Source: Candidatus Micrarchaeota archaeon (lineage in GTDB: Archaea > Micrarchaeota > Micrarchaeia > Norongarragalinales > SBBD01). From it: a stretch of 64,000 nt of DNA. How positions within the stretch are numbered: the first letter of the stretch is position 1; each line of letters opens with the position of its first letter. Below, in pieces: positions 1 through 64,000 of the stretch. The notes under the pieces are model-generated. The model was not told the origin of the DNA. It did not search any database and saw only the letters and a list, made by a program, of their open reading frames with translations. The stretch spans positions 196-64,195 of the forward strand of contig JBBSVW010000073.1 in assembly GCA_038046605.1 (NCBI GenBank), read 5' to 3'. The position numbers and the translations under genes are program-made.

Positions 1-717
1 GATTATGGGGACGAATCGGCCTTCGTTCAGTTTAGGGGGCCATCGATATTCCTCATCCAGGCAAGTTTCCAAACCAACTGCGCCAAGTATGTGGCATATT
101 GGACCGTGTCAAAAGCGCCATTCCCGGTATTGGAAGTTGATTTCAGGCAGGTTGATATCGGGGAACGAGTTTGCATGAAATGCCTGGGAATGGATCATGT
201 GACTGCAGTGCTCAACCTTTCGTACGTGGATTCTCCTACCCTTCTTGAAAAAATTATAATAAAACGGGAGGGCAAACTTATTGCAGAAAAAATATTCAAG
301 GGCGCATTTTGTGGAGGAATTGCCGCATTCCAATGTCCATCTGGCTATGAGTGCATGCTTGATGGCTCTTATCCGGATGCCGGCGGCGAATGTATTCTAG
401 GCATTGGGGTGCTTCAGGGAAATGTTGCGCTAGGCCCCATTTGTCCCGTTGAACGGCAGGATGTGCCGTGCCCCGTGCCTCCTGAGGCGTATACAAGTAG
501 GAAGCTGATTGCAACAGGCCCCTTGCCCTTTGAAAAAGCGACCCAAATTAACATCAATGCTTCCGGCAGCTACTCGATCAATTTAGCCCCCGGCACTTAC
601 TCGATAAGTCTAAATGATCAAAGCATGGGGAGAGGAAGCAATTTGCCTGCAACCGTTACAATAAGGGCCGGTGAAGCAACTACCTTCGATGTAGACATCG
701 ATACGGGCATCCGCTAG
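1..717 (+). CDS. Cys-rich secreted/extracellular protein, 5'-partial, with C-terminal carboxypeptidase-regulatory-like beta-sandwich repeat (SYSINLAPGTYSISL...TVTIRAGE)
   Basis: Frame 1 is open from position 1 with no stop before the listed Met at 91. Multiple Cys pairs; C-terminal Ig-like motif. Confidence 0.45.
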   Translation, partial: DYGDESAFVQFRGPSIFLIQASFQTNCAKYVAYWTVSKAPFPVLEVDFRQVDIGERVCMKCLGMDHVTAVLNLSYVDSPTLLEKIIIKREGKLIAEKIFKGAFCGGIAAFQCPSGYECMLDGSYPDAGGECILGIGVLQGNVALGPICPVERQDVPCPVPPEAYTSRKLIATGPLPFEKATQININASGSYSINLAPGTYSISLNDQSMGRGSNLPATVTIRAGEATTFDVDIDTGIR

Positions 718-800
718 TAAAAAATATATTAAAAAGCGCCATGCTTCGCGCAATCCTTGATATTTGAAAATACCCCATTGCACAAGTTGGGCTATTATTA

Positions 801-1817
801 ATGGCCCGAATACATTATTTTATGCAAAAAATACTCGTTTTGTTAATTAGCCTCTTTCTGCTTGGCTGTACCCAGCCAAATCCGCCAAATGTCGAGAATG
901 CGATTTCGCCCATTTCCTCCTCAACAATAATTGCTACTGATGCAATCCAACCTACCCTTTCCCAAACCCCAACAATTGGGCCAACTCTGGAAGAAATGAA
1001 GGCAGAATGCAGGCGGTTTACCTTGCCATCCGATTGCAATGACGTGCCCGCGGAAAACGGGGGAGATTTCTGCAGGAAGTGCAAGGATTTGGGGATTGCG
1101 GCAAGCGCCATCCCTTCTGAACAGGCAATTGCCAATGCAAGCCCCTCAATTAATGCCCCAACGCAGGTAATGTGGCAATACATTGACGAATGGAAGCCCA
1201 ATGCTGCGCCTCCTGCTTGCCCTGAAAAAATAATCTCCCAAGTGCCGGTAGATTTTAGCAAGGCAACTTCGATTCTTTATCCGGGGCAGGTGCGTGGAGG
1301 AAATTACAAACCCCACGGGGGCATAAGGTTTGACAATTCGAATAACAATATCAAAGTCTATGCACCCCCCGAAGGCATATTTTTCCGCGGCAGCCGCTAT
1401 CTGGAAAATGGTGAACTCCAATACCTGATTGACATCATGCATCCGTGCGGAATTATGCATAGGTTCGACCATTTAATGGAGCTTTCACCCAAATTTGCCA
1501 AGGAGGCTCAAAAGTTTCGTCAAGCAGTTGAGGGCGATTCAAGGACAACCGAAATTGAGCCACTAGAAATTGAGGCTGGAGAACTTATTGCAACGAAAAT
1601 AGGCAAGATTGGCAATACGGGTATGGATTGGGGGGTGTATGATTTAAGGCAAAAGAATGATGCTTCAAAAAATCCGGTTTGGCTTTCGCAGCATCCAGGC
1701 CAGCTTACCCCGCATGCGCTTTGCTGGCTTGAACTGTTGCCTCCATCTGACAAGGAACGGGCATACTCTCTCCCCGGCGGTGATTTTTACTCTGGAAAGC
1801 AAAGCGACTATTGTTAG
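801..1817 (+). CDS. Putative lipoprotein / secreted protein (Ser/Thr-rich linker, Cys-containing domain)
   Basis: N-terminal hydrophobic segment followed by lipobox-like LLGC. Low-complexity S/T/P linker after the signal peptide. Confidence 0.5.
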   Translation: MARIHYFMQKILVLLISLFLLGCTQPNPPNVENAISPISSSTIIATDAIQPTLSQTPTIGPTLEEMKAECRRFTLPSDCNDVPAENGGDFCRKCKDLGIAASAIPSEQAIANASPSINAPTQVMWQYIDEWKPNAAPPACPEKIISQVPVDFSKATSILYPGQVRGGNYKPHGGIRFDNSNNNIKVYAPPEGIFFRGSRYLENGELQYLIDIMHPCGIMHRFDHLMELSPKFAKEAQKFRQAVEGDSRTTEIEPLEIEAGELIATKIGKIGNTGMDWGVYDLRQKNDASKNPVWLSQHPGQLTPHALCWLELLPPSDKERAYSLPGGDFYSGKQSDYC

Positions 1818-1961
1818 GCATTGAAAGAATGCTCCTAATGACTCTTAATGCAAAGGCCGCCTGCAAGAAATACCCCGAGAAGATTGCCAATGCAAGATAC
1901 CCCTAAAATATTCCTTAACTTAACCAAATGCTTAAATATGTGATTACACTTATGCTTATGC

Positions 1962-2213
1962 GTGATAAATATGGCAAATGTTACCCTATTCATTCCGGAT
2001 GAACTGAAAAGGCGGATGAGTAGGCACAAGGATATCCGCTGGTCAAGTGCAATCAGGACCCTAATTGAGGATAGGCTGGATATGTATGAGGAGTCCGAAA
2101 TACTTGCACAGGGCAGCAGACTAACCGATAAGGACGTAGCTTTCCTAACTCAAAAAGTGGATGCGGCAACACGCAAACACGTAAAGGCGCTAATGAATGC
2201 GAATCGTAATTGA
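1962..2213 (+). CDS. Ribbon-helix-helix (CopG/VapB-like) antitoxin
   Basis: Small basic protein, N-terminal VTLFIPDELKRRM beta-strand typical of RHH. Overlaps the downstream PIN gene. Confidence 0.55.
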   Translation: MINMANVTLFIPDELKRRMSRHKDIRWSSAIRTLIEDRLDMYEESEILAQGSRLTDKDVAFLTQKVDAATRKHVKALMNANRN

Positions 2214-2607
2214 TGCCAACATTTTGTTTGCCGCACTTCTCCGCAAGGGCTTGACCCGGCGCCTATTGTTCAATTCAGACATCAAATTGCTAGCGCCTGG
2301 ATTTATCCTAGCCGAGTTCATAAAGCACAGGAACTATTTGATTGGAAAGTTCGATCATAGCCCTGACGAATTCGATGAACTATCCTCTAATATACTTTCG
2401 GTAATCGAGCTTGTTCCCGACAATGAACTCGAACCCTATCTGGGCGCCTCCAAAACACTCGTTACCGACTTGAAGGATTGCCTATATATCGCGGTTGCAT
2501 TAAAGGAAAATGCCGCAATTTGGTCGAATGATGGTGGGATGAAAACGCAGCGCAGGATTAAGGTTTACACAACGGATGAACTCGCATCGGAATTTGGACT
2601 GCTATAA
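2197..2607 (+). CDS. vapC: PIN-domain ribonuclease (VapC-like toxin)
   Basis: MRIVIDANIL N-terminus with Asp6. Further acidic residues (TDLKD, SND) at PIN positions. 136 aa; translationally coupled to the upstream RHH gene. Confidence 0.75.
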   Translation: MRIVIDANILFAALLRKGLTRRLLFNSDIKLLAPGFILAEFIKHRNYLIGKFDHSPDEFDELSSNILSVIELVPDNELEPYLGASKTLVTDLKDCLYIAVALKENAAIWSNDGGMKTQRRIKVYTTDELASEFGLL

Positions 2608-2609
2608 AT

Positions 2610-2621
2610 AATGCTCCAAAC
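2610..2621. repeat. Direct repeat copy of tRNA-Glu 3' end (atgctccaaacg), att-like
   Basis: Exact 12-mer identical to 4729-4740, the tRNA-Glu 3' acceptor/T-stem region. Confidence 0.5.
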
Positions 2622-2657
2622 GAACTCGGTGGGCAAAATACTAATGCTCTAATCCAA

Positions 2658-3356
2658 TCAGTTTGAGCGCATTCCAACTTTCCTGGCTTGAATAAATCCA
2701 AAAAATGCATCGCTGTGTGCAATTGCCTCGGTTAGCGAATTGAACATAAATCCTTCCTTTTGCAGTTGCCTAAGTCCGCGCTTCGGATCCACCTTGGTTT
2801 TATGGATTGCCAAGGAGCGCTCTACTGAACCCCCCTTGGTGCCTACAATATTCCTTAGAATCCCCCTAAGCCGCATTTGCTTTTGGAATATCCTGTTAAC
2901 GGCTTCTGTTTTAGGAGATTTTGGCTCAACTCTTTTGAGAAGATCTACATTAATGGTCGCTATCCCACTTTTACGTACAGTTGCATTTACCGATTTCCAA
3001 CCTTGCGCCCATCCAAGCTCCCAATTCCGCAGATTGTGATATTCCTGCCTTACTTCCGGAGGCAACATGGAAAAAAAGCCAAGCTCCCTGGCCCGCTTCT
3101 CGATCTGCATTCGCCTAATCGTCCTTTCCGTCCTTTGCTGTTCCATTTGTCTTGTCAATACGCGAGGGTGTATTTCGAAAGTTCTTACGACTACTTCCCC
3201 TTCCCTGCGGCCTGGCCTAATTGCTACTGCTTTTACCCCGGTCGAAGTAAATTGCCCGCGATTACTTCTTTGCATTATCGTAAGCGTCCCGGTCGGGAGT
3301 GTTTCATACTTAGGTTCCCGTTGCCTTTTGCCGCTTCTTGGAATTATCCTACCCAT
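2658..3356 (-). CDS. Hypothetical basic (Arg/Lys-rich) protein, candidate cargo of an integrated element
   Basis: Longest ORF in the interval. Bounded by att-like repeats at 2610 and 3419. No recognisable catalytic motif. Confidence 0.4.
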   Translation of the reverse strand: MGRIIPRSGKRQREPKYETLPTGTLTIMQRSNRGQFTSTGVKAVAIRPGRREGEVVVRTFEIHPRVLTRQMEQQRTERTIRRMQIEKRARELGFFSMLPPEVRQEYHNLRNWELGWAQGWKSVNATVRKSGIATINVDLLKRVEPKSPKTEAVNRIFQKQMRLRGILRNIVGTKGGSVERSLAIHKTKVDPKRGLRQLQKEGFMFNSLTEAIAHSDAFFGFIQARKVGMRSN

Positions 3357-3386
3357 TTCAAAATTAATGGTCGAAAGACTATATAA

Positions 3387-3460
3387 TCCAAACGGAGCAT
3401 TAGCTGGTAAAAAACGGATGCTCCAAACGAGAAACAGTAGCCACGGAACGGATGCTCCTA
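3387..3460. repeat. Cluster of degenerate tRNA-Glu 3'-end copies (att scars)
   Basis: tccaaacggagcat (3387-3400), acggatgctccaaacg (3414-3430) and acggatgctcc (3447-3460) all match the tRNA-Glu 3' end, atgctccaaacgg. Confidence 0.5.
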
Positions 3461-3504
3461 TTTTTGCAATAGGAATATGGGTGAAAAGTTATATTAACTT
3501 GCTC

Positions 3505-4170
3505 TTAAGAAATTTTGGCTTCCTTATCTCCTTTCATATCAAGAAATAGGTCGTTGTTTACGAGAGCCATTAATGCCCCATTCAAGTATAAGTCTTCAGA
3601 ATATTTACTTGAAAAAAGTATTTCTAAAAACTGCTTTTTTGCAAATTTGTGCGAGGCGTCAACTGCTTCGGAAGCCGTACTTCCATTTATTAACGATTTT
3701 GGGATTTGATTCGAAGCCTCCAAAACCGGCCTTGCCATTGGATCCTTTAACGGCCTTGCGATGTATTCGTACTGAAATGGAATTATGAACTCTTTTTTGT
3801 AACCGATGAAAGCTCGCCCCCCTTTCATAATAGATGCTTCGCCTAACTCCTCTAAGCAATTACAGGCTCTTATGAACGTCACCGTATTTGCTAAAGCTTC
3901 TGCCGAAGAGAGTGTAATCACTTCTTCAAGATTATGCCCACAATAGCTATCCTTGCTGCCATGGCCATTAAGAAATACGAAATCGGGTTTTACTGAATTG
4001 AGTCTTCCAATAATATTTTTTTGGGTTACTTCATCTCCCCTAACATCGGTTACATTATAGCCGGAACTTTTCGCTTCTGTAATAATTTCCTCGCTCCAAA
4101 AGAATAAGTAGTTTGTGCCATTGTCATAATTAGGGCGGGCAATCAGTATCTTTTTCATGAATTTAATCAC
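3505..4170 (-). CDS. Compact caspase/hemoglobinase-fold-like putative cysteine peptidase (His-Gly ... Ala-Cys dyad)
   Basis: FVFLNGHGS followed ~35 aa later by FIRACNC. N-terminal KKILIARPNY beta-strand start. 221 aa. Confidence 0.45.
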   Translation of the reverse strand: MIKFMKKILIARPNYDNGTNYLFFWSEEIITEAKSSGYNVTDVRGDEVTQKNIIGRLNSVKPDFVFLNGHGSKDSYCGHNLEEVITLSSAEALANTVTFIRACNCLEELGEASIMKGGRAFIGYKKEFIIPFQYEYIARPLKDPMARPVLEASNQIPKSLINGSTASEAVDASHKFAKKQFLEILFSSKYSEDLYLNGALMALVNNDLFLDMKGDKEAKIS

Positions 4171-4387
4171 TTAGAGTAGCTGAAAGGCGGGGCATCTGTT
4201 TAATGAACTCCAGTTGCATATCCACTATTGCCTTGCCCGTATCGGTTTCCTTCCGTACTTCGCTGATTAATTCCTCCTTTGTATACGTTCCATGACTTCC
4301 AATGGAAAAGCCCACATTAGGGGGCATTGTCTGAAGCCGGGCCACAACTAATTTCTTTATTATTTCAGCATATGCCATCTTTACCAC
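4163..4387 (-). CDS. Small hypothetical protein (74 aa), operon partner of the His-Cys protein
   Basis: 8-nt overlap with the downstream gene. No known motif. Confidence 0.4.
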   Translation of the reverse strand: MVKMAYAEIIKKLVVARLQTMPPNVGFSIGSHGTYTKEELISEVRKETDTGKAIVDMQLEFIKQMPRLSATLSD

Positions 4388-4392
4388 CTGTT

Positions 4393-4626
4393 CTACAATA
4401 AACTTGCCTCTTTTAAGAATTTAAGGATTTTGTTCCCCTTTTCGGTATTATTGCTTATTTCGAGATATGCAGAAAACCAAGAATAGGTTTGCTCATCCAC
4501 AACCGCTATAATTTCCCCCCTCAGGGGCCCAGGTACTGATGCAAATAGCTTCAGGAAGCTGGGTCTGAGAGTTTCAAGATCCTCGCCCATATTATCATCC
4601 ATTCGGGATACTAGAACTCGCAGCAA
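4393..4626 (-). CDS. Small hypothetical protein (77 aa), first gene of three-gene cassette
   Basis: 5-nt spacing to the next gene on the same strand. Acidic N-terminus. Confidence 0.4.
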   Translation of the reverse strand: MLRVLVSRMDDNMGEDLETLRPSFLKLFASVPGPLRGEIIAVVDEQTYSWFSAYLEISNNTEKGNKILKFLKEASLL

Positions 4627-4693
4627 ATATATAATCCAGTAGGCTTTGCTGAGTCTTTAGGCTGCGGAAGGATGTACCGAAATCTCTCTTTTC

Positions 4694-4715
4694 TTCCAAA
4701 CGGATTTACAAACCG
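4694..4715. repeat. Degenerate copy of tRNA-Glu T-arm/3' end (tccaaacggatttacaaaccg)
   Basis: 18/21 identity to 4732-4752 of the adjacent tRNA-Glu. Confidence 0.45.
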
Positions 4716-4728
4716 AAAAGAAAAAAAA

Positions 4729-4886
4729 TGCTCCAAACGGGATTTGAACCCGTGTCGAAGGCTTTTTCCACCAAAAGAAATCATCCTTAATTTCTTTCTT
4801 TTGGACCCCTAGTTTTCTTTCTTTCCAAAAGAAAGAAAAATGGGGTTGAGAAGCCCTTATCCTTGACCGAGCTAGACGATTGGAGC
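4729..4886 (-). tRNA. tRNA-Glu (anticodon CUC) with ~83-nt intron at canonical 37/38 position (approx 4764-4846)
   Basis: Hand-folded. Acceptor GCUCCAA/UUGGAGC, U8, A14, D-stem GUCU/GGAU, anticodon stem AGGGC/GCCUU, loop UUCUCAA, T-arm ACGGG-UUCAAAU-CCCGU, A73. CCA not encoded. Confidence 0.75.
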
Positions 4887-4962
4887 AGCTGATCGGGACT
4901 ATATTCTGGTCCAGCACATTATTAATTATTGGTCGGCAGCTTGAAAATCAGTTTCTTTTGCC

Positions 4963-5247
4963 CTACAAGAGCGCCTGCCCATCCTTCGTGCAGAATTTCG
5001 TGTCCAAAGGATATTCCGTTTTGCATTTCTGGCAAACAAGGAATAGTTTGGTGCCATCATCCGGGCAGAATTTCATGCCAAGGTCAGCAATTTTCTTCTT
5101 GCATTTTGGGCATTGCCTAGGGCCTGGAGCCTTTACGCCTTGTATTCCCTTATTCACCGCCCCGGAAACGCCCGAAGAAATTCCGCCCGCCGCCTTATTG
5201 CTCAAATCCGTTGTGACTCTTCCAACAATACTATCAAATATTCCCAT
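4963..5247 (-). CDS. Double zinc-ribbon domain protein
   Basis: Two CPxC...C..DG motifs (CPKC...FCPDDG; CQKC...FCTKDG). Confidence 0.45.
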   Translation of the reverse strand: MGIFDSIVGRVTTDLSNKAAGGISSGVSGAVNKGIQGVKAPGPRQCPKCKKKIADLGMKFCPDDGTKLFLVCQKCKTEYPLDTKFCTKDGQALL

Positions 5248-5331
5248 ATGACCACCAAAAAGCTACGAATTATGGATTATTAATTATTGGGTTTCTTCTA
5301 CTTTGGGGGCCTATTTCTAAAGTGTTGTGCC

Positions 5332-5898
5332 ATGGCAAAAATCTACACCAAAACAGGCGACTCCGGCGAAACCTCGTTCTATGGGGGGAAACGCATCCCA
5401 AAGCACGATCTGCGGCTGGAGGTATACGGTTCACTTGACGAGCTTAATTCCATTCTGGGGATGGCAAGGTCGCTATATGATCTGGGGGCAAAAACCGGCA
5501 TGCTGAATGATAGCGCTGAAATTGAGCCGCTCCTGAAAAGCCTCCAGGATGACCTATTTGTGGTGGGTTCGGATCTAGCAGCTCCGGAACACAACAAAAT
5601 CGCGCGGGTTTCCCCCAAAATGGTTGAAAGGCTCGAAAAGGAAATAGATGCGCTTGATTCCAAGCTGCCGCCACTTGCCAATTTCATCCTCCCAAGCGGC
5701 ACAATTGCGGCATCAACAATCCATCATGCAAGGACAGTTTGCCGTAGGGCGGAAAGAAAACTCTCAGATCTCAACTCCAAGGAAAAGATAAATCCGGAGC
5801 TATTGAAATATATCAATAGGCTCTCAGATCTACTATTTGTAATGGCAAGATCCGAGAACCATGCCGCTGGCTTTGGGGATGAGGTTTGGAAACCCTAA
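5332..5898 (+). CDS. PduO-type ATP:cob(I)alamin (corrinoid) adenosyltransferase
   Basis: IYTKTGDSGETS...R.EVYGSLDELNS N-terminal signature of the MMAB/PduO family. Start moved to internal ATG at 5332. Confidence 0.75.
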   Translation: MAKIYTKTGDSGETSFYGGKRIPKHDLRLEVYGSLDELNSILGMARSLYDLGAKTGMLNDSAEIEPLLKSLQDDLFVVGSDLAAPEHNKIARVSPKMVERLEKEIDALDSKLPPLANFILPSGTIAASTIHHARTVCRRAERKLSDLNSKEKINPELLKYINRLSDLLFVMARSENHAAGFGDEVWKP

Positions 5899-5915
5899 CC
5901 TAATAAAAAAAAATA

Positions 5916-6094
5916 TGCAGGGGAAGGGATTTTCATGCCTTGCCGCTAAATTCGGCGGAGCCGCAAAAGTGTTTTCTTTGGCGGCGCCATCGCCTTTCTT
6001 TTTCAAAAGAAAGGCAAGGCGATTTGAACCCTCGAACCCCTAAGGGATCAGACCCTGAATCTGACGCATTTGACCAGTCTTTGCTACCCCTGCA
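5916..6094 (-). tRNA. tRNA-Leu (anticodon CAG) with ~94-nt non-canonical intron in the T-loop/T-stem junction (approx 5929-6022)
   Basis: Acceptor GCAGGGG pairs perfectly with CCCCUGC at 5917-5923; A73 at 5916. D-arm GCAA...UGC, anticodon arm UCAGA-UUCAGGG-UCUGA, long variable arm. T-stem GAGGG + UUCAAAU, then intron, then CCCUU. Confidence 0.6.
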
Positions 6095-6180
6095 TAAGGG
6101 TTAGGATTAGAGACGGTGAAGAATAAAAATAATGGGATTTGGATGAAATCCGATTCTGAAAACAAATGGGAATGCGCATA

Positions 6181-6630
6181 TCAACGGTTGATTGGCGGGG
6201 TTGTAAAATTTCTTTCCCCAAAATCGCCCATGCAAATCAAATCCCTATTGCTAACTATGCATTTTCCCTTCAATTCCCCGCGTGGGTTTTGCACTGCGCA
6301 GGCATCCCCATCTGATTTTCCCTTGCAGGCAGTCAACGCTTCTTGCATCCTTTGCTTTTGCATCTGCGCTCTTTGTTCATCCGTCATGTTCCCAAATGTT
6401 CCGTTCCCAAAGCCGCCAATTCCGCTTCCGTTCCCCCCAAAGCTCCCATTGCGAGGCCCTCCAAATGTCCCATTCCTAAATCCGGAGCCGTTGCGATAGC
6501 CATCTCCTGGCCTTCCCTGATATGGCGCGCCATTCCCTCCGTCCTGATTGCCATTTTCGGTGCATCCCATGAGAAGGAATGACGATGCGATTATTGCCAT
6601 TGTCAAAATCCGAAATGTTATTTTTTTCAC
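6181..6630 (-). CDS. Gly/Asn-rich lipoprotein
   Basis: Signal peptide with LLMGC lipobox. Repetitive GNGS/GFGNGT low-complexity region. Cys-containing C-terminal domain. Confidence 0.5.
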   Translation of the reverse strand: MKKITFRILTMAIIASSFLLMGCTENGNQDGGNGAPYQGRPGDGYRNGSGFRNGTFGGPRNGSFGGNGSGIGGFGNGTFGNMTDEQRAQMQKQRMQEALTACKGKSDGDACAVQNPRGELKGKCIVSNRDLICMGDFGERNFTTPPINR

Positions 6631-6695
6631 TCTTAATCACCCAATAAATTCTCCTAAATAAACGATTTTTTCAAATTTAGATTCAATTGGGGTGG

Positions 6696-7967
6696 TCATT
6701 CGTAGCGCAATGACTCTACGGGCTGCAATTTCGCAGCATTCCTTGCCGGCAATGCGCCGGATACTATGCCAACGACTCCCGAAAATGCCAGCGCCATAAG
6801 CGCCAGATCAAACGTGATCAGGCTGGGCACTGAAAATGCCGCCAAAATTTGTGAAACAATTAGGCTGAGGATGATTCCAAGCATTCCGCCCGCAAGCCCT
6901 ATGATTGCAGCTTCCGTCAGGAACATTGCCGTCACCTCCGAATCCTTCATCCCAAGCGATTTCAAAATCCCAATTTCCCTAGTTCGCTCAAGCACGCTCA
7001 TGAACATGGTGTTTGCAACCCCAATTGCGCCGACCAGAAGGGAAATTGCGGCAATCCCCCCAAGGAATAGTGCCAGCATGTTTGTCACATCGGAAACCGT
7101 GGACTGCAGGAACGAAGCCGTTGTGATTGTGAAATCCGCCTTGTCGGCAGTGAGGCGATGCAACTCCAAAAGCTTAGTTTCTATTTTGGCTGCCACCTCA
7201 TCGGGGGATTTTCCAGGCGCTACCTTTATGAAAATCTGGTTTGCATTTTCCGATTCGTTAAGGATGGCTTTGGCAACCTCGATTGGAACATAAATAACAT
7301 TATCCGATGTAGTAAGGGAACCCGATGTTTGGTTGAGAAGGCCAACAACCCTAAGGGAATAATCGCCAATTTTAATTTGCCTATTTAGGAGCTCCTCCCC
7401 CCCGAACGTTGCGGAATGGACACGATAGCCAAGCACGACTGAAAAGCGGTCATTTGGGTTTAGCAGTTTCCCATCTAATAATGTGGTCGTGCTAATTTGG
7501 TTGAAAGCAGAAGGGTCAATCCCAACAATTTGAACCGTGGAGTTCCTGCCCTTGAATGATGCGCGCTTGCTTGCCTGTAACCTTGCATCAACGGCAATTA
7601 CCCCCTCTATCAATTTCAAATCCTGCGCTTCTGAAAATTTTAATTCATTAGTTCCCTGGTTGATCCTTCCCCCAAAAGTTCCCCCACCACCCGGAGGGCC
7701 GCCTCCACCAAAGCCTCCGCCGCCCCCGCCAATGAATACTCCCCCTCCCTCCCTAATCGAGCGGCTTGCTCCGGGGGTGATTTGAATCACATCATTCCCA
7801 AGCTGGTTAAGCCGAGAGCTCACCTGCTGATTTACTCCATTTGCAAGTGAGATCAGGATAATGATTGAAGCAACCGCTATCACTATCCCAAGGACCGTAA
7901 GCATTGCCCTAAGCTTCCTTCCCCTCATATTGTTAACTGACAAAAACGCAACATCCTTGTACTTCAT
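6696..7967 (-). CDS. ABC transporter permease, MacB/FtsX family, with poly-Gly insert in extracytoplasmic domain
   Basis: N-terminal TM, large extracytoplasmic domain, C-terminal FtsX-like 3-TM region. 4-nt overlap with the upstream COG1361 gene. Confidence 0.8.
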   Translation of the reverse strand: MKYKDVAFLSVNNMRGRKLRAMLTVLGIVIAVASIIILISLANGVNQQVSSRLNQLGNDVIQITPGASRSIREGGGVFIGGGGGGFGGGGPPGGGGTFGGRINQGTNELKFSEAQDLKLIEGVIAVDARLQASKRASFKGRNSTVQIVGIDPSAFNQISTTTLLDGKLLNPNDRFSVVLGYRVHSATFGGEELLNRQIKIGDYSLRVVGLLNQTSGSLTTSDNVIYVPIEVAKAILNESENANQIFIKVAPGKSPDEVAAKIETKLLELHRLTADKADFTITTASFLQSTVSDVTNMLALFLGGIAAISLLVGAIGVANTMFMSVLERTREIGILKSLGMKDSEVTAMFLTEAAIIGLAGGMLGIILSLIVSQILAAFSVPSLITFDLALMALAFSGVVGIVSGALPARNAAKLQPVESLRYE

Positions 7968-9244
7968 TTATGGCGCCTCCTATACCATTTGTAGCCAAAG
8001 AACGCCGCAACAAGCAGAATCAAAATTCCTCCAATCACAATTGGCTGAATTCCCAATATTGTGAATTGCTGCGAGTTCCTTCCAAATCTTTGGTTGGTTC
8101 CGGTTATCCCATCTGCGGTATTGCCCGTTCCGATGCCGCCAAAACCTGCAACTGCCCCAATCTCGAATTCCTTTTGCTGTATATGTTCGGCATTCAATGA
8201 ATCCTTGTAGGACACTTTGATGTAAACTTTCCCTGCTCCTTGTGTGCCGCTCATTGGCAACAAGCTAAGGGACATGCTAACCGAATCGTCCAAATTTAGC
8301 GTGCCAAAGAACTTTTCGGATGCGCCGCTAAACCTGAAATCATCCGATTCCGCGGAAATAAAAACGCCCCGAACCGGTGTATCGCCCACATTTGCAACGC
8401 CTACAACCAGGAGCTGGCCTGTGGCGCTCGTTGTAGTGGAGCTTGTATCCGCGCTCACAAGAAGGTCCGTATTGGATTCAACCTTGATGCCAAAAGTTTG
8501 CGTGATTGTCGGCTGGGCGACCTTGTCGACCTTATAGGTGATGAGAAGTGTTATGGGGTAATAGCCCGGGTCTGCGGATGGGCTTATTCCCGCATCAAAC
8601 TCAATAGTCTTTTCCGAATCAAGGGCTATTCCCTCAATATATTTCCGGTCAGAGCCTATTGGCAAAAGGACATTTCCCGGGGTGTATTGCATCTGCACGA
8701 TCACATCCTGCGCATCCCTTGCGCCCACGTTCCTTATTGTGATTGGAAGTTTTACGGTATCCCCGGAAAACACCAACAAATTCCCCCCCACATTGGCAAT
8801 GAGCGCATTTGATAATTGGGGCTCATAAATTGTCAGCTGTATCTGCGCCACCTGCGCCTGCCCCCCTGATGCACCTTGCGCATAAACATAAATATCATAG
8901 TTTCCAGGCTTTGTGGCATTTTGAACCTTGAAATTGACAGAAATTCCTTTCTTTGCACCTACTGCCAAATCATCCAGGAAATAATTGCTTGTCTGTGAGA
9001 GGAATGGAACTAGCACTTTTGCTTCCACATTCCCAATAGCCTCGCCTCCCACGTTTTGAAGATTGAATTGCAGCCTAACCTCATCGCCTGGGTAAATCCT
9101 GTCGGGAGTTTGGATAAGATCGCTAATGGTGATGCCCGATTCGTAGGTTCCGGCAATTCTTGTGACATTGAATGTTGCCGCATTAGCATTTATTGCAAAT
9201 AACAGCACGATCAATCCCAGCATTCCAATTATTCCTCTTACCAT
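7964..9244 (-). CDS. COG1361-type S-layer-domain/CARDB-like exported protein with C-terminal TM anchor
   Basis: Signal peptide, beta-rich repeats, C-terminal hydrophobic segment plus RRRHK. Co-operonic with the ABC ATPase and permease. Confidence 0.6.
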   Translation of the reverse strand: MVRGIIGMLGLIVLLFAINANAATFNVTRIAGTYESGITISDLIQTPDRIYPGDEVRLQFNLQNVGGEAIGNVEAKVLVPFLSQTSNYFLDDLAVGAKKGISVNFKVQNATKPGNYDIYVYAQGASGGQAQVAQIQLTIYEPQLSNALIANVGGNLLVFSGDTVKLPITIRNVGARDAQDVIVQMQYTPGNVLLPIGSDRKYIEGIALDSEKTIEFDAGISPSADPGYYPITLLITYKVDKVAQPTITQTFGIKVESNTDLLVSADTSSTTTSATGQLLVVGVANVGDTPVRGVFISAESDDFRFSGASEKFFGTLNLDDSVSMSLSLLPMSGTQGAGKVYIKVSYKDSLNAEHIQQKEFEIGAVAGFGGIGTGNTADGITGTNQRFGRNSQQFTILGIQPIVIGGILILLVAAFFGYKWYRRRHK

Positions 9245-9258
9245 GCCTCAACACCTCG

Positions 9259-10014
9259 TCATTTCAATTTCAAGTTTTTTTCCTTAATGGCTATTGGTTT
9301 ATCCTCATACTCTATTCTTCCATCACGCAAATGGATGATGCGCTTGCTATACTGCGCAACAGCCGGTTCGTGCGTGACCAGGACTATTGTTGCCCCCCCT
9401 TTTCCAAGTTCCGATATAAGCTCCATTACCTCCTCCCCGGATTTCGAATCCAAATTGCCTGTTGGCTCATCGGCAAGGAGGAAGGAGGGGTTGTTTGCAA
9501 GCGCGCGCGCAATTGCCACTCTTTGCTTTTCGCCTCCGCTAAGTTCCCTTGGCCGATGGTTTTTCCTATCGGTCAAGCCTACTTTTTCCAATAGCTTTAG
9601 GGCGCGTTCCCGCCTCTGGTCGGAATCCATCTCATTGATAGCCATTGCAATTTCCACATTCTCAAGCGCGCTCAGGTTGGATAGCAAATTGAACGCCTGG
9701 AAAACGAACCCTATTTTTCTGCACCGAACCTCCGCCAGGCGGTTTGCGCCAAAAGTGGAAATATCCTCCCCATCTATGAAAACCTTCCCAAACGTTGGGA
9801 GGTCAAGGCATCCTATCATCTGAAGCATCGTGCTTTTTCCGCTTCCGGATGGGCCCATGATGGAAACGAATTCGCCCTTCCTAACCGTGAAGGATATTTC
9901 ATTCAGGACGCGCAGCTTCCGGTCCCCGATAGGGTATTCCTTCGAAACCTTTTCAAATTTGATTACCTCTTTTTCTGCCGCTGCTACCAACTTTACCCCT
10001 TCTTTTAATTTCAA
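9259..10014 (-). CDS. ABC transporter ATP-binding protein (MacB/LolD-type)
   Basis: Walker A GPSGSGKST, signature LSGGEKQRVAIARAL, Walker B LLADEPTGNLD. Confidence 0.9.
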   Translation of the reverse strand: MKLKEGVKLVAAAEKEVIKFEKVSKEYPIGDRKLRVLNEISFTVRKGEFVSIMGPSGSGKSTMLQMIGCLDLPTFGKVFIDGEDISTFGANRLAEVRCRKIGFVFQAFNLLSNLSALENVEIAMAINEMDSDQRRERALKLLEKVGLTDRKNHRPRELSGGEKQRVAIARALANNPSFLLADEPTGNLDSKSGEEVMELISELGKGGATIVLVTHEPAVAQYSKRIIHLRDGRIEYEDKPIAIKEKNLKLK

Positions 10015-10110
10015 GTCATTTCAGATAGCAATGATTATAATGGTAATGGGATATATTAGTTGTGTGAAATAACCTGAAATAAGTAATGAATTGAAATCAT
10101 TTCAGCTTAT
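10015..10110. promoter_or_regulatory. Divergent promoter region with repeated atttcag/ctgaaat heptamers (candidate operator)
   Basis: atttcag at 10018-10024 and 10099-10105; inverted ctgaaat at 10074-10080; related gtgaaat at 10064-10070. AT-rich. Confidence 0.35.
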
Positions 10111-10141
10111 TTATGGCAATTTGCTGTTTGGGGTGGTTCAA

Positions 10142-10696
10142 ATGAAAGAACTTCGGATCCTTGGCTATGTATCCCTCATATACGGTGGCTTTCTTGTGAT
10201 CGCCTACCTCGCGCTTGCTTATTCCGCAATCTGGAGGAATGAATTCCTTCCGGTATTTCCCGAAAACCCGCGGTTTGCATCTCAGGGGAGTTTGAGCGGA
10301 TCAATAAACAATGGTTCTTTTCCCCCGCAGGATTTTGAGCGCTTCCGGCAGGTGCGCGATCCCTATTCCCTTGTTTTTTCGCCCCAATCCCTTGGCATAT
10401 TGCTAACTGGAATGCTGCTCATCATAAACGGTTACTATCTCCAAAAGCATTTGCGGCAAAAGGAGAACAAGGAAACCAAGAAATTCCTGCTCTCGACCCT
10501 GCTTACGGATGAGGAGAAGACAATTTATGACGAACTGGTAAAGGCAGGCGGCCAATTGACGCAAAAGCAGCTTGCAATCAAGGGGGGCTTTTCAGCCGTC
10601 AAGACTTTCCGCATCCTTCGACGCATGGAGGACAAGAAGCTGCTTAAATCCTTCGAGTTTGGCATGACTAAAAAGATTGTGCTTAACGAAGGCTGA
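10142..10696 (+). CDS. Membrane-anchored winged-helix transcription regulator (TrmB/MarR-like C-terminal wHTH)
   Basis: Two predicted N-terminal TM helices. C-terminal LTQKQLAIKGGFSAVKTFRILRRMEDKKLL wHTH. Start moved to ATG 10142. Confidence 0.5.
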   Translation: MKELRILGYVSLIYGGFLVIAYLALAYSAIWRNEFLPVFPENPRFASQGSLSGSINNGSFPPQDFERFRQVRDPYSLVFSPQSLGILLTGMLLIINGYYLQKHLRQKENKETKKFLLSTLLTDEEKTIYDELVKAGGQLTQKQLAIKGGFSAVKTFRILRRMEDKKLLKSFEFGMTKKIVLNEG

Positions 10697-10763
10697 ATGC
10701 AATGATGGATAGGCCTGTGATGTAATCACTTGCCCATCGTAAAGTGTTAATAATTACTCCCGA

Positions 10764-11813
10764 ATGCCTTTAATGGTAAACATGGCCCTAAACGACGAGC
10801 AAAAAGCGCAAATAGAGCGCCAGCTTGCAAGGCATCACCATGAAAGTTTCAGGACCGACCTCTGGTATGGCAAAACCCATCTTAAGGGCTTTTCCATCCA
10901 TGCAAAAGTCCATCGGCCGGACATAATGGGCGGATCCCAAGTGATGGCGACATTTTTAGCCGAGCATCCGGAATATTACAAAGGCTTCCATGCGCTTGAC
11001 ATGGGCTGCGGCTCTGGCATCCTAGGCACGGTCATGGCGAAAAACGGGGCCTACAAAGTGGTGATGGCTGACAACTCCCGCCCAGCGGTTGCAAATAGCC
11101 AGGAAAACATCGAAAACTTCGGCCTTAAGGATAGGGCTAGCGCCATTGAAAGCGACCTCTTTTCGAAAATCAAGGGCAAATCCCACCTAATCGTTTTCAA
11201 CCATCCCTTCTTTCCCGGAGATCCTGCGGATTATAGGGATAGCCCGGCGGCAGCAACCATGCTTGATGAGGGTTCCTTGCTCAAACGGTTCCTTAGAGAT
11301 GCTCATAAGCACCTATTGCCCGGGGGCAGAATCCTCATGCCCTTTTTCCACCTTGCAGGCGAGACCAGCAATCCCGAAATCCGTGCAAAGGAGCATGGCT
11401 ATGATGTAAAGAAAGTATTCGGCACTAATTCGACGGATTCCATTCAAAAGGGGGAAATCTCAATTTACGAGCTCACCCTAAAAGCGCATTCCGACCTAGC
11501 AGCTGCAAGGGAACATCCCATAGTAAAATTGGCAATTTCCCCGATAAATTCGCGCACGCGCCTTTTTGCATCGGTGATTGGCAATGGCAGGAAGGCGATA
11601 TTAAAGGTTGAATCGCCCGTTGCCTCCGACCTGATTAAGGCATTGCATAGGAATGATATTCGATCAAGCGAAATTACCAGTACACTTAAAACCAAATACC
11701 ATAGGATAATTGTCCATAATTTGGACGAGCCTTCGGCTTCCCTGATAAATGCCCTGAGGGTAATTAGGGATGAAAAAAATATGTTGCGTCAAGGGAAAAA
11801 GAAGGAAAAATAA
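10764..11813 (+). CDS. Class I SAM-dependent methyltransferase (MTS/RsmC-like, NHPFF motif IV) with ~130-aa C-terminal extension
   Basis: Motif I LDMGCGSGILG, acidic motif II VVMADN, motif IV FNHPFFPG. Confidence 0.6.
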   Translation: MPLMVNMALNDEQKAQIERQLARHHHESFRTDLWYGKTHLKGFSIHAKVHRPDIMGGSQVMATFLAEHPEYYKGFHALDMGCGSGILGTVMAKNGAYKVVMADNSRPAVANSQENIENFGLKDRASAIESDLFSKIKGKSHLIVFNHPFFPGDPADYRDSPAAATMLDEGSLLKRFLRDAHKHLLPGGRILMPFFHLAGETSNPEIRAKEHGYDVKKVFGTNSTDSIQKGEISIYELTLKAHSDLAAAREHPIVKLAISPINSRTRLFASVIGNGRKAILKVESPVASDLIKALHRNDIRSSEITSTLKTKYHRIIVHNLDEPSASLINALRVIRDEKNMLRQGKKKEK

Positions 11814-11824
11814 TAAAGAGGGAT

Positions 11825-12166
11825 TTACCTCTTCGAGGTCGCATCCTCCTTCATGATCATCTTCACAATCATGAAAACGACAAATGCCACGACCAGGAAA
11901 TCGATCAGCACTCCAAGGAAATCGCCGTACTTGAAGGAATTTGTGACCGTCCCATCGGCGGCCTTTGCAAGCACAATCTCCCATGTTCTCCAATCGCCGC
12001 CGGGCGTTACGATGGAAACAAGGGGCATGATGAAATCCGCAACCAGTGCGGTCACCAATTTCCCTGCTGCCGCGCCTATGATGAATGCAACCGCAAGCCC
12101 AAGCACCTGGTATTTTTTCAAAAATTCCTTAAACTCGCCTGTAAAACGCATTATTCCCCGCCTCAA
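11825..12166 (-). CDS. mscL: Large-conductance mechanosensitive channel MscL
   Basis: FKEFL...GLAVAFIIGAAAGKLVTALVADFIMP N-terminal signature, two TMs, charged C-terminus. Confidence 0.8.
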   Translation of the reverse strand: MRRGIMRFTGEFKEFLKKYQVLGLAVAFIIGAAAGKLVTALVADFIMPLVSIVTPGGDWRTWEIVLAKAADGTVTNSFKYGDFLGVLIDFLVVAFVVFMIVKMIMKEDATSKR

Positions 12167-12212
12167 GTATTGGATGTAACGGGAAGAACGTGGAAATTTA
12201 TAAACCTAAAGC

Positions 12213-12821
12213 GTGTATTCAATTCCCCCTTCAATAAGCGAATATTTGGCGATTCCCATGCTCGACCTCCAGATGATCCTCAAAATAAGCTTCCTGCTAA
12301 ATCCCCTCTCCTCCATACCCGTTCTTTTTGTTGCCTACCACCAAAAACTCAATGTGAAATCAATTGCATTCAAATCGGTGCTGCTAGGCTTTGCGGTCGC
12401 AATTGCATTCGTTTTGATTGGGCCATACCTTTTCAATATCTATGGGATCGATATCAATTCCTTCAGGGCAGCCGGAGGGCTTGTCATCCTCCTATTGGGT
12501 TTGAGCATGGCGCGCGAAAAGAAGGACTATTCCTCCGAACACCCAGACGCCCTTGTTTCCCTCATAGCAACTCCCCTGCTAACGGGTCCAGCCACGATGT
12601 CATTCCTAATTCTCACTGCAGCTGAAGTAGGTGTAAGCTCAGTTCTTGCCAATCTTGTGTTCTCATTCCTGATAGTCGGCTCATTTTTCGTGGTAATTGC
12701 TTATATGATCCCGCATGTCAATTTGGAATACGTGCGCTTTGTCAGCCGCCTCCTTGGCCTGTTTCTCATCGCGCTTGGATTGGAAATGATGGTTTTGGGG
12801 CTCAAGGCAATTGCGTTTTGA
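12213..12821 (+). CDS. MarC-family (UPF0056) integral membrane protein
   Basis: ~200 aa, 6 predicted TM helices. Confidence 0.4.
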   Translation: MYSIPPSISEYLAIPMLDLQMILKISFLLNPLSSIPVLFVAYHQKLNVKSIAFKSVLLGFAVAIAFVLIGPYLFNIYGIDINSFRAAGGLVILLLGLSMAREKKDYSSEHPDALVSLIATPLLTGPATMSFLILTAAEVGVSSVLANLVFSFLIVGSFFVVIAYMIPHVNLEYVRFVSRLLGLFLIALGLEMMVLGLKAIAF

Positions 12822-12974
12822 AAAAATTGGTGCAATGCTTTTCCCCAGCATAAGCTCGCTTTTACATTTTTTACGCGGTACACATTTAGCGCCTCCGACC
12901 CGGATTGGTTTTTGCTTACGCCCCCACTTTAGAGTTACATATCGATTAAAAACGATCTCCGATATTACCTAATC

Positions 12975-13772
12975 ATGATAAAGTTACCTGCAATATTTGC
13001 GCTTGCTGTTTTTTCAATTCTACTCTTTGGCTGCACCCAAACTTCTCCGGACAACACCCCCAAGGGCTCCTATTTTGAAATCGTCCGGGAGGGCAAGGCG
13101 CTTGGGGATCTTGGCTCAAAGGAATACCTCCTAACTGGCGAAGGCCTTCTTCTTCGCAAAATAAAGGTGGAATTTTCCGGTAGGCCTCCGCTCCCAACGG
13201 ACATTTCAATTTGGCGCATTCCAAAGGAGAATGCAGTTCCTCTCATGCTGCAGGTAAGGGGTGAAACAAAATCCGTATTCGAGGAGTGCGACAATTGCGC
13301 AACCTACCATCTCTTCTATGGTGATTCGACCGGAATCAAGGTTTTTGAGGCGCCGGAATACAAGACGCCCAAATTCATAACCGATCTTCCCGGAAGGATG
13401 GAAGACATCATCAAAACGGCGGCAAGGGAAGAAACGTTTTTTGCCTCCATGGTCTATTCGAAAAGGGGGATAATTTACGATTACCACATTTTTGGTGACG
13501 GAACAGTCATTTATGAGGAATTTGGCTATTCCCCCGCGACAATGGCAAATGCCAAAGTGCAAAGGATGAATACGGGGCAATTTTTCACCACAATCCCCGA
13601 TGCATTCTTTGAGGAAAAGGATTCTGGGAATGGCTGCAACCGTGACGGCTTCGATTACGGCTATGTTGAGATCGCAAAGGGCGAAAAAACCAACTTCATT
13701 TTCACCTGCGGAAATGGGCAAAACCCTTCCGATCTTGTTTTTAATCAATTGATGAATTTGGTGGAAAAATGA
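12975..13772 (+). CDS. Putative lipoprotein
   Basis: Signal peptide with LLFGC lipobox. Confidence 0.5.
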   Translation: MIKLPAIFALAVFSILLFGCTQTSPDNTPKGSYFEIVREGKALGDLGSKEYLLTGEGLLLRKIKVEFSGRPPLPTDISIWRIPKENAVPLMLQVRGETKSVFEECDNCATYHLFYGDSTGIKVFEAPEYKTPKFITDLPGRMEDIIKTAAREETFFASMVYSKRGIIYDYHIFGDGTVIYEEFGYSPATMANAKVQRMNTGQFFTTIPDAFFEEKDSGNGCNRDGFDYGYVEIAKGEKTNFIFTCGNGQNPSDLVFNQLMNLVEK

Positions 13773-13791
13773 TTGCAAATTACTTGGTGGT

Positions 13792-14796
13792 GTGCAAATG
13801 AGGCAATTAACTCTCGTTTCAATTTTCCTCCTTATCGCCATTAGTTTTGTTCATGCAATCGTAATCATCCCGCCGGTTGTTTATTTTGTGACCCTATCAA
13901 TTAGCACCTTCATCTCAAGCTCGGTTGTTTCCCTCCTCCTCTTTGGCGCCCTTAAGGGCTTTGCTGATAGGAAATACTTCGGCAAATCCCTATTTGACAT
14001 ATTGCAAAAAATCAAGTCCGGAGTTTCAACATTCATCATGGCAATATCGTGCATGTTTCTTGCGCTTCTTGCCATTTATCCGATTGATTTGGAAAGCACC
14101 CTTATTGCGGCGGCCATTTCCGCGGCATTGTTCCTCCTCCTAAAATTCGTTTTTTCACTTAGGGAATTTGGCGCTTTGGGAAGCTCCAAAAAGCGATCCC
14201 TTCTAATCAGCTGGCTGGCCCTAGCCCTATTCATCGGCATCGCGTTTTCATTTTCTGCCCTCCTTTCCATCCAATCCTATCGTGTAATTACCGGATCTGG
14301 CGGCGGCTATCCCTCCCAGCAGGCCGAAAAAAGCCCCCTTGCGCCGCTTGCAGAATTGCTAACCGGTCAAGGCGCGCCATCATCTGCGGAAAGCCAAAAT
14401 TTGCTTATTGCCCCAACAGAAAGTAAAAAATCATCATCAGTGCCTTCTGAAGCGCAGGGTAGCGAATTAATTGGGGCCATTCAAGCACCTTCCCCATCCA
14501 AGGCAGCGGCATCCCCAACATCGGCTCCCGCTTCTTTGCCGGAGCAAAAAATATGGTTCATCCCCCAAAGCGCAGCGCCATGCACCATTTTTGCGGATTC
14601 TTCCGTGCAATCCTTCACTCCTTCCTATTCGTGCCTCTCGGAGGAAAACGGCAAAAGACAACGCATCTTTTGCCCCGTTTATATTTCCCACGACCAGGTA
14701 CCGATGAGAGGGGAAGTTGAATTCAAGGCAACGGGTTCATGCGTTGGGGTTGTCATGACAATTGTGGCTGAAAACGGATTTGAAAACATAAGGTAA
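13792..14796 (+). CDS. Membrane protein with S/A/P-rich linker and Cys-containing C-terminal domain
   Basis: Multiple N-terminal TM helices; low-complexity linker. Confidence 0.4.
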   Translation: MQMRQLTLVSIFLLIAISFVHAIVIIPPVVYFVTLSISTFISSSVVSLLLFGALKGFADRKYFGKSLFDILQKIKSGVSTFIMAISCMFLALLAIYPIDLESTLIAAAISAALFLLLKFVFSLREFGALGSSKKRSLLISWLALALFIGIAFSFSALLSIQSYRVITGSGGGYPSQQAEKSPLAPLAELLTGQGAPSSAESQNLLIAPTESKKSSSVPSEAQGSELIGAIQAPSPSKAAASPTSAPASLPEQKIWFIPQSAAPCTIFADSSVQSFTPSYSCLSEENGKRQRIFCPVYISHDQVPMRGEVEFKATGSCVGVVMTIVAENGFENIR

Positions 14797-14802
14797 TCGT
14801 AC

Positions 14803-16191
14803 ATGGATATCGGGCAACTTGATTTGGACCTGGCAAATGCCGCCAAACGCAATATTATCTTCGGAAAAGAGCCCCTTGTGCTTGCACGAACCGAAAATTC
14901 CGACCTCCTATCGGCATCCAAGGAATCCGGAGTTGAATTCTTTGAACGCGTTTTTTCTTCAGATGGGCCGCTTTGGCGCATGTACCAGGAAGCCCGCCTT
15001 GGCTACCTCCCGGAAAATGCCTCCCACCTCAATTTTATTGCGGGAAGGATGTATTTCCTTAGGAATGTTGAGAAAAAATACCTGCGATCCTCCGGCATGG
15101 AAAAAAATTATGCGTGGAGTGATGGAAAATTAACGGAATTTGCGCCCATCTCCCCCCAAAACGCCCTTCTGTTCATCTCATCGCCATTTGGAATGCTCTC
15201 GCAGGCGCTCGACATTTCCTTGCTTCCCCTCTATGTTGACGAAAAGATGCGCGAATTTGGCACCTTCAAGGAAAAAACCCTGCGCTATTATTCCGAGCAC
15301 AAGGGTTCAACTGCGCATCCGGTGGAACTGGCAAAAGAATCGCTGGCAAATGCCGTGCAATCGATGCACTATTCGTTTATTTCATCCCTTGCCGCCGCAT
15401 TCAAAATCAAAATGCGCAATTCCGGGCAATGGGGGGTTTGCGAAGCCGAAACGCTATTTCATCTATTGGAGAAGGGCGATATTGATGGGGCAGCAAGGCA
15501 ATACGGATTCCATTCGGTTTCCCCCTACGACATATCCGCTGCAAGATTCCACGAGGATCTCAAATATGCCAAAAGAAAGCCCGTTCCCTTCCCTCTGGAT
15601 CCCTATGCGCGCCTGCGTGAGAACGCCAAATTCCAATGCTCCCGCTACCTTGATTTGATGCGTGATGCATATGTTTCAATTGGCGAGGAATCCGGCATTG
15701 GCGGGCTTGTGTTCTACTTGAAAACCGACGAATTGGAATCCACCATAGCCGACCCCCGCAAATGGAAGGAGGAGGCGCAAAGAAGGAAAAAGGAATATGA
15801 TGGATGGGCGGGGCTGGATTTGCCTGATACCTTTGTTTATGCAAATGGTGCTTGGGTCGAATACGCGGAGAAATCGCCCTCTATAGTTGGAATTCCGGCA
15901 GGCGCCCCGATGGAGGCAAAGGGCGAAGCTGTTTTCATCAACGAGGAAAAGGATTATTCCAAAAGCGTTGGCGGTAAAATCATCATCTCAAAAACTTTCT
16001 CCCCAAACCTTGCCTCGATCTTGAAGGGTTCAGCCGGAATAATCAGCTCATCCGGAGGGGTGCTTGCACATACGGCAATAATTGCCAGGGAGATGGGAAT
16101 TCCGTGCATAGTTTCAGCTAAAGGCGTTGATGGCATAAAGGAAGGGCAAATCGTAACAATTGATGGAAAAAGTGGCAAGATTTCCATTTGA
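14803..16191 (+). CDS. Protein with C-terminal PEP-utilising-enzyme mobile (swivel phosphohistidine) domain and novel ~350-aa N-terminal region
   Basis: C-terminal GGVLAHTAIIAREMGIPCIVSAKG...GQIVTIDGKSGKI matches the PEP-utilizers phosphohistidine domain. No ATP-grasp or TIM-barrel domain seen. Confidence 0.6.
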   Translation: MDIGQLDLDLANAAKRNIIFGKEPLVLARTENSDLLSASKESGVEFFERVFSSDGPLWRMYQEARLGYLPENASHLNFIAGRMYFLRNVEKKYLRSSGMEKNYAWSDGKLTEFAPISPQNALLFISSPFGMLSQALDISLLPLYVDEKMREFGTFKEKTLRYYSEHKGSTAHPVELAKESLANAVQSMHYSFISSLAAAFKIKMRNSGQWGVCEAETLFHLLEKGDIDGAARQYGFHSVSPYDISAARFHEDLKYAKRKPVPFPLDPYARLRENAKFQCSRYLDLMRDAYVSIGEESGIGGLVFYLKTDELESTIADPRKWKEEAQRRKKEYDGWAGLDLPDTFVYANGAWVEYAEKSPSIVGIPAGAPMEAKGEAVFINEEKDYSKSVGGKIIISKTFSPNLASILKGSAGIISSSGGVLAHTAIIAREMGIPCIVSAKGVDGIKEGQIVTIDGKSGKISI

Positions 16192-16440
16192 ATTCTAAAG
16201 TGTTTTGTTTGAGCTCAAATAAGTCCCATCTGATCACTAATCTTGAATTTCCTCCTTCGCGAAACTCTTATTAATCGGCTTTTTCATATTCTCCTGATGC
16301 TATATGGAACTTGACAAGCTTGATAAGATTTTTTGGGTTGGGCTGATACTGGCAGCAATAATACTGTACTTTTGGCTTAAGTCGTTTTTCGGCTAGTTAA
16401 GCTCCCACTTAAGCATTGCAAAACCGATATATTCGCCCCT

Positions 16441-17145
16441 TTGGCTAACTATTGCGTGGTCTATATGGACATGAAACTTAACAAAAGGAAAGAAATGGGA
16501 AAGCGCAGCATAGGCATATTGCTATTGATGCTTGTTGCAATAGGCGCCCTCTATTACCAGAACGTGATCTCATTTGATGCATTTTATACTTTACAAGGGG
16601 GGCAAATCCAGCCTCTTGATGGCCCGCCCCTCCTAAGCGCTAGCTCCAATTCGCAGGCGCAAAAGGATGCCATTGCGCAGGATGCGGCAATTGGGGCGGA
16701 TCAGAAACGAATCGCAGCGCCACTTGCGGCTCCAGCCGCACTTGCAATTGAATCACAGGCGCAAACAATCACAACGGAAACCTACCGTGAAAAAGGCGCC
16801 CTTCAGGATCCGGGCCTATATTATGCGGCAATTGGGATCGTAGGCTTGCTGTTGTTCATGAGCATATTCAAGGTCTCATTCCAAAGCGCGGCGGTTTTTG
16901 ATTCGGATATTTTCAAAACCCTCTCTTCGGAAACTCGCGTTGAGATGCTCTACGCTCTCCAGGAAAGAAGGAAAACACTCTCCGAGCTGGCATTGCAGGC
17001 GGGCATTTCCCTTCCCGGTGCAAAGCAGCACCTGGCCCTTCTTGAAACCAAGGGACTGGTTAGGAAAATGGATGAAGGAAGGAAGTGGAAGTACTATGAG
17101 CTAACGGATCAGGGAAAGAGCATAATCGCCGAGCGTTTTTCCTAA
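16441..17145 (+). CDS. Membrane-anchored ArsR-family wHTH regulator
   Basis: Internal TM segments. C-terminal ETRVEMLYALQERRKTLSELALQAGISLPGAKQHLALLETKGLV (ArsR HTH). Confidence 0.5.
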   Translation: MANYCVVYMDMKLNKRKEMGKRSIGILLLMLVAIGALYYQNVISFDAFYTLQGGQIQPLDGPPLLSASSNSQAQKDAIAQDAAIGADQKRIAAPLAAPAALAIESQAQTITTETYREKGALQDPGLYYAAIGIVGLLLFMSIFKVSFQSAAVFDSDIFKTLSSETRVEMLYALQERRKTLSELALQAGISLPGAKQHLALLETKGLVRKMDEGRKWKYYELTDQGKSIIAERFS

Positions 17146-17497
17146 ATTAGGTTTGAATGGAAAAAACCCATAATTGAACTATTTTCCCTATTTGCGCCAA
17201 ACCCTAGCCGTAAAATTTCTTCCCGCCTCCATAGCCAATTTATTATTGGGAAGGTGCAAGCGCAAAGGGAAGCGTGAATTCCAGGTATATCTCAATTAGC
17301 AAAACCGCGATGAACACGGATACGAAGGTCACAATCAGCATCAATATCACTTTTGGCGCCTTCTCATACTTGTTTGCCAGCCAATCATAAAAAAAGCTCA
17401 TCAGGAAGACAAGCGGGAAAACCAGGAATGTGGCAACTACCGAAAGGAGGAATATGAGCCACCCCTGCGAGAGCATGAAGGTCAAATCTGCCATGAA

Positions 17498-18202
17498 TTG
17501 GTTATTTGCGCCCGATATTTAATACCTACTTTTAGGCGAAAAAAATGGTTTGGCAATATAAGCTCCCTTCGCGAACGTTTTATTAACAATTGCTGCATAT
17601 CCCTATTCCTTCTTGTGGTAAACATGGTCGTATTCCAGATAATCGCATTCACCGTTGCTGTCTTCATTGCCAATGTGATTTCAGGGGGGTTAATCAACAA
17701 TTATTTTGCCCTCACTCCCTCGACATTCCTAACGCAACCCTGGACAATAGTCACCTCCATATTTCTCCATGGCAATCTCATGCATATTTTCTTCAACATG
17801 TTCGGATTGTTCATGTTCGGCCCGTATTTGCAGGCAAAAATTGGCACCAAAAACTTCCTTTATTTGTATTTTGCGAGCGGAATAGTTGGCAATATGGGCT
17901 ATATGATCACTTCCGGCTTTGGCTCAGTTCCCGTCGTTGGGGCGTCAGGCGCAATTTTTGGCGTGCTTGGGACTTTGGCGATTTTGCAGCCAAACCTCAT
18001 GATTTTCGTTGGATTCATCCCAATGCCAATATGGATGGCTTCAATCTTTTGGCTTATTACTGAAACAGTATATGGCTTTGGGCAGCTCCAGGCAGGCGTT
18101 GCCAATTTCGCGCACGTCTTTGGCCTTTTTGGCGGCTTGCTATTTGGGGGTATTTTCAAGAAGCAGATAATTGCAAAAGGCGGATGGCTCCACGATGAAT
18201 GA
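17498..18202 (+). CDS. Rhomboid-family intramembrane serine protease
   Basis: GASGAIFGVLG (GxSG catalytic Ser) and downstream His in FAHVFGLFGG. 6 TM. True start may be the internal Met at 17624. Confidence 0.75.
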   Translation: MVICARYLIPTFRRKKWFGNISSLRERFINNCCISLFLLVVNMVVFQIIAFTVAVFIANVISGGLINNYFALTPSTFLTQPWTIVTSIFLHGNLMHIFFNMFGLFMFGPYLQAKIGTKNFLYLYFASGIVGNMGYMITSGFGSVPVVGASGAIFGVLGTLAILQPNLMIFVGFIPMPIWMASIFWLITETVYGFGQLQAGVANFAHVFGLFGGLLFGGIFKKQIIAKGGWLHDE

Positions 18203-18633
18203 TTTCTTTTTATCCAAGTAATGTGATCCTTCCTTTGCCTTCTGAAATAATAAAAAAAGCGGAACTCATTTGCTTTCCGGATATTTGATGAAGAGCAGCG
18301 TCAGGCCGATCACCATGAATATGAGCGGTAATGGTTCATAGGCGGGATTTGCAATACCGAGATTGTAATTGTTTCCTGCCAATTGATTTAGTATTGCCGA
18401 CGTATCTGCAGAGTTTAGGTAATAAATCGCCTTTATTCCTTCTTTGATGAATTCTGTGAATCCATAAACGAACAATCCGCTTCCAACCAATTTTCCGGCG
18501 ATTTCAGTCATATTCCATCCCATGCGATCACCTATTCAACTAGGCTTAGCCGGTATTAAAACATGACGAAGGCAGGGATGTAATTTCTAAGGGAGCGCCC
18601 CCATCGCAAGATTCATATATCGCCCTCCTCTAA

Positions 18634-20079
18634 TTGTTGTTGATTTCCATGAGCATCTTCAAGGGCTATGACATCCGCGGGGTTTACGGTGAAACGCTAA
18701 ACGAAAAGATCGCTGTGGGGATTGGCAAGGCGTTTGCAACGCTCCTGCTGAAAAAAAAGCTCCCAAACCGCAAATTATTCATCGGCAGGGACAATCGCAG
18801 ATCCTCCCCTGGGCTTAGGAACGCAATTGCAAATCCGCTCCATTTCGCGGGCTTTGACATTGTGGATCTGGGCGTGGCTTCCACTCCCCTAGTGCAATAT
18901 GCCATCTCGCGGGAAAAATGCGCCGGCGCCGTGATTGTAACTGCCTCCCACAACCCTGCACAATACAACGGCTTCAAACTATACCTGAAAAACCTTCCCC
19001 TAATGGGCGCCGATATGCATGGGATGGAGCGGATTTTCAAGAGCGGAAAGTTCCTCTCGACAGGAAAGCAGGGGCATGAGCTAAGCCGGCCAATTGAGGG
19101 GGAATATATCGGGGATGTACTTGGGAGGGTGCGCCTTTACCGCAAAATGCGCGTTGTGATAGATTCCGGGAATGGCACATGCGGCGCTGTTGCCCGCGAG
19201 CTATTGACAAGAATGGGCTGCTCCGTAATTTCCCTCTTCGAGGATATGGAAAGCGCGTTCCTCAACCATATTGCAGACCCCCATGACCCCAAAAACCTCA
19301 AATGGCTATCCGAAGAGGTCGTAAGGCAAAGGGCGGATTTAGGCATCGCCTTTGATGGCGATGGCGACCGCGCAGGCTTTGTTGACAATGCAGGAAAACC
19401 AATCAGGGAAGATGATGTTGCAATCCTGTTTTTGAGGCATGAGCTGGAAAAAGCTGGCCGGGATGGGGGCAAAAAAGGATCGATAGGCAAAAAGGTCAAG
19501 CTTCCCAAATCGAGCCGATCAATCGTCTATGATTTGCGCCTTAGCCGGGCAGTTCCCGAAGAAGTGAAAAAACTAAGAGGAAAGCCAATCATGAGCAAGG
19601 CCGGAAGGATTGCAATCAGGGAAAATCTCATCGCGCAAAAAGCGCTTTTCGGAGGGGAGGTTTCGGGCCATTACTTCTTTGCCGACCACTTTGGATTTGA
19701 TGATGGCATTTACGCCGGCGCGAAAATGTGCGAAATTGTCAGCGGGCTTGGAATGCGCCTTTCTGATGCCGTAAAATCCATTTCCCACTACCCGGCGACC
19801 CCCGAAATACGCCTCCACTGCGACAATGAAAAGAAATTCAAACTGGTTGAAAATGTGAAAAAAATCCTCCGGAAGAAATACGGCTCGAAAATCCTGACAA
19901 TTGATGGCGTCTACCTCAATTTGGAGGATGCATGGGGCCTTCTTCGCGTCTCCAATACCGAGCCTGCAATAACCCTTCGTTTCGAGGGAAAAACGAAAAA
20001 GGACTTTAAGGATGTTTATGGGATTTTTGGGAAGCTACTGAAAGGTGAGGGGATAAAACTGCCTATTCTGCCTACTTAA
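18634..20079 (+). CDS. Phosphoglucomutase/phosphomannomutase
   Basis: Active-site TASHNPAQYNG. Mg-binding DGDGDR. Four-domain length. Confidence 0.9.
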   Translation: MLLISMSIFKGYDIRGVYGETLNEKIAVGIGKAFATLLLKKKLPNRKLFIGRDNRRSSPGLRNAIANPLHFAGFDIVDLGVASTPLVQYAISREKCAGAVIVTASHNPAQYNGFKLYLKNLPLMGADMHGMERIFKSGKFLSTGKQGHELSRPIEGEYIGDVLGRVRLYRKMRVVIDSGNGTCGAVARELLTRMGCSVISLFEDMESAFLNHIADPHDPKNLKWLSEEVVRQRADLGIAFDGDGDRAGFVDNAGKPIREDDVAILFLRHELEKAGRDGGKKGSIGKKVKLPKSSRSIVYDLRLSRAVPEEVKKLRGKPIMSKAGRIAIRENLIAQKALFGGEVSGHYFFADHFGFDDGIYAGAKMCEIVSGLGMRLSDAVKSISHYPATPEIRLHCDNEKKFKLVENVKKILRKKYGSKILTIDGVYLNLEDAWGLLRVSNTEPAITLRFEGKTKKDFKDVYGIFGKLLKGEGIKLPILPT

Positions 20080-21235
20080 TTTTTCTAACTATTCCTTTAT
20101 TCGCATCCACTTCGAGCATATCGCCGTCCTTGAAAACCTTCGTTGCAATTTTTGTGCCAACAATGCAGGGTTTTCCAAATTCACGGCTCACAATTGCGGC
20201 GTGCGAGAGCAGTCCCCCTTCGTTAGTAACTATTGCGGCAGCCTTTTCCATCGCCGGAACAAATGCAGGCATCGTAGACGAGGCAACCAATATGTCCCCG
20301 TTCATTACCCTGCCTATTTCTGTTATGGAGTGGATTATAATTGCCTTTCCGATTGCATGACCCGCTGAAACCGCCATTCCCTTCAATTCTGAAATATGGG
20401 AGAATTGGCCTACAACCTTGCGTTCCTTCCGGTTATACCCCCTTAGCTCTTCCCCTTCGTATAATGTGATTTTGCCGCCCTCCCATACGATGGCGCAATC
20501 CTTATACCTATCCGCAATCCTTCTTTTGAACGCGCCATCGAAAACCACATTTTTTTCCAATGCTTCCTTAATTTCAGAACTGCGCATTTCAATTATTTCA
20601 TTTGTGGAAAGGCCAAGCCTCCTCCCGATTTCCTCGAAGAGCCGCTTGCTTTTGTGAGTAAACAAGCCGTAGGTTTCATCCCCTTCCATGGAAAGCCATG
20701 TCCAAAGCGATGCGGTCTCAATTTGTGTTTTCTCCTCCTTTGATAATAGCCAATCGCGCCTAAGTTGTTTACCGTATTCGTCTTTTTGCCTCTGATTTGC
20801 CATAAGCCCCAATTCAAGTTTCAGCCCCTTTTCCAGTATATCCCCTGCGCGTTTCCGGATGCTTTTTTCCGTGTAAGGTTCGCCGTAAAAAACATAATGC
20901 CCCAAATGGGCATAATTCGAAACGTGGGCCTTTATGGCAGAATCGACTGATTGGTCTTGCGCTTCCATCATCCCTGCAATTCCGACTAGGGATTTCCTTT
21001 CCTTCACCATGCCCGTTTTCTTTTCCATGCTGGTGAGGGCGGAGAGCAGTTCCATCTGCTTGTGGGGGTCCTTTTCCCTCTTGGAGACAATTTCAATTAT
21101 TAAATCGGGATAGAATCGGTTGATGATTATGTATTGGTAGGCCGTGACGTAAACGCGCCTTTGCACATCGCATAGCCTCTCAAATTCCAAAGCCAAGGCT
21201 GAATTGGATAATTTATTCCAATTTGTTCCTTCCAA
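20072..21235 (-). CDS. Second protein with C-terminal PEP-utilising-enzyme mobile domain and novel N-terminal region
   Basis: C-terminal GGLLSHAAIVSREFGKPCIVGTK...GDMLEVDANKGIV. N-terminal ~300 aa unrelated to ATP-grasp. Confidence 0.6.
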   Translation of the reverse strand: MEGTNWNKLSNSALALEFERLCDVQRRVYVTAYQYIIINRFYPDLIIEIVSKREKDPHKQMELLSALTSMEKKTGMVKERKSLVGIAGMMEAQDQSVDSAIKAHVSNYAHLGHYVFYGEPYTEKSIRKRAGDILEKGLKLELGLMANQRQKDEYGKQLRRDWLLSKEEKTQIETASLWTWLSMEGDETYGLFTHKSKRLFEEIGRRLGLSTNEIIEMRSSEIKEALEKNVVFDGAFKRRIADRYKDCAIVWEGGKITLYEGEELRGYNRKERKVVGQFSHISELKGMAVSAGHAIGKAIIIHSITEIGRVMNGDILVASSTMPAFVPAMEKAAAIVTNEGGLLSHAAIVSREFGKPCIVGTKIATKVFKDGDMLEVDANKGIVRKIK

Positions 21236-21296
21236 CTTGTGGCATTCCCCCTTAAACGCCTTTATCCATTCCTCCGCGTGCCTGCCGGTCTTATAG

Positions 21297-21782
21297 CTAA
21301 TCTCTTAAATATTCATACATTTTAGGCATGTTGTTAGGGTCGTCGAAAATCTTCCGTAAACGATACTTCACGCCTGCCACAGTTCTCAACGCACGGTTTG
21401 ACAAATCCCTTCGCCCTGGCTTCCAGCAAGGCTCCGCCGGGTTAAGCTCAGGTGCGTACTTCGGAAAACGAATTAAACGAAAACTCTTGCGGTGATTGTG
21501 AATGAATTCGTCCACGCGTTTTCCTTTGTGGCAAGGCCCGCTGTCAACAAACAAAGCAACCTTGTTAAAACGCCCGACGACCTGTTTGCAATGCTGAACG
21601 AACTGCTTCTGTTTTTTTCTCTTGAAAAAAGTGTAAACCAACGCCCGCTTCGTACGAGTGGCAAACACGTTCGTATACTTCCGCTGGAAGTTTATGGGCG
21701 CCGTGGGGCGGCTCCCTTTGGGAGCCCAGCCTCGCGTGACGTTGGGAAGAAGTCCAAATGAGGCCTCATCCTCGCAGCCCAC
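21297..21782 (-). CDS. IS630-family transposase DDE_3 catalytic part (OrfB)
   Basis: ALFVDSGPCH...YAPELNPAE (D...D...E, cf. YSPDLNPIE). Confidence 0.7.
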   Translation of the reverse strand: MGCEDEASFGLLPNVTRGWAPKGSRPTAPINFQRKYTNVFATRTKRALVYTFFKRKKQKQFVQHCKQVVGRFNKVALFVDSGPCHKGKRVDEFIHNHRKSFRLIRFPKYAPELNPAEPCWKPGRRDLSNRALRTVAGVKYRLRKIFDDPNNMPKMYEYLRD

Positions 21783-22356
21783 AACAAAACCTTTTTTTCG
21801 GTAGTACCGCGCGATTCGCCGCGCTTTTTTTTAAAAGCGTCCTGCTCTTCTTTGCCAGGCGATTTGTAATGCCTCGGCCTCGGTACAAGCAAGGAAAAAC
21901 CGCAGGCGATAAGCAATCGCCAGACGTGTTGCGGCGTGTACGTCACGCCGAACTTTTTCTTGATTAACGCGAGGACTTCTTTCGAAGTCCATAAACGCGA
22001 AGGAGCGCGAGGGTTGCCTTTCTCAAGAATTTTTAGCAAATGCAGGCGCTGTCTTTTCGTAAGGTGCGGCGGGCGGCCTTCTTGTTTTACTGCGCGTGCA
22101 GCCTGTTGACCTTTTTCTGCGAAACGGTGCAGAATGCTTACGACGGTTTGCTTTGACGCGGCGCACGCTTCCGCAACGGCGTCCAAGGATTTGCCTTGTT
22201 TACGGTGGATGGCGATGAGCCATCGGAGTTTGGATTTTGCGTTGGTTTCTGCCGCCATGTGTTGTTTAAGCTCTTGAAGTGAAACGTGCGGCATGAACAT
22301 TTCTCCACGAGCGAGATCCCAAGTCATACAATTATTAGGAAGTATGAATATATAAG
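21304..22356 (-). mobile_element. IS630 (Tc1/mariner)-family insertion sequence, ~1.05 kb, imperfect terminal inverted repeats cttaaatattcatac / cttatatattcatac
   Basis: Two overlapping transposase ORFs (HTH then DDE_3), IRs at both ends, locally elevated GC. Confidence 0.7.
21692..22327 (-). CDS. IS630-family transposase N-terminal part (HTH/winged-helix, OrfA)
   Basis: HTH_Tnp_IS630-like region. Overlaps OrfB by 91 nt. A7G slippery run (aaaaaaag on minus strand, ~21792-21800). Confidence 0.7.
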   Translation of the reverse strand: MTWDLARGEMFMPHVSLQELKQHMAAETNAKSKLRWLIAIHRKQGKSLDAVAEACAASKQTVVSILHRFAEKGQQAARAVKQEGRPPHLTKRQRLHLLKILEKGNPRAPSRLWTSKEVLALIKKKFGVTYTPQHVWRLLIACGFSLLVPRPRHYKSPGKEEQDAFKKKRGESRGTTEKKVLLWAARMRPHLDFFPTSREAGLPKGAAPRRP

Positions 22357-22667
22357 TTATTCGCTATTAATGAGAAAATCAGGATCCTTACCTAGCTCTA
22401 TTTTCAGTAGCGAAATCCATTCTTTGATCTCGTTTGAATCATGCCACCTTGCCCCGTTGAATTGCCTAAAGAATTTCAAATTGAAATCCACTCCTAATAG
22501 TTCCGAAAGGTAGCCTTCCTGGAACCCTTCACATGCAAGGTCCATTGCCAGAACCGCGTGGTTCCTTCCCCTCCTTGCTATTTCCTCCCAAATTGGAGCT
22601 GAATTTATCGACATAACCCACTTTTCTCCCTTAATTTTCCGGGCAATAATCTGCAATCTCCCTTAAA

Positions 22668-23390
22668 TCAATATCCCATCATTTCCAACTTCAAATTCAA
22701 TATCCCCCCAAGCATCCTAGCGGTATCGGAAAACTTAACCTTCCCCTCCTTCTTGTGGTGCCATTCAATTCCGATTTCGGAAATTGCAAACCCGTGCTTT
22801 TTTGCCTTTGCAATCAGTTCCACATCCCATTCAAAACCCTTAAGCTTGATTAGTGGCAGGAGTTTTTTTGCGGCCTTTTTCCGGATCCCCTTAAAGCCGC
22901 ATTGCGTATCATTGATTTTCAGGTTGAAAAGAAGGTTTACCAGCGCATTGAATGAACGGCTAGCAAGCTTCCTTCTTAATGGGATTTTGCCGTAAATGTC
23001 GCTATTCTTGTGCGCCCTGCTGCCAATAACCAGGTCGTATTTTTCAAGTTCGCTAAGCATTTTTGGGATCTCGCGCGGAGGGATTGCGCCATCCGCATCA
23101 TAGGTGATAATGGGATCCCCCTTTGCCAACCGGAAGCCTTCCATGAGCCCGCCTCCTTTCCCCAGCCTTTTTGGATAGTGGCAAATGCGGATTTTCCCCT
23201 CCCCGCTCCGGAATTGCCCGACTTTTTGGGCTGTCCTATCCAAGCCATCATCAATTACAAGAACCTCATATTCGCCCCTCTTGTAGCTCTTTTCAAGGAA
23301 GAAAAATAGCGCCTCAAGTGTCTCTTCTATGCGGTTCTCCTCGTTGTGCGTTGGTATTAGCATTGTGAACATTTGATTCCAGGGATACAT
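22668..23390 (-). CDS. GT2 glycosyltransferase (dolichyl-phosphate hexose synthase-like)
   Basis: Conserved YEVLVIDDG and YDADG acidic motifs. Confidence 0.8.
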   Translation of the reverse strand: MYPWNQMFTMLIPTHNEENRIEETLEALFFFLEKSYKRGEYEVLVIDDGLDRTAQKVGQFRSGEGKIRICHYPKRLGKGGGLMEGFRLAKGDPIITYDADGAIPPREIPKMLSELEKYDLVIGSRAHKNSDIYGKIPLRRKLASRSFNALVNLLFNLKINDTQCGFKGIRKKAAKKLLPLIKLKGFEWDVELIAKAKKHGFAISEIGIEWHHKKEGKVKFSDTARMLGGILNLKLEMMGY

Positions 23391-24488
23391 CTGAAAATTA
23401 TCATATTAAAGGCTTGGGGTTCTATAAATTCGCTGATAGAAATGGCGGACATCACGGATCGGATCTGGGAAATGGAAGGGGGGAAGCCCAAAACATGGTG
23501 GTGGTGGTTTTGGCTATTTTACATTGATAATCCCAAGGACCCCAAAAAGCCAAGGCAGCTCATGATCCTTTGGAGCGTGAAACGCGAAAAGCACATCCTT
23601 TGCAATGATGTCCTGCTTGATATGGATGGCGATGTCGTGAACGAAGGGGGAAAGATTAGTTTCAAGGGCGCAACCGCAAGCTGGTTTTTCGATGGCAATA
23701 GTATGCATGAGGACTTCCTTGTGGCTCCATCGAATATTACAATCAACGGGAATGGAAAACGTAATTTGGATGCAGAAAAAAGTAAATTCGCCCAAAAAGG
23801 GAAGGAATTCCGCGTTTTCATTGATGGCAGGCAGGCGCAGGTGGATTTCAAGTGCCGTATGCTGCCAAATACCCCTCCAATCCACAAGGACCACAACTTC
23901 CTTGGCACGCTGGGCTACGATATTCTCAAAATAAATCGCCTATCCCTGACCGGAACAATAAAACAGAAGGGAAAAATCGAAAAAATCTCCGGCACCGCCT
24001 ACTTCCAGAAGGTATTTGTGACTGGGCCGGTAATTCCCTGGCAGTGGGGGCTTGTGCACTTTGAAAATGGGAGCATTTTGAGCTACAACATAGGCCGGAT
24101 TGGGGAGTCGTTTTTTGCAGAGCGTAATTCGCCCCTTGATTTAAAACTACGAAGGAAGCTCGAGTTCTACGATTCGAAAACAAGAAAGCATTACCTGTTC
24201 GGGGATGTTAGAATCCATCGCACTAAAGGCGATCTTCCGGCTTTTATCCTGGAGGCAAAAAACAATGCGGCAGGAGGGCAAAATCTCAAAATCACCCTAC
24301 AATCCTACTCGCGCGCGCTTTGGCGCCTCCAGAAATCAAGGCGGCATGCCCTTAACACCCTCTATTACCATGAATTCTGCGTCAACGCGGATGATTTCTC
24401 ATTCACCACCGGTGGTAAAACCATTTCATTAGGGGAGGTGGGGGAGGGGGTTGGCAATTGCGAGGATTCAAAAGGAATGCTTGTTTAG
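23373..24488 (+). CDS. Hypothetical protein (Trp-rich N-terminal motif WWWWFWLFY)
   Basis: ORF only. Confidence 0.35.
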   Translation: MIPGIHLKIIILKAWGSINSLIEMADITDRIWEMEGGKPKTWWWWFWLFYIDNPKDPKKPRQLMILWSVKREKHILCNDVLLDMDGDVVNEGGKISFKGATASWFFDGNSMHEDFLVAPSNITINGNGKRNLDAEKSKFAQKGKEFRVFIDGRQAQVDFKCRMLPNTPPIHKDHNFLGTLGYDILKINRLSLTGTIKQKGKIEKISGTAYFQKVFVTGPVIPWQWGLVHFENGSILSYNIGRIGESFFAERNSPLDLKLRRKLEFYDSKTRKHYLFGDVRIHRTKGDLPAFILEAKNNAAGGQNLKITLQSYSRALWRLQKSRRHALNTLYYHEFCVNADDFSFTTGGKTISLGEVGEGVGNCEDSKGMLV

Positions 24489-24508
24489 AACTTAATGGGT
24501 AGATTGCT

Positions 24509-25414
24509 ATGAAGGTTACGGATCATTCGCCAAATGGATCGCAAAGCGCAAAGGCGCTTTTCTCCCAATTCGAAAATTCCGGCTTCCAGGCATCCGAGCT
24601 ATTCGCCGCATCAAATGCGCTAAATGGAATGCTATCCGACAAGGAATGCACGCGCTTTTTGGCATTCACTGGAAATATGGCGGCAAGCGGACTTCGTGGC
24701 ATTTTTGCGGACATGCTAAAACGTAAAATGTTCGATGCGGTGGTTACAACCGGGGGGGCAATCGACCACGACCTGATGCGCTCCTTTTCCAAGTATGAAC
24801 TGGGCGATTTCCAGCAGGATGATGTTGCGCTGCACAAAAAGGGGATCAACCGCCTAGGAAACATACTCGTTGACAATAAAAATTACATCGCGCTCGAAAA
24901 GAAAATGCAGCCTCTCCTAAAGAAATTGCATTCGCAAAAGGGCATAGTATCCGGGCGCGAACTTATTTCCGAAATCGCAAAGGGAATCGATGACAAGAAC
25001 TCCTTCCTTTACTGGAGCCAAAAAAACAACATCCCAATCTTCTCCCCCGGGCTGATCGATTCGGCAATTGGCCTTCAGCTTTTCTTCTACAAGCAGGACC
25101 ACAAGGATTTTGTCCTCGATGCAACCGGTGACATGAAGGAGCTTGCCAATCTTGTTCTGACGGCAAAGCGGACCGGTGCGCTCATTTTGGGAGGGGGTAT
25201 TTCCAAGCACTACACAATTGCCAGCAACCTCCTTCGCGGCGGGCTTGATTATTCCGTCTACATTACAACCGCAAGTGCATATGATGGCTCCCTTTCAGGC
25301 GCCTACCCCAAGGAAGCCAAAAGCTGGGGAAAAATCAAGGAAAAGGGGAAGACGGCGGTAGTTTACGGGGATGCGACGATTTTGCTTCCGCTTCTGTACT
25401 CGTCACTAATATAG
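24509..25414 (+). CDS. dys: Deoxyhypusine synthase
   Basis: AVVTTGGAIDHD and ILGGGISKHY motifs characteristic of DHS. Confidence 0.85.
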   Translation: MKVTDHSPNGSQSAKALFSQFENSGFQASELFAASNALNGMLSDKECTRFLAFTGNMAASGLRGIFADMLKRKMFDAVVTTGGAIDHDLMRSFSKYELGDFQQDDVALHKKGINRLGNILVDNKNYIALEKKMQPLLKKLHSQKGIVSGRELISEIAKGIDDKNSFLYWSQKNNIPIFSPGLIDSAIGLQLFFYKQDHKDFVLDATGDMKELANLVLTAKRTGALILGGGISKHYTIASNLLRGGLDYSVYITTASAYDGSLSGAYPKEAKSWGKIKEKGKTAVVYGDATILLPLLYSSLI

Positions 25415-25507
25415 TGCAGGATAGATGTGGGATTTGCGGATGGAATTTTCCGTATTGGGATGGCCGAGTATTGTTTCCGCCGGTTTTGGCCCCTTAAATC
25501 CGCGTCC

Positions 25508-25843
25508 TCATTTGTCAAAAACGCCCCTCAATATCCTTATGGCCCTTTTTTGCACCTCGAATTCCATGAATATCCTGCGCAGGCGGACCATTGCTGCAAT
25601 AATTATGATGTAGGCGATAAGCGAAAGCAGGTCGTCCAAATCGCCCTTGGGGAAACTGATGTTCAAAACGCCAAGATCCTGCGCGATGCCAACTACTGCC
25701 TGCAGTACAAGCAGGAGAAAGCCGTTCAATAGGAGCCTTAGGGAAGCCTGCAGTTTCGTATCGCTCATCACATGGTAAAATCTGTAGGTGTAATAGAAAA
25801 GAAGGGAGCTTCCAAGGAAGCTTGCAAATTCGAGCGCGAGCAT
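25508..25843 (-). CDS. Small membrane protein (paralog pair, copy 2)
   Basis: 3 predicted TM, 111 aa. Same architecture as the adjacent gene. Confidence 0.4.
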   Translation of the reverse strand: MLALEFASFLGSSLLFYYTYRFYHVMSDTKLQASLRLLLNGFLLLVLQAVVGIAQDLGVLNISFPKGDLDDLLSLIAYIIIIAAMVRLRRIFMEFEVQKRAIRILRGVFDK

Positions 25844-25849
25844 ATTTTT

Positions 25850-26188
25850 TCACCTAAGGAATTCATGAAGAATTTTAACGAGCTTGTTTTCGACACGCAG
25901 GATGTTGACAATCTTGTTCAACCTGATAATTGCAACGGCAAAAAGAAGGTATGCAAGCGCCTGGAAGAGCTCTTCAACAGAAATGAAGTTGATGAATGAA
26001 ATGGCTACGCCAGTAAGTGCCGCATGGATGCCAAGCGCGCCCCTGAACGTATAGAGCAAAAATGCGGCAGATAAAATGTCCAGCTCTTGCTTTACCTTAG
26101 TCCCCCGGAAAATCCCATATAGGGAATAGATTGCAAGAAGCATGAGGGCGCCAAGAAGCGTCCTAATTATCTCGAGCCAAAGTGCCAT
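25850..26188 (-). CDS. Small membrane protein (paralog pair, copy 1)
   Basis: 3 predicted TM, 112 aa. Confidence 0.4.
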   Translation of the reverse strand: MALWLEIIRTLLGALMLLAIYSLYGIFRGTKVKQELDILSAAFLLYTFRGALGIHAALTGVAISFINFISVEELFQALAYLLFAVAIIRLNKIVNILRVENKLVKILHEFLR

Positions 26189-26345
26189 TCAAATCGGAAT
26201 CATTATCTCGTGGCCGTATTTATAGATATTGATTTGTTGCCATCCGCATCAGGTTTGCGTGGGCGCAATCAAAATGGTGGTTATCTGAATATTCCTAATC
26301 GTGGTTATACTTGCGGATTTTGGGAAATTTTGCCGCCTTTTCTTG

Positions 26346-28679
26346 CTATTCTGCACTAAGCTCCTCCACAACCGCCCTATCGCCGGAGTCCTTGTCGCGC
26401 TCGAAATAGAACACCTTCGAGGATGCGCCCTCCTTAAGCGCCTCATCGTGCGTTATGATGAATGTCTGCTCGACAATTTTAGGGATCTCATCCCTAAGCG
26501 CGCGGTTTAGGAGGTTCACCGCCTGGCTGTCGAGGTTGTGGGTGGGCTCGTCCAGGATGAGCCAGGAAAGATTTGGCGTAAGCACCATGGCAAATGCCAC
26601 GCGAAGCGTCAAGGCCGCGCAGCTCTTTTCCCCGCCGGAGCAATTCTCAATCCCGATCCACTGCCCATCCGGAGTTTGGAGCATCAATTCGTAATCATCG
26701 AAGCTTGGGCTTAGCATCAAGGCGCGATAATCGCCATAAGGGTAGATGCTCCCCCAAAGCGAATTCATGGCTTCGTTCATCGCCTCAATTAGCTGCGAGC
26801 GCATCAGTGTTTGCGTTTCCAAAACAGCCTCCTGGAATGAGATTAATTTTTGCGCCTTTTTTGCGAGTTCCAAAAGCTCCTCCTCCCTTGCCTTCAAATC
26901 GGCAATTTTTTGCCTTAACTGCTTGAATGCGCTTTCCAGTGTTAGCAAATTCCGCGAAATTGCCGCGTGCTGCGATTCGAGGCTTGCGGATTCCCGTTCT
27001 TCCTTGATCAATTCCATTCTTAAATGGGCAATTTTTTCGGGGCTGTGCGAAATCCTTGCAATTTCAGCATTCAAATCGATAATTTCCCCATCCAGCCCCT
27101 CGATTTCCACCCTGATTTTGGGCGCTTTTTGGGCATTCAAAAGCTCCCGTTCCAATCCTAATATTTTACCGGAGATTTCCGAGCCGTTTATTTGCGCCTC
27201 ATCCCTCCCCCTTTTAAGTTTTGGCTCATCCCCCCCGAGTTTTTCCAATTCATTGGAGCATTCCAAAAGATCCCTGGCAACATCCCCGAATTCCACGAGC
27301 CTAGCCTCATAAGTTTGCGCTTCCATGATTAGGCTTGAGAGTTTTTCTATTTTCCCTCTTTCCTCCGATGCGCGCGAATGCAAGCGCTTGATTTCCTCCC
27401 CAAGCCTTGCAATGTGCGCATGCCTTTGCTCCTCGAGCTGCCTTTTCCTTCCTGGCGTTAAGTCCGATTCGCAAATCGGGCATTTCGCATCCGCATGATG
27501 AAGCGCTTGTTGGGATTTTTCAAGCTCTTTGTTTTGCGCCTCTTTTGTTGCAAGAAGGGATGTGGTTTGCGAAAATTCCCCCTGGGCAATTTCATGTGCA
27601 AGCTTTAGGGCGCTTGCCTGCCCAATTGCCTTTGCCTTTTCAAGCAGGCTATGCCTCTCCAAAGCCCTGCGGTCAAGTTTGCCCTTTTCTGCCAATAGTA
27701 CCTTGATTCTTGCCAAAGCATTTGAGTGCTTATTGGCATTCTCCTGGCGCAGGCTCTCAATTTTTACCGCCTGCCCCCCTAGGGATTTGATTTCAGATAT
27801 GAGTTTTTCCGCATCATTTGCCCCAATCAATTTCTCCGCTTCCGCCAGTTCCCGTTTTTTTCCATTCAATAGCCCCTCTTTTCCAGCGAGCGTTTTTTCA
27901 AGGCGGGTAAATTCCCGCTCCGCCAATTCGAGCTTTTGAAGTTGCTTATTCCCTTCGTGGATTTTTTCCTTCACATGCGCCAATTTTTTCCCAGCCTCTT
28001 TGATTCCCTCCTTCAATTTTGCAATTTCCGCCTCCTTTTCCGTTTCCTCCTGCCTCAATTTGGCAATTCCTGCCCCTTCCAGATACCGTTCCAGTTCTGA
28101 TTTTTTCGAGGAGAGCTTTGATGCGGCAAGGCCGGCATTTTGCCTGGCGGCCTCAAACCTTGCAATTCCAAGCAGTTCATCGATTTGCCTTTTCCGCTCG
28201 CCTTTTTGCAGTGTCAGAATGTAATCGATTTTATTTTGCTCTGCGTAAATGATGCGCGAAAAAAGGTCGTAATCCACCCCGAGGATGCTTTCAATCAGTT
28301 CGGTAACCCTGGAAGTTTGCGCTTCCATTAGTTTGCCATCCTCGAATAGTTGCGCAGTTGTTGCCTTCTCGCCAAATTGCCTAACCGCCCTGTAGTTTTT
28401 CCCCACATGGGTGAATTCCAGCTCGACTATCCCGGCGGAATGCTTTTTTGGCCGCTGCATCACCAGCTCTTCCAATTTCACCTTCCGGCTTTTGAGCGCA
28501 GGAAACGTGCCAAATAGCGCAAAGCTTATCGCATCCATTACTGAACTCTTCCCGGATCCCATCTTTCCGATGAACAGGTTGCTCCCTTTCCCAAACCGTA
28601 GGCTGGTTTCCTCATGCGATTTCCAATTCTTCAAAAGAAGGCTATTTATCACAATTCCCCACAAGATAGGAATGGGCAA
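26346..28679 (-). CDS. rad50: Rad50/SbcC-type SMC-like ATPase
   Basis: Walker A GKMGSGKSS, long coiled-coils, central CPIC zinc hook, C-terminal signature SGGEKS and D-loop ILDEPTHNLD. Confidence 0.85.
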   Translation of the reverse strand: MPIPILWGIVINSLLLKNWKSHEETSLRFGKGSNLFIGKMGSGKSSVMDAISFALFGTFPALKSRKVKLEELVMQRPKKHSAGIVELEFTHVGKNYRAVRQFGEKATTAQLFEDGKLMEAQTSRVTELIESILGVDYDLFSRIIYAEQNKIDYILTLQKGERKRQIDELLGIARFEAARQNAGLAASKLSSKKSELERYLEGAGIAKLRQEETEKEAEIAKLKEGIKEAGKKLAHVKEKIHEGNKQLQKLELAEREFTRLEKTLAGKEGLLNGKKRELAEAEKLIGANDAEKLISEIKSLGGQAVKIESLRQENANKHSNALARIKVLLAEKGKLDRRALERHSLLEKAKAIGQASALKLAHEIAQGEFSQTTSLLATKEAQNKELEKSQQALHHADAKCPICESDLTPGRKRQLEEQRHAHIARLGEEIKRLHSRASEERGKIEKLSSLIMEAQTYEARLVEFGDVARDLLECSNELEKLGGDEPKLKRGRDEAQINGSEISGKILGLERELLNAQKAPKIRVEIEGLDGEIIDLNAEIARISHSPEKIAHLRMELIKEERESASLESQHAAISRNLLTLESAFKQLRQKIADLKAREEELLELAKKAQKLISFQEAVLETQTLMRSQLIEAMNEAMNSLWGSIYPYGDYRALMLSPSFDDYELMLQTPDGQWIGIENCSGGEKSCAALTLRVAFAMVLTPNLSWLILDEPTHNLDSQAVNLLNRALRDEIPKIVEQTFIITHDEALKEGASSKVFYFERDKDSGDRAVVEELSAE

Positions 28680-28869
28680 GGGAAATTAAAAAATGGCTGA
28701 TAAGGCGGAAAATTGCGGATTTGTTGCTAGCAGCCACGAATATCCGCTGCACCCGATTAAATGCGCCCTTTACTAATATTGATACACAAATCAAAATTGA
28801 GGCGGAACGCCCAATCCGGGCAATGCCCGGATTCCCATAGAATACGGATATGCCTAGACTCGAAGTCTT

Positions 28870-31194
28870 GTGCAGGGGGAGGCACTCCCCCGTCGCGGAT
28901 TTCCAAAGCAATTTATATTCAGGGGGTATAACGCTTTAGGTAAGGCTATGGTTGGCGAATTCGTTGTCAAAAGCGAGGGCGGTAGGCGCCAGCTCATCAT
29001 CAATTACAAGGGCTCCCCGTATGGGGCAGACATTGCGCAGTATGCGCCTTGCATGAAGGATGTTGTCGAAAAACTAAGGGAAGTCGATGCGGATGAGGTC
29101 GTGCTCTCCGAATACTATGAAAAGATCTACAATGCCGAACAAGTCGGGCTTCTTAGGGGAATAAGCGATCTTATCCAAAAGCTCGAAGCGCAGGCAGTAT
29201 GGTCGCCAAGCAACCTTGGAAATACGAATGATTCCAAGCTACTGGCGCCAAGGCACGATGCCATAATGCAAGCCCTTGATTTGCTTCCGGGAGACCCCTT
29301 CCGCGCCTACCTGGCAATTTTACAGGAAATAAAAACCCAGATGGCGCGCGCGCAAGCCTCGAATGAAGCGGCGCTTGATGACCTCAAGGTCTATCTCAAA
29401 ACGCTTGGATTCATGCGAAGCGAGCTGGAAAAAACGCAGCTAATCTCCTCAATGAAAAAATACCTGTTGCAGCTTGCAACAATCCCAACTGACCGCAACA
29501 TCTACCGCACGCTTTTCGAAGCGGCAATAAAGCCATCCTTCATAGGCTCGCGCATCTTCTTTACCGGCTCTGAAAACCTGCAGCTAATCGACCAGTATGA
29601 TGTGATTGGCACGAAGGTTTACATCTACAAGCACCCGGAAAAAGTCGAGCTTCTCTACTATATCAACCCTCCCGAATACACCCTTTCGCCCGAAAAATAT
29701 TTCCTCCTGGAAAAGACAAAGGAGGTCGTTTCAACCCACCGCCCGGCGTCCGTATCCTTCCTTGACATGCAGCAGGCGCGCAAGTATTTCCGCAAGATTT
29801 ACATGGCAACAATCAACGATTTGGCAACCCAAAACAACATAAAAATATCCGCAGAGGAAAAAGATGAGCTTTCGACCATTGTCAGCAGGTACACAATTGG
29901 CTACGGAATCATGGAAATCCTCCTATCCGACAGGCAGCTCACCGACGTGTATGTTGATTCCCCGCTCGGCGAAAAGCCCATCTACCTCGTCCATAGCAAA
30001 TACGGCCAGTGCCAAACAAATGTGATATTTTCCCAGGAGGAGGCAAAAAGCCTGATTTCAAGGTTCCGCGCACTATCTGGGCGGCCCTTTGATGAAGCCC
30101 ACCCCATCCTGGATTTTGATCTGCCCGATTTGCAAACCCGCATTGCAGCAATTGGCAGGCCCCTTGCGGTTGACGGGACGGCCTTTGCCTTGCGTTTGCA
30201 CAAGGAAACACCCTGGACGCTCACGCAATTTTTGGATTTCCGCATGTTCAATCCCCTAACCGCCGGGCTTTTGTCATTCATGGTGGATGCTCAGGCATCA
30301 ATGCTGATTGTTGGAAGCAGGGGCGCGGGCAAGACGTCGATCCTTCAAAGTTTAATGCAGGAAATTCCTCAAAACCTAAGGATAATTGTGCAGGAAGACA
30401 CTTTAGAATTGCCTGTCCATTCCCTCAAGCGCCTTGGCTTTTCCATCCAGCGGCTCAAAACAAGGGCGCCCCTTGGGATGCAAAGCGAATCCGAGGTGTC
30501 CGCTGAGGATGCGCTTAGGACTGCCCTTCGTTTGGGCGATTCGGTATTAATTGTAGGGGAGGTGAGGTCCGTTGAAGCTAGGGCCCTATTCGAAGCCATG
30601 AGGGTAGGGGCGGTTGGAAACGTTGTAATGGGGACCATCCATGGCGAGAGCGCGTATTCCATTTGGGATCGAATTGTTAATGATTTGGGGGTTCCAACTA
30701 CCTCATTCAAGGCAACTGATTTTGCAATTGTTGCAACGCAGATCAGGTTCAAAGGATCGCTCAAGCGCCAAAGGAGGCTTATTGAAATCACGGAAGTCAA
30801 AAAGCATTGGACGCAGGATCCGGATAAGGAGGATGGCTTCCTTAACTGGATGATGTTTGATGCTGCAAAGGATGATTTGGAGTTTTTTGAGGAAAAAATC
30901 AAGGAATCCGAATGGCTAGATAAGCTGCAAAAAACCCGTGGGCTAAAGTTGGAGCAGATTTGGGATGAAATCCATGCGCGGGCGGATGCAAAGCAATACC
31001 TTGTGGATCTCAAGCGCAAATACTCCATTCCTAAGCTTTTAGAAGCTGAAAACACATTGCCGGCGCACAGCCGCTATATGCTGCTATCAGAAGCGCAGCG
31101 CGAGGAGAATGGCAGTGTCGATCACAAGCAGCTGCTTAAGGATTACCGGGCGTGGGTCGATGATTACCTTGCCAAACCATTACTGAAGAAATAA
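28870..31194 (+). CDS. Secretion-superfamily ATPase (GspE/FlaI/VirB11/TadA-type) with ~330-aa N-terminal extension
   Basis: Walker A VGSRGAGKTS, Asp box SVLIVGEVR, His box MGTIHGES. 774 aa. Confidence 0.8.
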   Translation: MQGEALPRRGFPKQFIFRGYNALGKAMVGEFVVKSEGGRRQLIINYKGSPYGADIAQYAPCMKDVVEKLREVDADEVVLSEYYEKIYNAEQVGLLRGISDLIQKLEAQAVWSPSNLGNTNDSKLLAPRHDAIMQALDLLPGDPFRAYLAILQEIKTQMARAQASNEAALDDLKVYLKTLGFMRSELEKTQLISSMKKYLLQLATIPTDRNIYRTLFEAAIKPSFIGSRIFFTGSENLQLIDQYDVIGTKVYIYKHPEKVELLYYINPPEYTLSPEKYFLLEKTKEVVSTHRPASVSFLDMQQARKYFRKIYMATINDLATQNNIKISAEEKDELSTIVSRYTIGYGIMEILLSDRQLTDVYVDSPLGEKPIYLVHSKYGQCQTNVIFSQEEAKSLISRFRALSGRPFDEAHPILDFDLPDLQTRIAAIGRPLAVDGTAFALRLHKETPWTLTQFLDFRMFNPLTAGLLSFMVDAQASMLIVGSRGAGKTSILQSLMQEIPQNLRIIVQEDTLELPVHSLKRLGFSIQRLKTRAPLGMQSESEVSAEDALRTALRLGDSVLIVGEVRSVEARALFEAMRVGAVGNVVMGTIHGESAYSIWDRIVNDLGVPTTSFKATDFAIVATQIRFKGSLKRQRRLIEITEVKKHWTQDPDKEDGFLNWMMFDAAKDDLEFFEEKIKESEWLDKLQKTRGLKLEQIWDEIHARADAKQYLVDLKRKYSIPKLLEAENTLPAHSRYMLLSEAQREENGSVDHKQLLKDYRAWVDDYLAKPLLKK

Positions 31195-31667
31195 TGGGGT
31201 AGGGGCGACACGCGTAGGGGAAATGTGTTCCCCTAGAGGTGTCGATTACAAGGAGTGGGTTGACAACTATTTAGCGAAACCATTGCTCAAAAAATGAGGG
31301 GGTAGAGGCAACACGAGTAGGGGGATACTTCCCCCTGTAGGTGTCGATTACAAGCAATGGGTTGACGACTACTTGGCAAAACCATTATTAAAGAAATAAT
31401 GGGGTAGAGGCGATGTTGGAGTTGAAAGACAACTACGACATAAGTAGAGGCAAGCTCTACGCTACACGAGTAGGGGAAATGTGTTCCCCTATGGGTGTCG
31501 ATTACAAGCAATGGGTGGACGGCTATTTGGCGAAGCCGCTGCTGAAGAAATAAATTCAATTAAATTGATACGCAGAAGTAACTAGGGGGGAGGCGGCGAC
31601 ACGTGGTGGGGGCTTAGCCCCCATTGGGTGTCGATGATTATTTGGCGAAGCCGCTTCTGAAGAAATA
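31195..31667 (+). repeat. Array of four degenerate repeat units, each a GC-rich nested hairpin plus an in-frame copy of the ATPase 3' terminal codons ending ...YLAKPLLKK-stop
   Basis: Units at 31195-31297, 31298-31399, 31400-31553 (carries a 57-nt insertion) and 31585-31667. Hairpin stems are conserved while loops vary. The coding tails differ mainly at synonymous positions. Confidence 0.8.
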
Positions 31668-31795
31668 GGACTTGCAATTAAGCTCACGTGTTTTACTATT
31701 TGCACCTTAACCCTTTTTATTCCTCATTTCAAAAAAATTATAGATTTTGCAACAGTTTAAAAGCCTCTTTTCCTTCAATTTTGCGAGGGGTATAG

Positions 31796-33064
31796 TTGAA
31801 AATTGGGATACTGACAGGCACTAGGCCTGACATCATCAAAATGGCGCCGGTCTACTGGGAGGCAAAGCGCTGGGGGCATAGGCCGGTTCTAATCCACACC
31901 TCGCAGCACTTCCCCTACCACCTATTCGAGGGCGTTTACCGGGATTTGGATTTGCCCTTCCCCCCTGATTATTTGGTGCAGTATGGCATTGTAAAGAAGC
32001 TGGGCGTGCACGTTTCAAAGGCGGCCTATCATTTGGATGAGGGCGCTAATCTAGGGCTCTCCAAAAAATTCGAGAATCTTGCAACCAAAATCACCTCAAG
32101 AAGGCCAAATCCCGCTGCAACGGTGGGGAGCATAATGCTGGAGCTTAATTCCCTTTTCCAGGGCGAACTTAAGGATCTTGACATCCTGCTTGTGCATGGC
32201 GATACCCTGACAAACATGGCCGGCGCGCTTGCTGCTTCCCTTAACCTCATTCCCGTTGGCCATGTGGAGGCGGGCCTTCGAACTTTTTCAAAAGAGCCCT
32301 TTCCCGAGCAGATAGATACGCGTGTTGCGGATGCATGCTCCGATGTATATTTTGCAGCAACGAAAACCAACGAAATCAACCTGATAAATGAGGGGTATCA
32401 AAGAGACCGGATCTTTGTTGTTGGCAATACCGTAGTTGATGCGGCGATATTTGCTGCCAGGAAAGGGAAATCGAGCCGCGCCTTTTTTGAGAAATTGGGC
32501 TTTGATTTTTCAAAAAAGCTGGTGTATTTCTCATGCCATCGCAGGGAGAGCCTCATGCATGAGCAAAGGTTTAGGGCAATTGTTTTTGCAATGGCTAATC
32601 TTAGCGATCTTGGCTACCAAGTCCTTTGGTCGGTTAGGCCCGGGACACAAGAAGCTATCAATAAATACGGCCTGAATCCCATGCTGAAGGACCATCCAAA
32701 CCTTCGCCGGGTATCTGAAATTCCAAGGTATTCCGATATTATGTTTTTCATTTCAAAATGCCATCTAGTTGCAACCGATTCCGGAAGCATGCAGGAGGAA
32801 ACTGCCGCCCTTCATGTGCCAACTGTTACCCTAAGATTTGTCACGGATAGGCCAGAGAGCGTAGATGCGGGAGTAAACATATTGGCACCGCCAACATCGG
32901 AAAAGGCAATCCGGTCGATACTTGATACTGCCTCCTCTCCCAAGGTTAATAAGCAAATGCGCCTAAAAAAGAATCCTTACGGGGATGGCAAATCCGCCTT
33001 AAAAATAATTTCGTCACTAGAAAAGCTGGAGGGCAAATTTATCCGGTGGGAGCATGGAAAATAG
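31796..33064 (+). CDS. wecB: UDP-N-acetylglucosamine 2-epimerase (non-hydrolysing, WecB-like)
   Basis: IKMAPV N-terminus; VGHVEAGLRTF motif. Confidence 0.85.
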   Translation: MKIGILTGTRPDIIKMAPVYWEAKRWGHRPVLIHTSQHFPYHLFEGVYRDLDLPFPPDYLVQYGIVKKLGVHVSKAAYHLDEGANLGLSKKFENLATKITSRRPNPAATVGSIMLELNSLFQGELKDLDILLVHGDTLTNMAGALAASLNLIPVGHVEAGLRTFSKEPFPEQIDTRVADACSDVYFAATKTNEINLINEGYQRDRIFVVGNTVVDAAIFAARKGKSSRAFFEKLGFDFSKKLVYFSCHRRESLMHEQRFRAIVFAMANLSDLGYQVLWSVRPGTQEAINKYGLNPMLKDHPNLRRVSEIPRYSDIMFFISKCHLVATDSGSMQEETAALHVPTVTLRFVTDRPESVDAGVNILAPPTSEKAIRSILDTASSPKVNKQMRLKKNPYGDGKSALKIISSLEKLEGKFIRWEHGK

Positions 33065-34535
33065 GGTGCTACTAGGGATTGCATTGTTTGCGGCAATTTC
33101 CCTAGCGGGCTTTTTCCTATCGCTCTATGCAGTTTCTGGAAATGCGGCATACTGGTGGGATGAGGCTGAATACGGCATCCTATCAAGGAGCATGACCCAA
33201 AACGGCTACTTCGGGTTTTTTGGCGGCCCAAGCTATAGGCCCCCAATGCTCCCAGTTTACATCGCAATCCTGCGCGGCCTTGTTGGGGAATTGGCCTGGA
33301 TATTGATAATTCCCCTCTTTTCCGCCCTAAGCGCCGGGGCAATTTTCATCCTTTCAAGGAAGCTGTTTGGCGAAACTGCAGCGGTCATCGCCTCAATTCT
33401 CATGCTCTCTTCTAGCCTTTACATCTTCTATTCCGGCAGGCTATTAACCGAGGTTCCGGGCATCTTCTTTAGCGCCCTATCCGCTTACTTTTTCTTCAAA
33501 GCCTTTGAGGAAAAGCGCCCGCGCGATTTCCTCCTCCTCTGCCTTTTTTCCCTGACCGCGTTCCTGGTATACTATCGGTTTTCCATGATGCTTGTTTCGA
33601 TGGCACTCTTTGCCCTATTATTCCGGACAAAGGGCATTTTGGAAAATCTTAAGCCCATTTTGGCATCCCTGGCAATCTTTTTGATTTTGCTTGCGCCCCT
33701 CCTTCTCTACAGCAACTCCTATTTCGGATCGTTCATCGGCCTATTTTCCTCCTCGTATTCCGGCCAGCAACCCGAGCCCCTTGATTGGTTTATTTCCAAC
33801 ATAGGGCACATTTTCTCAAACATGTATGTTGTGGCATTCACAATTATTGCATTTATTTACGCTCTTGCATTTGGCCAAAAGCCAATCCGTTTCCTTGCGC
33901 TTCTTACAATTATCTCCTTCATTTCCGCAAGCGTGCTTCTTAACCACAAGGAGGATAGATACCTGATGCCCCTATTTCCAATCGTATTCATGCTTATTGC
34001 CGGCTTTTGCGCCGTGGTTTTGGAAAAAGCATATTCTGCAATAAAGGGCTTTTCGTCGGCGCACATGGAAAAGGGTGCAATCTATATTTCGGCAAGCATT
34101 CTTGTCCTTTTCCTGCTCTACCAATCAACACTTGCAAATATGGGGCAGGGCCTTTCGCTTTTCGAATCGAAAAAAGCCTCATTTGGGGATGTGAAGGAAG
34201 CGGCGCTATTTGTCCGCGACTCGACCCTGCCTCAAGATGCCGTAATGTCGGATTCCGTAACCGCCATGTTTTATATGGATCGCTATAGCGCGGGCTTTTC
34301 GTCAAGCAACATATCCTATGTCCAGGGGCTTCTTGAAAGCAAAAAGCCCAAATACCTTCTCATCACTGCCTACGAATCCAGGGATGCGTACATCAACGCG
34401 ATAAATAATATGAAAAATCTTAAGGTTGCAGCAAATTCGGTGGAATATGTGTTCCTCCATCCGGAAAAATTCCAGCTTGAGAAGGTATTCCCAACTGAAA
34501 CTTCCCCATACGTGATGGTTTTCAAAATAATTTGA
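33054..34535 (+). CDS. GT-C fold membrane glycosyltransferase (ArnT/PMT-like)
   Basis: First-loop WWDEAEY acidic motif after TM1. ~12 TM. Confidence 0.55.
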   Translation: MENRVLLGIALFAAISLAGFFLSLYAVSGNAAYWWDEAEYGILSRSMTQNGYFGFFGGPSYRPPMLPVYIAILRGLVGELAWILIIPLFSALSAGAIFILSRKLFGETAAVIASILMLSSSLYIFYSGRLLTEVPGIFFSALSAYFFFKAFEEKRPRDFLLLCLFSLTAFLVYYRFSMMLVSMALFALLFRTKGILENLKPILASLAIFLILLAPLLLYSNSYFGSFIGLFSSSYSGQQPEPLDWFISNIGHIFSNMYVVAFTIIAFIYALAFGQKPIRFLALLTIISFISASVLLNHKEDRYLMPLFPIVFMLIAGFCAVVLEKAYSAIKGFSSAHMEKGAIYISASILVLFLLYQSTLANMGQGLSLFESKKASFGDVKEAALFVRDSTLPQDAVMSDSVTAMFYMDRYSAGFSSSNISYVQGLLESKKPKYLLITAYESRDAYINAINNMKNLKVAANSVEYVFLHPEKFQLEKVFPTETSPYVMVFKII

Positions 34536-34536
34536 T

Positions 34537-35847
34537 GTGATTTCCATGAAAATAGCATTCATTGGAGCGGGGTATGTGGGCCTAGTATCTGCCGTAGGCT
34601 ACGCCCTTGCTGGAAACGATAGCGTATGCATAGAAATTGATGAGCGCAAAATTGCGCAAATCAATGGCGGCAAGGCGCCAATTTATGAGGGGGGGCTTGA
34701 TGATGCGCTGTTGAAACTAACCCGCGATGGTAAACTTTTGGCAACCTCCGATTATAACGGCATAGCCTCCGCCCAGGCAATTTTCATCTGCGTTGGCACG
34801 CCTTCGGCGCAGGATGGTTCAATTGACCTGCGGTATATTGAGGATTCCTGCGCTAAAATAGCCTCAATTCTCCCAAAAATGAAGGGATACCCAATTGTCG
34901 TGGTCAAGAGCACGGTAATTCCAGGGACCACAAGCGGCCTTGTCAAGGGAATTTTGGAAAAGGGGAGCAAACTGCGCGCAGGAAGGGATTTTGGGCTTGC
35001 CATGATGCCAGAATTCCTTAGGGAGGGAACCGCACTTGCTGATTTCAAGCATCCGGATAGGATTGTCATTGGAACCATGGATGAAAAAACAAGGAAGGTG
35101 CTAATGGGTCTGCATTCAAAATTCCCAGGCGAAAAACTCATTGTCAGCCCCTCCGCGGCAGAGATGATCAAGTACGCAAGCAACTCATTTTTGGCAACCA
35201 AAATCTCATTTGTGAACCAGCTTGCGCTGCTTTGTGAAAAAACCGGCATTGATGTTGATGATGTTGCAAGGGGGATGGGACTTGACAATAGGATAGCGAT
35301 GCCATTCCTTCGAGCGGGCCCGGGTTTTGGAGGAAGCTGCTTTCCTAAGGATGTTAGGGCCCTGATGCATTTTTCAGGCAAGGAAGGGGTTGAACCCACA
35401 ATTCTCGAATCCGTAATGTTGGTAAATTCCCTGCAGCCGCTTTGGCTAATTGGGGCGGCGCAGGAAAAAATGCCCCTTAAGGGCAAAACAATTTGCATCC
35501 TTGGCCTTGCATTCAAGCCGGATACCGACGATGTGCGCGAATCGCCTGCGATCCCAGTCATTTCGCAGCTTTTGAAAATGGGATGCAAGGTTTTGGCATA
35601 CGATCCCAAAGGAATGGCAAATTTCAAAAAGCTATTTCCCAAGTTGGATTATGCCAATTCAATGGATGATGCGCTTAAAGGCGCCGATGCCTGCATGATA
35701 ATAACCGATTGGAAGGAATTCAAAAAGCCAATTGCCCATTATGAGAGGCTAATGAAAAATCCACTCATTTTGGATTCAAGAAGGATACTTGATCCAAAAA
35801 CCGCAATTACTGCAAGTTATATTTCGCTTGGAAGGGGAATTGCATGA
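34537..35847 (+). CDS. Nucleotide-sugar 6-dehydrogenase (UDP-glucose / UDP-ManNAc dehydrogenase family)
   Basis: N-terminal IGAGYVGL Rossmann motif; catalytic [10 protein letters not shown]. Confidence 0.9.
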
Positions 35848-36794
35848 AAGTATTTGTCACCGGAGGCGCGGGATTCATAGGGAGCCACGTATGCGAAAAA
35901 TTGGTATCACTTGGGCATGAGGTAATTGCAATTGACAATTTCGATCCTTACTACGGAAAGGGGCAAAAGATCGCCAATATTTCCCCCCTTAAGAAAAGCA
36001 AAAAATTCCACTTTTTGGAAATGTCCATCCTATCCCCCGAATTTCCCGCCTATCTGAAGGAATCCGGCGCGGATTCGATAATCCACCTTGCTGCAAGGCC
36101 CGGCGTTAGGCCCTCGCTTGCCGATCCATTCATTTACCAGAAAATAAATGTGGAGGGCACCCTTAGGGTTTTGGAGGCATGCCGAATTGCGGATATTTCC
36201 AATCTTGTTTCCATTTCCTCCTCATCAGTTTATGGAAATTGCAAAACCAAGCCCTGGAAGGAAACTGATACCCCCCTTCCGGCTTCCCCCTATGGCGCAT
36301 CCAAGCTTGCCGGTGAGGCCTACGTCCGCGCTTACCACGAACTATATTCCATTTCCGCCAAATGCCTTAGGTATTTTTCAGTATACGGTGAAAGGCAGCG
36401 GCCCGACCTTGCACTTGCGCTCTTCGCCAATGCAATGATGGAAAATAAGCCCATCAGGATGTTTGGGGATGGCTCATCTCTTAGGGATTACACCTATATC
36501 TCCGATGCCGTCGATGGCACGATTTCAGCCCTTTTGGCAAATCCGGATTTCGAGATTTTCAATATAGGCAATTCAAAGCCAGTTGCGCTCAAGCGTTTAA
36601 TTAACCTACTGGAGCAAAATCTTGGAGTGAGCGCCAAAATTGAGCGCCTCCCGGAGCAAAAGGGCGATTTGTCGGATACGTATGCTGACATTAGCAAGGC
36701 AAAAAAAATGCTGAATTATTCCCCAAAGGTTGGAATTGAATGGGGGGTAAAAAAATACATCGAGTGGAGGAAAAAGGCATGGATTGGGAAGTGA
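35844..36794 (+). CDS. NAD-dependent nucleotide-sugar epimerase/dehydratase (SDR-extended)
   Basis: [11 protein letters not shown]; YGASKLAGE (YxxxK). Confidence 0.85.
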
Positions 36795-36890
36795 TTAATG
36801 CATTTCGTAGTCATATTGCGCAAATTGCAAAAAATCCAGGCTTACCATTTGAATTGCAATCCAACGGATGAAAAAGGCGAAAAATCAAAT

Positions 36891-37835
36891 ATGTTAATTT
36901 CAATAGTAATCCCGGTATTCAACGAAAAGGAAAACATCCAACCCCTGGTTGCAGAAATTGGCAAAACAGCTTTTTCCCTTCGTAAAAAGGGCATGCAAAC
37001 CGAGCTGATCCTTGTGGATGATGGCAGCACCGATGGCACATTCAAGGAAATCCAAAGGCTAAAAGTGCAATCCCCAAATATCCGGGCCATAAGATTCCGG
37101 AGGAATTTTGGCCAGACGGCGGCCTTTGATGCGGGTTTTGCGCAGGCCAAGGGCGAGGTTGTAATCACAATGGATGGCGATTTGCAAAACGATCCTGCCG
37201 ACATCCCCTTGCTTTTAGATAAACTGAACGAAGGGTATGATGTTGTTTCGGGATGGCGCTTTGAACGCAAGGACGCCGCCTTTTCAAAAAAGCTCCCCTC
37301 ATTGTTTTCGAACTATCTTGCAAGGTCCCTAACAGGCCTTAAGCTGCATGATTTCGGCTGCTCGCTTAAGGCATACCGACGCGAAGCACTCAAGGATCTG
37401 CGCCTATTTGGCGAAATGCATCGTTTCGTTCCTGCAATCCTGTTTACAAAGGGCTTTCGGATCGCGGAGGTAAAAGTCCGCCACAGGCCCCGGAAATTTG
37501 GCAAAACCAAGTATAATTTTACGCGCCTGCTAAAGGGCTTCCTCGACTTGCTCTACATCAAGTTCTGGTCCTCCTTTTCCACAAGGCCCCTTCACCTATT
37601 TGGCCTCATGGGCTTTTCCATGCTGTTCGTATCCGGCCTGATTGCGGCATACAAGTTTCTTGCATTGGTGTTCTTTTCGCAGCCAATCGAGGTCACCCCC
37701 GCACTATTGTTATCAGTTTTGCTTGCAATCCTTGGCTTATTGTTCATAATGTTTGGCTTCCTTGGCGAGGTGCAGGTTAGGACCTACTACAACACTTCTA
37801 AGGAGCACGAATATGAAATCGAAAGGAAAATATGA
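36891..37835 (+). CDS. GT2 polyprenol-phosphate hexosyltransferase (DPM1/GtrB-like) with C-terminal TM helices
   Basis: ISIVIPVFNE, VDDGSTDGT, MDGDLQND motifs. Two C-terminal TMs. Confidence 0.8.
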   Translation: MLISIVIPVFNEKENIQPLVAEIGKTAFSLRKKGMQTELILVDDGSTDGTFKEIQRLKVQSPNIRAIRFRRNFGQTAAFDAGFAQAKGEVVITMDGDLQNDPADIPLLLDKLNEGYDVVSGWRFERKDAAFSKKLPSLFSNYLARSLTGLKLHDFGCSLKAYRREALKDLRLFGEMHRFVPAILFTKGFRIAEVKVRHRPRKFGKTKYNFTRLLKGFLDLLYIKFWSSFSTRPLHLFGLMGFSMLFVSGLIAAYKFLALVFFSQPIEVTPALLLSVLLAILGLLFIMFGFLGEVQVRTYYNTSKEHEYEIERKI

Positions 37836-38022
37836 GAAAAAAACGGAAAATAGGAGCAAATGGAAAAATATGAATCTAAAATAATGCATTGATTGGAATT
37901 CGATCCAAAATATAACGATACTTAAAATTCAGCCAACTAAATAATGATAATTGATAATCTCACCAGGCAAATCCATCCAATATAGCATTCAAATCTGAAA
38001 ACAAACCGATGTGTGATAATTT

Positions 38023-39105
38023 ATGCGTTGGGGACTGCTCAAACTTCTGGAATGCATCAAATGCAGATCTTCATTAAGCCTGCGCACTCTTGAAGAGGAT
38101 GGGGATGAGATTGTTGAAGGTGCGTTGGAGTGCAAAAAATGCGGTGAAAAATACCCCATAATAAGGGCTGTCCCCCGGATGCTTCCGCCGCACTTCATGG
38201 CCGAGCTTGTATATCCCAAATACCCCGAATTTTTCAGCAAGCACAGGAAGCATTTTCCGCTTGCAAATTCCAGCGCAATTGTTGGATTTGAAAACAACGC
38301 AAAGGCAAAAACTTCCAAGAGCTTTGGGTATGAGTGGAAGAAATTCCCCCATTTCCACAGGATTTACAAGCGCCAATTCATCGACTGGCTATCCCCCAAC
38401 AAGCCCTCCATGTTCGAAGGGAAATTGGTGCTGGACGCCGGCTGCGGCATGGGCCGCCACCTTGCGGTCGCATCCGATTATGCCCGGGAAATTGTGGGTA
38501 TTGACTTAAGCGAGGCGGTTGATGCATCCTACGGCAACTTGCGCTCAAGGAAAAACGTTCACCTGGTCCAGGCCGACATTTACAATCTTCCCTTTGGAAG
38601 GCCCTTTGATCTTGCCTATTCGATTGGCGTTTTGCATCACCTCCCAAATCCGCAGGCTGGTTTCAAATCAATCCTGACCCACATTAGGCGCGGGGGCCAA
38701 ATATTTGTGTGGGTTTATGGCCACGAGGGGAATTTTGTGATGGTAAATATCATCGAGCCCTTCAGGAAGCTTTTCACATCCCGTTTGCCCCATGGCGCGC
38801 TATACCTTCTTTGCCATCCTGTGACAATTGCCCTTGAGCTCTCCTGCCTCCTCTACCAGTTGCTTAATGCAATTCCTCTTGTCAACATTGCAGCAAAATA
38901 CCTCCCAAGCAACACCTATCTTTTATACATTGCAAACTTTTCCTTCCGGCACAAGCTGGCAATTGTGTTCGATTTCCTCTCTGCGCCCCTTGCGCGCTAC
39001 TACCGCAAGGCTGAATTTGCCAAATGGTTTGCAAATGCAAAGCTTAAAGCAAAATTATATCCACATAATGGCAACAGCTGGAAGGCGCTTTCGCAGGTGA
39101 ATTAG
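38023..39105 (+). CDS. Zinc-ribbon (Trm112-like) + class I SAM methyltransferase
   Basis: N-terminal CIKC...CKKC; motif I VLDAGCGMGRH. Confidence 0.7.
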   Translation: MRWGLLKLLECIKCRSSLSLRTLEEDGDEIVEGALECKKCGEKYPIIRAVPRMLPPHFMAELVYPKYPEFFSKHRKHFPLANSSAIVGFENNAKAKTSKSFGYEWKKFPHFHRIYKRQFIDWLSPNKPSMFEGKLVLDAGCGMGRHLAVASDYAREIVGIDLSEAVDASYGNLRSRKNVHLVQADIYNLPFGRPFDLAYSIGVLHHLPNPQAGFKSILTHIRRGGQIFVWVYGHEGNFVMVNIIEPFRKLFTSRLPHGALYLLCHPVTIALELSCLLYQLLNAIPLVNIAAKYLPSNTYLLYIANFSFRHKLAIVFDFLSAPLARYYRKAEFAKWFANAKLKAKLYPHNGNSWKALSQVN

Positions 39106-41052
39106 ATGTGCGGCATTGCCGGGGTTATTGGCTTATCTGATAAATCGCTCATCAGGAAAATGTGCGATATCATCGCTCATCGCGGCCCAAACCATGGCGG
39201 CTACCATATTGATAAGGATGCATCAATTGGCTATCGTCGCCTGGCCATAATTGACGTAAAGGGCGGAAACCAGCCGATTTACAATGAGCAGGGCGATATC
39301 TGCATCGTCTTCAACGGCGAAATATACAATTATTTGGATCTAAAGCCCGCGCTTGAAAAAAAGGGGCACAAATTTACGACCAATTCCGACAGTGAAACCA
39401 TTTTGCATGGCTACGAGGAATATGGCGAAGGGATTGTTTCCAAGCTTCGCGGCATGTTCGCTTTTGCAATATGGGATTCGCGCAAAAAAAAGCTCCTGGT
39501 TGCGCGCGATAGGTTTGGGAAAAAGCCGGTTTATTTCACCCATGCAAATGGCGCATTCGGCTTTGCATCCGAAATAAAATCCCTCCTGCTCATGCCGGAT
39601 TTTAGCAAGGAGCTTGATTATTCTGCAATTGATTCTCTTCTAGCTTTCCGCTTCATACCTTCGCCGAATACGATTTTCAAGAATGTAAAAAAGCTTCCCG
39701 CCTCCCACTTTTTAATTTTTGAGAAAGGGAAACTTTTGCTTAAACGGTACTGGTCGCTGAATTATTCGCCAGTTGAGAGGACGGATTCCCTTGCTGCAAA
39801 AAAGGTGCGCACCCTATTGGAAGAATCCGTACGAATAAGGCTAATGTCCGAAGTCCCTCTTGGCGCTTACCTTTCCGGGGGGCTTGATTCATCGGCAGTT
39901 GTAGGCTACATGTCAAAGCTGATGGACTCCGAAGTGAAAACCTTTTCGGTTGGCTTTGGCGTTGAAAAATACGACGAGCTAAAATATGCCAGGGAGGTCT
40001 CGGAGGCGTTTTCAACGGACCATCATGAGATTATCATTTTGCCGGACTCAATCAAGCACTTGCCGCAAATAATATGGCACCTGGATGAACCCATGGCGGA
40101 TCCAACCGTTATCCCAACCTACCTCCTCTCTAAATTTGCAAAGAAAAAGGTCACGGTGGTCCTAACCGGCGAAGGAGGGGATGAGATGTTTGCCGGCTAC
40201 GAGCAGTACAAATTCATGGACCTTGCATTCCGCCACGGGAAAAAATTCCCAAAATTCATCCGCCGACACATAATTGCAAATGCCGTTAGGAAGGCGCCTA
40301 AAAAACTGCTTGATTCCTTGTTCAAATACTCCTCGGCGCTTGGCACAAAAGGGCTTGATCGGTTTTCGGATTTCATCTCCGACCTTGATTCCCCTGCAAG
40401 GAGCTATCTTGAGCTTGTGCAGGTATATACCCAAAAGGAGAGGGATGCCCTATATGGCGCGCATCAGGATTTGCCAAAGGGTAAAAATATGCCCGCCGCT
40501 GTTGATTTTTCCAATAAATATTCCAATTCGTTTTCCCCTTCATTTGCCCATGGCGATCTTCTTTCCCAAATGCAGCTTTTTGATGTTCAAACGCAGCTAG
40601 TTGATGATCTTCTGATGAAGGTTGATAAAATGGCAATGGCCGCTTCAGTTGAGGCAAGGGCGCCCCTTTTGGATCAGGAGCTTGCGGCTCTTGCCTTCAC
40701 CCTAACTCCCGATCAAAAAATCCGGGGAAAGGTGGAAAAATTCATGCTAAGGAAGGCCACATCACAAATTCTTCCTAAAAGCGCAAAGGATAGGAAAAAA
40801 GCGCGCTTTTTTGTTCCGCTTGATTATTGGTTCAAGGACGGGCTTTTGGATATTGCAAGCAACCTCCTAATTGAGGGCGATAGGGGCCTTTTCGACAAAA
40901 CGCAGATTCAAAAGGTGATCGATTCATATTCCAATTCCAGGGCATATGCGGCTCGGCAGCTTTGGTGCCTCATATCCCTTGAGATGTGGATGCGAACCTA
41001 CCTTGATAATGACGGTAAAGCGCCTCTTAATTATAATGAGCTCGTAGGTTGA
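39106..41052 (+). CDS. asnB: Asparagine synthase (glutamine-hydrolysing) family amidotransferase
   Basis: MCGIAG N-terminal nucleophile; SGGLDSS PP-loop. Confidence 0.9.
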
Positions 41053-41143
41053 AATATTATTAAGCAGGAGATGGGAAAAGAAAATTTCAAATAATGCGCA
41101 ATATTCAGGCATTTTTCATTCACAAAATCGTGAAATTAATCTT

Positions 41144-42625
41144 ATGAAGAAATTTGATATCACAGGAAAAACATATGGGCGGATGCTTCTTTGCCTCCTG
41201 GCCATTTTGGCAATTGAGCTTGCCTTCCTCATGCTCCATCCGCTTGTGCATATCGATTCCGGCTGGACTGCTGAGGTATCCAATATGCTGGCATCGGAAG
41301 GAAGGATGGCCGCGCCCTCCTGGAGCGGCTTTCTTAACCAGGAGGATTACTTCTTTTGGAGGCCTCCGCTCTTTTTTGTTTTTGAGGCGGCAATTTTCAA
41401 GCTCCTTGGTTTTGGCCTGCTTCAAGTTGGCCTTTTGAATGCGTTCATCATCCTTGCAACATTTGCAATTGTCATAACGGAAGCAAAAAAACTTTATGGC
41501 AAGCCAGCTGCAATAGTTGCCAGCGCCGTACTAGCCTCTAATTTCATGTATCTTCTTCACGGCGTCTTCCATGGAAGGCCCGATCCATTGGTTGGCCTTC
41601 TCAATCTCATTTCCATGAAATACCTTCTAGAATATTCTTCAACAAGGGCGAAAAAAGCATTCCTTCTTAGCGCTTTTTTTGCATCCCTAAGCGCCCTAAC
41701 CCACGAGCTTGGGCTTCTTATGGTCGCTACAGTAGCAATTGTGCTGGTTAAGGAAAATGGCATGAAGGATTTATTGCGCACCCTTTTGCAATTGGTGAAA
41801 ATGGCTGCAATTTTCATCGCCGTTTTCATTCCCTACCTCCTATACGCCTCAATGCAACCCGCAATTTTTTCCGAGCAGGTTGGCTGGCTTTTGGGCAGGC
41901 ATGGCTCAATCCAGAATGTCATCCAAGATGAGGTGATACGCTATTACTGGGCCTTTACCACAAATAGCGGTGCCATGGCCCCCTGGTTCGCTTTTTTCAT
42001 GGCCCTCATGATTTTTACCGCAATTCGCAGGGATTTTTCGCCAATCCCCCTTGCAATTTTTATGCATTTGTTTTTGATGTTTTTTATCGGAAATAAGGCC
42101 ACCTATTACTACATTGCAATTGTTCCCCTTGCCGCCCTTCTTGCCGGCAAAATCTTTTCGGAAATTTCAATGGATGAAATGAAAAGTAGGATTGCAATTG
42201 GAGCGGTTTTGCTAACCTTCCTTTCCTCAATTGCATTATTCGGCTATTTTGCCCTAAAGGTTTCGCCCCAATTCGATTTCTTTGCCCTAAATTCTGCGCT
42301 TGCATCTGAAAAATATGGTATGGTGGTTGCCCAGCCGGCCTATTACTATGCGATGCAGGGAAGGATGTACTCTGCATACGCCATATTCAACAGAATTGAC
42401 CGCGGGGAAAGCCTTCCGTCAGTCATTTCCCAATTGAAGCCCGGTGCATTCTATTACGACCCCCTAAATCTGGAGGCTTCCTCCCCGCCGGAATTCAAGC
42501 AATATTTATTGGAGGAAACCGCCTTGGTAAAAATAGTTTGCGCAAGAAACGGCAGGGTTTATTATGATGCGGATTGCAAGGATGATAAGTACAGGGTGGA
42601 GATTTACAAGCCAAAACAAGCCTGA
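41144..42625 (+). CDS. Polytopic membrane protein, probable GT-C glycosyltransferase
   Basis: ~12 TM; no soluble domain. Confidence 0.45.
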   Translation: MKKFDITGKTYGRMLLCLLAILAIELAFLMLHPLVHIDSGWTAEVSNMLASEGRMAAPSWSGFLNQEDYFFWRPPLFFVFEAAIFKLLGFGLLQVGLLNAFIILATFAIVITEAKKLYGKPAAIVASAVLASNFMYLLHGVFHGRPDPLVGLLNLISMKYLLEYSSTRAKKAFLLSAFFASLSALTHELGLLMVATVAIVLVKENGMKDLLRTLLQLVKMAAIFIAVFIPYLLYASMQPAIFSEQVGWLLGRHGSIQNVIQDEVIRYYWAFTTNSGAMAPWFAFFMALMIFTAIRRDFSPIPLAIFMHLFLMFFIGNKATYYYIAIVPLAALLAGKIFSEISMDEMKSRIAIGAVLLTFLSSIALFGYFALKVSPQFDFFALNSALASEKYGMVVAQPAYYYAMQGRMYSAYAIFNRIDRGESLPSVISQLKPGAFYYDPLNLEASSPPEFKQYLLEETALVKIVCARNGRVYYDADCKDDKYRVEIYKPKQA

Positions 42626-42635
42626 GTGTTTGGGA

Positions 42636-43196
42636 CTAGCCTTTTTTTATGGCCCTCATCTCGAGATGTATCGTGGATACGATGTTGTTCAGGTACCGTT
42701 TTGCGATCCCATCAAGCCCAACGAGCCTAAGCATCCAGTAAAGCCTGCCCCCCTCCAGTTCGAGCCTGTCAATCCTGTAGCGTGCCTTTGTGTAGTAATT
42801 CAGGCTCGAATACTCCCGTGCGCCATCTTCAGTGAAGCAGTCAAAGGAATTTTCCACGTATCCGCGCGTATGCTGGAGATCCGCGAAGGTATAGTATGAG
42901 TTCCAATAGGGGATGAACGCTGTAAGTTTTCCTCCCGGCTTCAAAATCCTGTGTATTTCCTCCATGGTAAAAAAAATATTGTCTACGTGCTCAAGGACAA
43001 AGCGTGCCAGCACCTCGTCCACTGAACTGTCCTCTATAGGGAGCTTCTTGTTGAGGTCAGCTACGATGTCGACGCCAGGAAGCTTTACGCTATCGAGGCC
43101 AACATACCCCTTTTTCTTTGCTAGGCCGCAGCCCAGATCCAATTTTACAATCTTACTCTTGAACTTGTTTTTTTTCATTTCCTGCCATTTCCCCAT
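42636..43196 (-). CDS. Class I SAM-dependent methyltransferase
   Basis: Motif I LDLGCGLAKK; LKPGGKL motif. Confidence 0.7.
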   Translation of the reverse strand: MGKWQEMKKNKFKSKIVKLDLGCGLAKKKGYVGLDSVKLPGVDIVADLNKKLPIEDSSVDEVLARFVLEHVDNIFFTMEEIHRILKPGGKLTAFIPYWNSYYTFADLQHTRGYVENSFDCFTEDGAREYSSLNYYTKARYRIDRLELEGGRLYWMLRLVGLDGIAKRYLNNIVSTIHLEMRAIKKG

Positions 43197-44280
43197 AAAG
43201 CGCCAAGTACTTCGATATCACGGCATCCCGGGTAAAAAGCCGCTTCACCCGTGATAACGCCTTGTCGCTGTAATGCCTGTACTTCTTCTGATTGGTCAGC
43301 AACGTTTTTATTGCGTTCGCAAGCCTAGCTGAATCGCCTTTTTTTACCACGATGCCCCCATCGCCAATCGCGTCGGGTATGCCTCCATCATCGGAGCCTA
43401 CAACTGGCTTTCCTTGGGCCATTGCCTCAATTATGACAAATCCCATCCCTTCGCGGCGAATCGAGGGCAAAACAAGTATGTCACAATTCCTATACAGCTT
43501 TGGGAGTTCCCCTTCACCAACAAAACCCAAAAATTTTACCTTGTCGGCAATGCAAAGCCTCCTTGCCTCATTTTTCGCCTTTTGCAATTCAATTGGCGGC
43601 CCTGCAATACTGAGTTGGTAATCCAAACCCTTCAATCTGGCTAGCGCATCGAATAGAACGTATATGCCTTTGTCCTCCGATAGCCTGCCTGCAAAAAGGA
43701 TGCGCCCCTTCCCGGATTGCGGCTTTGGCCTTGGGGCAATCTGAAACAAGGTGTCATCAAGCCAATTTGTGATAGTTGTCACCTTCCTAGAGGGGAATAG
43801 GCGCGAAACTTTCCTCTCGAGAATCCAGCTCAGGGTCGTTATCCGGCTGCTGGATTCAAAGGCCCACCTGACAAGGGGCCATTTCAGGCGGCTTGCCCTT
43901 TGCCAATCTAAAAGCTCCCATTCAAAAAGGGTGATCATATGTGGAAGCCCTTCGAGCGCGGATATGAGGGATGCGGAAATGATCGCAGGCATGGTGTAGA
44001 AGCTATGTATGGCATCTATTTTTTCACGTTTGGAAATCCAAAGGCCGGCGAAGAAATATGCAAGGCTTCTGATGAAAAAGTTGCGCATGAGGGGCAGGTA
44101 GATCAGGTGGATGGTCAGGCACTTTTTGCTGTAGCTCCAATTCTTCTTCCCCTTCCAGTTTGGCGTTAAGACATGGACCTTATGCCCCTTTGCGCTAGCA
44201 TATTCTGCAAGGCCCATTACATGCCTTTCAGTTCCGCCCTGCAATGGGTAGGAAAAATCAGAAATGAGCAATATTTTCAT
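43153..44280 (-). CDS. GT4 glycosyltransferase
   Basis: C-terminal EGMGFVIIEAMAQGKPVV (E-x7-E). Start set at MKILLISDF. Confidence 0.85.
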   Translation of the reverse strand: MKILLISDFSYPLQGGTERHVMGLAEYASAKGHKVHVLTPNWKGKKNWSYSKKCLTIHLIYLPLMRNFFIRSLAYFFAGLWISKREKIDAIHSFYTMPAIISASLISALEGLPHMITLFEWELLDWQRASRLKWPLVRWAFESSSRITTLSWILERKVSRLFPSRKVTTITNWLDDTLFQIAPRPKPQSGKGRILFAGRLSEDKGIYVLFDALARLKGLDYQLSIAGPPIELQKAKNEARRLCIADKVKFLGFVGEGELPKLYRNCDILVLPSIRREGMGFVIIEAMAQGKPVVGSDDGGIPDAIGDGGIVVKKGDSARLANAIKTLLTNQKKYRHYSDKALSRVKRLFTRDAVISKYLALYGEMAGNEKKQVQE

Positions 44281-44326
44281 TTTACGAACCCTTTGGCGCA
44301 ATTTGCTAGCATTGCCTAAAAATGGG

Positions 44327-44572
44327 CTATTTTTTCCTGGCATCCCTAACGGCTTCCTCTTGGAGGTCAAGGCACGTCACATCGTTGCCGTTGTCCTTGA
44401 TGATGCTGCCGATGTATCCCCCGCCGCTACCGATATCCAATATCTTATGGCCAGTGCCGCATAGCTCAAAGAGCTTCCTCATCTTCTTGTAATCGTTTGA
44501 CTTCTTGTATTCATCAATGGATATGCCTGAAATGTAGTGCAACTGTGCCCGTTCTATCTTGCCTTTCCTCAT
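44327..44572 (-). pseudogene. Truncated N-terminal fragment of a class I SAM methyltransferase (81 aa)
   Basis: Motif I ILDIGSGGGYIG and motif II VTCLDL present. The rest of the methyltransferase fold is absent. Confidence 0.35.
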
Positions 44573-44678
44573 GCTATCACGATATTATTCGGTTGTAAAT
44601 GTTTATATTCCGTTGCAACCCGTTGGCGATTTTTTTAAGATATTTAAACTCCAAGCGCATCTATTATCTCAATCCAAA

Positions 44679-45071
44679 ATGCTCTTTGACCCTGCCCACC
44701 GGCAGCTTTTGAAATTTGCGCTCGTAGGCGCCTTTGGGTCAGTTGTAAATCTTGCCATGCTCTACCTGATCAGGGAATTAGGTGGTGTGCATTATATCTT
44801 CGCGGCTCTATTGAGCTCACAAATTGCTCTGACCGTAAATTTCATTGCCAACGATGCCTGGACATTCAAGGGGAGCAAAAGGCACGGATATCTGGCAAGG
44901 TTTGGCCGCTACTGGCTGATCTCCCATGGCACCATCCTCCTGGATCTGGGGATCTTGTATTTCCTTACAACATTCTTCTCGCTCTACTACATCATTTCTA
45001 TGCTGATTGCTATCCTGGTTTCAGCCTCGATCAACTACCTGCTGAACATGAAGCATACCTTCCATGCTTGA
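44679..45071 (+). CDS. GtrA-family membrane protein
   Basis: FALVGAFGSVVNL...NDAWTF; 4 TM. Confidence 0.65.
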   Translation: MLFDPAHRQLLKFALVGAFGSVVNLAMLYLIRELGGVHYIFAALLSSQIALTVNFIANDAWTFKGSKRHGYLARFGRYWLISHGTILLDLGILYFLTTFFSLYYIISMLIAILVSASINYLLNMKHTFHA

Positions 45072-45184
45072 GGTATATTTAGGGGGCTTGGGGCGCCCTA
45101 TTTTTAGCCGAATTGGTTTTTCCATTCGCCCTCGACGCTAGTAGCGACCAATATCTGGCGAATTGATTTTCAATTACTTCCCAT

Positions 45185-46747
45185 TCATTTCATAAGGCTC
45201 TTGATTGGGCCAAGCTCTATGGAAAGCTTGCCTTCGATTGCTTCGACCATTTTAACATCCAGCGGATCGAATGCCTTGAGGGCAAAAAGCATGAGGGCAT
45301 AAGCCGCGATAGTGGCAATTCCGATGAGGGCAAGATTGACAAGGCTTCCTCCAACGTCCAGGTAAATTGATGCCACAAGCGGTATGGCAAGGGTTACGGT
45401 CCCTGCAGCAAGGATCCTGAAGGTCGTTTTTGCCATTGGCCAAAAGCCAATGAGGCGCTTTACCTGATATGCGGAAATTGCCCCGTATGCCAGGAGGGAT
45501 ATTCCCGTGCCAAGCGCAGCTCCGGAAATGCCGTAGGCGGGGATCAGGGCCAAGTTAAGTGCAATGCTCATAACGGCGGCAATGAGGCTATTTATGAGCA
45601 GGTCCTTTGACCTGCCTGCCGAGGATAGCACAAATGTTGCGGAAAGGGTCAGTGAATAAAACAGGTTGGCAACCGAAAGGATGACAAGGGATGGCCCGGC
45701 CTTGGCGTATTCCTGGCCAAAGAGGATTGTAAGTGCTTGGGATGGGAATAGGGCCATCACCAATAGCGCCGGAAGGTTAAGGAGGAAAATCCATTTGTTT
45801 GCCGTCTGGTAGGTCCGCCCCAGCTCAAAGCGCTTCTTTTTGGCAAGCAGATCGGAAACCAGGGGGGCGAGCAGGGTAGTAAGCGCATTTGGGAACATGA
45901 GTAATAGCCCCGCTGTCGGAAGGGCAGTATTGTACACGCCTACTTCTGATACGCTCCTATAGATCCCAAGCAGGATAGAATCAGTCCAGTTGATGAAAAG
46001 GAAAACCACCCCGCTTAGCATGAGTGGAATTGAGAATTTCAATAATTCGAAGTGCCTGGGCTTTGCCTTGTAAGCTTTGCCAAAAAAAGGGAAAACCCTC
46101 TTTTCCATGAAATAAAACGACAGGAGGAAGGTGGCGAAGATGGAAATTAAGTATGCAACCGAGACGCCCAAAAGGCCATAGCCTAGCAATATCGCAAATG
46201 CTGCAAGGATCAAACGGATGAAGCTTTCGCCTATGGTTTTTGAAACCACGTCATACTGGTTCTTGAAAAACGAGTTGATAACGGCAAGGAACAGCCCCGT
46301 GAATGCATAGAATGGGAGGCCAATGGCCAGTATTTTGATGACAATCGATACCCTGCCGTCGTGGAACATGCTTTGCGCAATCCAATCCGAGAGGAAAAAC
46401 ATCAGGAGTAAGAGCAGGATGCTTGTCACGCTGGCTATCTGCAGGGCTGATTTGAGGAAGCTTGCGATGCCATCCATCCTACCCCCTGCCCGTTCCTTTG
46501 GTAGGTAGCGATAAAGGCCAGTTGTCATGCCTAAAAATGAGAGCATGCCGGCAATTGAAAAAATCGTAAACCCGAGCGAAAATACGCCATAAAGTTCCGC
46601 CCCTTCCCTGGCAATAAGCAGCCTGAAAATATATTGCGAGCCCTTAGTCAATGCAAGCCCAAGGAATGCAAGGCCAGCACCCTTTAGGAGTATTTTAAGG
46701 GGGCCAAGTTCGCTTAATTCAATCGGTTCATTTCCATTCTTTCCCAT
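45185..46747 (-). CDS. Wzx-type polysaccharide flippase (MOP superfamily)
   Basis: ~14 TM. Polysaccharide-biosynthesis-protein architecture. Confidence 0.7.
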   Translation of the reverse strand: MGKNGNEPIELSELGPLKILLKGAGLAFLGLALTKGSQYIFRLLIAREGAELYGVFSLGFTIFSIAGMLSFLGMTTGLYRYLPKERAGGRMDGIASFLKSALQIASVTSILLLLLMFFLSDWIAQSMFHDGRVSIVIKILAIGLPFYAFTGLFLAVINSFFKNQYDVVSKTIGESFIRLILAAFAILLGYGLLGVSVAYLISIFATFLLSFYFMEKRVFPFFGKAYKAKPRHFELLKFSIPLMLSGVVFLFINWTDSILLGIYRSVSEVGVYNTALPTAGLLLMFPNALTTLLAPLVSDLLAKKKRFELGRTYQTANKWIFLLNLPALLVMALFPSQALTILFGQEYAKAGPSLVILSVANLFYSLTLSATFVLSSAGRSKDLLINSLIAAVMSIALNLALIPAYGISGAALGTGISLLAYGAISAYQVKRLIGFWPMAKTTFRILAAGTVTLAIPLVASIYLDVGGSLVNLALIGIATIAAYALMLFALKAFDPLDVKMVEAIEGKLSIELGPIKSLMK

Positions 46748-46868
46748 ATGGATATTCCTTGTTATTTCGGGTTGAAAAATGCATGCATTATTTGGAAAAT
46801 GTGCGGGTTGGCGGTTAATTGGCATCTTTAGCCTGCCTGTTTTTGCCTCGGCGGTTATTTGCTAAACC

Positions 46869-48575
46869 CTACTTCAAATCGTATATGAAGATCACATGCC
46901 CGACCTTGGCAGTTGGTGTTATGCCCCTAAGCCATTTGTAGCAATCATGGTTGCGAAGGATATTGCCATTAAGGTTTGATGCGCTAATTGCAATAGTTCC
47001 TGTAGTTGGGCTGCATTCCTCTCCTCCCCTGCCAAAACCAGATGGGAGAAGTTCATGTTTGATTCCGTAATATTGCGGAGGAACCGATCCATAGTAACTA
47101 TACTTGACCGATTGAATCCCATTCGCATCAATATATTCCTTTAAGGCAAAATCCGACTGCCCCCAATCAAGGTCCGATTGCGAGAGGAATTTGTAGCCGT
47201 TATCCGCCCCGCCTGCAAGCTCGTTGAAATAAGGTATGTAAAATGGTGAAGCCGCCAGGGCGCTTATTGCATACCAGATGGCCAATATGGAAAATAAGCC
47301 GATATGGATTTTGCCCCCATTGAAAAGCCCATCTGGCTGCTTTCCTTGGAAAATCCTTCCCATGAATACAAAAAGGAAAGGGAATAGGCTCAGGATATAG
47401 CGGACTCCCGTATTGATCGGCACAAGGAAGCTGAAATAGATGAATATGAATATGATTGGGACAAGAAGGAATAGCTCCTCGAACCTAATTCCTGCTTTCC
47501 GGACCGAATAAACCGCGGCTATGAGGAAAATGATGAATGGGATTGGTGATTTGAGGAGGATCGCAATGATGTAGTAGTACCAAATGCCGCTTGTGTGGAT
47601 TTCCCCGAAAAGGTAATTCACCTGGGGATCCTTTTGGTGGATGAATTGGAGCGCAATATCCCTTATGTAGAAATTAAAGGGCACTGTGGCCTCCTCCAAT
47701 GCAAAATGCACAATTTTGCCAACTGCTGTTGCGTTGCTGAATATCCCCTCATTTGGAACATATTTGTTGATTCCCTTTGGATAAACCGCCCCAACCTTGA
47801 ACTGGTAGGTTGCAAGGACAATGAAACCTGAAATAAGTGCAAGTAGGATGAATAGGCAAAGGGCGTATTTTGCCCCCCTCATTTTTTTCAATTTCCAGAA
47901 TTTTGGGAGGGGCATTTTTTTAAGGTAGGCTGCCAAAAGGAGGATTCCATACATGGCAAATAGGTGCGTTCCTGCCATCTTGCTGGCAATTGCCATGCCC
48001 GTTGCCACTCCCATAAATGCAAAACTTCGCATCGATGGCTTTTCCCAAAATCTCCAAAACAAGAATGCGGAAAGGAAGACGAAAAAAGCCGTTCCCATGT
48101 CCAGGGCAGCAAGCGTTCCGTGCGCTAAAATGATCGGATAGAACGCGAAGAGGAAGAGGGAAAACAATGCCGCCTTCTCCCCATAAAGGCGCCTTCCCCA
48201 AACGAAAACCAAAAGCGCTGTCAGCACCATCAGGATAAGGGCCGGCAGCCTTGATAGGAAGATCATGTCCTTTGGAGGGATAGTGGATTTGAATAGGATT
48301 TGGAATTCAACGGCATCTGGCTTGTCAAAGCCGGTGACATACTCATTTGGCAGGCGGATCCCCATGAGGTAAGGGAGCGTCCCGGCGAAATACTTCAAAA
48401 GCGGGGGGTTTCCCTTCCCAAAATCAAAATCACCGCTTTGATACTGTGCAATTCCCTGTGCCACATATGAGGGCTCATCGAAGGTAAGGGAATTCGACCT
48501 GATCGCATGCAGCCCCTGCACGATTAGCGCCGCAGCCAGAAGCACGACAATCGAATTTATTCCAGGAAATTTCAT
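46869..48575 (-). CDS. GT-C fold membrane glycosyltransferase (ArnT/PMT-like)
   Basis: TFDEPSY acidic loop motif after TM1. Many TM. Confidence 0.6.
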   Translation of the reverse strand: MKFPGINSIVVLLAAALIVQGLHAIRSNSLTFDEPSYVAQGIAQYQSGDFDFGKGNPPLLKYFAGTLPYLMGIRLPNEYVTGFDKPDAVEFQILFKSTIPPKDMIFLSRLPALILMVLTALLVFVWGRRLYGEKAALFSLFLFAFYPIILAHGTLAALDMGTAFFVFLSAFLFWRFWEKPSMRSFAFMGVATGMAIASKMAGTHLFAMYGILLLAAYLKKMPLPKFWKLKKMRGAKYALCLFILLALISGFIVLATYQFKVGAVYPKGINKYVPNEGIFSNATAVGKIVHFALEEATVPFNFYIRDIALQFIHQKDPQVNYLFGEIHTSGIWYYYIIAILLKSPIPFIIFLIAAVYSVRKAGIRFEELFLLVPIIFIFIYFSFLVPINTGVRYILSLFPFLFVFMGRIFQGKQPDGLFNGGKIHIGLFSILAIWYAISALAASPFYIPYFNELAGGADNGYKFLSQSDLDWGQSDFALKEYIDANGIQSVKYSYYGSVPPQYYGIKHELLPSGFGRGGEECSPTTGTIAISASNLNGNILRNHDCYKWLRGITPTAKVGHVIFIYDLK

Positions 48576-48694
48576 TGAATTCTTCCCCCGTTTCCATGTT
48601 GACCTTTATTTTTAAGTCAAAATATAGTTTTTTAAGATACAATAACATTTAAATTGCTGGCTATTTACGAATTCTCTGGTTTTTAGGGTTTCAT

Positions 48695-49405
48695 ATGACG
48701 AAAAGAGTAAATTACCAGGATACAACGGTAATAGTGCCGACGCTAAACGAACGGAAAAACATCGGTATTTTGGTGCGCAGGCTATTTTTCCTCTATCCGA
48801 AAATACGGGTATTGGTTGTAGATGATGGTTCGAGGGACGGGACAATAGAATCTGTCAAGTCTCTCGCAAGAAGAAACCCCAATTTGCGCTTGCTTGATCG
48901 TACACAGGCAATGATTCACGGACTGACGGCTAGCGTTATAGACGGCCTTCTTGCGTGCACAACCCGCTTCTCTACCGTGATGGATGGGGATATGCAGCAT
49001 CCACCAGAGAAGGTGGGGGAAATCGTAGGGCTTTTACGCGGAAATGCCGAGATCGTCGTTGGTGTAAGGAAAGGAGAGATAAAAGGTTGGGCTTTGCATC
49101 GAAGGCTTATTTCAAATGCCGCGACCCTGTTGGGCAAACTGCGGTTATTATTTTCTGGCAAGGATGCTGCCGACGTATTATCTGGTTTTTTTGGAATTCG
49201 AAGCGCACTCGCAAAAAAGATAATCGAAAAGGGGAGGGGCCGTTTTGAGGAACGCGGATATAAGGTTCTATTTGATATACTTAAGCAAGTCAGTTCAGAA
49301 ACAAAGCTCAGCGAGGTCGGTTACAGGTTTGGAATGCGCCAGGGCGGCAGTTCGAAGATACGGACAAAGCATATCCTTTTTTTCATCTATTCCTTGGTTA
49401 AATGA
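48695..49405 (+). CDS. GT2 polyprenol-phosphate hexosyltransferase (DPM1-like)
   Basis: VIVPTLNE, VVDDGSRDGT, DGDMQHPP. Confidence 0.8.
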   Translation: MTKRVNYQDTTVIVPTLNERKNIGILVRRLFFLYPKIRVLVVDDGSRDGTIESVKSLARRNPNLRLLDRTQAMIHGLTASVIDGLLACTTRFSTVMDGDMQHPPEKVGEIVGLLRGNAEIVVGVRKGEIKGWALHRRLISNAATLLGKLRLLFSGKDAADVLSGFFGIRSALAKKIIEKGRGRFEERGYKVLFDILKQVSSETKLSEVGYRFGMRQGGSSKIRTKHILFFIYSLVK

Positions 49406-49467
49406 CCCATTATTCAGTTGGAAAGCTATAGTATGTTTTTAAAAAATAAATTGGGTGTCGTTCCGAA

Positions 49468-50442
49468 ATGGAATCCGAAAAAGAATTTTCAAAACATGAT
49501 TTGGTTTACACTAGTTGTCCACTTTGCGGTGCGAACGAGTTCCGAACGGAGCTTGCGAGCGGGCAGTTGAGGCTTGTGAAGTGCAATAAGTGTGGCTTTG
49601 TTTACCTAAACCCTCGTCTCAAAACCCCTACCTTGATGAAATTGTATAACGAAGGCGCATTTTCTTCTCCTGATTATTACGCGGAAACTTCCGAAGCGGA
49701 CAAGAGAAGCTTTGAAGATAGGTTGGCAATGATCGAATCCTTCACAAACAAAGGGAAGATTTTGGATGCCGGATGCTCCGTTGGATCCTTTTTGGAGATC
49801 GCAAAAAATAGGGGCTGGAAGGTAACTGGTTTTGATATAAACCGGAAGGCGATAACGGAATGCCGCCGCAAGGGCATCGATGCGGTATGTACTACTCTAG
49901 AAGAAACGAATTTCCCTCCGAATTATTTTGATGCCATAAGCATGAATGATTTCATAGAGCACGTGCCGGATCCGCTTGCGACCCTGAAAGGCGCAAATCG
50001 CTTGCTTAAGAATGACGGAATACTTTTCATTTCAACCCCCAAGATAAACAGCCTGCTTTACCGGATTTTCAGAAAGCGTTGGATTCACCTGAAGCCGTGG
50101 CAGCATCTGTCCTTTTTTACCCCCATAACGATAAATAAAATTCTTAGGAAGGCTGGCTTTAAGGTCGTCCGTTGCTTCACATTGGGCCGGCACAGGAGCG
50201 TAAAGATACTCATCAACAAATCCGAAGCCTATGTTGGAAAAATCCTGAGGAAAGTACTTTGGCGGATCGCACCTAAAAGCATTCGGGATCGCACAATATA
50301 TTTCGACCCAGGCGATGAGATGGGCATCATTGCAATCAAAACGAACCAATCTAGACAAAGAAACCGAACAGATCAAGTAGGCAGCGGAGGTATGCATCGC
50401 CCGCAGAAAACCTTAAAAAGAAAGCCAAACTTAAAAGCCTAA
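49468..50442 (+). CDS. Zinc-ribbon + class I SAM methyltransferase
   Basis: CPLCG...CNKCG; motif I LDAGCSVGSF. Confidence 0.7.
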   Translation: MESEKEFSKHDLVYTSCPLCGANEFRTELASGQLRLVKCNKCGFVYLNPRLKTPTLMKLYNEGAFSSPDYYAETSEADKRSFEDRLAMIESFTNKGKILDAGCSVGSFLEIAKNRGWKVTGFDINRKAITECRRKGIDAVCTTLEETNFPPNYFDAISMNDFIEHVPDPLATLKGANRLLKNDGILFISTPKINSLLYRIFRKRWIHLKPWQHLSFFTPITINKILRKAGFKVVRCFTLGRHRSVKILINKSEAYVGKILRKVLWRIAPKSIRDRTIYFDPGDEMGIIAIKTNQSRQRNRTDQVGSGGMHRPQKTLKRKPNLKA

Positions 50443-50583
50443 ATCTTTATCACCATTTGTGCGGCTTTTATTTATGTGGGCAAAGTGCGGGGTTAGGTCG
50501 GGTCTTTGGAAGGTTTGCTTTTTCGATAGTTCGGCGCATTTTTGATATTTTGCCATTCTTTCAAATAATAGGGGAGTTGAAGG

Positions 50584-52356
50584 ATGAAATTCGACAGGGT
50601 AACTCTTATTTTGTTTGGCATTGCCGCGATATTCCTCTTCAATGTGCTTGCGAACTTCAATCCCGCAGTCCGATATTCGCCGATGCTGGACGAATTCCTC
50701 GCTTTGGGAACACTCGAAATTTTCAAGGATAACCTTCTATCCGGCAAAAACCCCCTCGAAAACCAGCAATGGTGGTGCGGCAACTATTCTCCAATCAATG
50801 ACGGCCTTACCCAGTTGTGGTTTCTCCCATCGCCCATAATCTACACTTTGTTTGGGGAAATGACCTACGTCAAGCTTGCATACCTATTTGCCATGGCGCT
50901 TTCTGGCATTTTCTTTTGGTACTTCTCGAGGGAGTTAACGGATTCGGATAGCGCGCGCCTCTTTGGGTCCTTGATGTACATGCTTGGCGGAGTAGTTGTT
51001 GGGCTTATTTATTGGGGCCCGTGGGAGCACTTACTGGCATTCCCCCTGCTGCCCCTTTGCCTGATGTACGGCCTAAGGGCGCTCCATAAGGAGGACAATA
51101 TAAGCGTCCTCAAGGCGGCGGCCGTAATTTCTGTCATGATCTACCTTGGCACGCCCTATTTCACAGGATACATTTTCATGATCCTGACCTTTGCCCTCTT
51201 CTTTCCATTTGAGGACGAGCGCAAATGGAGCAGGGCAATAACCCTTGGAAAAATCCTCGCCGTGAGCCTGCTCCTCTCCGCCCCAAGGCTGCTTACGATC
51301 CAATACCCCGATATTCGCGTCGCCGATGTGAACGGGCTTGATTTTGGCGAGATAATCAACCATTTTCTAGGAAGGCGCCAGGCGTGGTATGAGGTCCGTG
51401 CCCGCCAGCTCTACATGGGGTTAATCCCAATTGGCCTTGCGTTATTTGCCCTGCTTTCCGAAAACAAGAAAAAAGCCCTCTTAATTGTTTCCATGCTGTG
51501 GTTTTTGAATTGGGCTGAAGGCACAAATAGCATCATGGCATTTCTCCCATTCAAAATCCCCCTCGAAAACATGCTAAGGGACTATCGCTTTACCATGTGG
51601 ACTTTTCCCCTCCTCATAAGCGCGCTTGCGGTCATTGGCCTTAAGGATGTGGAATCAAAATTCAAGGTGAAATCGCCCCTTTTCATCCTCTTTGCGTTTT
51701 TCATAATTGCACAGGGCCTAACCTCCATGATCCAGCCAACCGGCATATCCAGTTTCATTGATTACAAGCAACAATTCTATTTCATCCCTAATATGGCGGA
51801 TCTTCTAAGCAATATCATTCCCCTCATCGGTGTCCTTGCGCTTACATACGTTGCCCTGCGGGAAGTCAAGGCCTCGCCCCAGGTGATTGCGCTCACTTTG
51901 CTTGCGGTGTTTCACATCATCACAATCACCCTGCCAATCCTTAGGCCCTATCCGGACTATGCGCAGGATCCAGATATCAAGGCGGTTGCGGCGGAAATAG
52001 GCAAGGACACGTGGGTGTATGTGAATCTCGACAGTTTTGGCTCGAGGATCGTCTACGGCCTTACATTCAATGACGTTAAGGTAGCCAATTTGCCCTTCCA
52101 ACCCTCTTTCAAGGTGACCCAAACCAATATGGCATGCGGCAAATACCTAATTTCCTCGCAAGAGCTACCTGAGGTGGTTCCGATAATAACCAACCTGCCC
52201 GCTCCCAACACATACGCCGTTAAAATCTCCAAATTCTCGACGCACGGAAAACTAATAGTCTACAAGATAGAGCAGCTTGGCATTGCACAAAATCCCCAGC
52301 AGGGTGTTGCTGTTTGGGACCTGAAATACGGCTCAAACCTGTACGAGAAAGCGTGA
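50584..52356 (+). CDS. Large polytopic membrane protein, unknown function
   Basis: 590 aa, >10 TM. Confidence 0.45.
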   Translation: MKFDRVTLILFGIAAIFLFNVLANFNPAVRYSPMLDEFLALGTLEIFKDNLLSGKNPLENQQWWCGNYSPINDGLTQLWFLPSPIIYTLFGEMTYVKLAYLFAMALSGIFFWYFSRELTDSDSARLFGSLMYMLGGVVVGLIYWGPWEHLLAFPLLPLCLMYGLRALHKEDNISVLKAAAVISVMIYLGTPYFTGYIFMILTFALFFPFEDERKWSRAITLGKILAVSLLLSAPRLLTIQYPDIRVADVNGLDFGEIINHFLGRRQAWYEVRARQLYMGLIPIGLALFALLSENKKKALLIVSMLWFLNWAEGTNSIMAFLPFKIPLENMLRDYRFTMWTFPLLISALAVIGLKDVESKFKVKSPLFILFAFFIIAQGLTSMIQPTGISSFIDYKQQFYFIPNMADLLSNIIPLIGVLALTYVALREVKASPQVIALTLLAVFHIITITLPILRPYPDYAQDPDIKAVAAEIGKDTWVYVNLDSFGSRIVYGLTFNDVKVANLPFQPSFKVTQTNMACGKYLISSQELPEVVPIITNLPAPNTYAVKISKFSTHGKLIVYKIEQLGIAQNPQQGVAVWDLKYGSNLYEKA

Positions 52357-52362
52357 CCTACC

Positions 52363-52944
52363 ATGAAAATACCCCGGATTTCCGTGATCGTTCCAGTCGG
52401 CAAGCATCGCTTGGCGGAGCTGAACGGCCTTAGGGAATCACTCAGGTTGCAAACCTACCGGAATTTTGAGTTGATTGTTGAGCAGGGCAGTAACGTAGCG
52501 GCAAACCGGAACCGCGGGGCCAAAAAAGCCAGGGGTGCCATGCTGCTTTTCCTGGATAGCGACATCCGCATATCAAAAGGCATGCTGCAGCTGGTGGCGG
52601 ATACCTTGGAGCAAAAGCAAATCCTTGTTTTCTGGAAAGCGACCGCATTCGCAGCCCTGTTTAAAAATGATTTTGTGCCCTTCGACGAAACCTTCAGGTA
52701 TGCCGAGGATACAAAATGGTTCCCCGAATTGGAATCCCGAGGCGTGAGGATCGTGGAACTTATAGAAAACACCGGCAACCCTTCGATTCAAACCATCCTG
52801 AAGAAAAGCTTCACGAATCCATTCGATTGGCGGCGAACGCCGGGCATTAGCATGAGGCGGGCTTTCCTATCGGCCGCATTTGATATCCTAAAAAGGCTCA
52901 CTACGATGGCGGGCATACTTTTATCCTTCGTAATCAGAAAATAG
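52363..52944 (+). CDS. Short GT2-like glycosyltransferase
   Basis: ISVIVPVGK and FLDSDI (DxD) motifs. Confidence 0.55.
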   Translation: MKIPRISVIVPVGKHRLAELNGLRESLRLQTYRNFELIVEQGSNVAANRNRGAKKARGAMLLFLDSDIRISKGMLQLVADTLEQKQILVFWKATAFAALFKNDFVPFDETFRYAEDTKWFPELESRGVRIVELIENTGNPSIQTILKKSFTNPFDWRRTPGISMRRAFLSAAFDILKRLTTMAGILLSFVIRK

Positions 52945-53010
52945 GGCGCGGAAGCATCGGGAATATTTGGCATCATTTCCTGGCTAATTGGGCTTAGTTC
53001 CCCCCTCGGA

Positions 53011-53518
53011 TCATTTTTTCACTTTGAGCTTAATTTCAATCTCATGGATGAAAATAGGGTAAAGGGGGTTTATCAGCCCGATAAGCCCAATTCCCCCAAA
53101 ATTGGCCACCCTGCCATTAAGTTTTAGCCTGGATTCTATCAGTTCAAATTCGCCGGTAATGTCGCAATAATTATTCGGCTCGAGCCTTGTGAAAAACCTA
53201 AAGCTCCTCTCCGTGAAAAAGTGGACGTGGGTCGGCTCATCGTAGCAGTTCTGGTGGTTGAAATACGGCACCTTGATTTGGATCGTAGCCCCATTCCTGC
53301 CGATCCGGTGCAATTCCTTCATCACCGCGATGATGTCCGGCAGATGCTCAATGATGTGCTCCCGCGTTCACCTTCTCGACGGTGCTTTTTTTGAACGGGT
53401 ATGGGAATTTGTTCAGGTCGTGCACCACATCGACGCCTTCGCTCTTTACGATATCGAGGTTCACCCACCCTTCCTTTTGCTTGGTTATCCCCGACCCCCG
53501 GTTAAGTTTCATTTCTTT
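53011..53518 (-). pseudogene. Frameshifted class I SAM methyltransferase (Methyltransf_11-like)
   Basis: N-terminal MKLNRGSGITKQKEGWVNLDI...VEKVNAGAHH hits a stop at ~53331. Downstream +1 frame continues EHIIEHLPDIIAVMKELHRIGRNGATIQIKVPYF. Confidence 0.45.
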
Positions 53519-53641
53519 TCACCTTCAATGCTTGAATTGCAATTATTTATCGTGCCCATGCCCAACTGGCCATTGTTGGGATCTGCCGTGCCAGTTTTCC
53601 CCCTTGGATGATGGCGCTTTGAATGGATTAGCCTTTTATGC

Positions 53642-54505
53642 TCATCTCAACAATCCCCTGACGTATTCCTTCAATTCCCTTCCCATGTCCTTGCGGGCCA
53701 TTCCCATCTTCACAAATGACTTTGCGTAATCCAGTTTATTGCCTATATCGAACCTTTCTCCTTCGAACCTGCAAGCATACATCTTCTGCTTCAATGCAAG
53801 GGAATTAAGCGCGTCCGTAAGCTGGACCTCCCCGCCTTTTCCGGCTTTTGTGCGGCTTAATTCCTCGAAAATCTCGGGTGTCAATATATACCTGCCGATA
53901 ATCCCCAGGTTGGATGGCGCCTTTTCCGCGGATGGCTTTTCCACAAGCGATTCGATCTCGAATGCGTCGTTTGTGATTTTCCTTCCCTTGACGATCCCAT
54001 ACTTGTGGATATTTTCCTTCTCAATCTCCTCGACTGCAATGATGCTGCCGTGGTACTTTTCATAATTGGCAATCAGCTGCTTTAGGCAGGGCACTTTGCT
54101 TTCTACAATGGTGTCACCAAGCAGAAGTGCAAACGGCTTGCCTCCGATATGCTCCCTTGCGCAGAGCACCGCATCCCCAAGGCCATTTGGCTCCCGCTGC
54201 CTCACATAATGTATCGATGCAAGGGATGAAATGCGCTCCAGCTCATCAAGTTTATCCATCTCCCCCTTGCGCTTGAGGTACTCCTCGAGTTCATATGATT
54301 TGTCAAAATGATCCTCAATTGACCTTTTTCCCCGGCCAGTAATGATTAGGATGTCTGTGATCCCCGAATTGACCGCCTCTTCAATCACATACTGTATTGT
54401 TGGCTTGTCAATTATCGGCAGCATCTCCTTTGGCTGCGCTTTGGTCGCGGGAAGGAATCTTGTGCCAAGGCCCGCCGCCGGTATTACTGCATGCTTGATG
54501 GGCAT
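53642..54505 (-). CDS. galU: UTP--glucose-1-phosphate uridylyltransferase
   Basis: AVIPAAGLGTRFLPATKAQPKEMLPI. Confidence 0.9.
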   Translation of the reverse strand: MPIKHAVIPAAGLGTRFLPATKAQPKEMLPIIDKPTIQYVIEEAVNSGITDILIITGRGKRSIEDHFDKSYELEEYLKRKGEMDKLDELERISSLASIHYVRQREPNGLGDAVLCAREHIGGKPFALLLGDTIVESKVPCLKQLIANYEKYHGSIIAVEEIEKENIHKYGIVKGRKITNDAFEIESLVEKPSAEKAPSNLGIIGRYILTPEIFEELSRTKAGKGGEVQLTDALNSLALKQKMYACRFEGERFDIGNKLDYAKSFVKMGMARKDMGRELKEYVRGLLR

Positions 54506-54672
54506 ATGCCATGATTTATCACGGCGTATATTTTATACCTTTGCCAGGATCCATTGGGCTGCGCGTAAAAATTAGCTGAATTTGAATGCAACTTCCCATG
54601 CGGAAATTTTAGGGTGCGTGGATTCCACCCGATTTTTTCCCCATTCCGTTAATGGAAATTTGGCTTCATCGC

Positions 54673-55674
54673 TTAAAGGAGCTTGGATGGCTTACCATCA
54701 AGGAAATTGCCATACCACTCAATTGTGCGCCTAAGCCCGGTTTCGAGATCGTATTCGGGCTCCCAGCCAAGGACGCGCCTGGCTTTTTCTATGGAAAGGT
54801 ACTGTTCGGGAATTTCCTTCCCAGCGGTATTGGTCCATTGGGGCTTAGCATTCGATTTGAGCAGTTTTAGCATCAAATCCACCACTTCCCTAACCCTGAT
54901 TACTTTGCCTGAGCTGAAATTGAACGCCTCGCCCGAAACCCCCTTCCTTTTGGCCTCAGTTCCAAGAAGCATGTACGCCCGGACAATATCGTCGATGTAG
55001 ACAAAGTCGCGTTTTGGGGATCCGTCGCTTCGCATTACAAGGGGAGTGCCGTATTTGACATACTTGATGACTTTTGGGATTAGCCTCTTGAAATTAAGAT
55101 CGCCCCCCCCGTAAGTATTCCCACAGCGCGCAACCGTTACGGGCAGGCCGTACGTCTCGAAATAGGAACGCGCAATCAGGTCTACGCAGGATTTGGAGAC
55201 TTCATATGGGAACGCGCCTTTCATGGGCATGTCCTCGGTGTATGGCAACTTGTCGGAAATGCCATATGCCTTGTCGCTGGATGCGACTACAACGGATTCT
55301 ACGCTCGAAGAGTTCCTTGCGGCCTCAAGCACGTTGCCAGAACCAATGATATTTGCATAAAATGTGCCCATCGGGTCCGATAGCGCCGTTGTCACCTGGG
55401 TCTGCGCCCCCATGTGGTAAATAACCTGGATTTCGTATTCCGCAAGGGTGCGCTTGATTAGGTCGTAGTCCTCCAATTTGCCGTGGACCATTACCGTATC
55501 CTTGTAAAGGCCGGTTGCAAATAACTGTGATTTGGGCACGAAGTCGCGCACAAGTGAAACCGTGTTGGCGCCGCAATTTTCCAAATGCTTGAGGATGGCC
55601 CCGCCAATGAAGCCCGATGCCCCCGTTATCATCACATTCTTGTCGTGCCAAAACTGGCCATCTGTTGCGCCCAT
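54673..55674 (-). CDS. CDP-glucose 4,6-dehydratase-like SDR
   Basis: FWHDKNVMITGASGFIGG N-terminus typical of the RfbG/DdhB family; YxxxK. Confidence 0.65.
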   Translation of the reverse strand: MGATDGQFWHDKNVMITGASGFIGGAILKHLENCGANTVSLVRDFVPKSQLFATGLYKDTVMVHGKLEDYDLIKRTLAEYEIQVIYHMGAQTQVTTALSDPMGTFYANIIGSGNVLEAARNSSSVESVVVASSDKAYGISDKLPYTEDMPMKGAFPYEVSKSCVDLIARSYFETYGLPVTVARCGNTYGGGDLNFKRLIPKVIKYVKYGTPLVMRSDGSPKRDFVYIDDIVRAYMLLGTEAKRKGVSGEAFNFSSGKVIRVREVVDLMLKLLKSNAKPQWTNTAGKEIPEQYLSIEKARRVLGWEPEYDLETGLRRTIEWYGNFLDGKPSKLL

Positions 55675-55785
55675 GTATATCCCCCGTACTGCTCAATATT
55701 CCCCTATTTTTTAGGAATGTGGCATTTAATAAGTTTTTATGCCAGTTGAATGTTCCCTGCATTGCATTTGCCACTGGGCAATGGC

Positions 55786-56310
55786 TTACTTTTGGGCGCT
55801 TTTGAAGGTGATCTTGCTATTCATGACGTAATTGTACATGAATGTCATGCCTATTGCAATGGCCATTGATAAAAGATAGAACATTTTTGCATATTCTGTC
55901 AGCAACAATAGGATGGCAATATTTGCAACCTGGCTTGTTATGTATATGGCCTCAAAATTAAGGAACCTTGAAAGGACTGGCTTTGCCTTGTCCCTTTTTG
56001 CAAAAGTCCAGTTGTCGTGCAAAACAAAATTCCAAATTATCGAGATCTGCGTTGCCAAAGCAGCTGAGATCAGGTAATGGACCTTTAGGATGTCCGTAAA
56101 CACCCAAAGAAGGCTAATTGTCAGGATCGTTGCACTAAGCCCAACAAGCAAGAATTTTGAAAAATCCTCGCCATGTTCCTTGATTTTTGTTAAAGCCTTT
56201 GCCCGTATTGACATGTTCCAATTCATCAGTTGGCGGCATTCAGAAATTAAGCGCCTGCCGATAACCATTCCGATATGTGCATTATTATTGCATTTGCCTG
56301 CCGGATCCAA
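55786..56310 (-). CDS. GtrA-family membrane protein
   Basis: 4 TM; HDNWTF motif. Confidence 0.65.
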   Translation of the reverse strand: MDPAGKCNNNAHIGMVIGRRLISECRQLMNWNMSIRAKALTKIKEHGEDFSKFLLVGLSATILTISLLWVFTDILKVHYLISAALATQISIIWNFVLHDNWTFAKRDKAKPVLSRFLNFEAIYITSQVANIAILLLLTEYAKMFYLLSMAIAIGMTFMYNYVMNSKITFKSAQK

Positions 56311-56316
56311 GGCGGA

Positions 56317-57567
56317 TCAATCGATCCGGTATACCCTGAACTTGCCGGAATATACCGCCTTGAAGCCGCATGCGGCCAATTCAGCCTTCCCTGATATCAC
56401 GTACCTAGATCCCGTATACCCCGAAAATTCCCTAATTGATCCGCATTCCGTTGTTACTTCCATGTATTTTTCAATGAGTGCAGCATCCCCTGCCGGGTCA
56501 TAATTCCCCAAGGGGCTGGAAAATCCCCTAGCCGCAAGGACCGAATAGGCAGTCGTTGGCACATCCCTTAAAAGGAAATACTTCCCATCCAATTCCAGGG
56601 CTGGAAAATCATCCCCCAGCTGCGGTGGGAAATATGCCGCCTTCCCAAGGCCATATCCTATCAGCAGCAGGGCAATCCCGATCGAGGCAACGGACCTGTA
56701 TTTGATGATGAATAATCCCGCTGCAATCAATATCAAAAGGCCGCCTACAAGCAAAATGTAGCCCGAAAGGGCAATGCCGACAATCGATGGCTTGTTGCTC
56801 GCTGATATGAAAGGGGCCCAGAAAAGAATTGATGGGGCAAGGCCTGCTATCGATATTGCAAGCGCATTTTTTATCCTCCCATTCATCTTTCCCTTGATGG
56901 CAATGAGCGCTCCCCCCATTATGGCAAGAAAGCCCAGAAGGATGATTGATTCAAGGAAATGCGTAAGCGAGGCTAACAGGGATGCGATGAATACAAATGC
57001 AATGGACCGGTTTGACGGTTTCCTAAGATATTGGGCAATGGCCAAAATCCAAAGGAACAGCATCACAAAGCCTGCAAATTCGCCGTACCTGCCGGAGTTG
57101 AAAAAGCGGCCAACTGATATGGTCGATGAAAGAATCACGGCGCAGGCAAATGCGCCATCGATGCTTTCCCTTCCAAGGGCCCTTGCCAGTTGCAGGCAGA
57201 TCCAAAGGAGCATGATTTGCAAAAGCAGCATCGATAACGCAAGCGCCAGCCCCAAATTCCCTACAGCGAAATAAGCAAAGGTATCTATCAGGACTGAAAC
57301 CGGGGGATAGTACATGAAAAGGGATGTGCCATTGTACCATTCCTTTGTGTATGAGTAGTCCTCAAGGAAAAAATACGGCCTTATTGCATGGGAAGAAAAA
57401 TCCGAATCGTTGGATAAAAGGTCGATTGAAAATAGCTGGTAATTTTTCAGGGCGATGATGCCAATTGCCAGGGCCATTATTGCATACATCGCAAACCTGT
57501 ATGAGGCATTTTTTCCCATTTTACCAACTGGATAAGATGAATTGATAGGTATTTTAGCTTTCGGCAT
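56317..57567 (-). CDS. Polytopic membrane protein (possible glycosyltransferase / oligosaccharide polymerase)
   Basis: >10 TM. Located in the glycan locus. Confidence 0.45.
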   Translation of the reverse strand: MPKAKIPINSSYPVGKMGKNASYRFAMYAIMALAIGIIALKNYQLFSIDLLSNDSDFSSHAIRPYFFLEDYSYTKEWYNGTSLFMYYPPVSVLIDTFAYFAVGNLGLALALSMLLLQIMLLWICLQLARALGRESIDGAFACAVILSSTISVGRFFNSGRYGEFAGFVMLFLWILAIAQYLRKPSNRSIAFVFIASLLASLTHFLESIILLGFLAIMGGALIAIKGKMNGRIKNALAISIAGLAPSILFWAPFISASNKPSIVGIALSGYILLVGGLLILIAAGLFIIKYRSVASIGIALLLIGYGLGKAAYFPPQLGDDFPALELDGKYFLLRDVPTTAYSVLAARGFSSPLGNYDPAGDAALIEKYMEVTTECGSIREFSGYTGSRYVISGKAELAACGFKAVYSGKFRVYRID

Positions 57568-57616
57568 TTGCCTGTTCGATTTTTTTCCCGGGCTGGCCTG
57601 CCCCCTTTATTGGCCT

Positions 57617-58381
57617 TCATTTGGATAGGATAAACTTGCTGTTTTTGGCAATCCCTTTCTTGTGCAGCCAGAACTCCGCCATTTCGCTTAGGATGTTGAG
57701 GGAATACTTGACCAGCTGCATGGGCGTTGGCGAGTGCGCCTCCTTGCCATAATGCGTCGGGATTGGCATTTCAACTATCCGGAATTTGAGCAATTTTGCC
57801 TGTATCAGGATGTCGGTGTCGAAATGGTAATCGTTTGAGCATTTATCGAACCTGACCTTGCGCAATGCCTTGCAGCTATAGATTCGGTAACCCGAATGGT
57901 ATTCAGAAAGGTCCATCCCAAGGACCAGGTTTTCCACCCAGGTCAGGAACTTGTTTCCCATATATCGGATGATTGGCATCCCTCCGCCTAGGGGGTTCCC
58001 CTTCATCCTAGAGCCAAAAACCAAATCCGCCTTCCCCTGCTCAATTGGCAAAAGGAGTTTTGGCAACAGTTCCGGGGCATACTGCGCATCGCCATGCAGC
58101 ATCACCACGATGTCGTATTTCTTCCTAAGCACATATTCGTATGCCTTCTTTTGCGATCCGCCATAGCCCAGGTTATGCTCATTCCGTATTACATTCAGGT
58201 TCGATAGCCCCTTTTCCTGCTTATAGCCAATAGCCGTGAGGTATGTGTTGTCGGGGCTTGCGTTGTCAATCACAATGATTTCCTTTACGCGCTTTTTGAT
58301 TTCCCTAGGTATGCGGTCAATCACCCTTGGCAATGTGTGCGCCGCATTGTATGTCGGTATGAATATTGCTATTTTTTTCAT
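57617..58381 (-). CDS. GT2 glycosyltransferase
   Basis: IAIFIPTYNA, DNASPD, HGDAQYAPE. Confidence 0.8.
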   Translation of the reverse strand: MKKIAIFIPTYNAAHTLPRVIDRIPREIKKRVKEIIVIDNASPDNTYLTAIGYKQEKGLSNLNVIRNEHNLGYGGSQKKAYEYVLRKKYDIVVMLHGDAQYAPELLPKLLLPIEQGKADLVFGSRMKGNPLGGGMPIIRYMGNKFLTWVENLVLGMDLSEYHSGYRIYSCKALRKVRFDKCSNDYHFDTDILIQAKLLKFRIVEMPIPTHYGKEAHSPTPMQLVKYSLNILSEMAEFWLHKKGIAKNSKFILSK

Positions 58382-58494
58382 TCAAAGCACTTTTTTTTGA
58401 ATTCTTGCCAAATTTATTTTATGGTATATTGCCGGCTTGATGATGCCTTATCCCGTGGTTGTTTTTTTTGCAATCCGCTTCATTCCATTTATTC

Positions 58495-59802
58495 TCATTT
58501 CTTGAGGAATTCGCCCATTTTTTTTAGCATGTAATTGCATTCAGCTTCGGCTATCCCCGGGTACACTCCGAGGAAAAACGAATTTTCCATGACAATATCG
58601 GAGTTTTCAAGCCCGCCTGATATGCGGTATTTTGCCTCCCTATATGCCGGCTGCTTTGTAAGATTGCCGCTAAACAGCCTCCTGCTCTCGATCCCCGCCC
58701 CATCCAGGAACAGCTGCAGCTCGCGTATCTTAAAGCCCGATTCCTTCCTTATGGTTAAAGGGAATCCGAACCATGACACTTCCGCTTTTTTGTGCCATTT
58801 TGGCAGCATGAATGCTTCGGAGTGCTTTTGCATCCCCTCATATAGGCGCTTGAAATTGCGCTTCCTTGCCTCCACAAACGAAGGCAGCTTTCTTAGCTGC
58901 TCAAGGCCAATTGCCGCCTGCATCTCAAGGGGCTTAAGGTTGTAGCCGATATTATCGTAGATGTATTTGTGATCGTAGGGAACGCCTCCTATTTTGAAAT
59001 CAAACCTTACGCCGCAGGTGTTCGATTTCCCAGGGTCGCACCAGCAGCTCCTGCCCCAATCCCTAATCGAGCGCAATATCTTATCCAGGAGTTTTGTATC
59101 CGTCGCAATCGCTCCACCCTCCCCCATGGTAATGTGATGGGCTGGATAGAACGAGAATGTTGCCATCTGCCCAAATGAGCCCAGGGGCTTACCATCAAAT
59201 TTCCCCCCAAGGGCATCGCAGCAATCCTCAATCAGTAGCAAATTGTGCTTTGCTGCAAATTCAGTTATGGCCTGCATATCCGGCGGGTTCCCAAGCGTGT
59301 GGGCAAACATTATGGCCCTTGTCTTATCACTTACTGCCGCCTCAAGCTTGCTTATATCGATTGCATACGAGCCAAGCTCCACATCCACGAAAACGGGCAC
59401 AAGATTGTTTTGTATCATGGGATTTACTGTTGTTGGGAATCCTGCGGCTACGGTTATGACTTCATCCCCGGCATGCAGCCTTCTTGAGTACATCCAAGAG
59501 CAGGCGGCGCTGACCGCAAGCAGGTTTGCAGAGGAGCCTGAATTAGTGAGGACGCCGTACTTTAAGCCCAAAATTTGAGAAATCTCCCTCTCAAATTGCG
59601 CTCCCCTCCCCCCTAGCGTCAAATAGAATTCCAATAAAGTATCAAGCGATGCGAGCATCTCCTTTTCATCAAAGACCCTCCCCGCATAATTGATTTTGGA
59701 CTTGCCAGGCTCGAATTTCCCCTTTGCATGCGCAATCTTATGGTATTCGATGAGCAAATCCCTCATCTCATCCCTTAGCTTTGCCTTCCTTATTTCATCC
59801 AT
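58495..59802 (-). CDS. DegT/DnrJ/EryC1/StrS-family PLP enzyme, RfbH-like (CDP-4-keto-6-deoxyglucose 3-dehydrase-like)
   Basis: 435 aa. N-terminal YAGRVFDEKE. Adjacent to a CDP-glucose 4,6-dehydratase-like gene. Confidence 0.7.
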   Translation of the reverse strand: MDEIRKAKLRDEMRDLLIEYHKIAHAKGKFEPGKSKINYAGRVFDEKEMLASLDTLLEFYLTLGGRGAQFEREISQILGLKYGVLTNSGSSANLLAVSAACSWMYSRRLHAGDEVITVAAGFPTTVNPMIQNNLVPVFVDVELGSYAIDISKLEAAVSDKTRAIMFAHTLGNPPDMQAITEFAAKHNLLLIEDCCDALGGKFDGKPLGSFGQMATFSFYPAHHITMGEGGAIATDTKLLDKILRSIRDWGRSCWCDPGKSNTCGVRFDFKIGGVPYDHKYIYDNIGYNLKPLEMQAAIGLEQLRKLPSFVEARKRNFKRLYEGMQKHSEAFMLPKWHKKAEVSWFGFPLTIRKESGFKIRELQLFLDGAGIESRRLFSGNLTKQPAYREAKYRISGGLENSDIVMENSFFLGVYPGIAEAECNYMLKKMGEFLKK

Positions 59803-59803
59803 T

Positions 59804-60682
59804 TTAATTCTCCATTTTAGCTTTGATAATTTTCAGGGCATCAAGCAAAGGCAAAGGTTCAATGCCAGTTTCCTTCAATAGTTTTTCGCAAACCAACCCC
59901 CCAAAAAGGGGCCTTTTTGCTGCTGTTCCTAGATCGGATGCCTTTACCCCGACTATTAATCCCTCTGGAAGGTTAAAAAACTTCGCAACCTGCATCGACA
60001 GGTCGTAGCGGCTGATGGTTTCCTTGCCAGCAACATTGTATGTCCCGCTTTTGCCAAGATCCAACAGCCTTCCGATTGCTCTTGCAATATGGCTTGCAAG
60101 GGTAGGCGTTGCGTAAAGGTCGGTTTGCGCTTTTGCTTCCTTTCCTTGCCTCAAATTGCCAATCAGCCTGACAACAAAATTCCTATCATCGTACCCATAA
60201 TCGAACACATTCCCCGTCCTAATTATCAAGCATCCGAGAACTTTCAAAGCCTCCTTTTCTCCATCTAATTTCGTCCTTCCATAAACGCTAATCGGCCCAG
60301 TTTTTGCATCCTCTTTGTATGGCCCAGCCTTCCCGTCAAAAACGTAGTCCGTCGAGAGGTAAACTAATCTGGCAGCATTTGTTATGCAAGCATCCGCCAC
60401 ATATTGGACCGCCAGATGGTTCATCCTTTGCGCCTCATCCGGATGGATTTCACAATAATCCACATTGGTGAGGGCGGCGCATAGGATCACGGAAAAGGGC
60501 TTTGTTTTGCCAATCAGCTCCCTAACCTCCTTTTCATTTGTGAAATCCAATTTGATCAAAGTTGCCTTAGGGTGGGTATTGTATGTGCCAATCAGTTCGA
60601 ACTGATCCCTTAAGGCCTCCATGCAAGCGCCCCCTATCTGGCCCGATGCGCCAATAACCAGCACTCTAGGTTTGCGTTCCAT
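59804..60682 (-). CDS. RmlD-like NAD(P)H-dependent 4-keto-sugar reductase
   Basis: VLVIGASGQIGGA; RmlD substrate-binding architecture. Confidence 0.7.
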   Translation of the reverse strand: MERKPRVLVIGASGQIGGACMEALRDQFELIGTYNTHPKATLIKLDFTNEKEVRELIGKTKPFSVILCAALTNVDYCEIHPDEAQRMNHLAVQYVADACITNAARLVYLSTDYVFDGKAGPYKEDAKTGPISVYGRTKLDGEKEALKVLGCLIIRTGNVFDYGYDDRNFVVRLIGNLRQGKEAKAQTDLYATPTLASHIARAIGRLLDLGKSGTYNVAGKETISRYDLSMQVAKFFNLPEGLIVGVKASDLGTAAKRPLFGGLVCEKLLKETGIEPLPLLDALKIIKAKMEN

Positions 60683-60827
60683 AATTCAACTAATAGTTTG
60701 GAATATACCGATTTTTAACCCGCTTGGGGCTAGGTGTAGATGCGGCGTTTTGCAATCAATTCGGGGAGTTCTTAAGCTCACAAAATATGTTATAAATGGG
60801 CGTGCACACAACCCTTCTGATGCAATT

Positions 60828-61694
60828 ATGGCAAAAGTGCTGGTAACCGGAGGCAGGGGGTTTATTGGATCACACCTCTCCAAATTCCTTGAGGGGAAGG
60901 GGCATGACGTTTCCATATTTTCCAAACGCGATGGGAAGGGAGGCGGAGACATAGCAGATTATGACTCCGTACTAAAGGCAACAAGCGGCATCGATTGGGT
61001 CTTCCATCTTGCAGGTGTATCGAGCGTTTCAAAAACCGGGGAGGGGAGCGATGAGATTTTCAAAAGCAACATTGCCGGTACGCATAATGTCCTGCTTGCT
61101 TGCCATCAAAACAAGGTAGAACGGGTGGTTTTTGCCTCCTCATCCTACGTTTATGGAAAACCACAAAGCATTCCTGTCTCCGAAAAATCAGCCCTTGCCC
61201 CACGAACCCTCTATGGCTTAAGCAAACTGGTTGGTGAGGAATATTGCCGCTATTATTCAAGGATTGGGCTCCAAACAATAATTGCCCGCCTTTTCAACGC
61301 TTTTGGGGAAGGCCAAACCGGAAGGGTGGTGCCCGACTTCATCTTGCGCTACAAAAAATCAAAATCCCCAGTTGAAATCCTTGGCAATAGCGCAGATTCA
61401 AGGGATTTCCTTTCCATTGATCAGGCATGCCTTGCCCTTTTGCTGCTCGCTGAAAAGGGCAAATCAGGGGAGGCTTACAATGTTGGCTCAGGAGTCGAAA
61501 CGCGCATTTTGGATTTGGCTAAACTGATAGCGCAGGAAATGGGCTCTAAAAACGATGCATTAAGAAAGGATTTAAATTATGAATATGATGAAGGAAGCGC
61601 TCTTCGCATGTTTGCGGATATTGGCAAGTTAAAAGCCCTGGGTTTTACCCCAAAATCGCTTGATGAAAGCCAGCTTTCCGCTATGATAAAATGA
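60828..61694 (+). CDS. NAD-dependent nucleotide-sugar epimerase (UDP-glucose 4-epimerase-like)
   Basis: VLVTGGRGFIGSHL; YGLSKLVGE. Start at internal ATG 60828. Confidence 0.8.
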   Translation: MAKVLVTGGRGFIGSHLSKFLEGKGHDVSIFSKRDGKGGGDIADYDSVLKATSGIDWVFHLAGVSSVSKTGEGSDEIFKSNIAGTHNVLLACHQNKVERVVFASSSYVYGKPQSIPVSEKSALAPRTLYGLSKLVGEEYCRYYSRIGLQTIIARLFNAFGEGQTGRVVPDFILRYKKSKSPVEILGNSADSRDFLSIDQACLALLLLAEKGKSGEAYNVGSGVETRILDLAKLIAQEMGSKNDALRKDLNYEYDEGSALRMFADIGKLKALGFTPKSLDESQLSAMIK

Positions 61695-61803
61695 TAATTT
61701 TCCCGTATTGGGATGGTTAGGCGAGTATGCAGGCAGGATAATAAATTACGGAAAACCCATATTTGCGCAAAATATTCCGCATGGATGAAATTTTAGTGAT
61801 AAA

Positions 61804-62763
61804 ATGGCAAAAAAGGCACTGATAACCGGAATAACGGGCCAGGATGGCTCCTATCTAGCTGAACTGCTTTTGAAAAAGGGTTATGAGGTTTGCGGCCTTG
61901 TTCGCCGCCAAAGCGCCCCAAATTATGCGCGCCTAGAGCACATTCTTGATAAAATCACCCTCATGGAAGGCGATCTTGCCGACCAGCAATCGATAAACCG
62001 CATCGTCAAGGAGGTATCGCCCGATGAGATTTACAACCTTGCGGCGCAATCCTTCGTATCCACCTCCTTCAAAGAGCCCCTCCATACCTCAGATATCACC
62101 GCCCTTGGCTGCCTTCGCATGCTGGAAGCCGTAAGGTACTATTCGCCGCATTCGAAATTCTACCAAGCATCGAGCAGCGAAATGTACGGCAAAGCGCTTG
62201 AAACCCCCCAAACGGAAACTACGCCCTTCCATCCAAGGTCGCCTTACGGCTTCTCAAAGGTATTCGCTCATTTCGCAACAATCAATTACCGCGAGAGCTA
62301 CAATCTCTTTGCCGGCTGCGGCATTTGCTTCAACCACGAATCCCCAAGGCGAGGAATTGAATTTGTCACCCGCAAGATTTCGGATGGAGTGGCCAAGATC
62401 AAGAAAGGGAAAGCAAAAAAGCTCATGCTTGGGAATCTTGATGCCTCAAGGGACTGGGGCTTTGCGGGGGATTACGTTGAAGCCATGTGGCTTATGCTCC
62501 AGCAAAAGAAGGCGGATGATTTCGTCATTGCTTCCGGGCAGACGCATACCGTAAGGGATTTTGTCGAGCTTGCCTTTGAGTCAGCCGGCATTGCGGATTA
62601 CCAGAAATATATCGAGATAAACAAGGAATTCCTAAGGCCAGCCGAGGTCGATTTGCTACTAGGGGATGCAGGGAAGGCAAAACGCGAGCTTGGCTGGAGC
62701 CCCAAAACGTCATTCCAATCACTTGTAAAAATGATGGTCGAGAGCGATATCGCAAGATACTGA
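61804..62763 (+). CDS. gmd: GDP-mannose 4,6-dehydratase
   Basis: [22 protein letters not shown]-terminus; YxxxK. Matches Gmd closely. Confidence 0.9.
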
Positions 62764-62886
62764 CGTTTGAATTTAAAGATTGGTAAAATAAAACTCGAAA
62801 CAATTAATTGCAAAATATTAACTAACACATCCCCATTTCTACCTCAAATATCTATATTTAAAAAAATCAATTTTGGTGTTCAATTC

Positions 62887-64000
62887 ATGCCCGAATTCAA
62901 GATTGGCGTTGGCACAGCCGACATAACCGAAACAGAAAAGCGCTATGTGCTGGATGCTCTCGAAAACAAGCGCCTCTCCTATGGCCCTTACATCCGCAGG
63001 TTTGAATCGCAGTTCTCAAGGCTGCACTCAAGGAAGCATGGCCTTATGTGCAACAGCGGAACTTCCGCCCTTCGCATCTCTGTTCTTGCATTGAAGGAAT
63101 TCTACAATTGGAAGGATGGTGATGAGGTTCTGGTTCCGGCGCTTACTTTCATTGCGACCTCGAATGTTGTCCTACAAAGCAGCCTAAAGCCCGTATTCGT
63201 GGATGTCGATCCGCTAACTTATGGGATAGATCCCAAATTAATTGAGGCAAAAATCACCTCCCGCACAAGGGCGATAATGCCGGTGCATCTGTTTGGCCTT
63301 CCCTGCGACATGGATCCCATCATGGAAATTGCCAAAAAGCATAAGCTTGCAATAATTGAGGATTCATGCGAAACCATGTTCGCCAAATACAAGGGAAAAT
63401 CCGTGGGTTCGTTCGGCGAGTTTGGTTGTTTTTCCACTTATATGGCGCATTTGATTGTGACCGGTGTTGGCGGATTGATTCTTTGCGACAACAATGAACT
63501 TGCGGTAATTGCAAGGAGCATGCTAAATCACGGCCGTGACAACATTTACATGTCAATTGATGATGACGATAATGTAGGGAAAAAGGAGCTTACCATGATC
63601 ATGGACCGCAGGTTCTCCTTTGTGCGCCTGGGTTACAGCTTCCGTGCAACAGAGCTTGAGGGAGCAATCGGCTGCGCGCAGCTTGAGCGCTGGGAGCAGA
63701 TTATAAAGGGTCGGCAGGCGAATGGCAAATATCTTATCGAGGGGCTGGAGCACCTATCTGATCGCATCCAGCTTCCATCCGCTCCAGCCGGAAGGGAGCA
63801 TGTTTTCATGATGTTCCCAATTGTTGTTAAGGATCCAAAGATTAAGCGCGATGAACTAACGCTCTATTTGGAGGAGCACGGAATCGAAACAAGGCACATG
63901 CTTCCCCTGATAAACCAGCCGATTTACCGGAAGCTCTTTGGCAACCTTGACCGCCAATTCCCCAATGCCGCCTTCATCAACGAGAACGGCTTTTACATCG
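62887..64000 (+). CDS. DegT/DnrJ/EryC1-family sugar aminotransferase (perosamine-synthase-like), 3'-partial at window end
   Basis: ORF open to the window end. YGPYIRRFESQF, CNSGTSAL. Downstream of gmd. Confidence 0.8.
   Translation, partial: MPEFKIGVGTADITETEKRYVLDALENKRLSYGPYIRRFESQFSRLHSRKHGLMCNSGTSALRISVLALKEFYNWKDGDEVLVPALTFIATSNVVLQSSLKPVFVDVDPLTYGIDPKLIEAKITSRTRAIMPVHLFGLPCDMDPIMEIAKKHKLAIIEDSCETMFAKYKGKSVGSFGEFGCFSTYMAHLIVTGVGGLILCDNNELAVIARSMLNHGRDNIYMSIDDDDNVGKKELTMIMDRRFSFVRLGYSFRATELEGAIGCAQLERWEQIIKGRQANGKYLIEGLEHLSDRIQLPSAPAGREHVFMMFPIVVKDPKIKRDELTLYLEEHGIETRHMLPLINQPIYRKLFGNLDRQFPNAAFINENGFYI

Follow-up and report, generated by a model that had tools for sequence, protein, structure and literature searches.

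The 3' end of the tRNA-Glu gene in this Micrarchaeota-related archaeon is probably an integration hotspot, at which at least two small mobile modules have been inserted by site-specific recombination. In the window (the whole stretch of 64,000 nt that we analysed) a 12-mer from the tRNA 3' end recurs exactly at two further positions, and the three copies bound a module encoding a basic 232-aa protein and a module encoding a three-gene cassette, which we call A-B-C. Such structures are already known, here in a lineage that has received little study, and the novelty lies more in the cargo cassette. The features are listed below by position in the window.

1828-1838: AATGCTCCTAA, upstream of the VapBC pair
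1971-2607, plus strand: VapB (RHH_12, 80 aa) and VapC (PIN_2, 136 aa) pair, just outside copy A
2611-2622, plus strand: copy A, exact 12-mer and outermost boundary, 3 nt past the VapC stop codon
2611-2647, plus strand: 37-nt element, made of copy A and a 25-nt inner arm, 34/37 identical with L005 7309-7345
2658-3356, minus strand: module 1 cargo, very basic (pI 11.6) orphan protein of 232 aa
3418-3429, plus strand: copy B, exact 12-mer separating module 1 and module 2
3430-4727, no strand assigned: module 2 as a whole, GC 40.1%
3505-4158, minus strand: gene C, 217 aa, predicted cysteine protease of the caspase/CHAT/gingipain fold
4163-4378, minus strand: gene B, small protein of 71 aa (alignment of 9 loci)
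4393-4590, minus strand: gene A, small acidic protein of 65 aa from ATG (alignment of 7 loci)
4694-4715, plus strand: degenerate similarity to the T-arm/acceptor region, lying 13 nt past the 3' end of the tRNA, noise-level score
4728-4739, plus strand: copy C, tRNA positions 63-73 plus one downstream nucleotide, proximal att-like core
4729-4886, minus strand: tRNA-Glu(CUC) gene (Rfam RF00005, 40.2 bits, full-length model match)

Copies of the tRNA-Glu 3' end

The tRNA-Glu(CUC) gene has an acceptor stem that is paired in the MFE fold and contains an intron, with ~85 nt inserted in the anticodon loop at roughly 4763-4847. ARAGORN reported no tRNA in the window and missed this one; with so long an intron, Rfam was required. 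Orthologues are present in L005, a sister Norongarragalinales genome, and in L006. The T-loop of the L005 gene is also interrupted (by ~92 nt), which we considered as an integration scar and rejected: it is an intron, since both genomes have a homologous insertion in tRNA-Leu and pairing between the exons is retained.

The 12-mer ATGCTCCAAACG has three exact copies in 64 kb (2611-2622, 3418-3429 and 4728-4739), all co-oriented on the plus strand and all within a span of 2.1 kb, and its sole copy with one mismatch, at 26673, is on the opposite strand. With up to one mismatch allowed, 0.36 copies are expected in shuffled sequence and none of 100 shuffles reached four. When the 3' 48 nt of the tRNA were aligned locally to 4.7 kb, a score of at least 24 was seen in 2.5% of shuffles; two such matches share the same query start, so a chance origin is very unlikely. 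The copies have sharp identity boundaries and sit in intergenic gaps, outside all module ORFs. The earlier note had traced the repeats to the minus-strand tRNA-Glu and had seen them bracket two modules; both points hold (copy C is the 3' end of the Rfam match, and the ORF at 2658-3356 and the three ORFs within 3505-4626 lie between the copies), with each of its 12-mer coordinates shifted by one base. It had also proposed that a 12-mer common genome-wide would speak for a generic motif; the 64 kb contain no exact copy beyond these three. The inserted DNA is thus flanked at one end by the intact target tRNA and at the distal end by a direct repeat of the tRNA 3' part.

Twelve base pairs is short for an att identity block. 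Copies A and B each have a second ATGCTC motif 33-34 nt inward, which hints at a structured site that a simple scar model does not explain. The degenerate copies that had been described at 3387-3400, 3447-3460 and 4694-4715 did not survive comparison with the null: they score 18-21, while the mean best score of the null is 18.6, and only their nearness to the module boundaries is suggestive. The similarity at 4694-4715 could possibly be an old scar, and AATGCTCCTAA at 1828-1838 may mark a third, older boundary.

Cargo of the two modules

No other 1300-nt segment of the 64 kb has a GC as low as that of module 2 (the segments average 47.2%, sd 1.7%). The module holds A-B-C, an undescribed three-gene cassette with a predicted minimal caspase-like protease. 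The gene A ORF extends to 4626 if the TTG start is used, and the gene is also called in L001. Proteins A and B are conserved in all cassettes and always accompany protein C. The AlphaFold model of protein C has a pLDDT of 96, and its top Foldseek matches are SAVED-CHAT (8tl0, E 2e-7), RgpB (4ief) and caspase-4/-11, all with probability 1.0. The caspase-like alpha/beta fold and the conserved order of His then Cys are those of clan CD: H66, within an N-G-H66-G motif, and C99 are invariant in 14 aligned sequences and, to judge from the motif order, probably represent the equivalent of the catalytic dyad. Searches of protein C against Pfam (CHAT, Peptidase_C14/C25), NCBIfam and PADLOC gave no match. 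The earlier note had suggested looking for the cargo on plasmids and viruses, where the search came back empty for protein C (viral contigs, PLSDB plasmids and INPHARED phages) and for the 232-aa protein (viral contigs); a 15-mer scan of the viral contigs returned only seemingly unrelated matches, mostly in large contigs of one dataset.

Module 1 has ordinary GC and its composition is not atypical. Its 232-aa protein has no match in Pfam, PHROG, PADLOC or NCBIfam, its AlphaFold model is poor (pLDDT 55), and the sole homologue among 1.8 billion representatives searched is remote (P0017, 28% identity); no repeats were seen flanking the locus of that homologue in L168. A weak, partial similarity of the protein to the handle region of RNase HI (P0018, E 8e-4) does not include catalytic residues. 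For an orphan with no link to mobile elements, the case for module 1 as a mobile element is circumstantial.

The gene pair outside the leftmost repeat is a VapBC type II toxin-antitoxin system, as had been noted: VapC matches PIN_2 with E 6.7e-20, the upstream, overlapping 80-aa gene is recorded as RHH_12, and the pair ends 3 nt left of copy A.

The modules had been described as having no recognisable integrase, and this was borne out for the window as a whole. No recombinase turned up when the module ORFs and 20 mid-size ORFs of the window were scanned against Pfam; phmmer over the 64 kb with the integrase of L170, the serine recombinase of L295 and the transposase of L171 returned only noise; and tblastn of the window with the L170 integrase found no remnants. 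An integrase gene beside an att site is found only in the relative L170.

The cassette and the tRNA locus in other genomes

As a conserved unit, A-B-C is found in both Micrarchaeota and Patescibacteria, in genomes that are otherwise unrelated. In the Patescibacteria genome L163 it lies between exact 24-nt direct repeats of the rplE 3' end, inside a ribosomal protein operon, and there, as in the window, the repeats enclose A-B-C and nothing else (1.2-1.3 kb). The L162 cassette is flanked by direct repeats of 50-74 nt, which also bracket a second module, so that three repeats surround two small modules. In L170 a 395-aa tyrosine integrase (PF00589) abuts a tRNA 3' end and is directly followed by A-B-C; a large serine recombinase is found 2.2 kb from A-B-C in L295 and a DDE transposase adjoins it in L171. 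The flanking repeats are entirely different between genomes (tRNA-Glu end, rplE end and an unrelated 50-74-mer), therefore there is no common cassette-borne site. An apparent likeness of the L162 repeat to the 37-nt element was rejected, as it rests on the 9-mer CTAATGCYC, which shows no enrichment, with 3 occurrences in the window against 1.35 expected. The outlying GC, the recurrence, the target-derived repeats and the integrase neighbour in L170 argue strongly that A-B-C is a mobile cassette.

In the sister genome L005 the outer 12-mer with the 25-nt arm lies 1.7 kb from the tRNA-Glu, between divergent genes and not at an operon end. The cargo between repeat and tRNA is unrelated to that of the window: an MNT-like nucleotidyltransferase, a 79-aa protein and a membrane protein. 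Between the tRNA and the next anchor common to the two genomes, all of the ~6 kb is different, and the 37-nt element is conserved although all the surrounding DNA differs, with the 25-nt arm 88-92% conserved compared to ~75% for neighbouring genes. L005 has a second, degenerate copy of the 37-nt element at 7228-7264. The inserted DNA is therefore foreign or variable between relatives, as judged by the GC of module 2 and by the L005 cargo. Scans of genomes and metagenomes with the neighbouring cobalamin adenosyltransferase found only two archaeal relatives, L005 and L006, besides L084, which contributes nothing further to the comparison; the remaining matches were bacterial.

The 4-5 public assemblies of this population are all occupied at the site and identical, and no empty site or circular junction was seen in them. 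The contig end of L301 (window position 3470) was considered as a strain junction and rejected, since the contig is identical to the window through its last base.

Origin of the array and known systems

We propose that the crossover core would consist of the final 11 nt of the tRNA and one further base, and that each insertion would rebuild the tRNA and leave a displaced copy of the core behind. This would result in the present array of tRNA, A-B-C cassette, core, 232-aa gene, core with the 25-nt arm, and chromosome (VapBC). A tyrosine integrase would have made the junctions. The recombinase would now be gone, leaving the modules either as decayed remnants or as units resembling cis-mobilizable elements (CIMEs), which retain their att sites and depend on the integrase of another element. 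Since this population yielded no empty site, no excision junction and no integrase, the serial character of the integration and the order of events are what we infer. The scenario predicts CTGCTATAAATA-ATGCTCCAAACG-GGATTTGAACCC as the empty-site junction, GGTAAAAAACGG-ATGCTCCAAACG-GGATTTGAACCC after loss of module 2 alone, CTGCTATAAATA-ATGCTCCAAACG-AGAAACAGTAGC after loss of module 1 alone and CCGAAAAGAAAAAAA-ATGCTCCAAACG-AGAAACAGTAGCC as the junction of a module 2 circle. Of the earlier description as integrated modules lacking an integrase, the part on the A-B-C module has strong support; the 232-aa module has circumstantial backing only, and the degenerate copies have no statistical support.

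The cassettes might instead never have carried their own integrase, the 12-mer with the inner arm being a dedicated site on which a recombinase of the chromosome or of a helper (XerA-like, for instance) acts in trans; the locus would then function as a cassette array, much as integron cassettes or Acinetobacter pdif modules do. The units of exactly A-B-C in the window and L163, with neither room for an integrase nor a remnant of one, would fit such a mechanism, as would the three repeats around two modules in L162, the strong conservation of the 25-nt arm and its duplication in L005, and the second ATGCTC motif common to copies A and B (+33/34). It is, however, unlikely in our opinion, as the flanking repeats are wholly different among genomes, the sites have no significant secondary structure (z-scores -0.2 to -0.7), A-B-C in L170 is the ordinary cargo of an integrase-bearing element and the window has no identified recombinase. 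A related proposal, which we consider rather improbable, is that A-B-C is a self-contained, integrase-less 1.2-kb addiction or defence module that is mobilized in trans across DPANN archaea and CPR bacteria and enters essential genes (tRNA-Glu, rplE) at their 3' ends via short target-derived sites, with the 12-mer and 25-nt arm as a reusable docking site; if true, the tRNA-Glu locus in Norongarragalinales would be an archaeal cassette array.

It is very unlikely that no mobile element was involved, with the 12-mers stemming from a tRNA terminator region that was duplicated locally or acting as functional mimics of the tRNA 3' end in RNA processing or termination at operon ends. Every 12-mer is indeed at the end of a transcription unit and is followed on the minus strand by a T-rich run, as is the tRNA itself, 12 nt is short, and neither integrase nor empty site was found. 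Nevertheless, the motif is absent from the remaining 59 kb despite many operon ends, the L005 element between divergent genes does not fit such a role, the cassette is foreign here and mobile in other genomes, and the break of synteny with L005 falls exactly at this point. Casposons target tRNA 3' ends and generate 14-15-bp duplications, and this preference, together with the exact repeats, their sharp edges and the DDE transposase beside the cassette in L171, raises the question of target-site duplications left by repeated attack of a transposase or casposase-type enzyme on the tRNA 3' end. Such an origin is extremely improbable: no terminal inverted repeats or other inverted repeats were seen abutting any 12-mer, domain searches in and around the modules turned up neither Cas1 nor a transposase, and repeat lengths of 12, 24 and 50-74 nt across genomes misfit a single staggered-cut enzyme.

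Site-specific integration at the tRNA-Glu 3' end would mean that the classic process is at work in Micrarchaeota-related archaea. To our knowledge, DPANN archaea and CPR bacteria, with their tiny genomes, have few recognisable mobile elements, and the traffic of such elements is little documented in them. The survivors of genome streamlining at this locus appear to be very small (~1 kb), toxin-like or protease-bearing, and integrase-less; VapBC and the caspase-like cassette may persist because they are addictive or defensive. Groundwater archaea and Patescibacteria have A-B-C in common, and it is tolerated even within a ribosomal protein operon, which together with its caspase-like protease makes it a testable candidate for a toxin-antitoxin or defence system and the more useful lead from the locus.

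Among known systems, the ssrA islands of Dehalococcoides are tandem small islands downstream of a stable RNA gene, each with a short 3'-end direct repeat adjoined by a conserved element-side motif, and some, lacking an integration module, have been suggested to be cis-mobilizable (PMC3146451). Tandem modules, 3'-end direct repeats and an element-side motif at the repeat are all found here. In contrast to these islands, the elements here sit in a DPANN archaeon and target a tRNA, with a core of 12 bp in place of 20 bp and modules of just 0.8-1.3 kb, none with an integration module. In Streptococcus ICE/IME systems, elements accrete in tandem at tRNAs or the 3' ends of genes, and there are CIMEs, which have lost integrase and transfer genes and kept attL and attR (PMC5704250). 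Both window modules are similarly 12-mer-bounded, by putative att sites, and have no recognisable recombinase, and a helper might mobilize them. Unlike with Streptococcus CIMEs, no related functional element is seen in this genome, and we know of no ICE of that family in archaea.

The island PYG1 of Pyrococcus yayanosii is integrated at a tRNA with 44-bp tRNA-Gln repeats (PMC9897764). As in such archaeal islands and proviruses, an intact tRNA and a displaced partial copy flank horizontally acquired DNA; however, those elements are 9-23 kb long with an integrase and 40-50-bp repeats, while here there are two in series of ~1 kb, integrase-less and with 12-bp repeats. The SSV arrangement, in which Int(N) and Int(C) flank the element and the att site is inside the int ORF, is not seen either: the 12-mers are outside the module ORFs, and a search for split-integrase fragments in the window, a limited test with the one available query, found none.

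Integron cassette arrays and Acinetobacter pdif modules consist of ~1 kb promoter-plus-gene units, often with toxin-antitoxin or defence genes, separated by short recombination sites and having no recombinase of their own. The window modules share the ~1 kb size, the short sites between them and the lack of their own recombinase, but not the IntI with attI, the palindromic attC or the inverted XerC/XerD half-sites, in place of which there are direct repeats of the terminal part of the targeted gene, here a tRNA. Finally, protein C differs from SAVED-CHAT (PDB 8tl0), one of the clan CD proteases with a caspase fold that act in prokaryotic immunity, in being only 217 aa long, with no sensor domain and always with the small proteins A and B, but it shares the predicted fold and the conserved His-Cys dyad and travels, like defence genes, on mobile DNA.

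Repeats of the tRNA-Glu 3' end

Copies of the 12-mer and tRNA genes in the window
2611-2622, plus strand: copy A of the 12-mer ATGCTCCAAACG, exact match
3418-3429, plus strand: copy B of the 12-mer ATGCTCCAAACG, exact match
4728-4739, plus strand: copy C of the 12-mer ATGCTCCAAACG, exact match
4729-4886, minus strand: tRNA-Glu, anticodon CUC (Rfam, full-length, 40.2 bits)
5916-6091, minus strand: tRNA-Leu(CAG), not called by ARAGORN, nor by Rfam at gathering score (17 bits)

The earlier note had described three exact copies of the 12-mer and these are indeed present, although each is displaced by 1 nt from the position it gave; there is no fourth exact copy anywhere in the 64 kb. With up to one mismatch allowed, four sites are observed against 0.36 expected, and none of 100 shuffles reaches four. 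ARAGORN reported no tRNAs in the window, while the full-length Rfam match (with an anticodon-loop insertion of ~85 nt) agrees with the assignment of the third copy to the 3' end of a minus-strand tRNA-Glu, the 12-mer corresponding to tRNA positions 63-73 plus the first base downstream. When the 3' 48 nt of this tRNA were locally aligned to the 4.7 kb on its left, copies A and B scored 24-25, which 2.5% of shuffles attain, and as both start from the same query base a chance origin is very unlikely. Three degenerate copies claimed previously (3387-3400, 3447-3460 and 4694-4715) did not survive this comparison: their scores of 18-21 sit around the null best-score mean of 18.6 and are not evidence on their own.

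All three copies are found in intergenic gaps and bracket two modules as proposed, an ORF for a 232-aa protein (module 1, 2658-3356) and a three-gene cassette (module 2, 3505-4626), and a VapBC pair (RHH_12/PIN_2) does lie directly outside the leftmost repeat, terminating 3 nt left of copy A. A second ATGCTC is seen 33-34 nt inward of the 12-mer in copies A and B (2644-2649 and 3452-3457), with ATGCCC at the corresponding spot (7342-7347) in the related archaeal genome L005; the module boundaries may thus be bipartite sites instead of bare 12-mers. The gap upstream of VapB contains AATGCTCCTAA at 1815-1838, and 1815-1837 is 78% identical to 3438-3460 beside copy B (the 8-mer alone is not significant). 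It may represent an older third boundary, in which case VapBC would be a third module.

The same locus in related archaea

The window sequence is contained in contig CAYHRO010000001.1 of MAG GCA_964359135.1, sampled from Hainich groundwater. The closest genomes recovered were L005 (Candidatus Norongarragalinales archaeon) and L006 (Micrarchaeota archaeon), with cobalamin adenosyltransferases 82% and 65% identical to the neighbouring one in the window, and since these are Norongarragalinales and Micrarchaeota the host is a DPANN archaeon. Much of the remaining window, at about 22600-62800, consists of sugar-nucleotide and glycosyltransferase genes (epimerases, GDP-mannose dehydratase-like, RmlD-like, GT2 and GT4 glycosyltransferases, methyltransferases), a content suggestive of a large gene cluster for glycosylation of the cell surface.

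In L005 the orthologous tRNA-Glu adjoins the same cobalamin adenosyltransferase, and the same 12-mer with 25 inner bases lies 1.7 kb from the tRNA 3' end, 34/37 identical to window 2611-2647, whereas the DNA of neighbouring genes is just 71-76% identical. A second, degenerate copy of this element (24-25/37) is found 81 nt further out. The cargo, from element to tRNA, is an MNT-like nucleotidyltransferase, a 79-aa protein and a membrane protein, unrelated to that of the window, and the whole ~6 kb between tRNA-Glu and the next shared anchor gene differs in content. This looks like a tRNA-linked integration hotspot. The 5' side of tRNA-Glu is also divergent: in L005 two overlapping genes for proteins of 95 and 117 aa (9353-9990), without Pfam matches, look like a toxin-antitoxin pair, and the window has at this position a double-zinc-ribbon gene (4963-5247), found in L005 7.5 kb away at 1476-1754.

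The window tRNA-Leu(CAG) carries a ~90-nt T-loop insertion, with the 3' exon ATCCCTTCCCCTGCA at 5930-5916. L005 tRNA-Leu has the same insertion, and its tRNA-Glu a homologous one of ~92 nt (L005 regions 12047-12276 and 9008-9099), beginning GCCTTGCC...TTTCTTTT...AAAGAAAG...GATGGC, which is missing from the window tRNA-Glu; in L006 both genes are intronless. Such a distribution suggests that an intron was gained, or moved from one tRNA gene to another, within this DPANN order.

Contents of the modules

The 232-aa protein is very basic (pI 11.6) and poorly predicted (pLDDT 55), with a single remote full-length homologue among 1.8 billion representatives (P0017, 28% identity), around which no flanking repeats were found. 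In the genome encoding that homologue (L168, 75-1344) two VapBC-like pairs directly adjoin a tRNA gene, another toxin-antitoxin cluster by a tRNA. Residues 79-145 show weak similarity (E 8e-4) to an RNase HI repeats region in the protein P0018, with the pattern ...W..GWK....G..I.NVDL.KR.. and without conservation of the RNase H catalytic residues. Module 1 is of ordinary GC, and only the flanking 12-mers and its absence from L005 argue that it would be inserted DNA.

Module 2 has a GC content of 40.1%, and no other 1300-nt stretch of the 64 kb is as low (mean 47.2%, sd 1.7%). Homologues of its largest product, protein C (217 aa), are few: ~15 clusters among 5.8 billion, from Micrarchaeota and Patescibacteria, with N-G-H66-G and C99 invariant in an alignment. 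The AlphaFold model is confident (pLDDT 96) and most resembles the structures of SAVED-CHAT, gingipain RgpB and caspase-4/-11, so its predicted structure places C among caspase-fold proteins, as a minimal version that has a His-Cys pair. Everywhere it is preceded by two small proteins, A (about 60-70 aa) and B (about 70-84 aa), each conserved across loci. None of the three matches a model in Pfam, PHROG, PADLOC or NCBIfam; A-B-C is common to DPANN archaea and CPR bacteria and falls outside curated families and defence-system models. We consider this caspase-like cassette the most interesting by-product of the follow-up.

In L163, a contig of Patescibacteria sampled in the same aquifer as the window, A-B-C (5454-6664) interrupts a ribosomal protein operon, with rplE on one side and rpsN on the other. 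A perfect 24-nt direct repeat, CCTCGGCTTCCCGTTTAAAAAATA, flanks the cassette, and its left copy forms the 3' end of rplE; a further, unrelated gene (210 aa) comes between cassette and rpsN. In L162 three copies of a 50-74-nt direct repeat enclose two modules, A-B-C with a gene for a 242-aa protein, and asparaginase; the repeat element contains a GGAGGTG-N4-ATG motif.

Direct-repeat element in L162 (...CTAATGCCCTATC...CCTTTTGAGGAGGTGTGTAATG)
5264-5350: repeat copy
7430-7517: repeat copy
8127-8212: repeat copy

Contig L170 begins with 29 nt aligning to tRNA model positions 43-71, followed by a 395-aa PF00589 tyrosine recombinase and A-B-C; a large serine recombinase lies 2.2 kb from the cassette in L295, a DDE transposase adjoins it in L171, and several contigs terminate at or inside it. 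The repeats, recombinases and tRNA end beside A-B-C show that integrating elements carry the cassette as cargo.

Origin of the modules and known tandem islands

The view that the modules are integrated and lack an integrase holds well for module 2, a GC outlier that is mobile elsewhere; the degenerate copies add nothing to it. No recombinase was detected by Pfam among the modules' ORFs or 20 further window ORFs, nor by tblastn/phmmer with three recombinase queries over the whole window, in line with the reported absence of a recognisable integrase. An empty tRNA-Glu site was not found, all public assemblies of the population carrying the identical occupied site, and searches of viral contigs (protein C, 232-aa protein) and of plasmids and phages (protein C) gave no records.

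In the best reading, which we consider probable, elements integrated one after another by site-specific recombination at the 3' end of tRNA-Glu, the integrase having then been lost or never present; the remaining modules would resemble cis-mobilizable elements, a class defined for bacteria (PMC5704250). Its main rival, that cassettes were moved in trans via a dedicated site, draws on three points: in the window and, independently, in L163, the stretch between repeats derived from the target gene's 3' end is exactly A-B-C, without integrase; the 25-nt arm is conserved, and duplicated; and a second ATGCTC motif lies inside copies A and B. However, the flanking repeats are wholly different from host to host, the sites have no significant fold and L170 resembles an ordinary integrase-bearing element, so we regard it as unlikely. 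A non-mobile origin of the repeats fits the data poorly and is a little less probable still, and target duplications made by a transposase, also a poor fit, are the least probable of all.

Tandem islands with short stable-RNA 3'-end repeats, some of them lacking genes for integration, are well documented (PMC5704250, PMC9897764, PMC3146451), and the tRNA-Glu locus belongs with them. The 25-nt arm beside the 12-mer in L005 and the window has a precedent in Dehalococcoides ssrA islands, where a conserved element-side motif adjoins the repeat (PMC3146451). The locus differs from the known islands in its DPANN host, its very small modules (0.8-1.3 kb) and its short core (12 bp).

Follow-up and report, generated by a model that had tools for sequence, protein, structure and literature searches.

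Predicted BHB introns in the tRNA-Glu(CUC) and tRNA-Leu(CAG) genes of a Micrarchaeota lineage, and signs of intron gain and reshuffling among its relatives

Archaeal tRNA introns are usually shorter than 100 nt (PMC4033280). They are bounded by BHB motifs, occur at the canonical position 37/38 as well as at non-canonical positions, and are cut by EndA (PMC4090602, PMC4033280). In Micrarchaeum (ARMAN-2), 56% of the tRNA genes are disrupted and relaxed BHB motifs are cut by an EndA of the epsilon2 type (PMC3239211); loop-bearing EndAs of other DPANN archaea likewise cut such relaxed motifs (PMC3239211, PMC5829648). In the Thermoproteales, as summarised in PMC4090602 and PMC4033280, homologous introns move between tRNAs, and the mechanism of this transposition is not understood, as reviews state (PMC4090602). 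The disruption of tRNA genes has also been linked to integrating elements, in a model developed for the tRNA-Thr of Caldiarchaeum (PMC3293823), and PMC4090602 cites the idea of Randau and Soll that introns act as a protection. A literature search of incomplete coverage returned no description of cross-tRNA intron families for Micrarchaeota or DPANN.

Here we describe two intron-bearing tRNA genes in a 64,000-nt stretch of Micrarchaeota DNA, the whole of which is referred to below as the window. Like other archaeal BHB introns, those of the window comprise one at position 37/38 and one at a further site, here the T-loop; their motifs are of the 3-4-3 or of the relaxed type, and the spliced products are normal cloverleaves. 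Unlike most of them, the introns considered here span 83-139 nt, at the top of the usual range below 100 nt or above it, the upper helix of the tRNA-Glu motif is replaced by a junction of two hairpins, and splicing is predicted. With ‘Candidatus Micrarchaeum acidiphilum’ ARMAN-2 (PMC3239211, PMC3488258, PMC5829648) they have in common the phylum-level group, varied intron positions and relaxed BHB motifs, and one related tRNA-Glu gene (that of locus L018) holds two introns, as is seen in ARMAN-2. The window lineage differs from ARMAN-2 in being of a neutral-groundwater type, and many other Micrarchaeota have the same two genes without introns. Since disrupted tRNA genes were already known from Micrarchaeum (PMC3239211) and cross-tRNA intron families from the Thermoproteales, what is added here is modest, namely a closely spaced evolutionary series at a single locus.

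The tRNA-Glu(CUC) gene occupies positions 4729-4886 of the minus strand (158 nt with its intron). Its 5' exon (4847-4886) covers tRNA positions 1-37, its 3' exon (4729-4763) covers positions 38-73, and an 83-nt intron at the canonical position 37/38 lies between them at 4764-4846. The gene matches the Rfam tRNA model (RF00005) over its full length with 40.2 bits (gathering score 29) and an 85-nt insertion past the anticodon, and ARAGORN in intron mode called it as tRNA-Glu(ctc), placing at the canonical site an 83-nt intron of exactly the sequence that had been quoted; together with splicing in silico, these calls bear out the original prediction of the gene and its intron. In default mode, ARAGORN called no tRNA in the window. 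Folded alone, the intron forms two hairpins (-29.8 kcal/mol, z=-3.8). The first, of 40 nt (4806-4845, minus strand), reads CCCC-AU-UUUUCUUUCUUU / AAAGAAAGAAAA-CUA-GGGG and has a perfect 12-bp inner stem, UUUUCUUUCUUU/AAAGAAAGAAAA, clamped by CCCC/GGGG; the second (4771-4804, minus strand), CCAAAAGAAAGAAA...UUUCUUUUGG, has its purine arm first.

The second gene, tRNA-Leu(CAG), lies at 5916-6093 on the same strand (178 nt with its intron). Its D arm, anticodon arm and long variable arm are all intact, and its T-loop is broken after UUCAAA by 93 nt (5930-6022, minus strand), which places the intron at position 59/60 and not in the anticodon loop at 37/38. The fold of this intron has a z-score of -4.7. 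Because the intron sits in the T-loop, the gene reaches only 17 bits in Rfam, below the gathering score, and received no call from ARAGORN; it was recognised by reading of the strand, and ARAGORN does call its spliced product. The hairpin GCCUUUCUUUUGAAAAAGAAAGGC (5992-6015, minus strand) is the element of this intron that had been compared with the tRNA-Glu intron, and GCCTTTCTTTTGAAAAAGAAAGGC was located at these same positions, 5992-6015 of the minus strand, inside tRNA-Leu(CAG). At 83 and 93 nt, the two introns stand at the long end of the usual range below 100 nt and not beyond it (PMC4033280), so that their description as unusually long does not hold.

In-silico splicing produced a 75-nt tRNA-Glu(ctc) and an 85-nt tRNA-Leu(cag), both called as such by ARAGORN and both canonical cloverleaves. 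Aligned without gaps, the spliced tRNA-Glu is identical to intronless orthologues at 69 of 75 positions and the spliced tRNA-Leu at 81-82 of 85. That both loci are missed by standard tools (ARAGORN in default mode for both, with 17 bits in Rfam for tRNA-Leu) and that the inserts are low-complexity sequence could suggest pseudogenes or assembly artefacts, that is, chimeric joins or decayed tRNA genes with unspliced junk insertions. We regard this as highly improbable. The precursor genes recur identically in independent assemblies of the window organism, tRNA-Glu in four (L028-L031, the record names of which suggest a groundwater sample) and tRNA-Leu in two (L028, L029), and the L018 type of tRNA-Glu is likewise identical in three assemblies of its own. 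The exons are intact, with 92-99% identity to intronless orthologues and no indels; the flanks of the splice sites that form the BHB are conserved while the intron bodies diverge; and no second tRNA-Glu(CUC) or tRNA-Leu(CAG) was seen in the window, where Rfam and ARAGORN in intron mode detected no further tRNA of any kind. We hold it highly probable instead that both are ordinary archaeal BHB introns in functional Micrarchaeota tRNA genes, and that they belong to a young, lineage-specific set which was gained and then rearranged. As default tRNA finders miss both genes, the tRNA complements of such MAGs will be under-called.

Two other intron types were considered and rejected. A self-splicing group I or group II intron is contradicted by the lack of a match to any Rfam intron family even at E<=10, and 83-93 nt is too short for one. 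Introns of euryarchaeal tRNA-Trp encode a C/D box sRNA. Such an RNA has a box C (RUGAUGA) and a box D (CUGA); in neither of the two window introns is UGAUGA or CUGA present, and no snoRNA family scored above threshold; apart from tRNA-Glu itself, the Rfam matches over the introns were sub-threshold miRNA and sRNA noise.

Both genes, then, yield a cloverleaf product and form a BHB motif, strict in one case and relaxed in the other. The tRNA-Leu motif has a 3-4-3 core, in which a single C·A mismatch precedes the upper helix. Its lower helix is the T-stem GAGGG/CCCUU, its central helix of 4 bp pairs U54-A57 of the T-loop (UUCA) with UGAA near the 3' end of the intron, the bulges are AAU and AAU, and the upper helix is GCCUUGCC/GGCAAGGC; at -45.6 kcal/mol, this fold lies 0.4 above the MFE of -46.0. 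The tRNA-Glu motif consists of the anticodon stem, a 4-bp helix UUCU/GGAA with one G·U pair, and CAA and AAA as its 3-nt segments; on the upper side, two hairpins meet in a three-way junction in place of a simple helix. The BHB fold that had been proposed for this intron is thus compatible with the sequence as regards the helix and the 3-nt segments, but at -30.9 kcal/mol it lies 4.6 above the MFE of -35.5, and we class the motif as relaxed. Among the relatives, the T-loop intron in tRNA-Glu of L018 repeats the tRNA-Leu layout (UUCA/UGAA, bulges AAU and UAU), and here the fold with the BHB enforced equals the MFE fold; in the 37/38 introns of the L018 and L023 tRNA-Glu genes the central helix has three pairs only. 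The cut positions within the bulges were set by the textbook BHB rule.

On this model, the tRNA splicing endonuclease (EndA) would excise the intron of each pre-tRNA, and a tRNA ligase would seal the exons; a Pfam search of the window (main ORFs of at least 130 aa and a few shorter ones) returned no tRNA_int_endo (EndA) domain. In tRNA-Glu, the anticodon stem, the UUCU/GGAA helix and the two 3-nt segments would expose the cut sites, and the body of the intron would consist of two self-contained hairpins. In tRNA-Leu, the universal UUCA of the T-loop would find its complement, UGAA, in the intron itself, and the 3-4-3 core would thereby be complete. As one half of this motif is the universal T-loop and the other half moves with the intron, the same intron should be able to reside in two different tRNAs at position 59/60. 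A shared processing or structural element in the hairpins, as had been suggested, is not supported, because the signal is the BHB at the splice sites, made of exon sequence and intron ends, and the hairpin cores differ among orthologues.

The 23-mer of the tRNA-Glu 3' exon was found only in Candidatus Micrarchaeota assemblies among the GTDB representatives, and 14 metagenome contigs from JGI contain it as well; these matches come from a more remote lineage. The two tRNA genes are separated by a Cob(I)alamin adenosyltransferase gene (about 5329-5898), the product of which matches a protein from a ‘Candidatus Micrarchaeota archaeon’ MAG at NCBI with 100% identity. By the identity of this protein, the syntenic relatives rank as L018-L022 (82%), L023 (75%), L024 (65%) and L025 (58%), and the sample amounts to approx. 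104 kb of in-clade sequence with ten tRNA genes. In L024, both tRNA genes are intronless. In L025, tRNA-Leu is intronless and tRNA-Glu has no 37/38 intron, having instead an 81-nt intron with relaxed junctions in the region of the D-loop. L023 carries a 66-nt intron at 37/38 of tRNA-Glu and a 139-nt intron at 59/60 of tRNA-Leu, and L018 has a 66-nt intron at 37/38 and a 92-nt intron at 59/60 of tRNA-Glu, with a 134-nt intron in tRNA-Leu; three independent assemblies carry the double-intron gene in identical form. At 17 more distant Micrarchaeota loci, 14 have a full, intronless tRNA-Glu gene; the count leaves out L003, which breaks off within the anticodon arm, L010, which was not listed separately, and L011, a gene other than Glu(CUC).

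The introns of these relatives are related to one another within and across the two genes. The 37/38 introns of the L018 and L023 tRNA-Glu genes are orthologous to that of the window (z=7 and 3.7), the three having the flanks CCCCAUUUUUC...GGGGUCCAAAAG...GAAAA in common; their MAFFT alignment comprises three sequences, two of them near-identical, and is not in structural register. The tRNA-Leu intron of L023 corresponds to that of the window plus approx. 50 nt in the loop of the GCCUUUCUU/AAGAAAGGC hairpin. The tRNA-Leu intron of L018 ends in a segment that corresponds, in reverse-complement orientation, to nt 1-48 of the window tRNA-Leu intron (45/48, score 81), and over approx. 65 nt its start resembles the window tRNA-Glu intron (score 38, z=6.4). 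The clearest link across tRNA identities is that of the 59/60 intron of L018 tRNA-Glu, which is homologous to the T-loop intron of the window tRNA-Leu (score 51, z=11, reached in none of 500 shuffles, with controls at or below 26; BLAST 1.7e-9) and has in common with the T-loop introns of tRNA-Leu the blocks GCCUUGCC, UUUCUUUU, AAAAAGAAAG, GCGAUGGC-CCGC and GCCGCCGAAU. At the level of the clade, therefore, similar introns occur in tRNAs of different identity, as they do in intron families of the Thermoproteales type. No intron sequence was found copied outside tRNA genes in the window and the loci searched, and among viral contigs there were no matches to the tRNA-Glu 3' exon and two chance matches to the core of the T-loop intron, in GC-rich coding DNA.

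Ranked by protein identity, the genomes show a pattern of presence and absence from which we infer that the intron set arose in the ancestor shared by the window genome, L018 and L023; the alternative would be loss in L024 and L025. Later, in the L018 lineage, a T-loop intron would have been copied into tRNA-Glu, and an independent gain in the D-loop would have occurred in L025. The tRNA-Leu intron would have undergone inversion, nested insertion into a hairpin loop and replacement of a segment. Throughout the set, only the flanks of the splice sites would have remained constant. The 59/60 copy in L018 tRNA-Glu is approximately 65-70% identical to the tRNA-Leu introns by our estimate, and the orthologous tRNA-Leu introns are 92-94% identical to each other; being the more diverged, this copy may stem from an unseen member of the family elsewhere in the genome. 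The spread of introns that had been proposed for this locus is thus supported, in the form of gain, copying between tRNA genes and reshuffling in related genomes as judged from sequence comparison, by the cross-tRNA homology seen in L018 and not by the palindrome discussed below.

As in the Thermoproteales, homologous introns in this clade reside in tRNAs of different identity, which implies late copying at the DNA level with targets defined by the BHB. The present case differs in that the lineage belongs to the DPANN, that there is one clear transfer only (an intron of the tRNA-Leu T-loop type into tRNA-Glu, at the same tRNA position), and that inversion, nested insertion and chimeric introns occur alongside this transfer. 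The series comprises four states, with both genes intronless, with one intron in each, with two introns in one gene, and with inverted, nested or swapped introns. As these are found at one syntenic site, gain and rearrangement can here be dated and put to the test within the DPANN.

The original prediction had rested on a palindromic core common to the two window introns. Hairpins of the form CUUUCUUUUG...AAAGAAAG are indeed present in both, and the 10-mer CTTTCTTTTG occurs four times on the two strands of the window (approx. 0.5 expected), with three of the four occurrences inside the 176 nt of the two introns. When the two introns were aligned, as had been proposed, the best local alignment was CTTTCTTTTG-(G/AA)AAAGAAAG, one 10-mer plus its complement, with a score of 28. 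Dinucleotide shuffles reached this score in 18/2000, 7/2000 and 5/500 cases (z about 3), but such shuffles destroy a trait common to both introns, namely hairpins in which one arm is all pyrimidine and the other all purine. In a control that keeps the composition of the arms, each of eight related introns was compared with reversed and complement-only versions of the others; scores of at least 28 were obtained in 3 of 56 comparisons (2 of 14 for the window tRNA-Glu intron alone) and the maximum was 29. As some of these controls reach or exceed the observed score, the match between the window introns is not clearly above the background of low-complexity sequence, and for this pair the similarity is essentially no better than such sequence would be expected to give. 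The shared palindrome, although present, by itself adds little.

Comparison with the orthologues points the same way. The 37/38 introns of tRNA-Glu in L018 and L023 resemble none of the T-loop introns (z<=0), so the shared core is not conserved in this intron. Their hairpin arms, UUUUUCCUU/GGGGAAAGA, include G·U pairs, and they lack the core (CCUUCUAAGGGGAAAGAAG). The UUUCUUUUG/AAAGAAAG core is thus a peculiarity of the window lineage's copy of an orthologous hairpin. Most likely, the match is a by-product of the style in which these hairpins are built and not a conserved functional element. The identity would have arisen from polypyrimidine and polypurine arms by drift towards A/T or by slippage, the latter put forward conditionally since TRF found no tandem-repeat signature; otherwise, its source would be at most a distant modular homology.

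A true and recent homology seems to us possible but doubtful; in that case, a copy of a hairpin module would have passed, through gene conversion or insertion, between the 37/38 intron of tRNA-Glu and the T-loop intron lineage of tRNA-Leu, and the palindrome would be a trace of this exchange and not of convergence. The 10-mer and its complement do stand in the same hairpin register in both introns, and CTTTCTTTTG occurs only once in the remainder of the window on both strands; yet the score of the pair lies within the range of the low-complexity controls, hairpin 1 is positionally orthologous to the L018 and L023 hairpins that lack the core, and blastn-short reported no match between the two window introns at E<0.05. 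Also in its favour is the resemblance already noted between the window tRNA-Glu intron (all of hairpin 1 and the beginning of hairpin 2) and the 5' half of the L018 tRNA-Leu intron. Because its score of 38, reached in none of 500 shuffles, stands against controls that do not exceed 29, some real exchange of modules with the tRNA-Glu intron is possible.

Hairpins with a polypyrimidine and a polypurine arm are the usual building style of these insertions. A scan for a pyrimidine-only arm of at least 8 nt together with its complement found five hairpins in the window, against 0.33 expected from block shuffles, and the two longest are those of the introns. Of the 13 such hairpins in the 104 kb from the clade, nine are located in one of the ten tRNA genes or no more than 40 nt away, positions that account for 2.3% of this DNA (P=1e-12, or 4e-4 if non-coding DNA is allowed a 10-fold enrichment); with the ten genes all belonging to a single syntenic locus, the hairpins do not count as independent observations. 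The Micrarchaeota loci outside the clade (142 kb) contain three. Within the clade, the hairpins are found in introns at three positions (D-loop, 37/38 and 59/60) and, in L024 and L025, 3-4 nt before the point where the mature intronless tRNA-Leu begins. The insertions may owe this style to common ancestry, to a palindrome-generating mechanism, or to selection in favour of self-contained arms that cannot mispair with the exons.

The concentration of these hairpins at tRNA genes, their excess in the window relative to shuffles and to loci outside the clade, and their presence at three intron positions and in tRNA leaders could also mean that they are a small element which targets tRNA genes, either a miniature mobile element or a palindrome made on insertion that seeds introns and leaders, or that they have a function of their own. 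We consider this unlikely, as there are no copies of the intron sequences outside tRNA genes in the window and loci, no target-site duplications and no conserved termini, and the arm sequences vary among orthologues. Several members fold no better than shuffled sequence (z of -1.1 and -1.6 for the L018 and L023 tRNA-Glu introns, -0.4 for the D-loop intron and -0.85 for the leader of L025), and the association counts come from the single locus mentioned above. A function of their own could be, for example, protein binding, insulation of folding or stabilisation of the excised circular intron. A related proposal, rather speculative and in our judgement only slightly less unlikely, is that the clade may hold an active, tRNA-gene-specific insertion family of hairpin modules, with a T-loop member that carries the portable UGAA and with modules swapped across positions and 5' leaders. 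If true, this portable half of a splice signal would let an intron colonise any tRNA at 59/60, and the clade would be a live case of the birth and spread of BHB introns outside the Thermoproteales. We retain the reading of ordinary BHB introns, gained and then rearranged, built in a common hairpin style.

The tRNA-Glu gene had, in addition, been described as an integration target, and this was upheld. The window contains three exact copies of the final 11 nt of this tRNA, CGTTTGGAGCA, each of them on the minus strand (4729-4739, 3419-3429 and 2612-2622), forming an att-like array of exact direct repeats (2612-4739) around a cassette of four ORFs and approx. 2.1 kb (2623-4728). Five of the seven copies of the 8-mer CGTTTGGA in the window lie within this region. 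The sequence past the copy at 3419, TCCGTTTTTTACCAGCTAATGCTCCG, is homologous to the native 3' flank of tRNA-Glu in L025. The exact repeats of the 3' end and the displaced ancestral flank together identify the 3' end of tRNA-Glu as the insertion site of a small cassette. Flanking direct repeats are thus present, as in elements that target tRNA genes, and no integrase or recombinase was recognisable in the cassette or around the tRNA. The two larger cassette ORFs had no match in Pfam, PHROG, NCBIfam or PDB sequences, and the two small ones had none in Pfam or NCBIfam. In line with models of disruption by integration, the window tRNA-Glu combines an intron with direct repeats of its 3' end that flank a cassette; it departs from them in that no integrase was detected in the cassette and no evidence ties the latter to the gain of either intron. 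The cassette recurs in L032, where its 217-aa protein has 56% identity and 48-nt direct repeats, 2,166 nt apart, flank it, with no adjoining tRNA.

Upstream of tRNA-Glu, a scan for sigma-70 promoters and terminators was uninformative, the host being an archaeon. An A/T box, CCAATAATTAATAAT, lies 32-46 nt upstream of the gene (4918-4932, minus strand), and an exact second copy is present at 5276-5290, upstream of a zinc-ribbon ORF. The relatives have CCAAT-ATTATAAA at the site upstream of tRNA-Glu, and by its position and conservation the box appears promoter-like.

The last 11 nt of the tRNA-Glu gene (CGTTTGGAGCA) are present in three exact copies on the minus strand of window 2612-4739, one forming the 3' end of the tRNA gene (4729-4739) and the others located at 3419-3429 and 2612-2622. 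These att-like copies flank a cassette of ~2.1 kb with four ORFs of about 65, 71, 217 and 232 aa, all without known relatives, and no integrase was detected for the cassette of window 2612-4739. The ancestral 3' flank of tRNA-Glu, as found in L025, a syntenic contig from a relative, comes after the copy at 3419. A homologous cassette was found in another genome, L032 (GCA_041305345.1), between 48-nt direct repeats (4305-4352 and 6471-6518; 92% identical and 2,166 nt apart), with no adjoining tRNA. The 48-nt repeat contains the inverted pair GCCCTAT...ATAGGGC and possibly belongs to a small RNA gene.

Right after the oligo-T stretch of tRNA-Glu, at window 4690-4728 (-), lies a degenerate copy of the T-arm and acceptor end of this tRNA, AAATCCGTTTGGA; its alignment to tRNA-Glu has one gap and 13 identities in 14 aligned positions, a score reached by 13 of 2000 shuffles. 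This copy is held in the loop of a pyrimidine-purine hairpin formed by UUUUCUUUUC and GGAAGAAAAG. On the other side of the gene, the minus-strand sequence CCAATAATTAATAAT forms an exact 15-nt repeat, with one copy 32-46 nt upstream of tRNA-Glu (4918-4932 (-)) and the other (5276-5290 (-)) 29-43 nt upstream of a zinc-ribbon ORF (4963-5247 (-)). CCAAT-ATTATAAA is kept upstream of tRNA-Glu in relatives, and the repeat probably represents a shared promoter box of the BRE/TATA type.

The tRNA genes of the relatives differ in the position and make-up of their introns. In L025, tRNA-Glu (5770-5925 (-)) is without the 37/38 intron, but its D-loop region (about 21-23) is interrupted by an intron of 81 nt, with hairpins of the CCUUUUUCUUUC/GAAAGAAAAAG type and a relaxed junction; ARAGORN mis-called this gene as an intron-bearing tRNA-Pro. 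In the tRNA-Leu intron of L023 (gene at 5044-5267 (+)), the loop of the first hairpin is enlarged by an insertion of ~50 nt, itself consisting of two hairpins, and the tRNA-Leu intron of L018 (gene at 4220-4438 (-)) has an inverted 48-nt segment and a replaced 5' half. The strand of tRNA-Leu relative to the Cob(I)alamin adenosyltransferase gene differs as well, being minus in the window and L018, and plus in L023, L024 and L025.

Pyrimidine-loop-purine hairpins were also observed outside complete introns. Upstream of the intronless tRNA-Leu genes of L024 (6621-6643) and L025 (6665-6691), such a hairpin is separated by 3-4 nt from the mature 5' end and occupies the place expected for a leader or promoter. 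Another one, CTTTTCTTCCTTCTAAGGTAAAAAAAG, is located at the extreme start of contig L018 (9-35), beside a stretch that contains TTCGAAT; here the contig boundary may have truncated one more intron-bearing tRNA, of which this hairpin would be the end.

Among other genes of the window, one for a PIN_2 toxin (2197-2607 (+)) stops 5 nt short of the outermost att-like repeat and is preceded by an 83-aa ORF (the pair spanning 1962-2607 (+)), which probably encodes its antitoxin and appears as RHH_12 in the gene tables of L025 and L028, the latter an independent assembly of the same organism. Other toxin-antitoxin pairs (Polbeta/HepT) are found on that side of tRNA-Glu in relatives. An IS630-like transposase (21297-22327 (-)) is split into two overlapping ORFs, with HTH domains (21692-22327) and DDE_3 (21297-21782); the gene either has suffered a frameshift or relies on a programmed one. 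Window 31796-62763 is a long stretch of glycosylation and sugar-nucleotide genes, encoding epimerases, UDP-glucose dehydrogenase, GT2 and GT4 transferases, PMT-like mannosyltransferases, a flippase, an aminotransferase, and RmlD-like and GDP-mannose-dehydratase-like proteins.

Follow-up and report, generated by a model that had tools for sequence, protein, structure and literature searches.

Does a tRNA gene that can be read without a break from its acceptor stem to its T-loop, and whose remaining 3' strands lie further along the same strand, encode a functional tRNA with an intron in an unusual place, or is it the wreck of such a gene? This question is raised by a locus in the 64-kb window analyzed here, by which we mean the whole 64,000-nt stretch of DNA presented above. 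Read on the minus strand, the locus begins GCAGGGG-UA-GCAAAGACUGGUCAAAUGC-G-UCAGA-UUCAGGG-UCUGA-UCCCUUAGGGGUUC-GAGGG-UUCAAA (6093-6023), and 93 nt (6022-5930) separate this 5' part from U-CCCUU-CCCCUGC-A (5929-5916), again on the minus strand. A preliminary description of the same DNA had placed the 3' strands of the T-stem and acceptor stem farther on, as confirmed here, and had named some Crenarchaeota and DPANN-like archaea as groups with introns at non-canonical positions; the source is a DPANN archaeon, an uncultured, ultrasmall Candidatus Micrarchaeota. Its gene start at 6094 is corrected to 6093; the insert that it reported is present, with an exact size of 93 nt in place of about 94 nt.

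Splicing out 6022-5930 in silico yielded an 85-nt tRNA-Leu(CAG), called by ARAGORN, that forms a normal cloverleaf and has a long variable arm, and the tRNA-Leu(CAG) identity proposed earlier is thus borne out once the insert is removed. The anticodon arm is UCAGA-UUCAGGG-UCUGA, with the anticodon CAG, and the predicted mature splice junction reads ...GGGUUCAAA|UCCCUUCCCCUGCA-CCA, that is, ...UUCAAA|UCCCUU.... ARAGORN called no tRNA in the unspliced sequence, with or without anticodon-loop introns allowed, and zero tRNAs anywhere in the 64-kb window; Rfam gave a sub-threshold partial tRNA match only (17.3 bits, 6013-6093) for the unspliced gene. The CCA is not encoded at the 3' end. The A/T-rich box upstream of the gene is a putative archaeal promoter and the T9 run downstream of it a putative archaeal transcription terminator (Table 1); T-runs also lie downstream of the orthologs in L006, L008, L011, and L012 (L numbers designate the related loci). 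Exon 1 is 93.6-97.8% identical to its orthologs in L006, L011, L007, and L008, and the block 6094-6129 together with exon 1 shows 87-90% identity with L002/L010 and L012. The sequence of exon 2 is invariant across all orthologs that have the GCAGGGG acceptor. As a whole, 5916-6093 on the minus strand is very probably best explained as a functional Micrarchaeota (DPANN) tRNA-Leu(CAG) gene with a predicted 93-nt bulge-helix-bulge (BHB) intron at position 59/60.

Table 1. Features of the interrupted tRNA-Leu(CAG) gene in window coordinates, its tRNA-Glu(CUC) neighbour, and the state of both genes at related loci.
Feature	Position	Strand	Description
TATA-like A/T-rich box TTATTTTTATTC	6121-6132	-	about 28-39 nt upstream of the mature 5' end
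Exon 1, tRNA-Leu(CAG)	6023-6093	-	acceptor 5' strand, D-arm, anticodon arm, long variable arm, GAGGG, T-loop U54-A59
Central helix, exon strand UUCA	6025-6028	-	partner UGAA at 5932-5935
Predicted BHB intron, position 59/60	5930-6022	-	93 nt; in-silico removal, BHB scan, and fold
Inner helix h', 5' strand GCCUUGCC	6013-6020	-	preceded by U 6022 (third base of the 5' bulge) and C 6021
Pyrimidine/purine hairpin GCCUUUCUUUU-GAAAA-AGAAAGGC	5992-6015	-	inside the intron; common to the intron family
Inner helix h', 3' strand GGCAAGGC	5937-5944	-	closing helix of the intron
Central helix, intron strand UGAA	5932-5935	-	followed by the 3' bulge AA|U (5931, 5930 | 5929)
Exon 2	5916-5929	-	U60, T-stem 3' strand CCCUU, acceptor 3' strand CCCCUGC, discriminator A73
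T9 run	5905-5913	-	starts 3 nt past the discriminator
Neighbouring tRNA-Glu(CUC)	4729-4886	-	Rfam 40.2 bits; 83-nt intron at canonical 37/38, with BHB
tRNA-Leu(CAG), intron after UUCAAA			window, 93 nt; L006, 139 nt; L002 = L010 = L017, 134 nt; L012, 77 nt; L011, 19 nt
tRNA-Leu(CAG), intronless			L007 = L013, L008 = L014, L009 (Anstonellales), L015, L016
tRNA-Glu(CUC) in L007			no intron
tRNA-Glu(CUC) in L006			one intron, 37/38
tRNA-Glu(CUC) in L008			one intron, about 81 nt, D-loop
tRNA-Glu(CUC) in L011			one intron, 129 nt, 59/60
tRNA-Glu(CUC) in L002			two introns: 37/38, and 92 nt at 59/60

The BHB motif consists of two 3-nt bulges on opposite strands with a 4-bp helix between them and flanking helices, and is cut behind the second base of each bulge; each of these structural elements is found at the exon-intron junctions. 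The outer helix is the T-stem GAGGG/CCCUU (5/5 paired, with one G.U), and the central helix pairs U54-U55-C56-A57 with intron UGAA over all four positions. The 5' bulge is A58 A59 | U and the 3' bulge A A | U60, each of 3 nt. In the inner helix 7/8 pairs form: its first pair is a C.A mismatch (C6021 vs A5936), which is followed by the 8-bp GCCUUGCC/GGCAAGGC. The window motif is therefore classified, from its predicted pairing, as a near-strict hBHBh' with cuts at 59/60, slightly relaxed by the C.A mismatch. The preliminary description had called for a BHB in the context of the T-arm, and such a motif does form, with UUCA/UGAA at its center and the bulges AA|U and AA|U; the insertion within the T-loop that it described also holds, and BHB geometry places it at 59/60. 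The position of about 60-61 given earlier is sequence-equivalent to 59/60, because the A-run and a shared U cause all cuts from 56/57 to 60/61 to yield an identical mature sequence. In the minimum free energy (MFE) fold of the window precursor (-72.4 kcal/mol, z = -3.7), the acceptor stem and T-stem form, as do the closing helix of the intron and three hairpins inside it. Thermodynamic folding leaves the 4-bp central helix open in the window precursor and forms it in the L010 ortholog. The strong hairpin that had been noticed in the insert was recovered as well (GCCUUUCUUUUGAAAAAGAAAGGC at 5992-6015). Pyrimidine/purine hairpins of the type CUUUCUUUU/AAAAGAAAG occur within the window solely in the two tRNA introns. 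A genome-wide repeat of CUUUCUUUU hairpins was considered and rejected on this confinement.

Ortholog loci were gathered by three routes, from contigs with an adenosyltransferase homolog, from representative genomes, and from metagenome contigs; species-representative genomes and metagenome contigs were scanned with an exact 39-nt exon pattern, and the metagenome contigs contributed a duplicate of L010 and a single further allele, which lacks the intron. The gene adjoining the tRNA (5332-5898, plus strand) encodes a PduO-type cob(I)alamin adenosyltransferase, with which the ortholog loci are syntenic, and the identity of this protein to that of the window is 82% in L002, 75% in L006, 65% in L007, 58% in L008, and 57% in L011. 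An identical adenosyltransferase protein is encoded on CAYHRO010000001.1 (204,642 bp) of GCA_964359135.1, a Candidatus Micrarchaeota archaeon MAG. Among named relatives, the closest to carry this interrupted gene is L010, a MAG of Candidatus Norongarragalinales, an order described as sister to the other Micrarchaeia (PMC8561730). Given adenosyltransferase identities of 57-82%, the presence of the intron (Table 1) is patchy and not limited to one close clade. Intron-bearing alleles match the window at 83-84 of the 85 exon positions, with introns that are 11-61% identical; this conservation of exons while introns diverge points to purifying selection on the exons and argues against a pseudogene. 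The spliced window gene also matches the intronless genes of L007 and L008 at 81-82 of 85 positions (3-4 nt differences), and these two score 54.3 and 52.6 bits with the Rfam tRNA model (threshold 29). In the intron-bearing representative genomes L010, L011, and L012, the 39-nt exon pattern matches once per genome. An apparently intronless tRNA-Leu called by ARAGORN in L006 (6044-6129) was dismissed as spurious, as it borrows intron bases and the true 3' end lies at 6254-6267. A scan of viral contigs for the exon-intron junction returned 25 matches in coding-looking DNA without tRNA context, which were attributed to chance.

The insert in the window is not confined to tRNA-Leu(CAG) genes. It is homologous to the introns of L006, L010, and L012 and to those of tRNA-Glu(CUC) in L002 and L011. 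By blastn, the T-loop and intron of the window match the L002 Glu gene at 80% over 70 nt (E = 3e-6), and the L012 Leu intron matches the L002 Glu 59/60 intron at 81% over 59 nt (E = 2e-7) and the L011 Glu intron at 82% over 44 nt (E = 3e-5). Outside the T-arm, the Leu exons bear no sequence relationship to the Glu exons, and homologous introns in both genes thus imply at least one transfer between genes. Five long intron copies could be aligned (alignment A1) and share one plan: the closing helix GCCUUGCC/GGCAAGGC, a CUUUCUUUU/AAAGAAAG hairpin, a GC-rich hairpin, and a AAAGAAAA linker. In L006 Leu and L011 Glu, an insert of about 50 nt with two hairpins occupies the loop of the CUUUCUUUU/AAAGAAAG hairpin.

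The splice motifs of these copies vary. The 59/60 intron of L002 Glu has a strict hBHBh', L011 Glu shows the same C.A feature as the window, and in L006 Leu one central-helix pair is a C.A mismatch. Of the motif in L010 Leu, the 3' half alone is retained (hBH/BHL type), and this intron contains a stretch of about 48 nt that is the reverse complement of window intron sequence. In the Leu introns of L011 and L012, 3-nt bulges fit only in the 58/59 register, with a weak outer helix. Two changes are compensatory: the T-loop of L011 tRNA-Glu reads UUCG and its intron partner CGAA, a two-sided change in the central helix, and the inner helix of L012 has a C-G to A-U replacement. The covariation expected of a BHB is thus seen, in a small sample of seven intron copies, and among the five long copies 8 of the 24 consensus pairs show two-sided changes. 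The predicted 59/60 introns of tRNA-Leu(CAG) and tRNA-Glu(CUC) are a homologous, fast-evolving family whose members would have been lost, shortened, expanded, or rearranged according to lineage. Between genomes in which the neighbouring protein is only 57% identical, the closing helix and hairpins retain their primary sequence. Conservation of the intron core may reflect either recent spread or a function of the core.

Could the two parts of the gene have been brought together by accident? A truncated 5' part of a tRNA followed by unrelated sequence that completes its stems by chance, or an assembly artefact, would fit with a gene missed by standard tRNA finders. The 3' piece, however, completes 12 consecutive stem pairs (five in the T-stem and seven in the acceptor stem), in addition to the BHB. 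A SPLITS-like BHB scan, covering the 64-kb window on both strands, was also carried out blind. It retained position pairs 8-260 nt apart for which the central helix had 4 bp, the outer helix four pairs, and the inner helix no fewer than three of four, and every candidate was spliced in silico and given to ARAGORN. The 2,849 BHB-like candidates gave one new tRNA only, with splice sites 6023 and 5930; the remaining ARAGORN calls were artefacts within the tRNA-Glu intron already known. A relaxed scan of the loci (three of four central pairs, inner helix optional) returned 164,132 candidates and 1,527 ARAGORN calls, and was too noisy to be used. Related genomes carry the same interrupted gene in independent assemblies (ENA, Logan, NCBI, and JGI), which already refutes an accident of this kind, and we regard its probability as negligible. 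A second possibility is that the gene is a pseudogene with a MITE-like element in its T-loop, where the 8-bp closing helix would represent terminal inverted repeats and AAAT a target-site duplication. The direct repeat AAAT does stand at both borders, along with 8-bp inverted repeats (GCCTTGCC/GGCAAGGC), and the insert family is patchy and occurs in two different genes. Yet the exons remain 83-84/85 identical across five lineages in which inserts are 11-61% and adenosyltransferase proteins 57-82% identical, and the upstream A/T box and T-run terminator are retained. The border 4-mers UUCA/UGAA are complementary and not direct repeats, and they change together with the T-loop (to UUCG/CGAA in L011 tRNA-Glu), which a BHB requires and a target duplication does not; two extra T residues at the 3' border of L011 tRNA-Glu are likewise at odds with clean duplication. 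Copies of the element outside tRNA genes were found neither in the window nor in the loci, and no second copy of the gene was matched in the representative genomes. A disrupted pseudogene is thus quite improbable.

A further reading accepts that a spliced tRNA is made and regards the intron as an actively mobile structured RNA made up of the closing helix, the pyrimidine/purine hairpin, the GC hairpin, and an A-rich linker. Its core would serve its spread or would act once excised, perhaps in the form of a stable RNA circle. Closing helix and hairpins are kept between the Leu and Glu genes and across genomes with 57%-identical adenosyltransferases, and the two-sided changes in 8/24 consensus pairs and the restriction of the CUUUCUUUU/AAAAGAAAG hairpins of the window to two tRNA introns point in the same direction. 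Recent transfer could nevertheless suffice for the similarity, and the five long copies give little statistical power. The interior also appears dispensable for the host gene, as the L011 Leu intron has shrunk to 19 nt and that of L010 is rearranged with an inverted segment, and the intron has neither an Rfam match nor C/D-box motifs. On balance we consider this reading unlikely. The window intron may, with the same reserve, be a copy of a currently or recently mobile structured family whose target is position 59/60 in those tRNAs of a Norongarragalinales-like branch of Micrarchaeota that have a GGGUUCRAAUCCC T-arm; that its core is kept for spread, or that the excised RNA, probably a circle, is itself functional, is similarly doubtful.

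Several other types of interrupted tRNA gene were considered and rejected. At 93 nt the intron is far too short for a group I or II intron, the ribozyme core of which spans several hundred nt, and no such core was recognized by Rfam; a search of 4000-8000 at E <= 10 gave no group I/II or snoRNA match in the intron. Group I introns of bacterial tRNA genes lie in the anticodon loop. A tRNA intron that carries a C/D-box sRNA, as in Haloferax tRNA-Trp, has a C box (RUGAUGA) and a D box (CUGA), neither of which occurs in 5930-6022. A split or permuted tRNA gene, with halves at separate loci or in reversed order and a promoter for each, is rejected as well, as the halves here are colinear, lie 93 nt apart, and share one A/T box and one terminator.

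For the functional gene with a BHB intron, a splicing mechanism is proposed in which transcription would run from the upstream A/T-rich box to the T9 run. As the sequence shows, the T-stem GAGGG/CCCUU, the U54-A57/UGAA helix, and then GCCUUGCC/GGCAAGGC can stack in the precursor, with one splice site on each strand of the stack, both in a 3-nt bulge of sequence AA|U. By analogy with the established archaeal pathway, EndA would cleave both bulges and RtcB would ligate the exons and probably circularize the intron. The CCA would be added after splicing, because it is not encoded. Only (alpha-beta)2, epsilon2, or specific-loop enzymes process non-canonical introns, and strict alpha4/alpha'2 enzymes reportedly fail on them (PMC5829648). 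An EndA of broad substrate range like the ARMAN-2 epsilon2 enzyme would be expected. EndA was absent from the window and the ortholog loci by tblastn with M. jannaschii EndA as the query, which had been validated against PDB 1a79. A protein-database search with the ARMAN-2 catalytic unit returned 47 mostly short proteins, with homologs of 165-218 aa from metagenomes; the three checked came from other samples.

A BHB intron at 59/60 of a Micrarchaeota tRNA is of a kind already published in 2011. Position 59/60 appears among the non-canonical intron sites listed in PMC4090602, and in ARMAN-2 (Candidatus Micrarchaeum acidiphilum), where 56% of the tRNA genes are interrupted or otherwise disrupted, the 59/60 intron of tRNA-Cys(GCA) is 13 nt long, tRNA-Pro(GGG) has introns at 53/54 and 59/60, and the epsilon2 EndA cleaved the 59/60 intron of pre-tRNA-Cys in vitro (Fujishima et al. 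2011, PMC3239211). The present gene shares with these the phylum, the T-loop site, and a BHB or relaxed BHB built on the T-stem. It differs in its host tRNA, Leu(CAG), in its length of 93 nt compared with 13 nt in tRNA-Cys(GCA), in its near-strict hBHBh' where ARMAN-2 has hBH/BHL, and in belonging to a different Micrarchaeota lineage. The canonical 37/38 intron of the neighbouring tRNA-Glu likewise combines an exon helix, a 4-bp helix between the loop and the intron 3' end, and two 3-nt bulges, and presumably the same enzymes act on both; here, however, the outer helix is the T-stem and not the anticodon stem. Group I and II introns also interrupt tRNA genes, and are set apart by the length and the lack of an Rfam match described above. 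In Thermoproteales, closely similar introns occupy canonical and non-canonical sites in different isoacceptor genes, which was taken to reflect movement after speciation (Fujishima et al. 2010, in PMC4090602). Homologous introns at 59/60 of tRNA-Leu(CAG) and tRNA-Glu(CUC) resemble this situation, although they are found in DPANN and not TACK archaea, have so far been seen in two host genes at a single site, and are much longer, with multiple hairpins. What is new here is the host tRNA, the lineage, and the length, which is 93 nt in this gene and reaches 139 nt in relatives. The predicted family of introns shared between Leu and Glu genes, with its gains, losses, shrinkage, expansion, and inversion, is new as well, and would represent a DPANN parallel to the transposition in Thermoproteales.

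Such introns matter for annotation. With no tRNA reported by ARAGORN in 64 kb and one of two by Rfam, tRNA-Leu(CAG) would be scored as missing from the MAG, which lowers completeness estimates and distorts inferences on codon reading; relatives are affected too, as their T-loop-interrupted Leu and Glu genes fall below the Rfam gathering threshold. The known picture of archaeal tRNA splicing is unchanged by this gene. Its occurrence does widen the range of T-loop 59/60 introns beyond the acid-mine ARMAN-2 lineage to include another branch of Micrarchaeota, in which unusually long homologous introns (77-139 nt) occupy two tRNA genes and differ in presence and absence among close relatives, and it predicts that this lineage has a splicing endonuclease of broad specificity. 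If the introns do belong to a mobile family, their present, absent, shrunken, expanded, and inverted states would provide a natural system for how BHB introns are gained and lost.

Both tRNA genes in the 64-kb window, those for tRNA-Leu and tRNA-Glu(CUC), carry long introns. That of tRNA-Glu(CUC) measures 83 nt and lies at the canonical 37/38 site, where the bulge-helix-bulge (BHB) splice motif consists of UUCU/GGAA with bulges CA|A and AA|A; two pyrimidine/purine hairpins are found inside the intron. The window tRNA-Leu intron has T4 runs only, in contrast to T5-T7 runs in some relatives.

Positions of the tRNA, repeat and EndA features and intron states of the tRNA-Glu orthologs
Feature	Locus	Coordinates	Strand	Remarks
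tRNA-Glu(CUC), second window tRNA	window	4729-4886	minus	exon 1 4886-4847; intron 4846-4764
tRNA-Glu	window, L006			intron at 37/38 only
tRNA-Glu	L007			no intron
tRNA-Glu	L008	4769-4926		intron in D-loop only
tRNA-Glu	L011	5652-5780	minus	intron at 59/60 only; coordinates are those of the 129-nt intron
tRNA-Glu	L002	1166-1257	minus	introns at 37/38 and 59/60; coordinates are those of the 92-nt 59/60 intron
Reverse-complement segment of tRNA-Leu intron	L002 = L010	4241-4288 = 1491-1538
Pyrimidine/purine hairpins by intronless tRNA-Leu	L007; L008	about 5617-5646; about 5660-5694		GUUUUUCUUUUUAAAAAAGAAAAAGU; GCUUUUCUUUCUGGAAGAGAAAGAAAAGG
T5-T7 runs	L002	about 1220-1240		Glu 59/60 intron
T5-T7 runs	L011			Glu intron
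Tandem repeats of 3' ORF end and hairpin	window	31141-31670	plus	period about 102-154 nt
EndA N-terminal ORF and catalytic-domain ORF	L043; L045	2379-3555; 2446-3615

An 'intronless' tRNA-Leu reported by ARAGORN in the relative L006 (6044-6129) was rejected as false, its 3' end having been taken from intron bases. Interrupted tRNA-Glu genes were mislabelled by the same program as tRNA-Phe (L006) and tRNA-Pro (L008), and tRNA calls made by routine means are unreliable in these genomes.

In L007 and L008, where tRNA-Leu has no intron, the gene is accompanied by a pyrimidine/purine hairpin similar in style to those of the introns, which stops 3-4 nt upstream of the mature 5' end. The T5-T7 runs within some relatives' T-loop introns (for example CCTTTCTTTTTTTATAAAAAG) resemble archaeal terminators placed inside the precursor. 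Elsewhere in the window, a 774-aa ORF (28870-31194) ends in ...KDYRAWVDDYLAKPLLKK*, and about 60 nt of its 3' end, together with the downstream hairpin GTAGGGGAAATGTGTTCCCCTA, recur in about four further tandem copies. Several of these again encode ...VDYK(E/Q)WVD(N/G)YLAKPLLKK* and the final one is partial; the copies look like tandem 'spare' 3' gene ends.

Two metagenome contigs, L043 and L045, encode proteins closely homologous to the catalytic unit of ARMAN-2 EndA. On each, a stretch of 270-310 nt separates the catalytic-domain ORF from an upstream ORF of 95-104 aa that has the EndA N-terminal domain. This spacing could mean that there are two subunits, that the gene call is broken or that the gene is interrupted.

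In the Norongarragalinales allele (L002/L010), about 48 nt of the tRNA-Leu intron are the reverse complement of window intron segment 5973-6020, which looks like an inversion between the closing-helix arms; an unrelated hairpin replaces the 5' end, leaving half a BHB. The intron state of tRNA-Glu also varies among orthologs of the window gene. The 59/60 introns of tRNA-Glu in L002 and L011 are homologous to the window tRNA-Leu intron, and this relationship implies that introns have been transferred between tRNA-Leu and tRNA-Glu genes.

Follow-up and report, generated by a model that had tools for sequence, protein, structure and literature searches.

Two genes of a Candidatus Micrarchaeota archaeon probably each specify the H-type half of a two-part dikinase that acts on small molecules and belongs to the rifampin-phosphotransferase (RPH) superfamily (we put the probability at about 0.62), the partner being encoded outside the window, that is, the stretch of 64,000 nucleotides analysed here (GCA_038046605.1, JBBSVW010000073.1:196-64195). 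Gene 1 (14803..16191, + strand) is intact and codes for a protein of 462 aa, and gene 2, on the opposite strand, is inactivated in this genome by an IS630-type insertion. What was observed directly is the identity of the domains, their fold homology, the conserved motifs, the disruption by the IS, the synteny and the ATP-grasps fused or adjacent in relatives. The split architecture itself has already been described in HpeHI (hydroxyphenylethanone kinase), CreHI (4-methylbenzyl phosphate synthase) and PpsAB (phenylphosphate synthase); for instance, HpeH is composed of a RIF-BD-like domain and a swivel domain, the ATP-grasp is HpeI, and ATP-dependent phosphorylation requires the two together (PMC12167813).

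The gene 1 protein is constituted by a helical substrate-binding domain of the Rph type (residues ~1-350) followed by a phosphohistidine swivel domain (PEP-utilizers mobile domain, PF00391; 15973..16176, + strand), and is predicted to serve as the H-type subunit in a split dikinase of the RPH type. Its motif R272-E273-N-A-K276 (15616..15630, + strand) is aligned with R666-E667-x-x-K670 of Rph-Lm, where the substrate-binding domain has its catalytic Arg-Glu/Lys block, which is reported to be kept even by distant clades (PMC4844700). As in RPH-Lm (PDB 5HV1/5FBS; PMC4844700), this block is accompanied by the catalytic His, the predicted phospho-acceptor being His423 (16069-16071, + strand) in the motif S415-x-x-G418-G419-x-L421-x-H423. 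R272, E273 and K276 are identical in 19/19 members of the gene 1 family, as are S415, G418, L421 and H423, and G419 is present in 18/19. Gene 1 belongs to a rare DPANN family with an invariant catalytic block.

Both proteins carry the C-terminal PEP-utilizers mobile domain that an earlier note on this DNA had recognised, with PF00391 scores of 68.3 bits for gene 1 and 90.0 bits for gene 2 against a gathering threshold of 23.1. The note had also held that they lack an ATP-grasp and a TIM barrel and that their N-terminal regions are dissimilar. This is borne out, since neither PPDK_N nor the PEP-utilizers_C barrel was found in either protein by Pfam or NCBIfam, and hhalign gave a probability of 0.5% for the two N-terminal regions, with no profile-level similarity. 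Homology between the two proteins is limited to the last ~175 residues (probability 99.4%). They can be called paralogous, as proposed, at the superfamily level only, because they represent two families with different motifs (R-E-x-x-K and D-E). The description "swivel-domain-only" has to be abandoned, since each protein has an Rph-type substrate-binding domain of ~350 aa. The fold of this N-domain is helical, not alpha/beta, and in structure comparison the top match for both proteins is Rph, over ~350 residues that span the substrate-binding and swivel domains, at 14-17% identity. Both proteins thus show the H-type architecture, with the Rph RIF-binding-type substrate domain directly before the swivel. 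In sequence, the N-domains could not be aligned with Rph upstream of residue ~660, and the profile matches reach Rph residues 662-866 (gene 1) and 700-865 (gene 2), which, like the structure comparison, bears out the suggested likeness to the C-terminal part of Rph and to split phosphotransfer systems. The possibility that the N-termini are PPDK_N in disguise was negative both in structure comparison and with an ATP-grasp HMM.

The 387-aa ORF at 20072-21235 (- strand) exists, as does that of gene 1, but it is not the complete gene that it had been taken for: it is a fragment, the 3' part of a gene of ~489 aa split by an insertion sequence. The 3' fragment extends over 20072..21292 (- strand) and corresponds to residues ~92-489 of the ancestral protein, as delimited by reconstruction and by tblastn with residues 92-495 of an intact homologue, P0052. 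It contains the D-E motif (20680-20675, - strand) and the swivel domain (20302-20093, - strand), whose His (20203-20201, - strand) lies in the motif T337..GG..H345, numbered in the 387-aa ORF. This mechanical ORF begins at a TTG at 21235. The 5' fragment (22367..22614, - strand) has a probable ATG at 22614 and comprises about 83-90 codons; residues 18-92 of P0052 map onto 22590-22366 with 76% identity. A mechanical ORF at 22357-22656 enters the insertion sequence and terminates there.

The insertion sequence that interrupts gene 2 at codon ~92 belongs to the IS630 family and is 1073 bp long (21294..22366, - strand). It is bounded by imperfect terminal inverted repeats of 25 nt (21294-21318 and 22342-22366) and flanked by direct TAA repeats (21291-21293 and 22367-22369). 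The transposase is encoded in two overlapping frames, an HTH part (21692-22327) and a DDE_3 part (21297-21782), with matches to PF13358 (76 bits) and to HTH_33/HTH_32. In-silico excision of the element yields "...DFLIKTGRHAEEW...", matching "...GYLIKVGSIAEKW..." of P0052 over the junction, and restores the ORF. The element therefore agrees with the IS630 family in its DDE_3 and N-terminal HTH domains, its length of ~1.1 kb, its terminal inverted repeats and a duplicated target site containing TA, and differs from it in that the transposase is split into two overlapping frames and the repeat is TAA. The insertion is also present in an independent assembly (99.975% identity over 12,012 bp, no gaps).

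The gene 2 family is distinct from that of gene 1, is larger, and is found in CPR and DPANN genomes. Among 30 sequences, the motif T-x-x-G-G-x-x-x-H shows T in 28/30 and G-G and His in 30/30. At the position of the Rph block, the family has D in 29/30 and E in 27/30; it has no aligned Lys there and lacks the Arg and Lys of the RPH catalytic block, which speaks against the dikinase reading. Genes of this type occur in tandem, in arrays that reach 10 paralogues; a stand-alone ATP-grasp is present once at most, and a HAD phosphatase often accompanies them. Among 57 independent loci, 18 contain exactly one stand-alone ATP-grasp and 9 contain HAD genes. Of 22 pairs of ATP-grasp and swivel genes, 12 lie at most 60 bp apart, 11 of them on the same strand. 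The swivel domains of array paralogues are 50-57% identical, the N-domains only 20-24%, and this conservation of the swivel beside a diverged N-domain fits one shared charging subunit serving diversified substrate sites.

As the earlier note had claimed, the partner kinase domain is absent from the window: a six-frame search of the 64 kb with an HMM built from 60 ATP-grasp sequences, with filters off, gave a best E of 3.5. No ATP-grasp lies within +/-10 kb of split gene 1 family members (0/6 loci counted), nor in the Micrarchaeota gene 2-type loci examined (L007, L025 and L083). Three rare fusions (P0019, P0021 and P0022) join a gene 1-like protein to a C-terminal PPDK_N ATP-grasp and so identify the type of partner for the gene 1 family. 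The absences from the window and from these loci count against the dikinase reading, and for this genome we assume that an ATP-grasp acting in trans is encoded elsewhere. By analogy with RPH and with the split HpeHI, CreHI and PpsAB, ATP would be bound by this separate protein; the swivel His (His423 in gene 1) would take the beta-phosphate while AMP and Pi leave; and the swivel domain would then return to its own substrate-binding domain and phosphorylate a hydroxyl of the substrate. The predicted reaction of genes 1 and 2, ATP to AMP, Pi and phospho-substrate via phospho-His, the use of an ATP-grasp in trans in this genome and anything concerning the substrate are what we infer.

The two proteins could also be ATP-independent phosphotransferases, in which the swivel His would pass phosphate from a phosphorylated metabolite to another hydroxyl and no ATP-grasp partner would be needed; in this genome the substrates might be sugar phosphates. 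HpeH alone moved phosphate from 4-phosphoacetophenone to acetovanillone (PMC12167813), and the lack of an ATP-grasp in the window and next to the split gene 1 homologues (0/6 loci counted), together with the PGM/PMM gene, GT2 gene and glycan cluster nearby, would fit such an activity. However, gene 1-like proteins fused to an ATP-grasp exist, preceded by the same two upstream genes, an ATP-grasp often directly adjoins gene 2-type genes, and a PGM gene stands beside gene 2-type genes in only 3/57 independent loci, so that we regard this explanation as rather unlikely.

Gene 1 closes a module of three genes. It is preceded by a lipobox lipoprotein gene (12975..13772, + strand; 265 aa, LFGC signal, conserved cysteines), whose product has no Pfam match, and by a gene for a multi-pass membrane protein (13792..14796, + strand; 334 aa) whose linker is rich in Ser/Pro and whose C-terminal domain contains Cys; no Pfam match of this protein exceeded the cut-off. 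The membrane protein gene ends 7 bp before gene 1. Both genes are found upstream of the gene 1 homologue in 8/8 independent loci, counting those with sufficient upstream sequence, and the proteins fused to an ATP-grasp retain them as well. Since this module is obligately conserved and gene 1 closes it, the substrate or the regulation of gene 1 probably has to do with the cell envelope or with something imported. A dikinase partnered by its own membrane protein and lipoprotein is not known, and no characterised member shows a tie of this kind, which counts against our reading. The strict coupling might also suggest a phosphorelay or regulatory swivel-His protein similar to PTS enzyme I or PtsP, which would sense or signal, in the case of gene 1 jointly with the membrane protein and lipoprotein, instead of being a metabolic kinase. 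This is improbable, since matches to enzyme I span the swivel of ~100 residues only, the whole-protein match is Rph, the R-E-x-x-K block on the substrate side is invariant, and no HPr-like or EII-like genes occur among the annotated neighbours.

With respect to the dikinase reading, genes 1 and 2 share with HpeH, CreH and PpsA the Rph RIF-binding-like domain, the C-terminal swivel, an ATP-grasp that is not in the same polypeptide and the T/SxxGGxxxH motif without the regulatory Thr, and gene 2 relatives often share the adjacent ATP-grasp gene. They differ in that they are shorter, with ~460-490 aa where PRK08296-type models have ~600 aa, sequence similarity is confined to the last ~180 residues, the hosts are DPANN and CPR organisms with no aromatic-catabolism context, and the locus has no adjacent ATP-grasp in the 64-kb window. 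With the PpsA-like PRK08296.x models the best scores, 55.4 bits for gene 1 and 106.6 bits for gene 2, stay far below the cut-off of 578, which counts against the dikinase reading, and the matches are confined to the swivel. In addition, gene 1 has its tie to the two envelope proteins, and in the gene 2 family D-E stands in place of R-E..K and the arrays reach 10 paralogues. In RPH, an N-terminal ATP-grasp (residues 1-314) belongs to the one chain; it is absent from genes 1 and 2, and the fused gene 1 relatives show a permuted order, with the ATP-grasp at the C-terminus. The idea that these are true Rph orthologues in split form, inactivating rifamycin or another antibiotic, draws on Rph being the best structural match and on the counting of Rph-like genes as resistance genes in CPR genomes (PMC8651080). 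It is very improbable given the 14-17% identity, the model NF041857 (RIF_Ptrans_rph), with which the proteins score 45.7 and 74.9 bits where the cut-off is 999, the N-domains that cannot be aligned upstream of residue ~660, the RIF-binding signatures, which are not detectable, and the report that distant clades lose RIF-binding residues, a tested clade-N protein conferring no RIF resistance (PMC4844700).

The domain order of the fused gene 1 relatives is that of the plant alpha-glucan, water dikinase (GWD), in which a substrate-binding domain and a phosphohistidine domain precede a C-terminal nucleotide-binding domain. GWD acts with phosphatases of its own, a partnership that recalls the HAD genes beside gene 2-type arrays. 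The histidine of potato GWD is His992 (PMC12892837). The likeness concerns domain order; the substrate part of GWD consists of carbohydrate-binding modules, and that of genes 1 and 2 is Rph-like and helical.

PEP synthase and PPDK have a homologous swivel and presumably the same His-mediated dikinase chemistry, but they carry the ATP-grasp and the PEP/pyruvate TIM barrel in the same chain, and the second substrate domain of genes 1 and 2 has a different fold. Database names ("PEP-utilizing enzyme", "phosphoenolpyruvate synthase/pyruvate phosphate dikinase") and the PEP synthase names of the top NCBIfam matches would suggest ordinary genes of this kind, mis-called, truncated or degenerate; the domain and fold analyses rule this out, as PpsA/PPDK matches are confined to the swivel, with neither PPDK_N nor PEP-utilizers_C around it, a size of ~460-500 aa is the norm over hundreds of homologues, and the canonical PpsA-like genes of other Micrarchaeota (L058, L064 and L082) are clearly distinct. 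Such labels are likely mis-annotations that would inflate gluconeogenesis calls in DPANN reconstructions. Likewise, "phenylphosphate synthase" calls imply that aromatics are degraded, which is probably not the case in these genomes (no carboxylase was found in PMC8091004), and "rph" calls are likely to inflate resistome counts.

On this evidence, the split RPH-like architecture occurs widely in the ultra-small CPR bacteria and DPANN archaea and has undergone a strong expansion there; their gene content is mostly made up of unknowns, and their host dependence makes substrate-activating or detoxifying families of interest. To our knowledge, two-component dikinases of this type (HpeHI, CreHI and PpsAB) have been characterised so far only for phenolic substrates in aromatic catabolism. 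The window adds to these the rare DPANN gene 1 family, with its obligate link to two envelope proteins, and the relatives fused to an ATP-grasp. Tentatively, and with less confidence than in the dikinase reading itself, a CPR/DPANN phosphorylation system of "one charger, many acceptors" can be imagined. One stand-alone ATP-grasp would load the conserved swivel His of many highly diverged paralogues (up to ~10 per array, with N-domains ~20% identical), each of which would phosphorylate a different small molecule or glycan, and the step would be undone or brought to completion by HAD phosphatases. Such a battery could serve scavenging, detoxification or interaction with hosts in organisms whose metabolism is otherwise minimal. 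The gene 1 module might be a separate, envelope-coupled branch, with the membrane protein and lipoprotein serving, for instance, the phosphorylation of an imported or envelope-bound compound.

The two genes had been said to bracket a phosphoglucomutase/phosphomannomutase gene (18634..20079, + strand; 481 aa, all four PGM_PMM domains). This is loose: gene 2 is convergent with it and overlaps it by 8 bp, but 2.4 kb and four other ORFs separate it from gene 1. The PGM adjacency is lineage-local synteny, and the actual conserved partners of gene 1, which had gone unnoticed, are the two upstream envelope genes. A GT2 gene and a glycan cluster are located near genes 1 and 2. The same convergent overlap of the PGM gene and gene 2 is found in a second locus, L008.

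The sequence belongs to the MAG of a Candidatus Micrarchaeota archaeon (DPANN) recovered from Hainich groundwater. The gene 1 product is 100% identical to an NCBI/ENA protein under that organism name, and the sequence is matched at 99.975-100% by the independent contigs L172 and L173. The three ORFs named in an earlier note are present: gene 1 (14803-16191, forward strand, 462 aa), a four-domain PGM/PMM gene (18634-20079, forward strand), and a 387-aa ORF (20072-21235, reverse strand) that belongs to gene 2. Both outer ORFs carry the C-terminal PEP-utilizers mobile domain, or swivel (68.3 and 90.0 bits against a threshold of 23.1), and the T/SxxGGxxxH phosphohistidine loop is present in gene 1 and gene 2. 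As had been claimed, neither the PPDK_N ATP-grasp nor the PEP/pyruvate barrel was found in these genes. The label "swivel-domain-only" is a misnomer, since each protein also contains an Rph (rifampin phosphotransferase)-type substrate-binding domain of about 350 aa. The observation as a whole is real and needs correcting because gene 2 is split by an insertion sequence (IS), so that the 387-aa ORF is not the whole gene.

In RPH-Lm, the ATP-grasp domain (residues 1-314) is followed by the RIF-binding domain and the swivel (767-865) (Stogios et al., PMC4844700). Sequence-profile homology reaches about 100 residues upstream of the swivel in gene 1 and in the gene 2 family: the aligned stretches are 269-464 of gene 1 with 662-866 of Rph-Lm, and 314-487 of the gene 2 family with 700-865 of Rph. 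Gene 1 and the gene 2 family can be aligned with each other over their last ~175 residues only (probability 99.4%), and hhalign of the N-domains (the regions preceding the swivel) alone gave a probability of 0.5%, in agreement with the lack of mutual similarity first reported. AlphaFold2 models made from family alignments (pLDDT 90.3 and pTM 0.88 for gene 1; 91.7 and 0.89 for P0052, the closest intact gene 2 homologue) are confident, dominated by long helices, and contain a few hairpins. The best six Foldseek matches were all Rph-Lm entries (E = 2e-14 to 1e-12, TM 0.57), and the first match after them had a value of 7e-6. The ATP-grasp fold gave no match; therefore, the N-termini are not the PPDK_N domains that would have made these genes ordinary PEP-synthase-like ones. 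Profiles and Foldseek thus both support the proposed resemblance to the C-terminal part of Rph or to a split system. In the profile alignment, the Rph motif REYPK (R666/E667/K670) pairs with RENAK in gene 1, whose R272, E273, and K276 are invariant in 19/19 family members. At the position matching this R-E, the gene 2 family has D-E (29/30 and 27/30). Both families lack the regulatory Thr at position -2 relative to the His.

Dexter et al. 2025 (PMC12167813) grouped HpeHI, CreHI, and PpsAB as RPH-like dikinases that form a two-component subfamily. HpeH contains the RIF-binding and swivel domains and HpeI the ATP-grasp, and ATP-dependent phosphorylation requires both proteins together. In a two-component RPH-like dikinase, mutation of the His abolishes activity; without HpeI, HpeH can transfer phosphate between the phospho-product and the substrate (PMC12167813). 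The gene 1 and gene 2 proteins share the RIF-binding-like plus swivel architecture of these enzymes, although by sequence they fall outside the HpeHI/CreHI/PpsAB clade. The PRK08296 models match them over the swivel only, with 55 bits for gene 1 and 107 bits for gene 2 against a cut-off of 578. Profiles and structural models support their assignment as putative H-type halves (substrate-binding plus swivel subunits) of split RPH-like dikinases, a known kind of enzyme. This part of the original interpretation stands, the remainder being corrected. Judged by their sequences, the two families are new DPANN/CPR families within that known kind. Homology, fusions, and synteny suggest that the swivel would act as a phosphohistidine shuttle charged by an ATP-grasp protein in trans.

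The partner kinase had been placed outside the window. Indeed, no ATP-grasp was found in the window by tblastn with fused homologues or by a six-frame search, filters off, with an HMM of 60 stand-alone PPDK_N sequences (best E = 3.5); further swivel domains or a HAD gene were not found in it either. Three gene 1 relatives of about 800 aa (P0019, P0021, and P0022) have PPDK_N fused at the C-terminus and, in contrast to Rph, show the permuted order substrate domain, swivel, ATP-grasp. Stand-alone PPDK_N proteins (about 310 aa) are common in Woesearchaeota, CPR, and further lineages. Operons that contain an ATP-grasp gene include those of L010 (swivel-HAD-grasp) and L011 (grasp-swivel-swivel-HAD). 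Among the 120 best ATP-grasp hits, none could be linked to GCA_018819225.1, a Micrarchaeota genome that has both the gene 1 and the gene 2 family. The swivel also precedes the ATP-grasp in proteins outside the gene 1 family (L120, 8634-11000; L160, 8726-11107); therefore, the permutation may have arisen more than once.

The gene 1 family is rare (26 clusters in an index of 5.8 billion proteins). In the window, gene 1 is preceded by a pair of envelope genes (12975-14796), and the same two genes precede family members in 8/8 independent loci with enough upstream sequence (the window, L001, L003, L005, L093, L094, L095, and L096; L092 is an additional partial case). One of them encodes a Cys-rich lipoprotein with a lipobox, in which cysteines are conserved; the other encodes a multi-pass membrane protein with a Ser/Pro linker and a C-terminal domain that contains Cys. 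Pfam matches neither protein. The spacing of the three genes is tight or overlapping. The L005 locus, which has the ATP-grasp-fused form of gene 1, keeps both envelope genes, and no stand-alone ATP-grasp was found within +/-10 kb in these loci. This envelope-linked module is without counterpart among characterised dikinases, and nothing else in the window is as unusual. In L172, the membrane-protein gene (2400-3245) is called as 281 aa, against 334 aa in the window (13792-14796). Since the two sequences differ by only 3 mismatches over 12 kb, a population variant probably truncates the predicted protein and removes its Cys-containing C-terminal domain.

The array organisation of the gene 2 family is striking. 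Among about 170 loci annotated with custom HMMs, stand-alone gene 2-type ORFs were present in 57 independent ones. Many of the contigs are short, so the counts that follow are minimum values: at least three paralogues in tandem in 29/57 loci (maximum 10 per locus), a stand-alone ATP-grasp in 18/57, never more than one per locus, HAD hydrolases in 9/57, and PGM in 3/57. Grasp and swivel genes lie within 60 bp of each other in 12/22 pairs, 11 of those 12 on the same strand. The Magasanikbacteria contig L012 contains six consecutive gene 2-type paralogues. Array paralogues share 20-24% identity in the N-domain versus 50-57% in the swivel, as would be expected if a single charging subunit were shared by substrate-binding modules that have diversified. 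A filter-free phmmer search of 1.84 billion representatives with the gene 2 N-domain alone recovered 138 clusters, of which 57 have E <= 1e-10; almost all are 460-500 aa long. No earlier description of the CPR/DPANN arrays was found in the literature searched, which yielded generic "rph" and "phenylphosphate synthase" annotations only.

Tandem arrays of 7-10 diverged helical-domain plus swivel paralogues are present in the CPR and DPANN loci L013, L020, L023, L027, L029, L041, L152, and L163; these usually have no more than a single stand-alone PPDK_N ATP-grasp, and some have a HAD hydrolase. Uninterrupted frames of about 2000-3800 codons with gene 2-type N-domains and swivels exist in Woesearchaeota, Nanoarchaeota, and unclassified MAGs (L034, 2153-13456; L084, 1-8811; L066, 4616-10702; L062, 7943-13933). 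An ATP-grasp is matched in all of them except L084, and the encoded proteins may be fusions of several modules of this system. In studies of DPANN MAGs, "phenylphosphate synthase" has been annotated and the carboxylase has not been found (PMC8091004), and CPR resistome surveys count "rph" genes (PMC8651080); such calls may represent these split RPH-like families instead.

Gene 2 relatives are nearly all 460-500 aa long, and P0052 has 498 aa and 74% identity. By tblastn, P0052 residues 92-495 map to 21292-20081 and residues 18-92 to 22590-22366. An IS630-family element of 1073 bp (21294-22366) with an HTH plus DDE_3 transposase lies between them, bounded by 25-nt imperfect inverted repeats and flanked on both sides by TAA direct repeats. 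Excising the element in silico together with one of the repeats recreates '...DPDFLIKTGRHAEEW...', which agrees with '...DPGYLIKVGSIAEKW...' of P0052 over the junction, and yields a protein of about 489 aa starting at ATG 22614. An assembly artefact is ruled out: the insertion is real because the independent assembly L172, 99.975% identical, reproduces the element without gaps. No second copy was found within the window. About 100 residues are missing from the start of the 387-aa ORF; in the P0052 model these make up N-domain strands and helices, and the ORF is most likely non-functional. The transposase is contained in two overlapping frames (HTH, 21692-22327; DDE_3, 21297-21782), with A-runs within the overlap or just upstream of it; this arrangement could reflect programmed frameshifting or decay.

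PGM/PMM was considered as a functional partner and rejected. It is convergent with gene 2 and overlaps it in the window and in the closest relative, L008, and lies nearby in L007, another Micrarchaeota genome that repeats the block (swivel protein, HTH, rhomboid, PGM, ..., gene 2). Since PGM accompanies only 3/57 loci, its adjacency is treated as lineage synteny, which points to sugar-related substrates only weakly, if at all. The left-hand swivel protein of L007 is a third, gene 2-like paralogue beside a HAD gene. A GT2 glycosyltransferase gene (22668-23390) adjoins the 5' fragment of gene 2, and a glycan-synthesis cluster (UDP-GlcNAc 2-epimerase, PMT_2-type glycosyltransferase, UDP-sugar dehydrogenase, NAD-epimerase, and GT2) occupies 31796-37835; GT2 and PMT-like genes also surround the gene 2 homologue of L007. 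Directly downstream of gene 1, a 234-aa HTH protein (16441-17145) has a membrane-anchored or secreted region at its N-terminus and an ArsR-type winged helix (HTH_5, HVO_A0261_N) at its C-terminus, and a gene of this type also adjoins the swivel-PGM block in L007. Two small hydrophobic ORFs of 83 and 85 aa (17243-17494 and 18266-18523, reverse strand) are interleaved with the HTH, rhomboid, and PGM genes on the opposite strand; both are gene-called in L172, and L007 has an 84-aa gene at the equivalent place.
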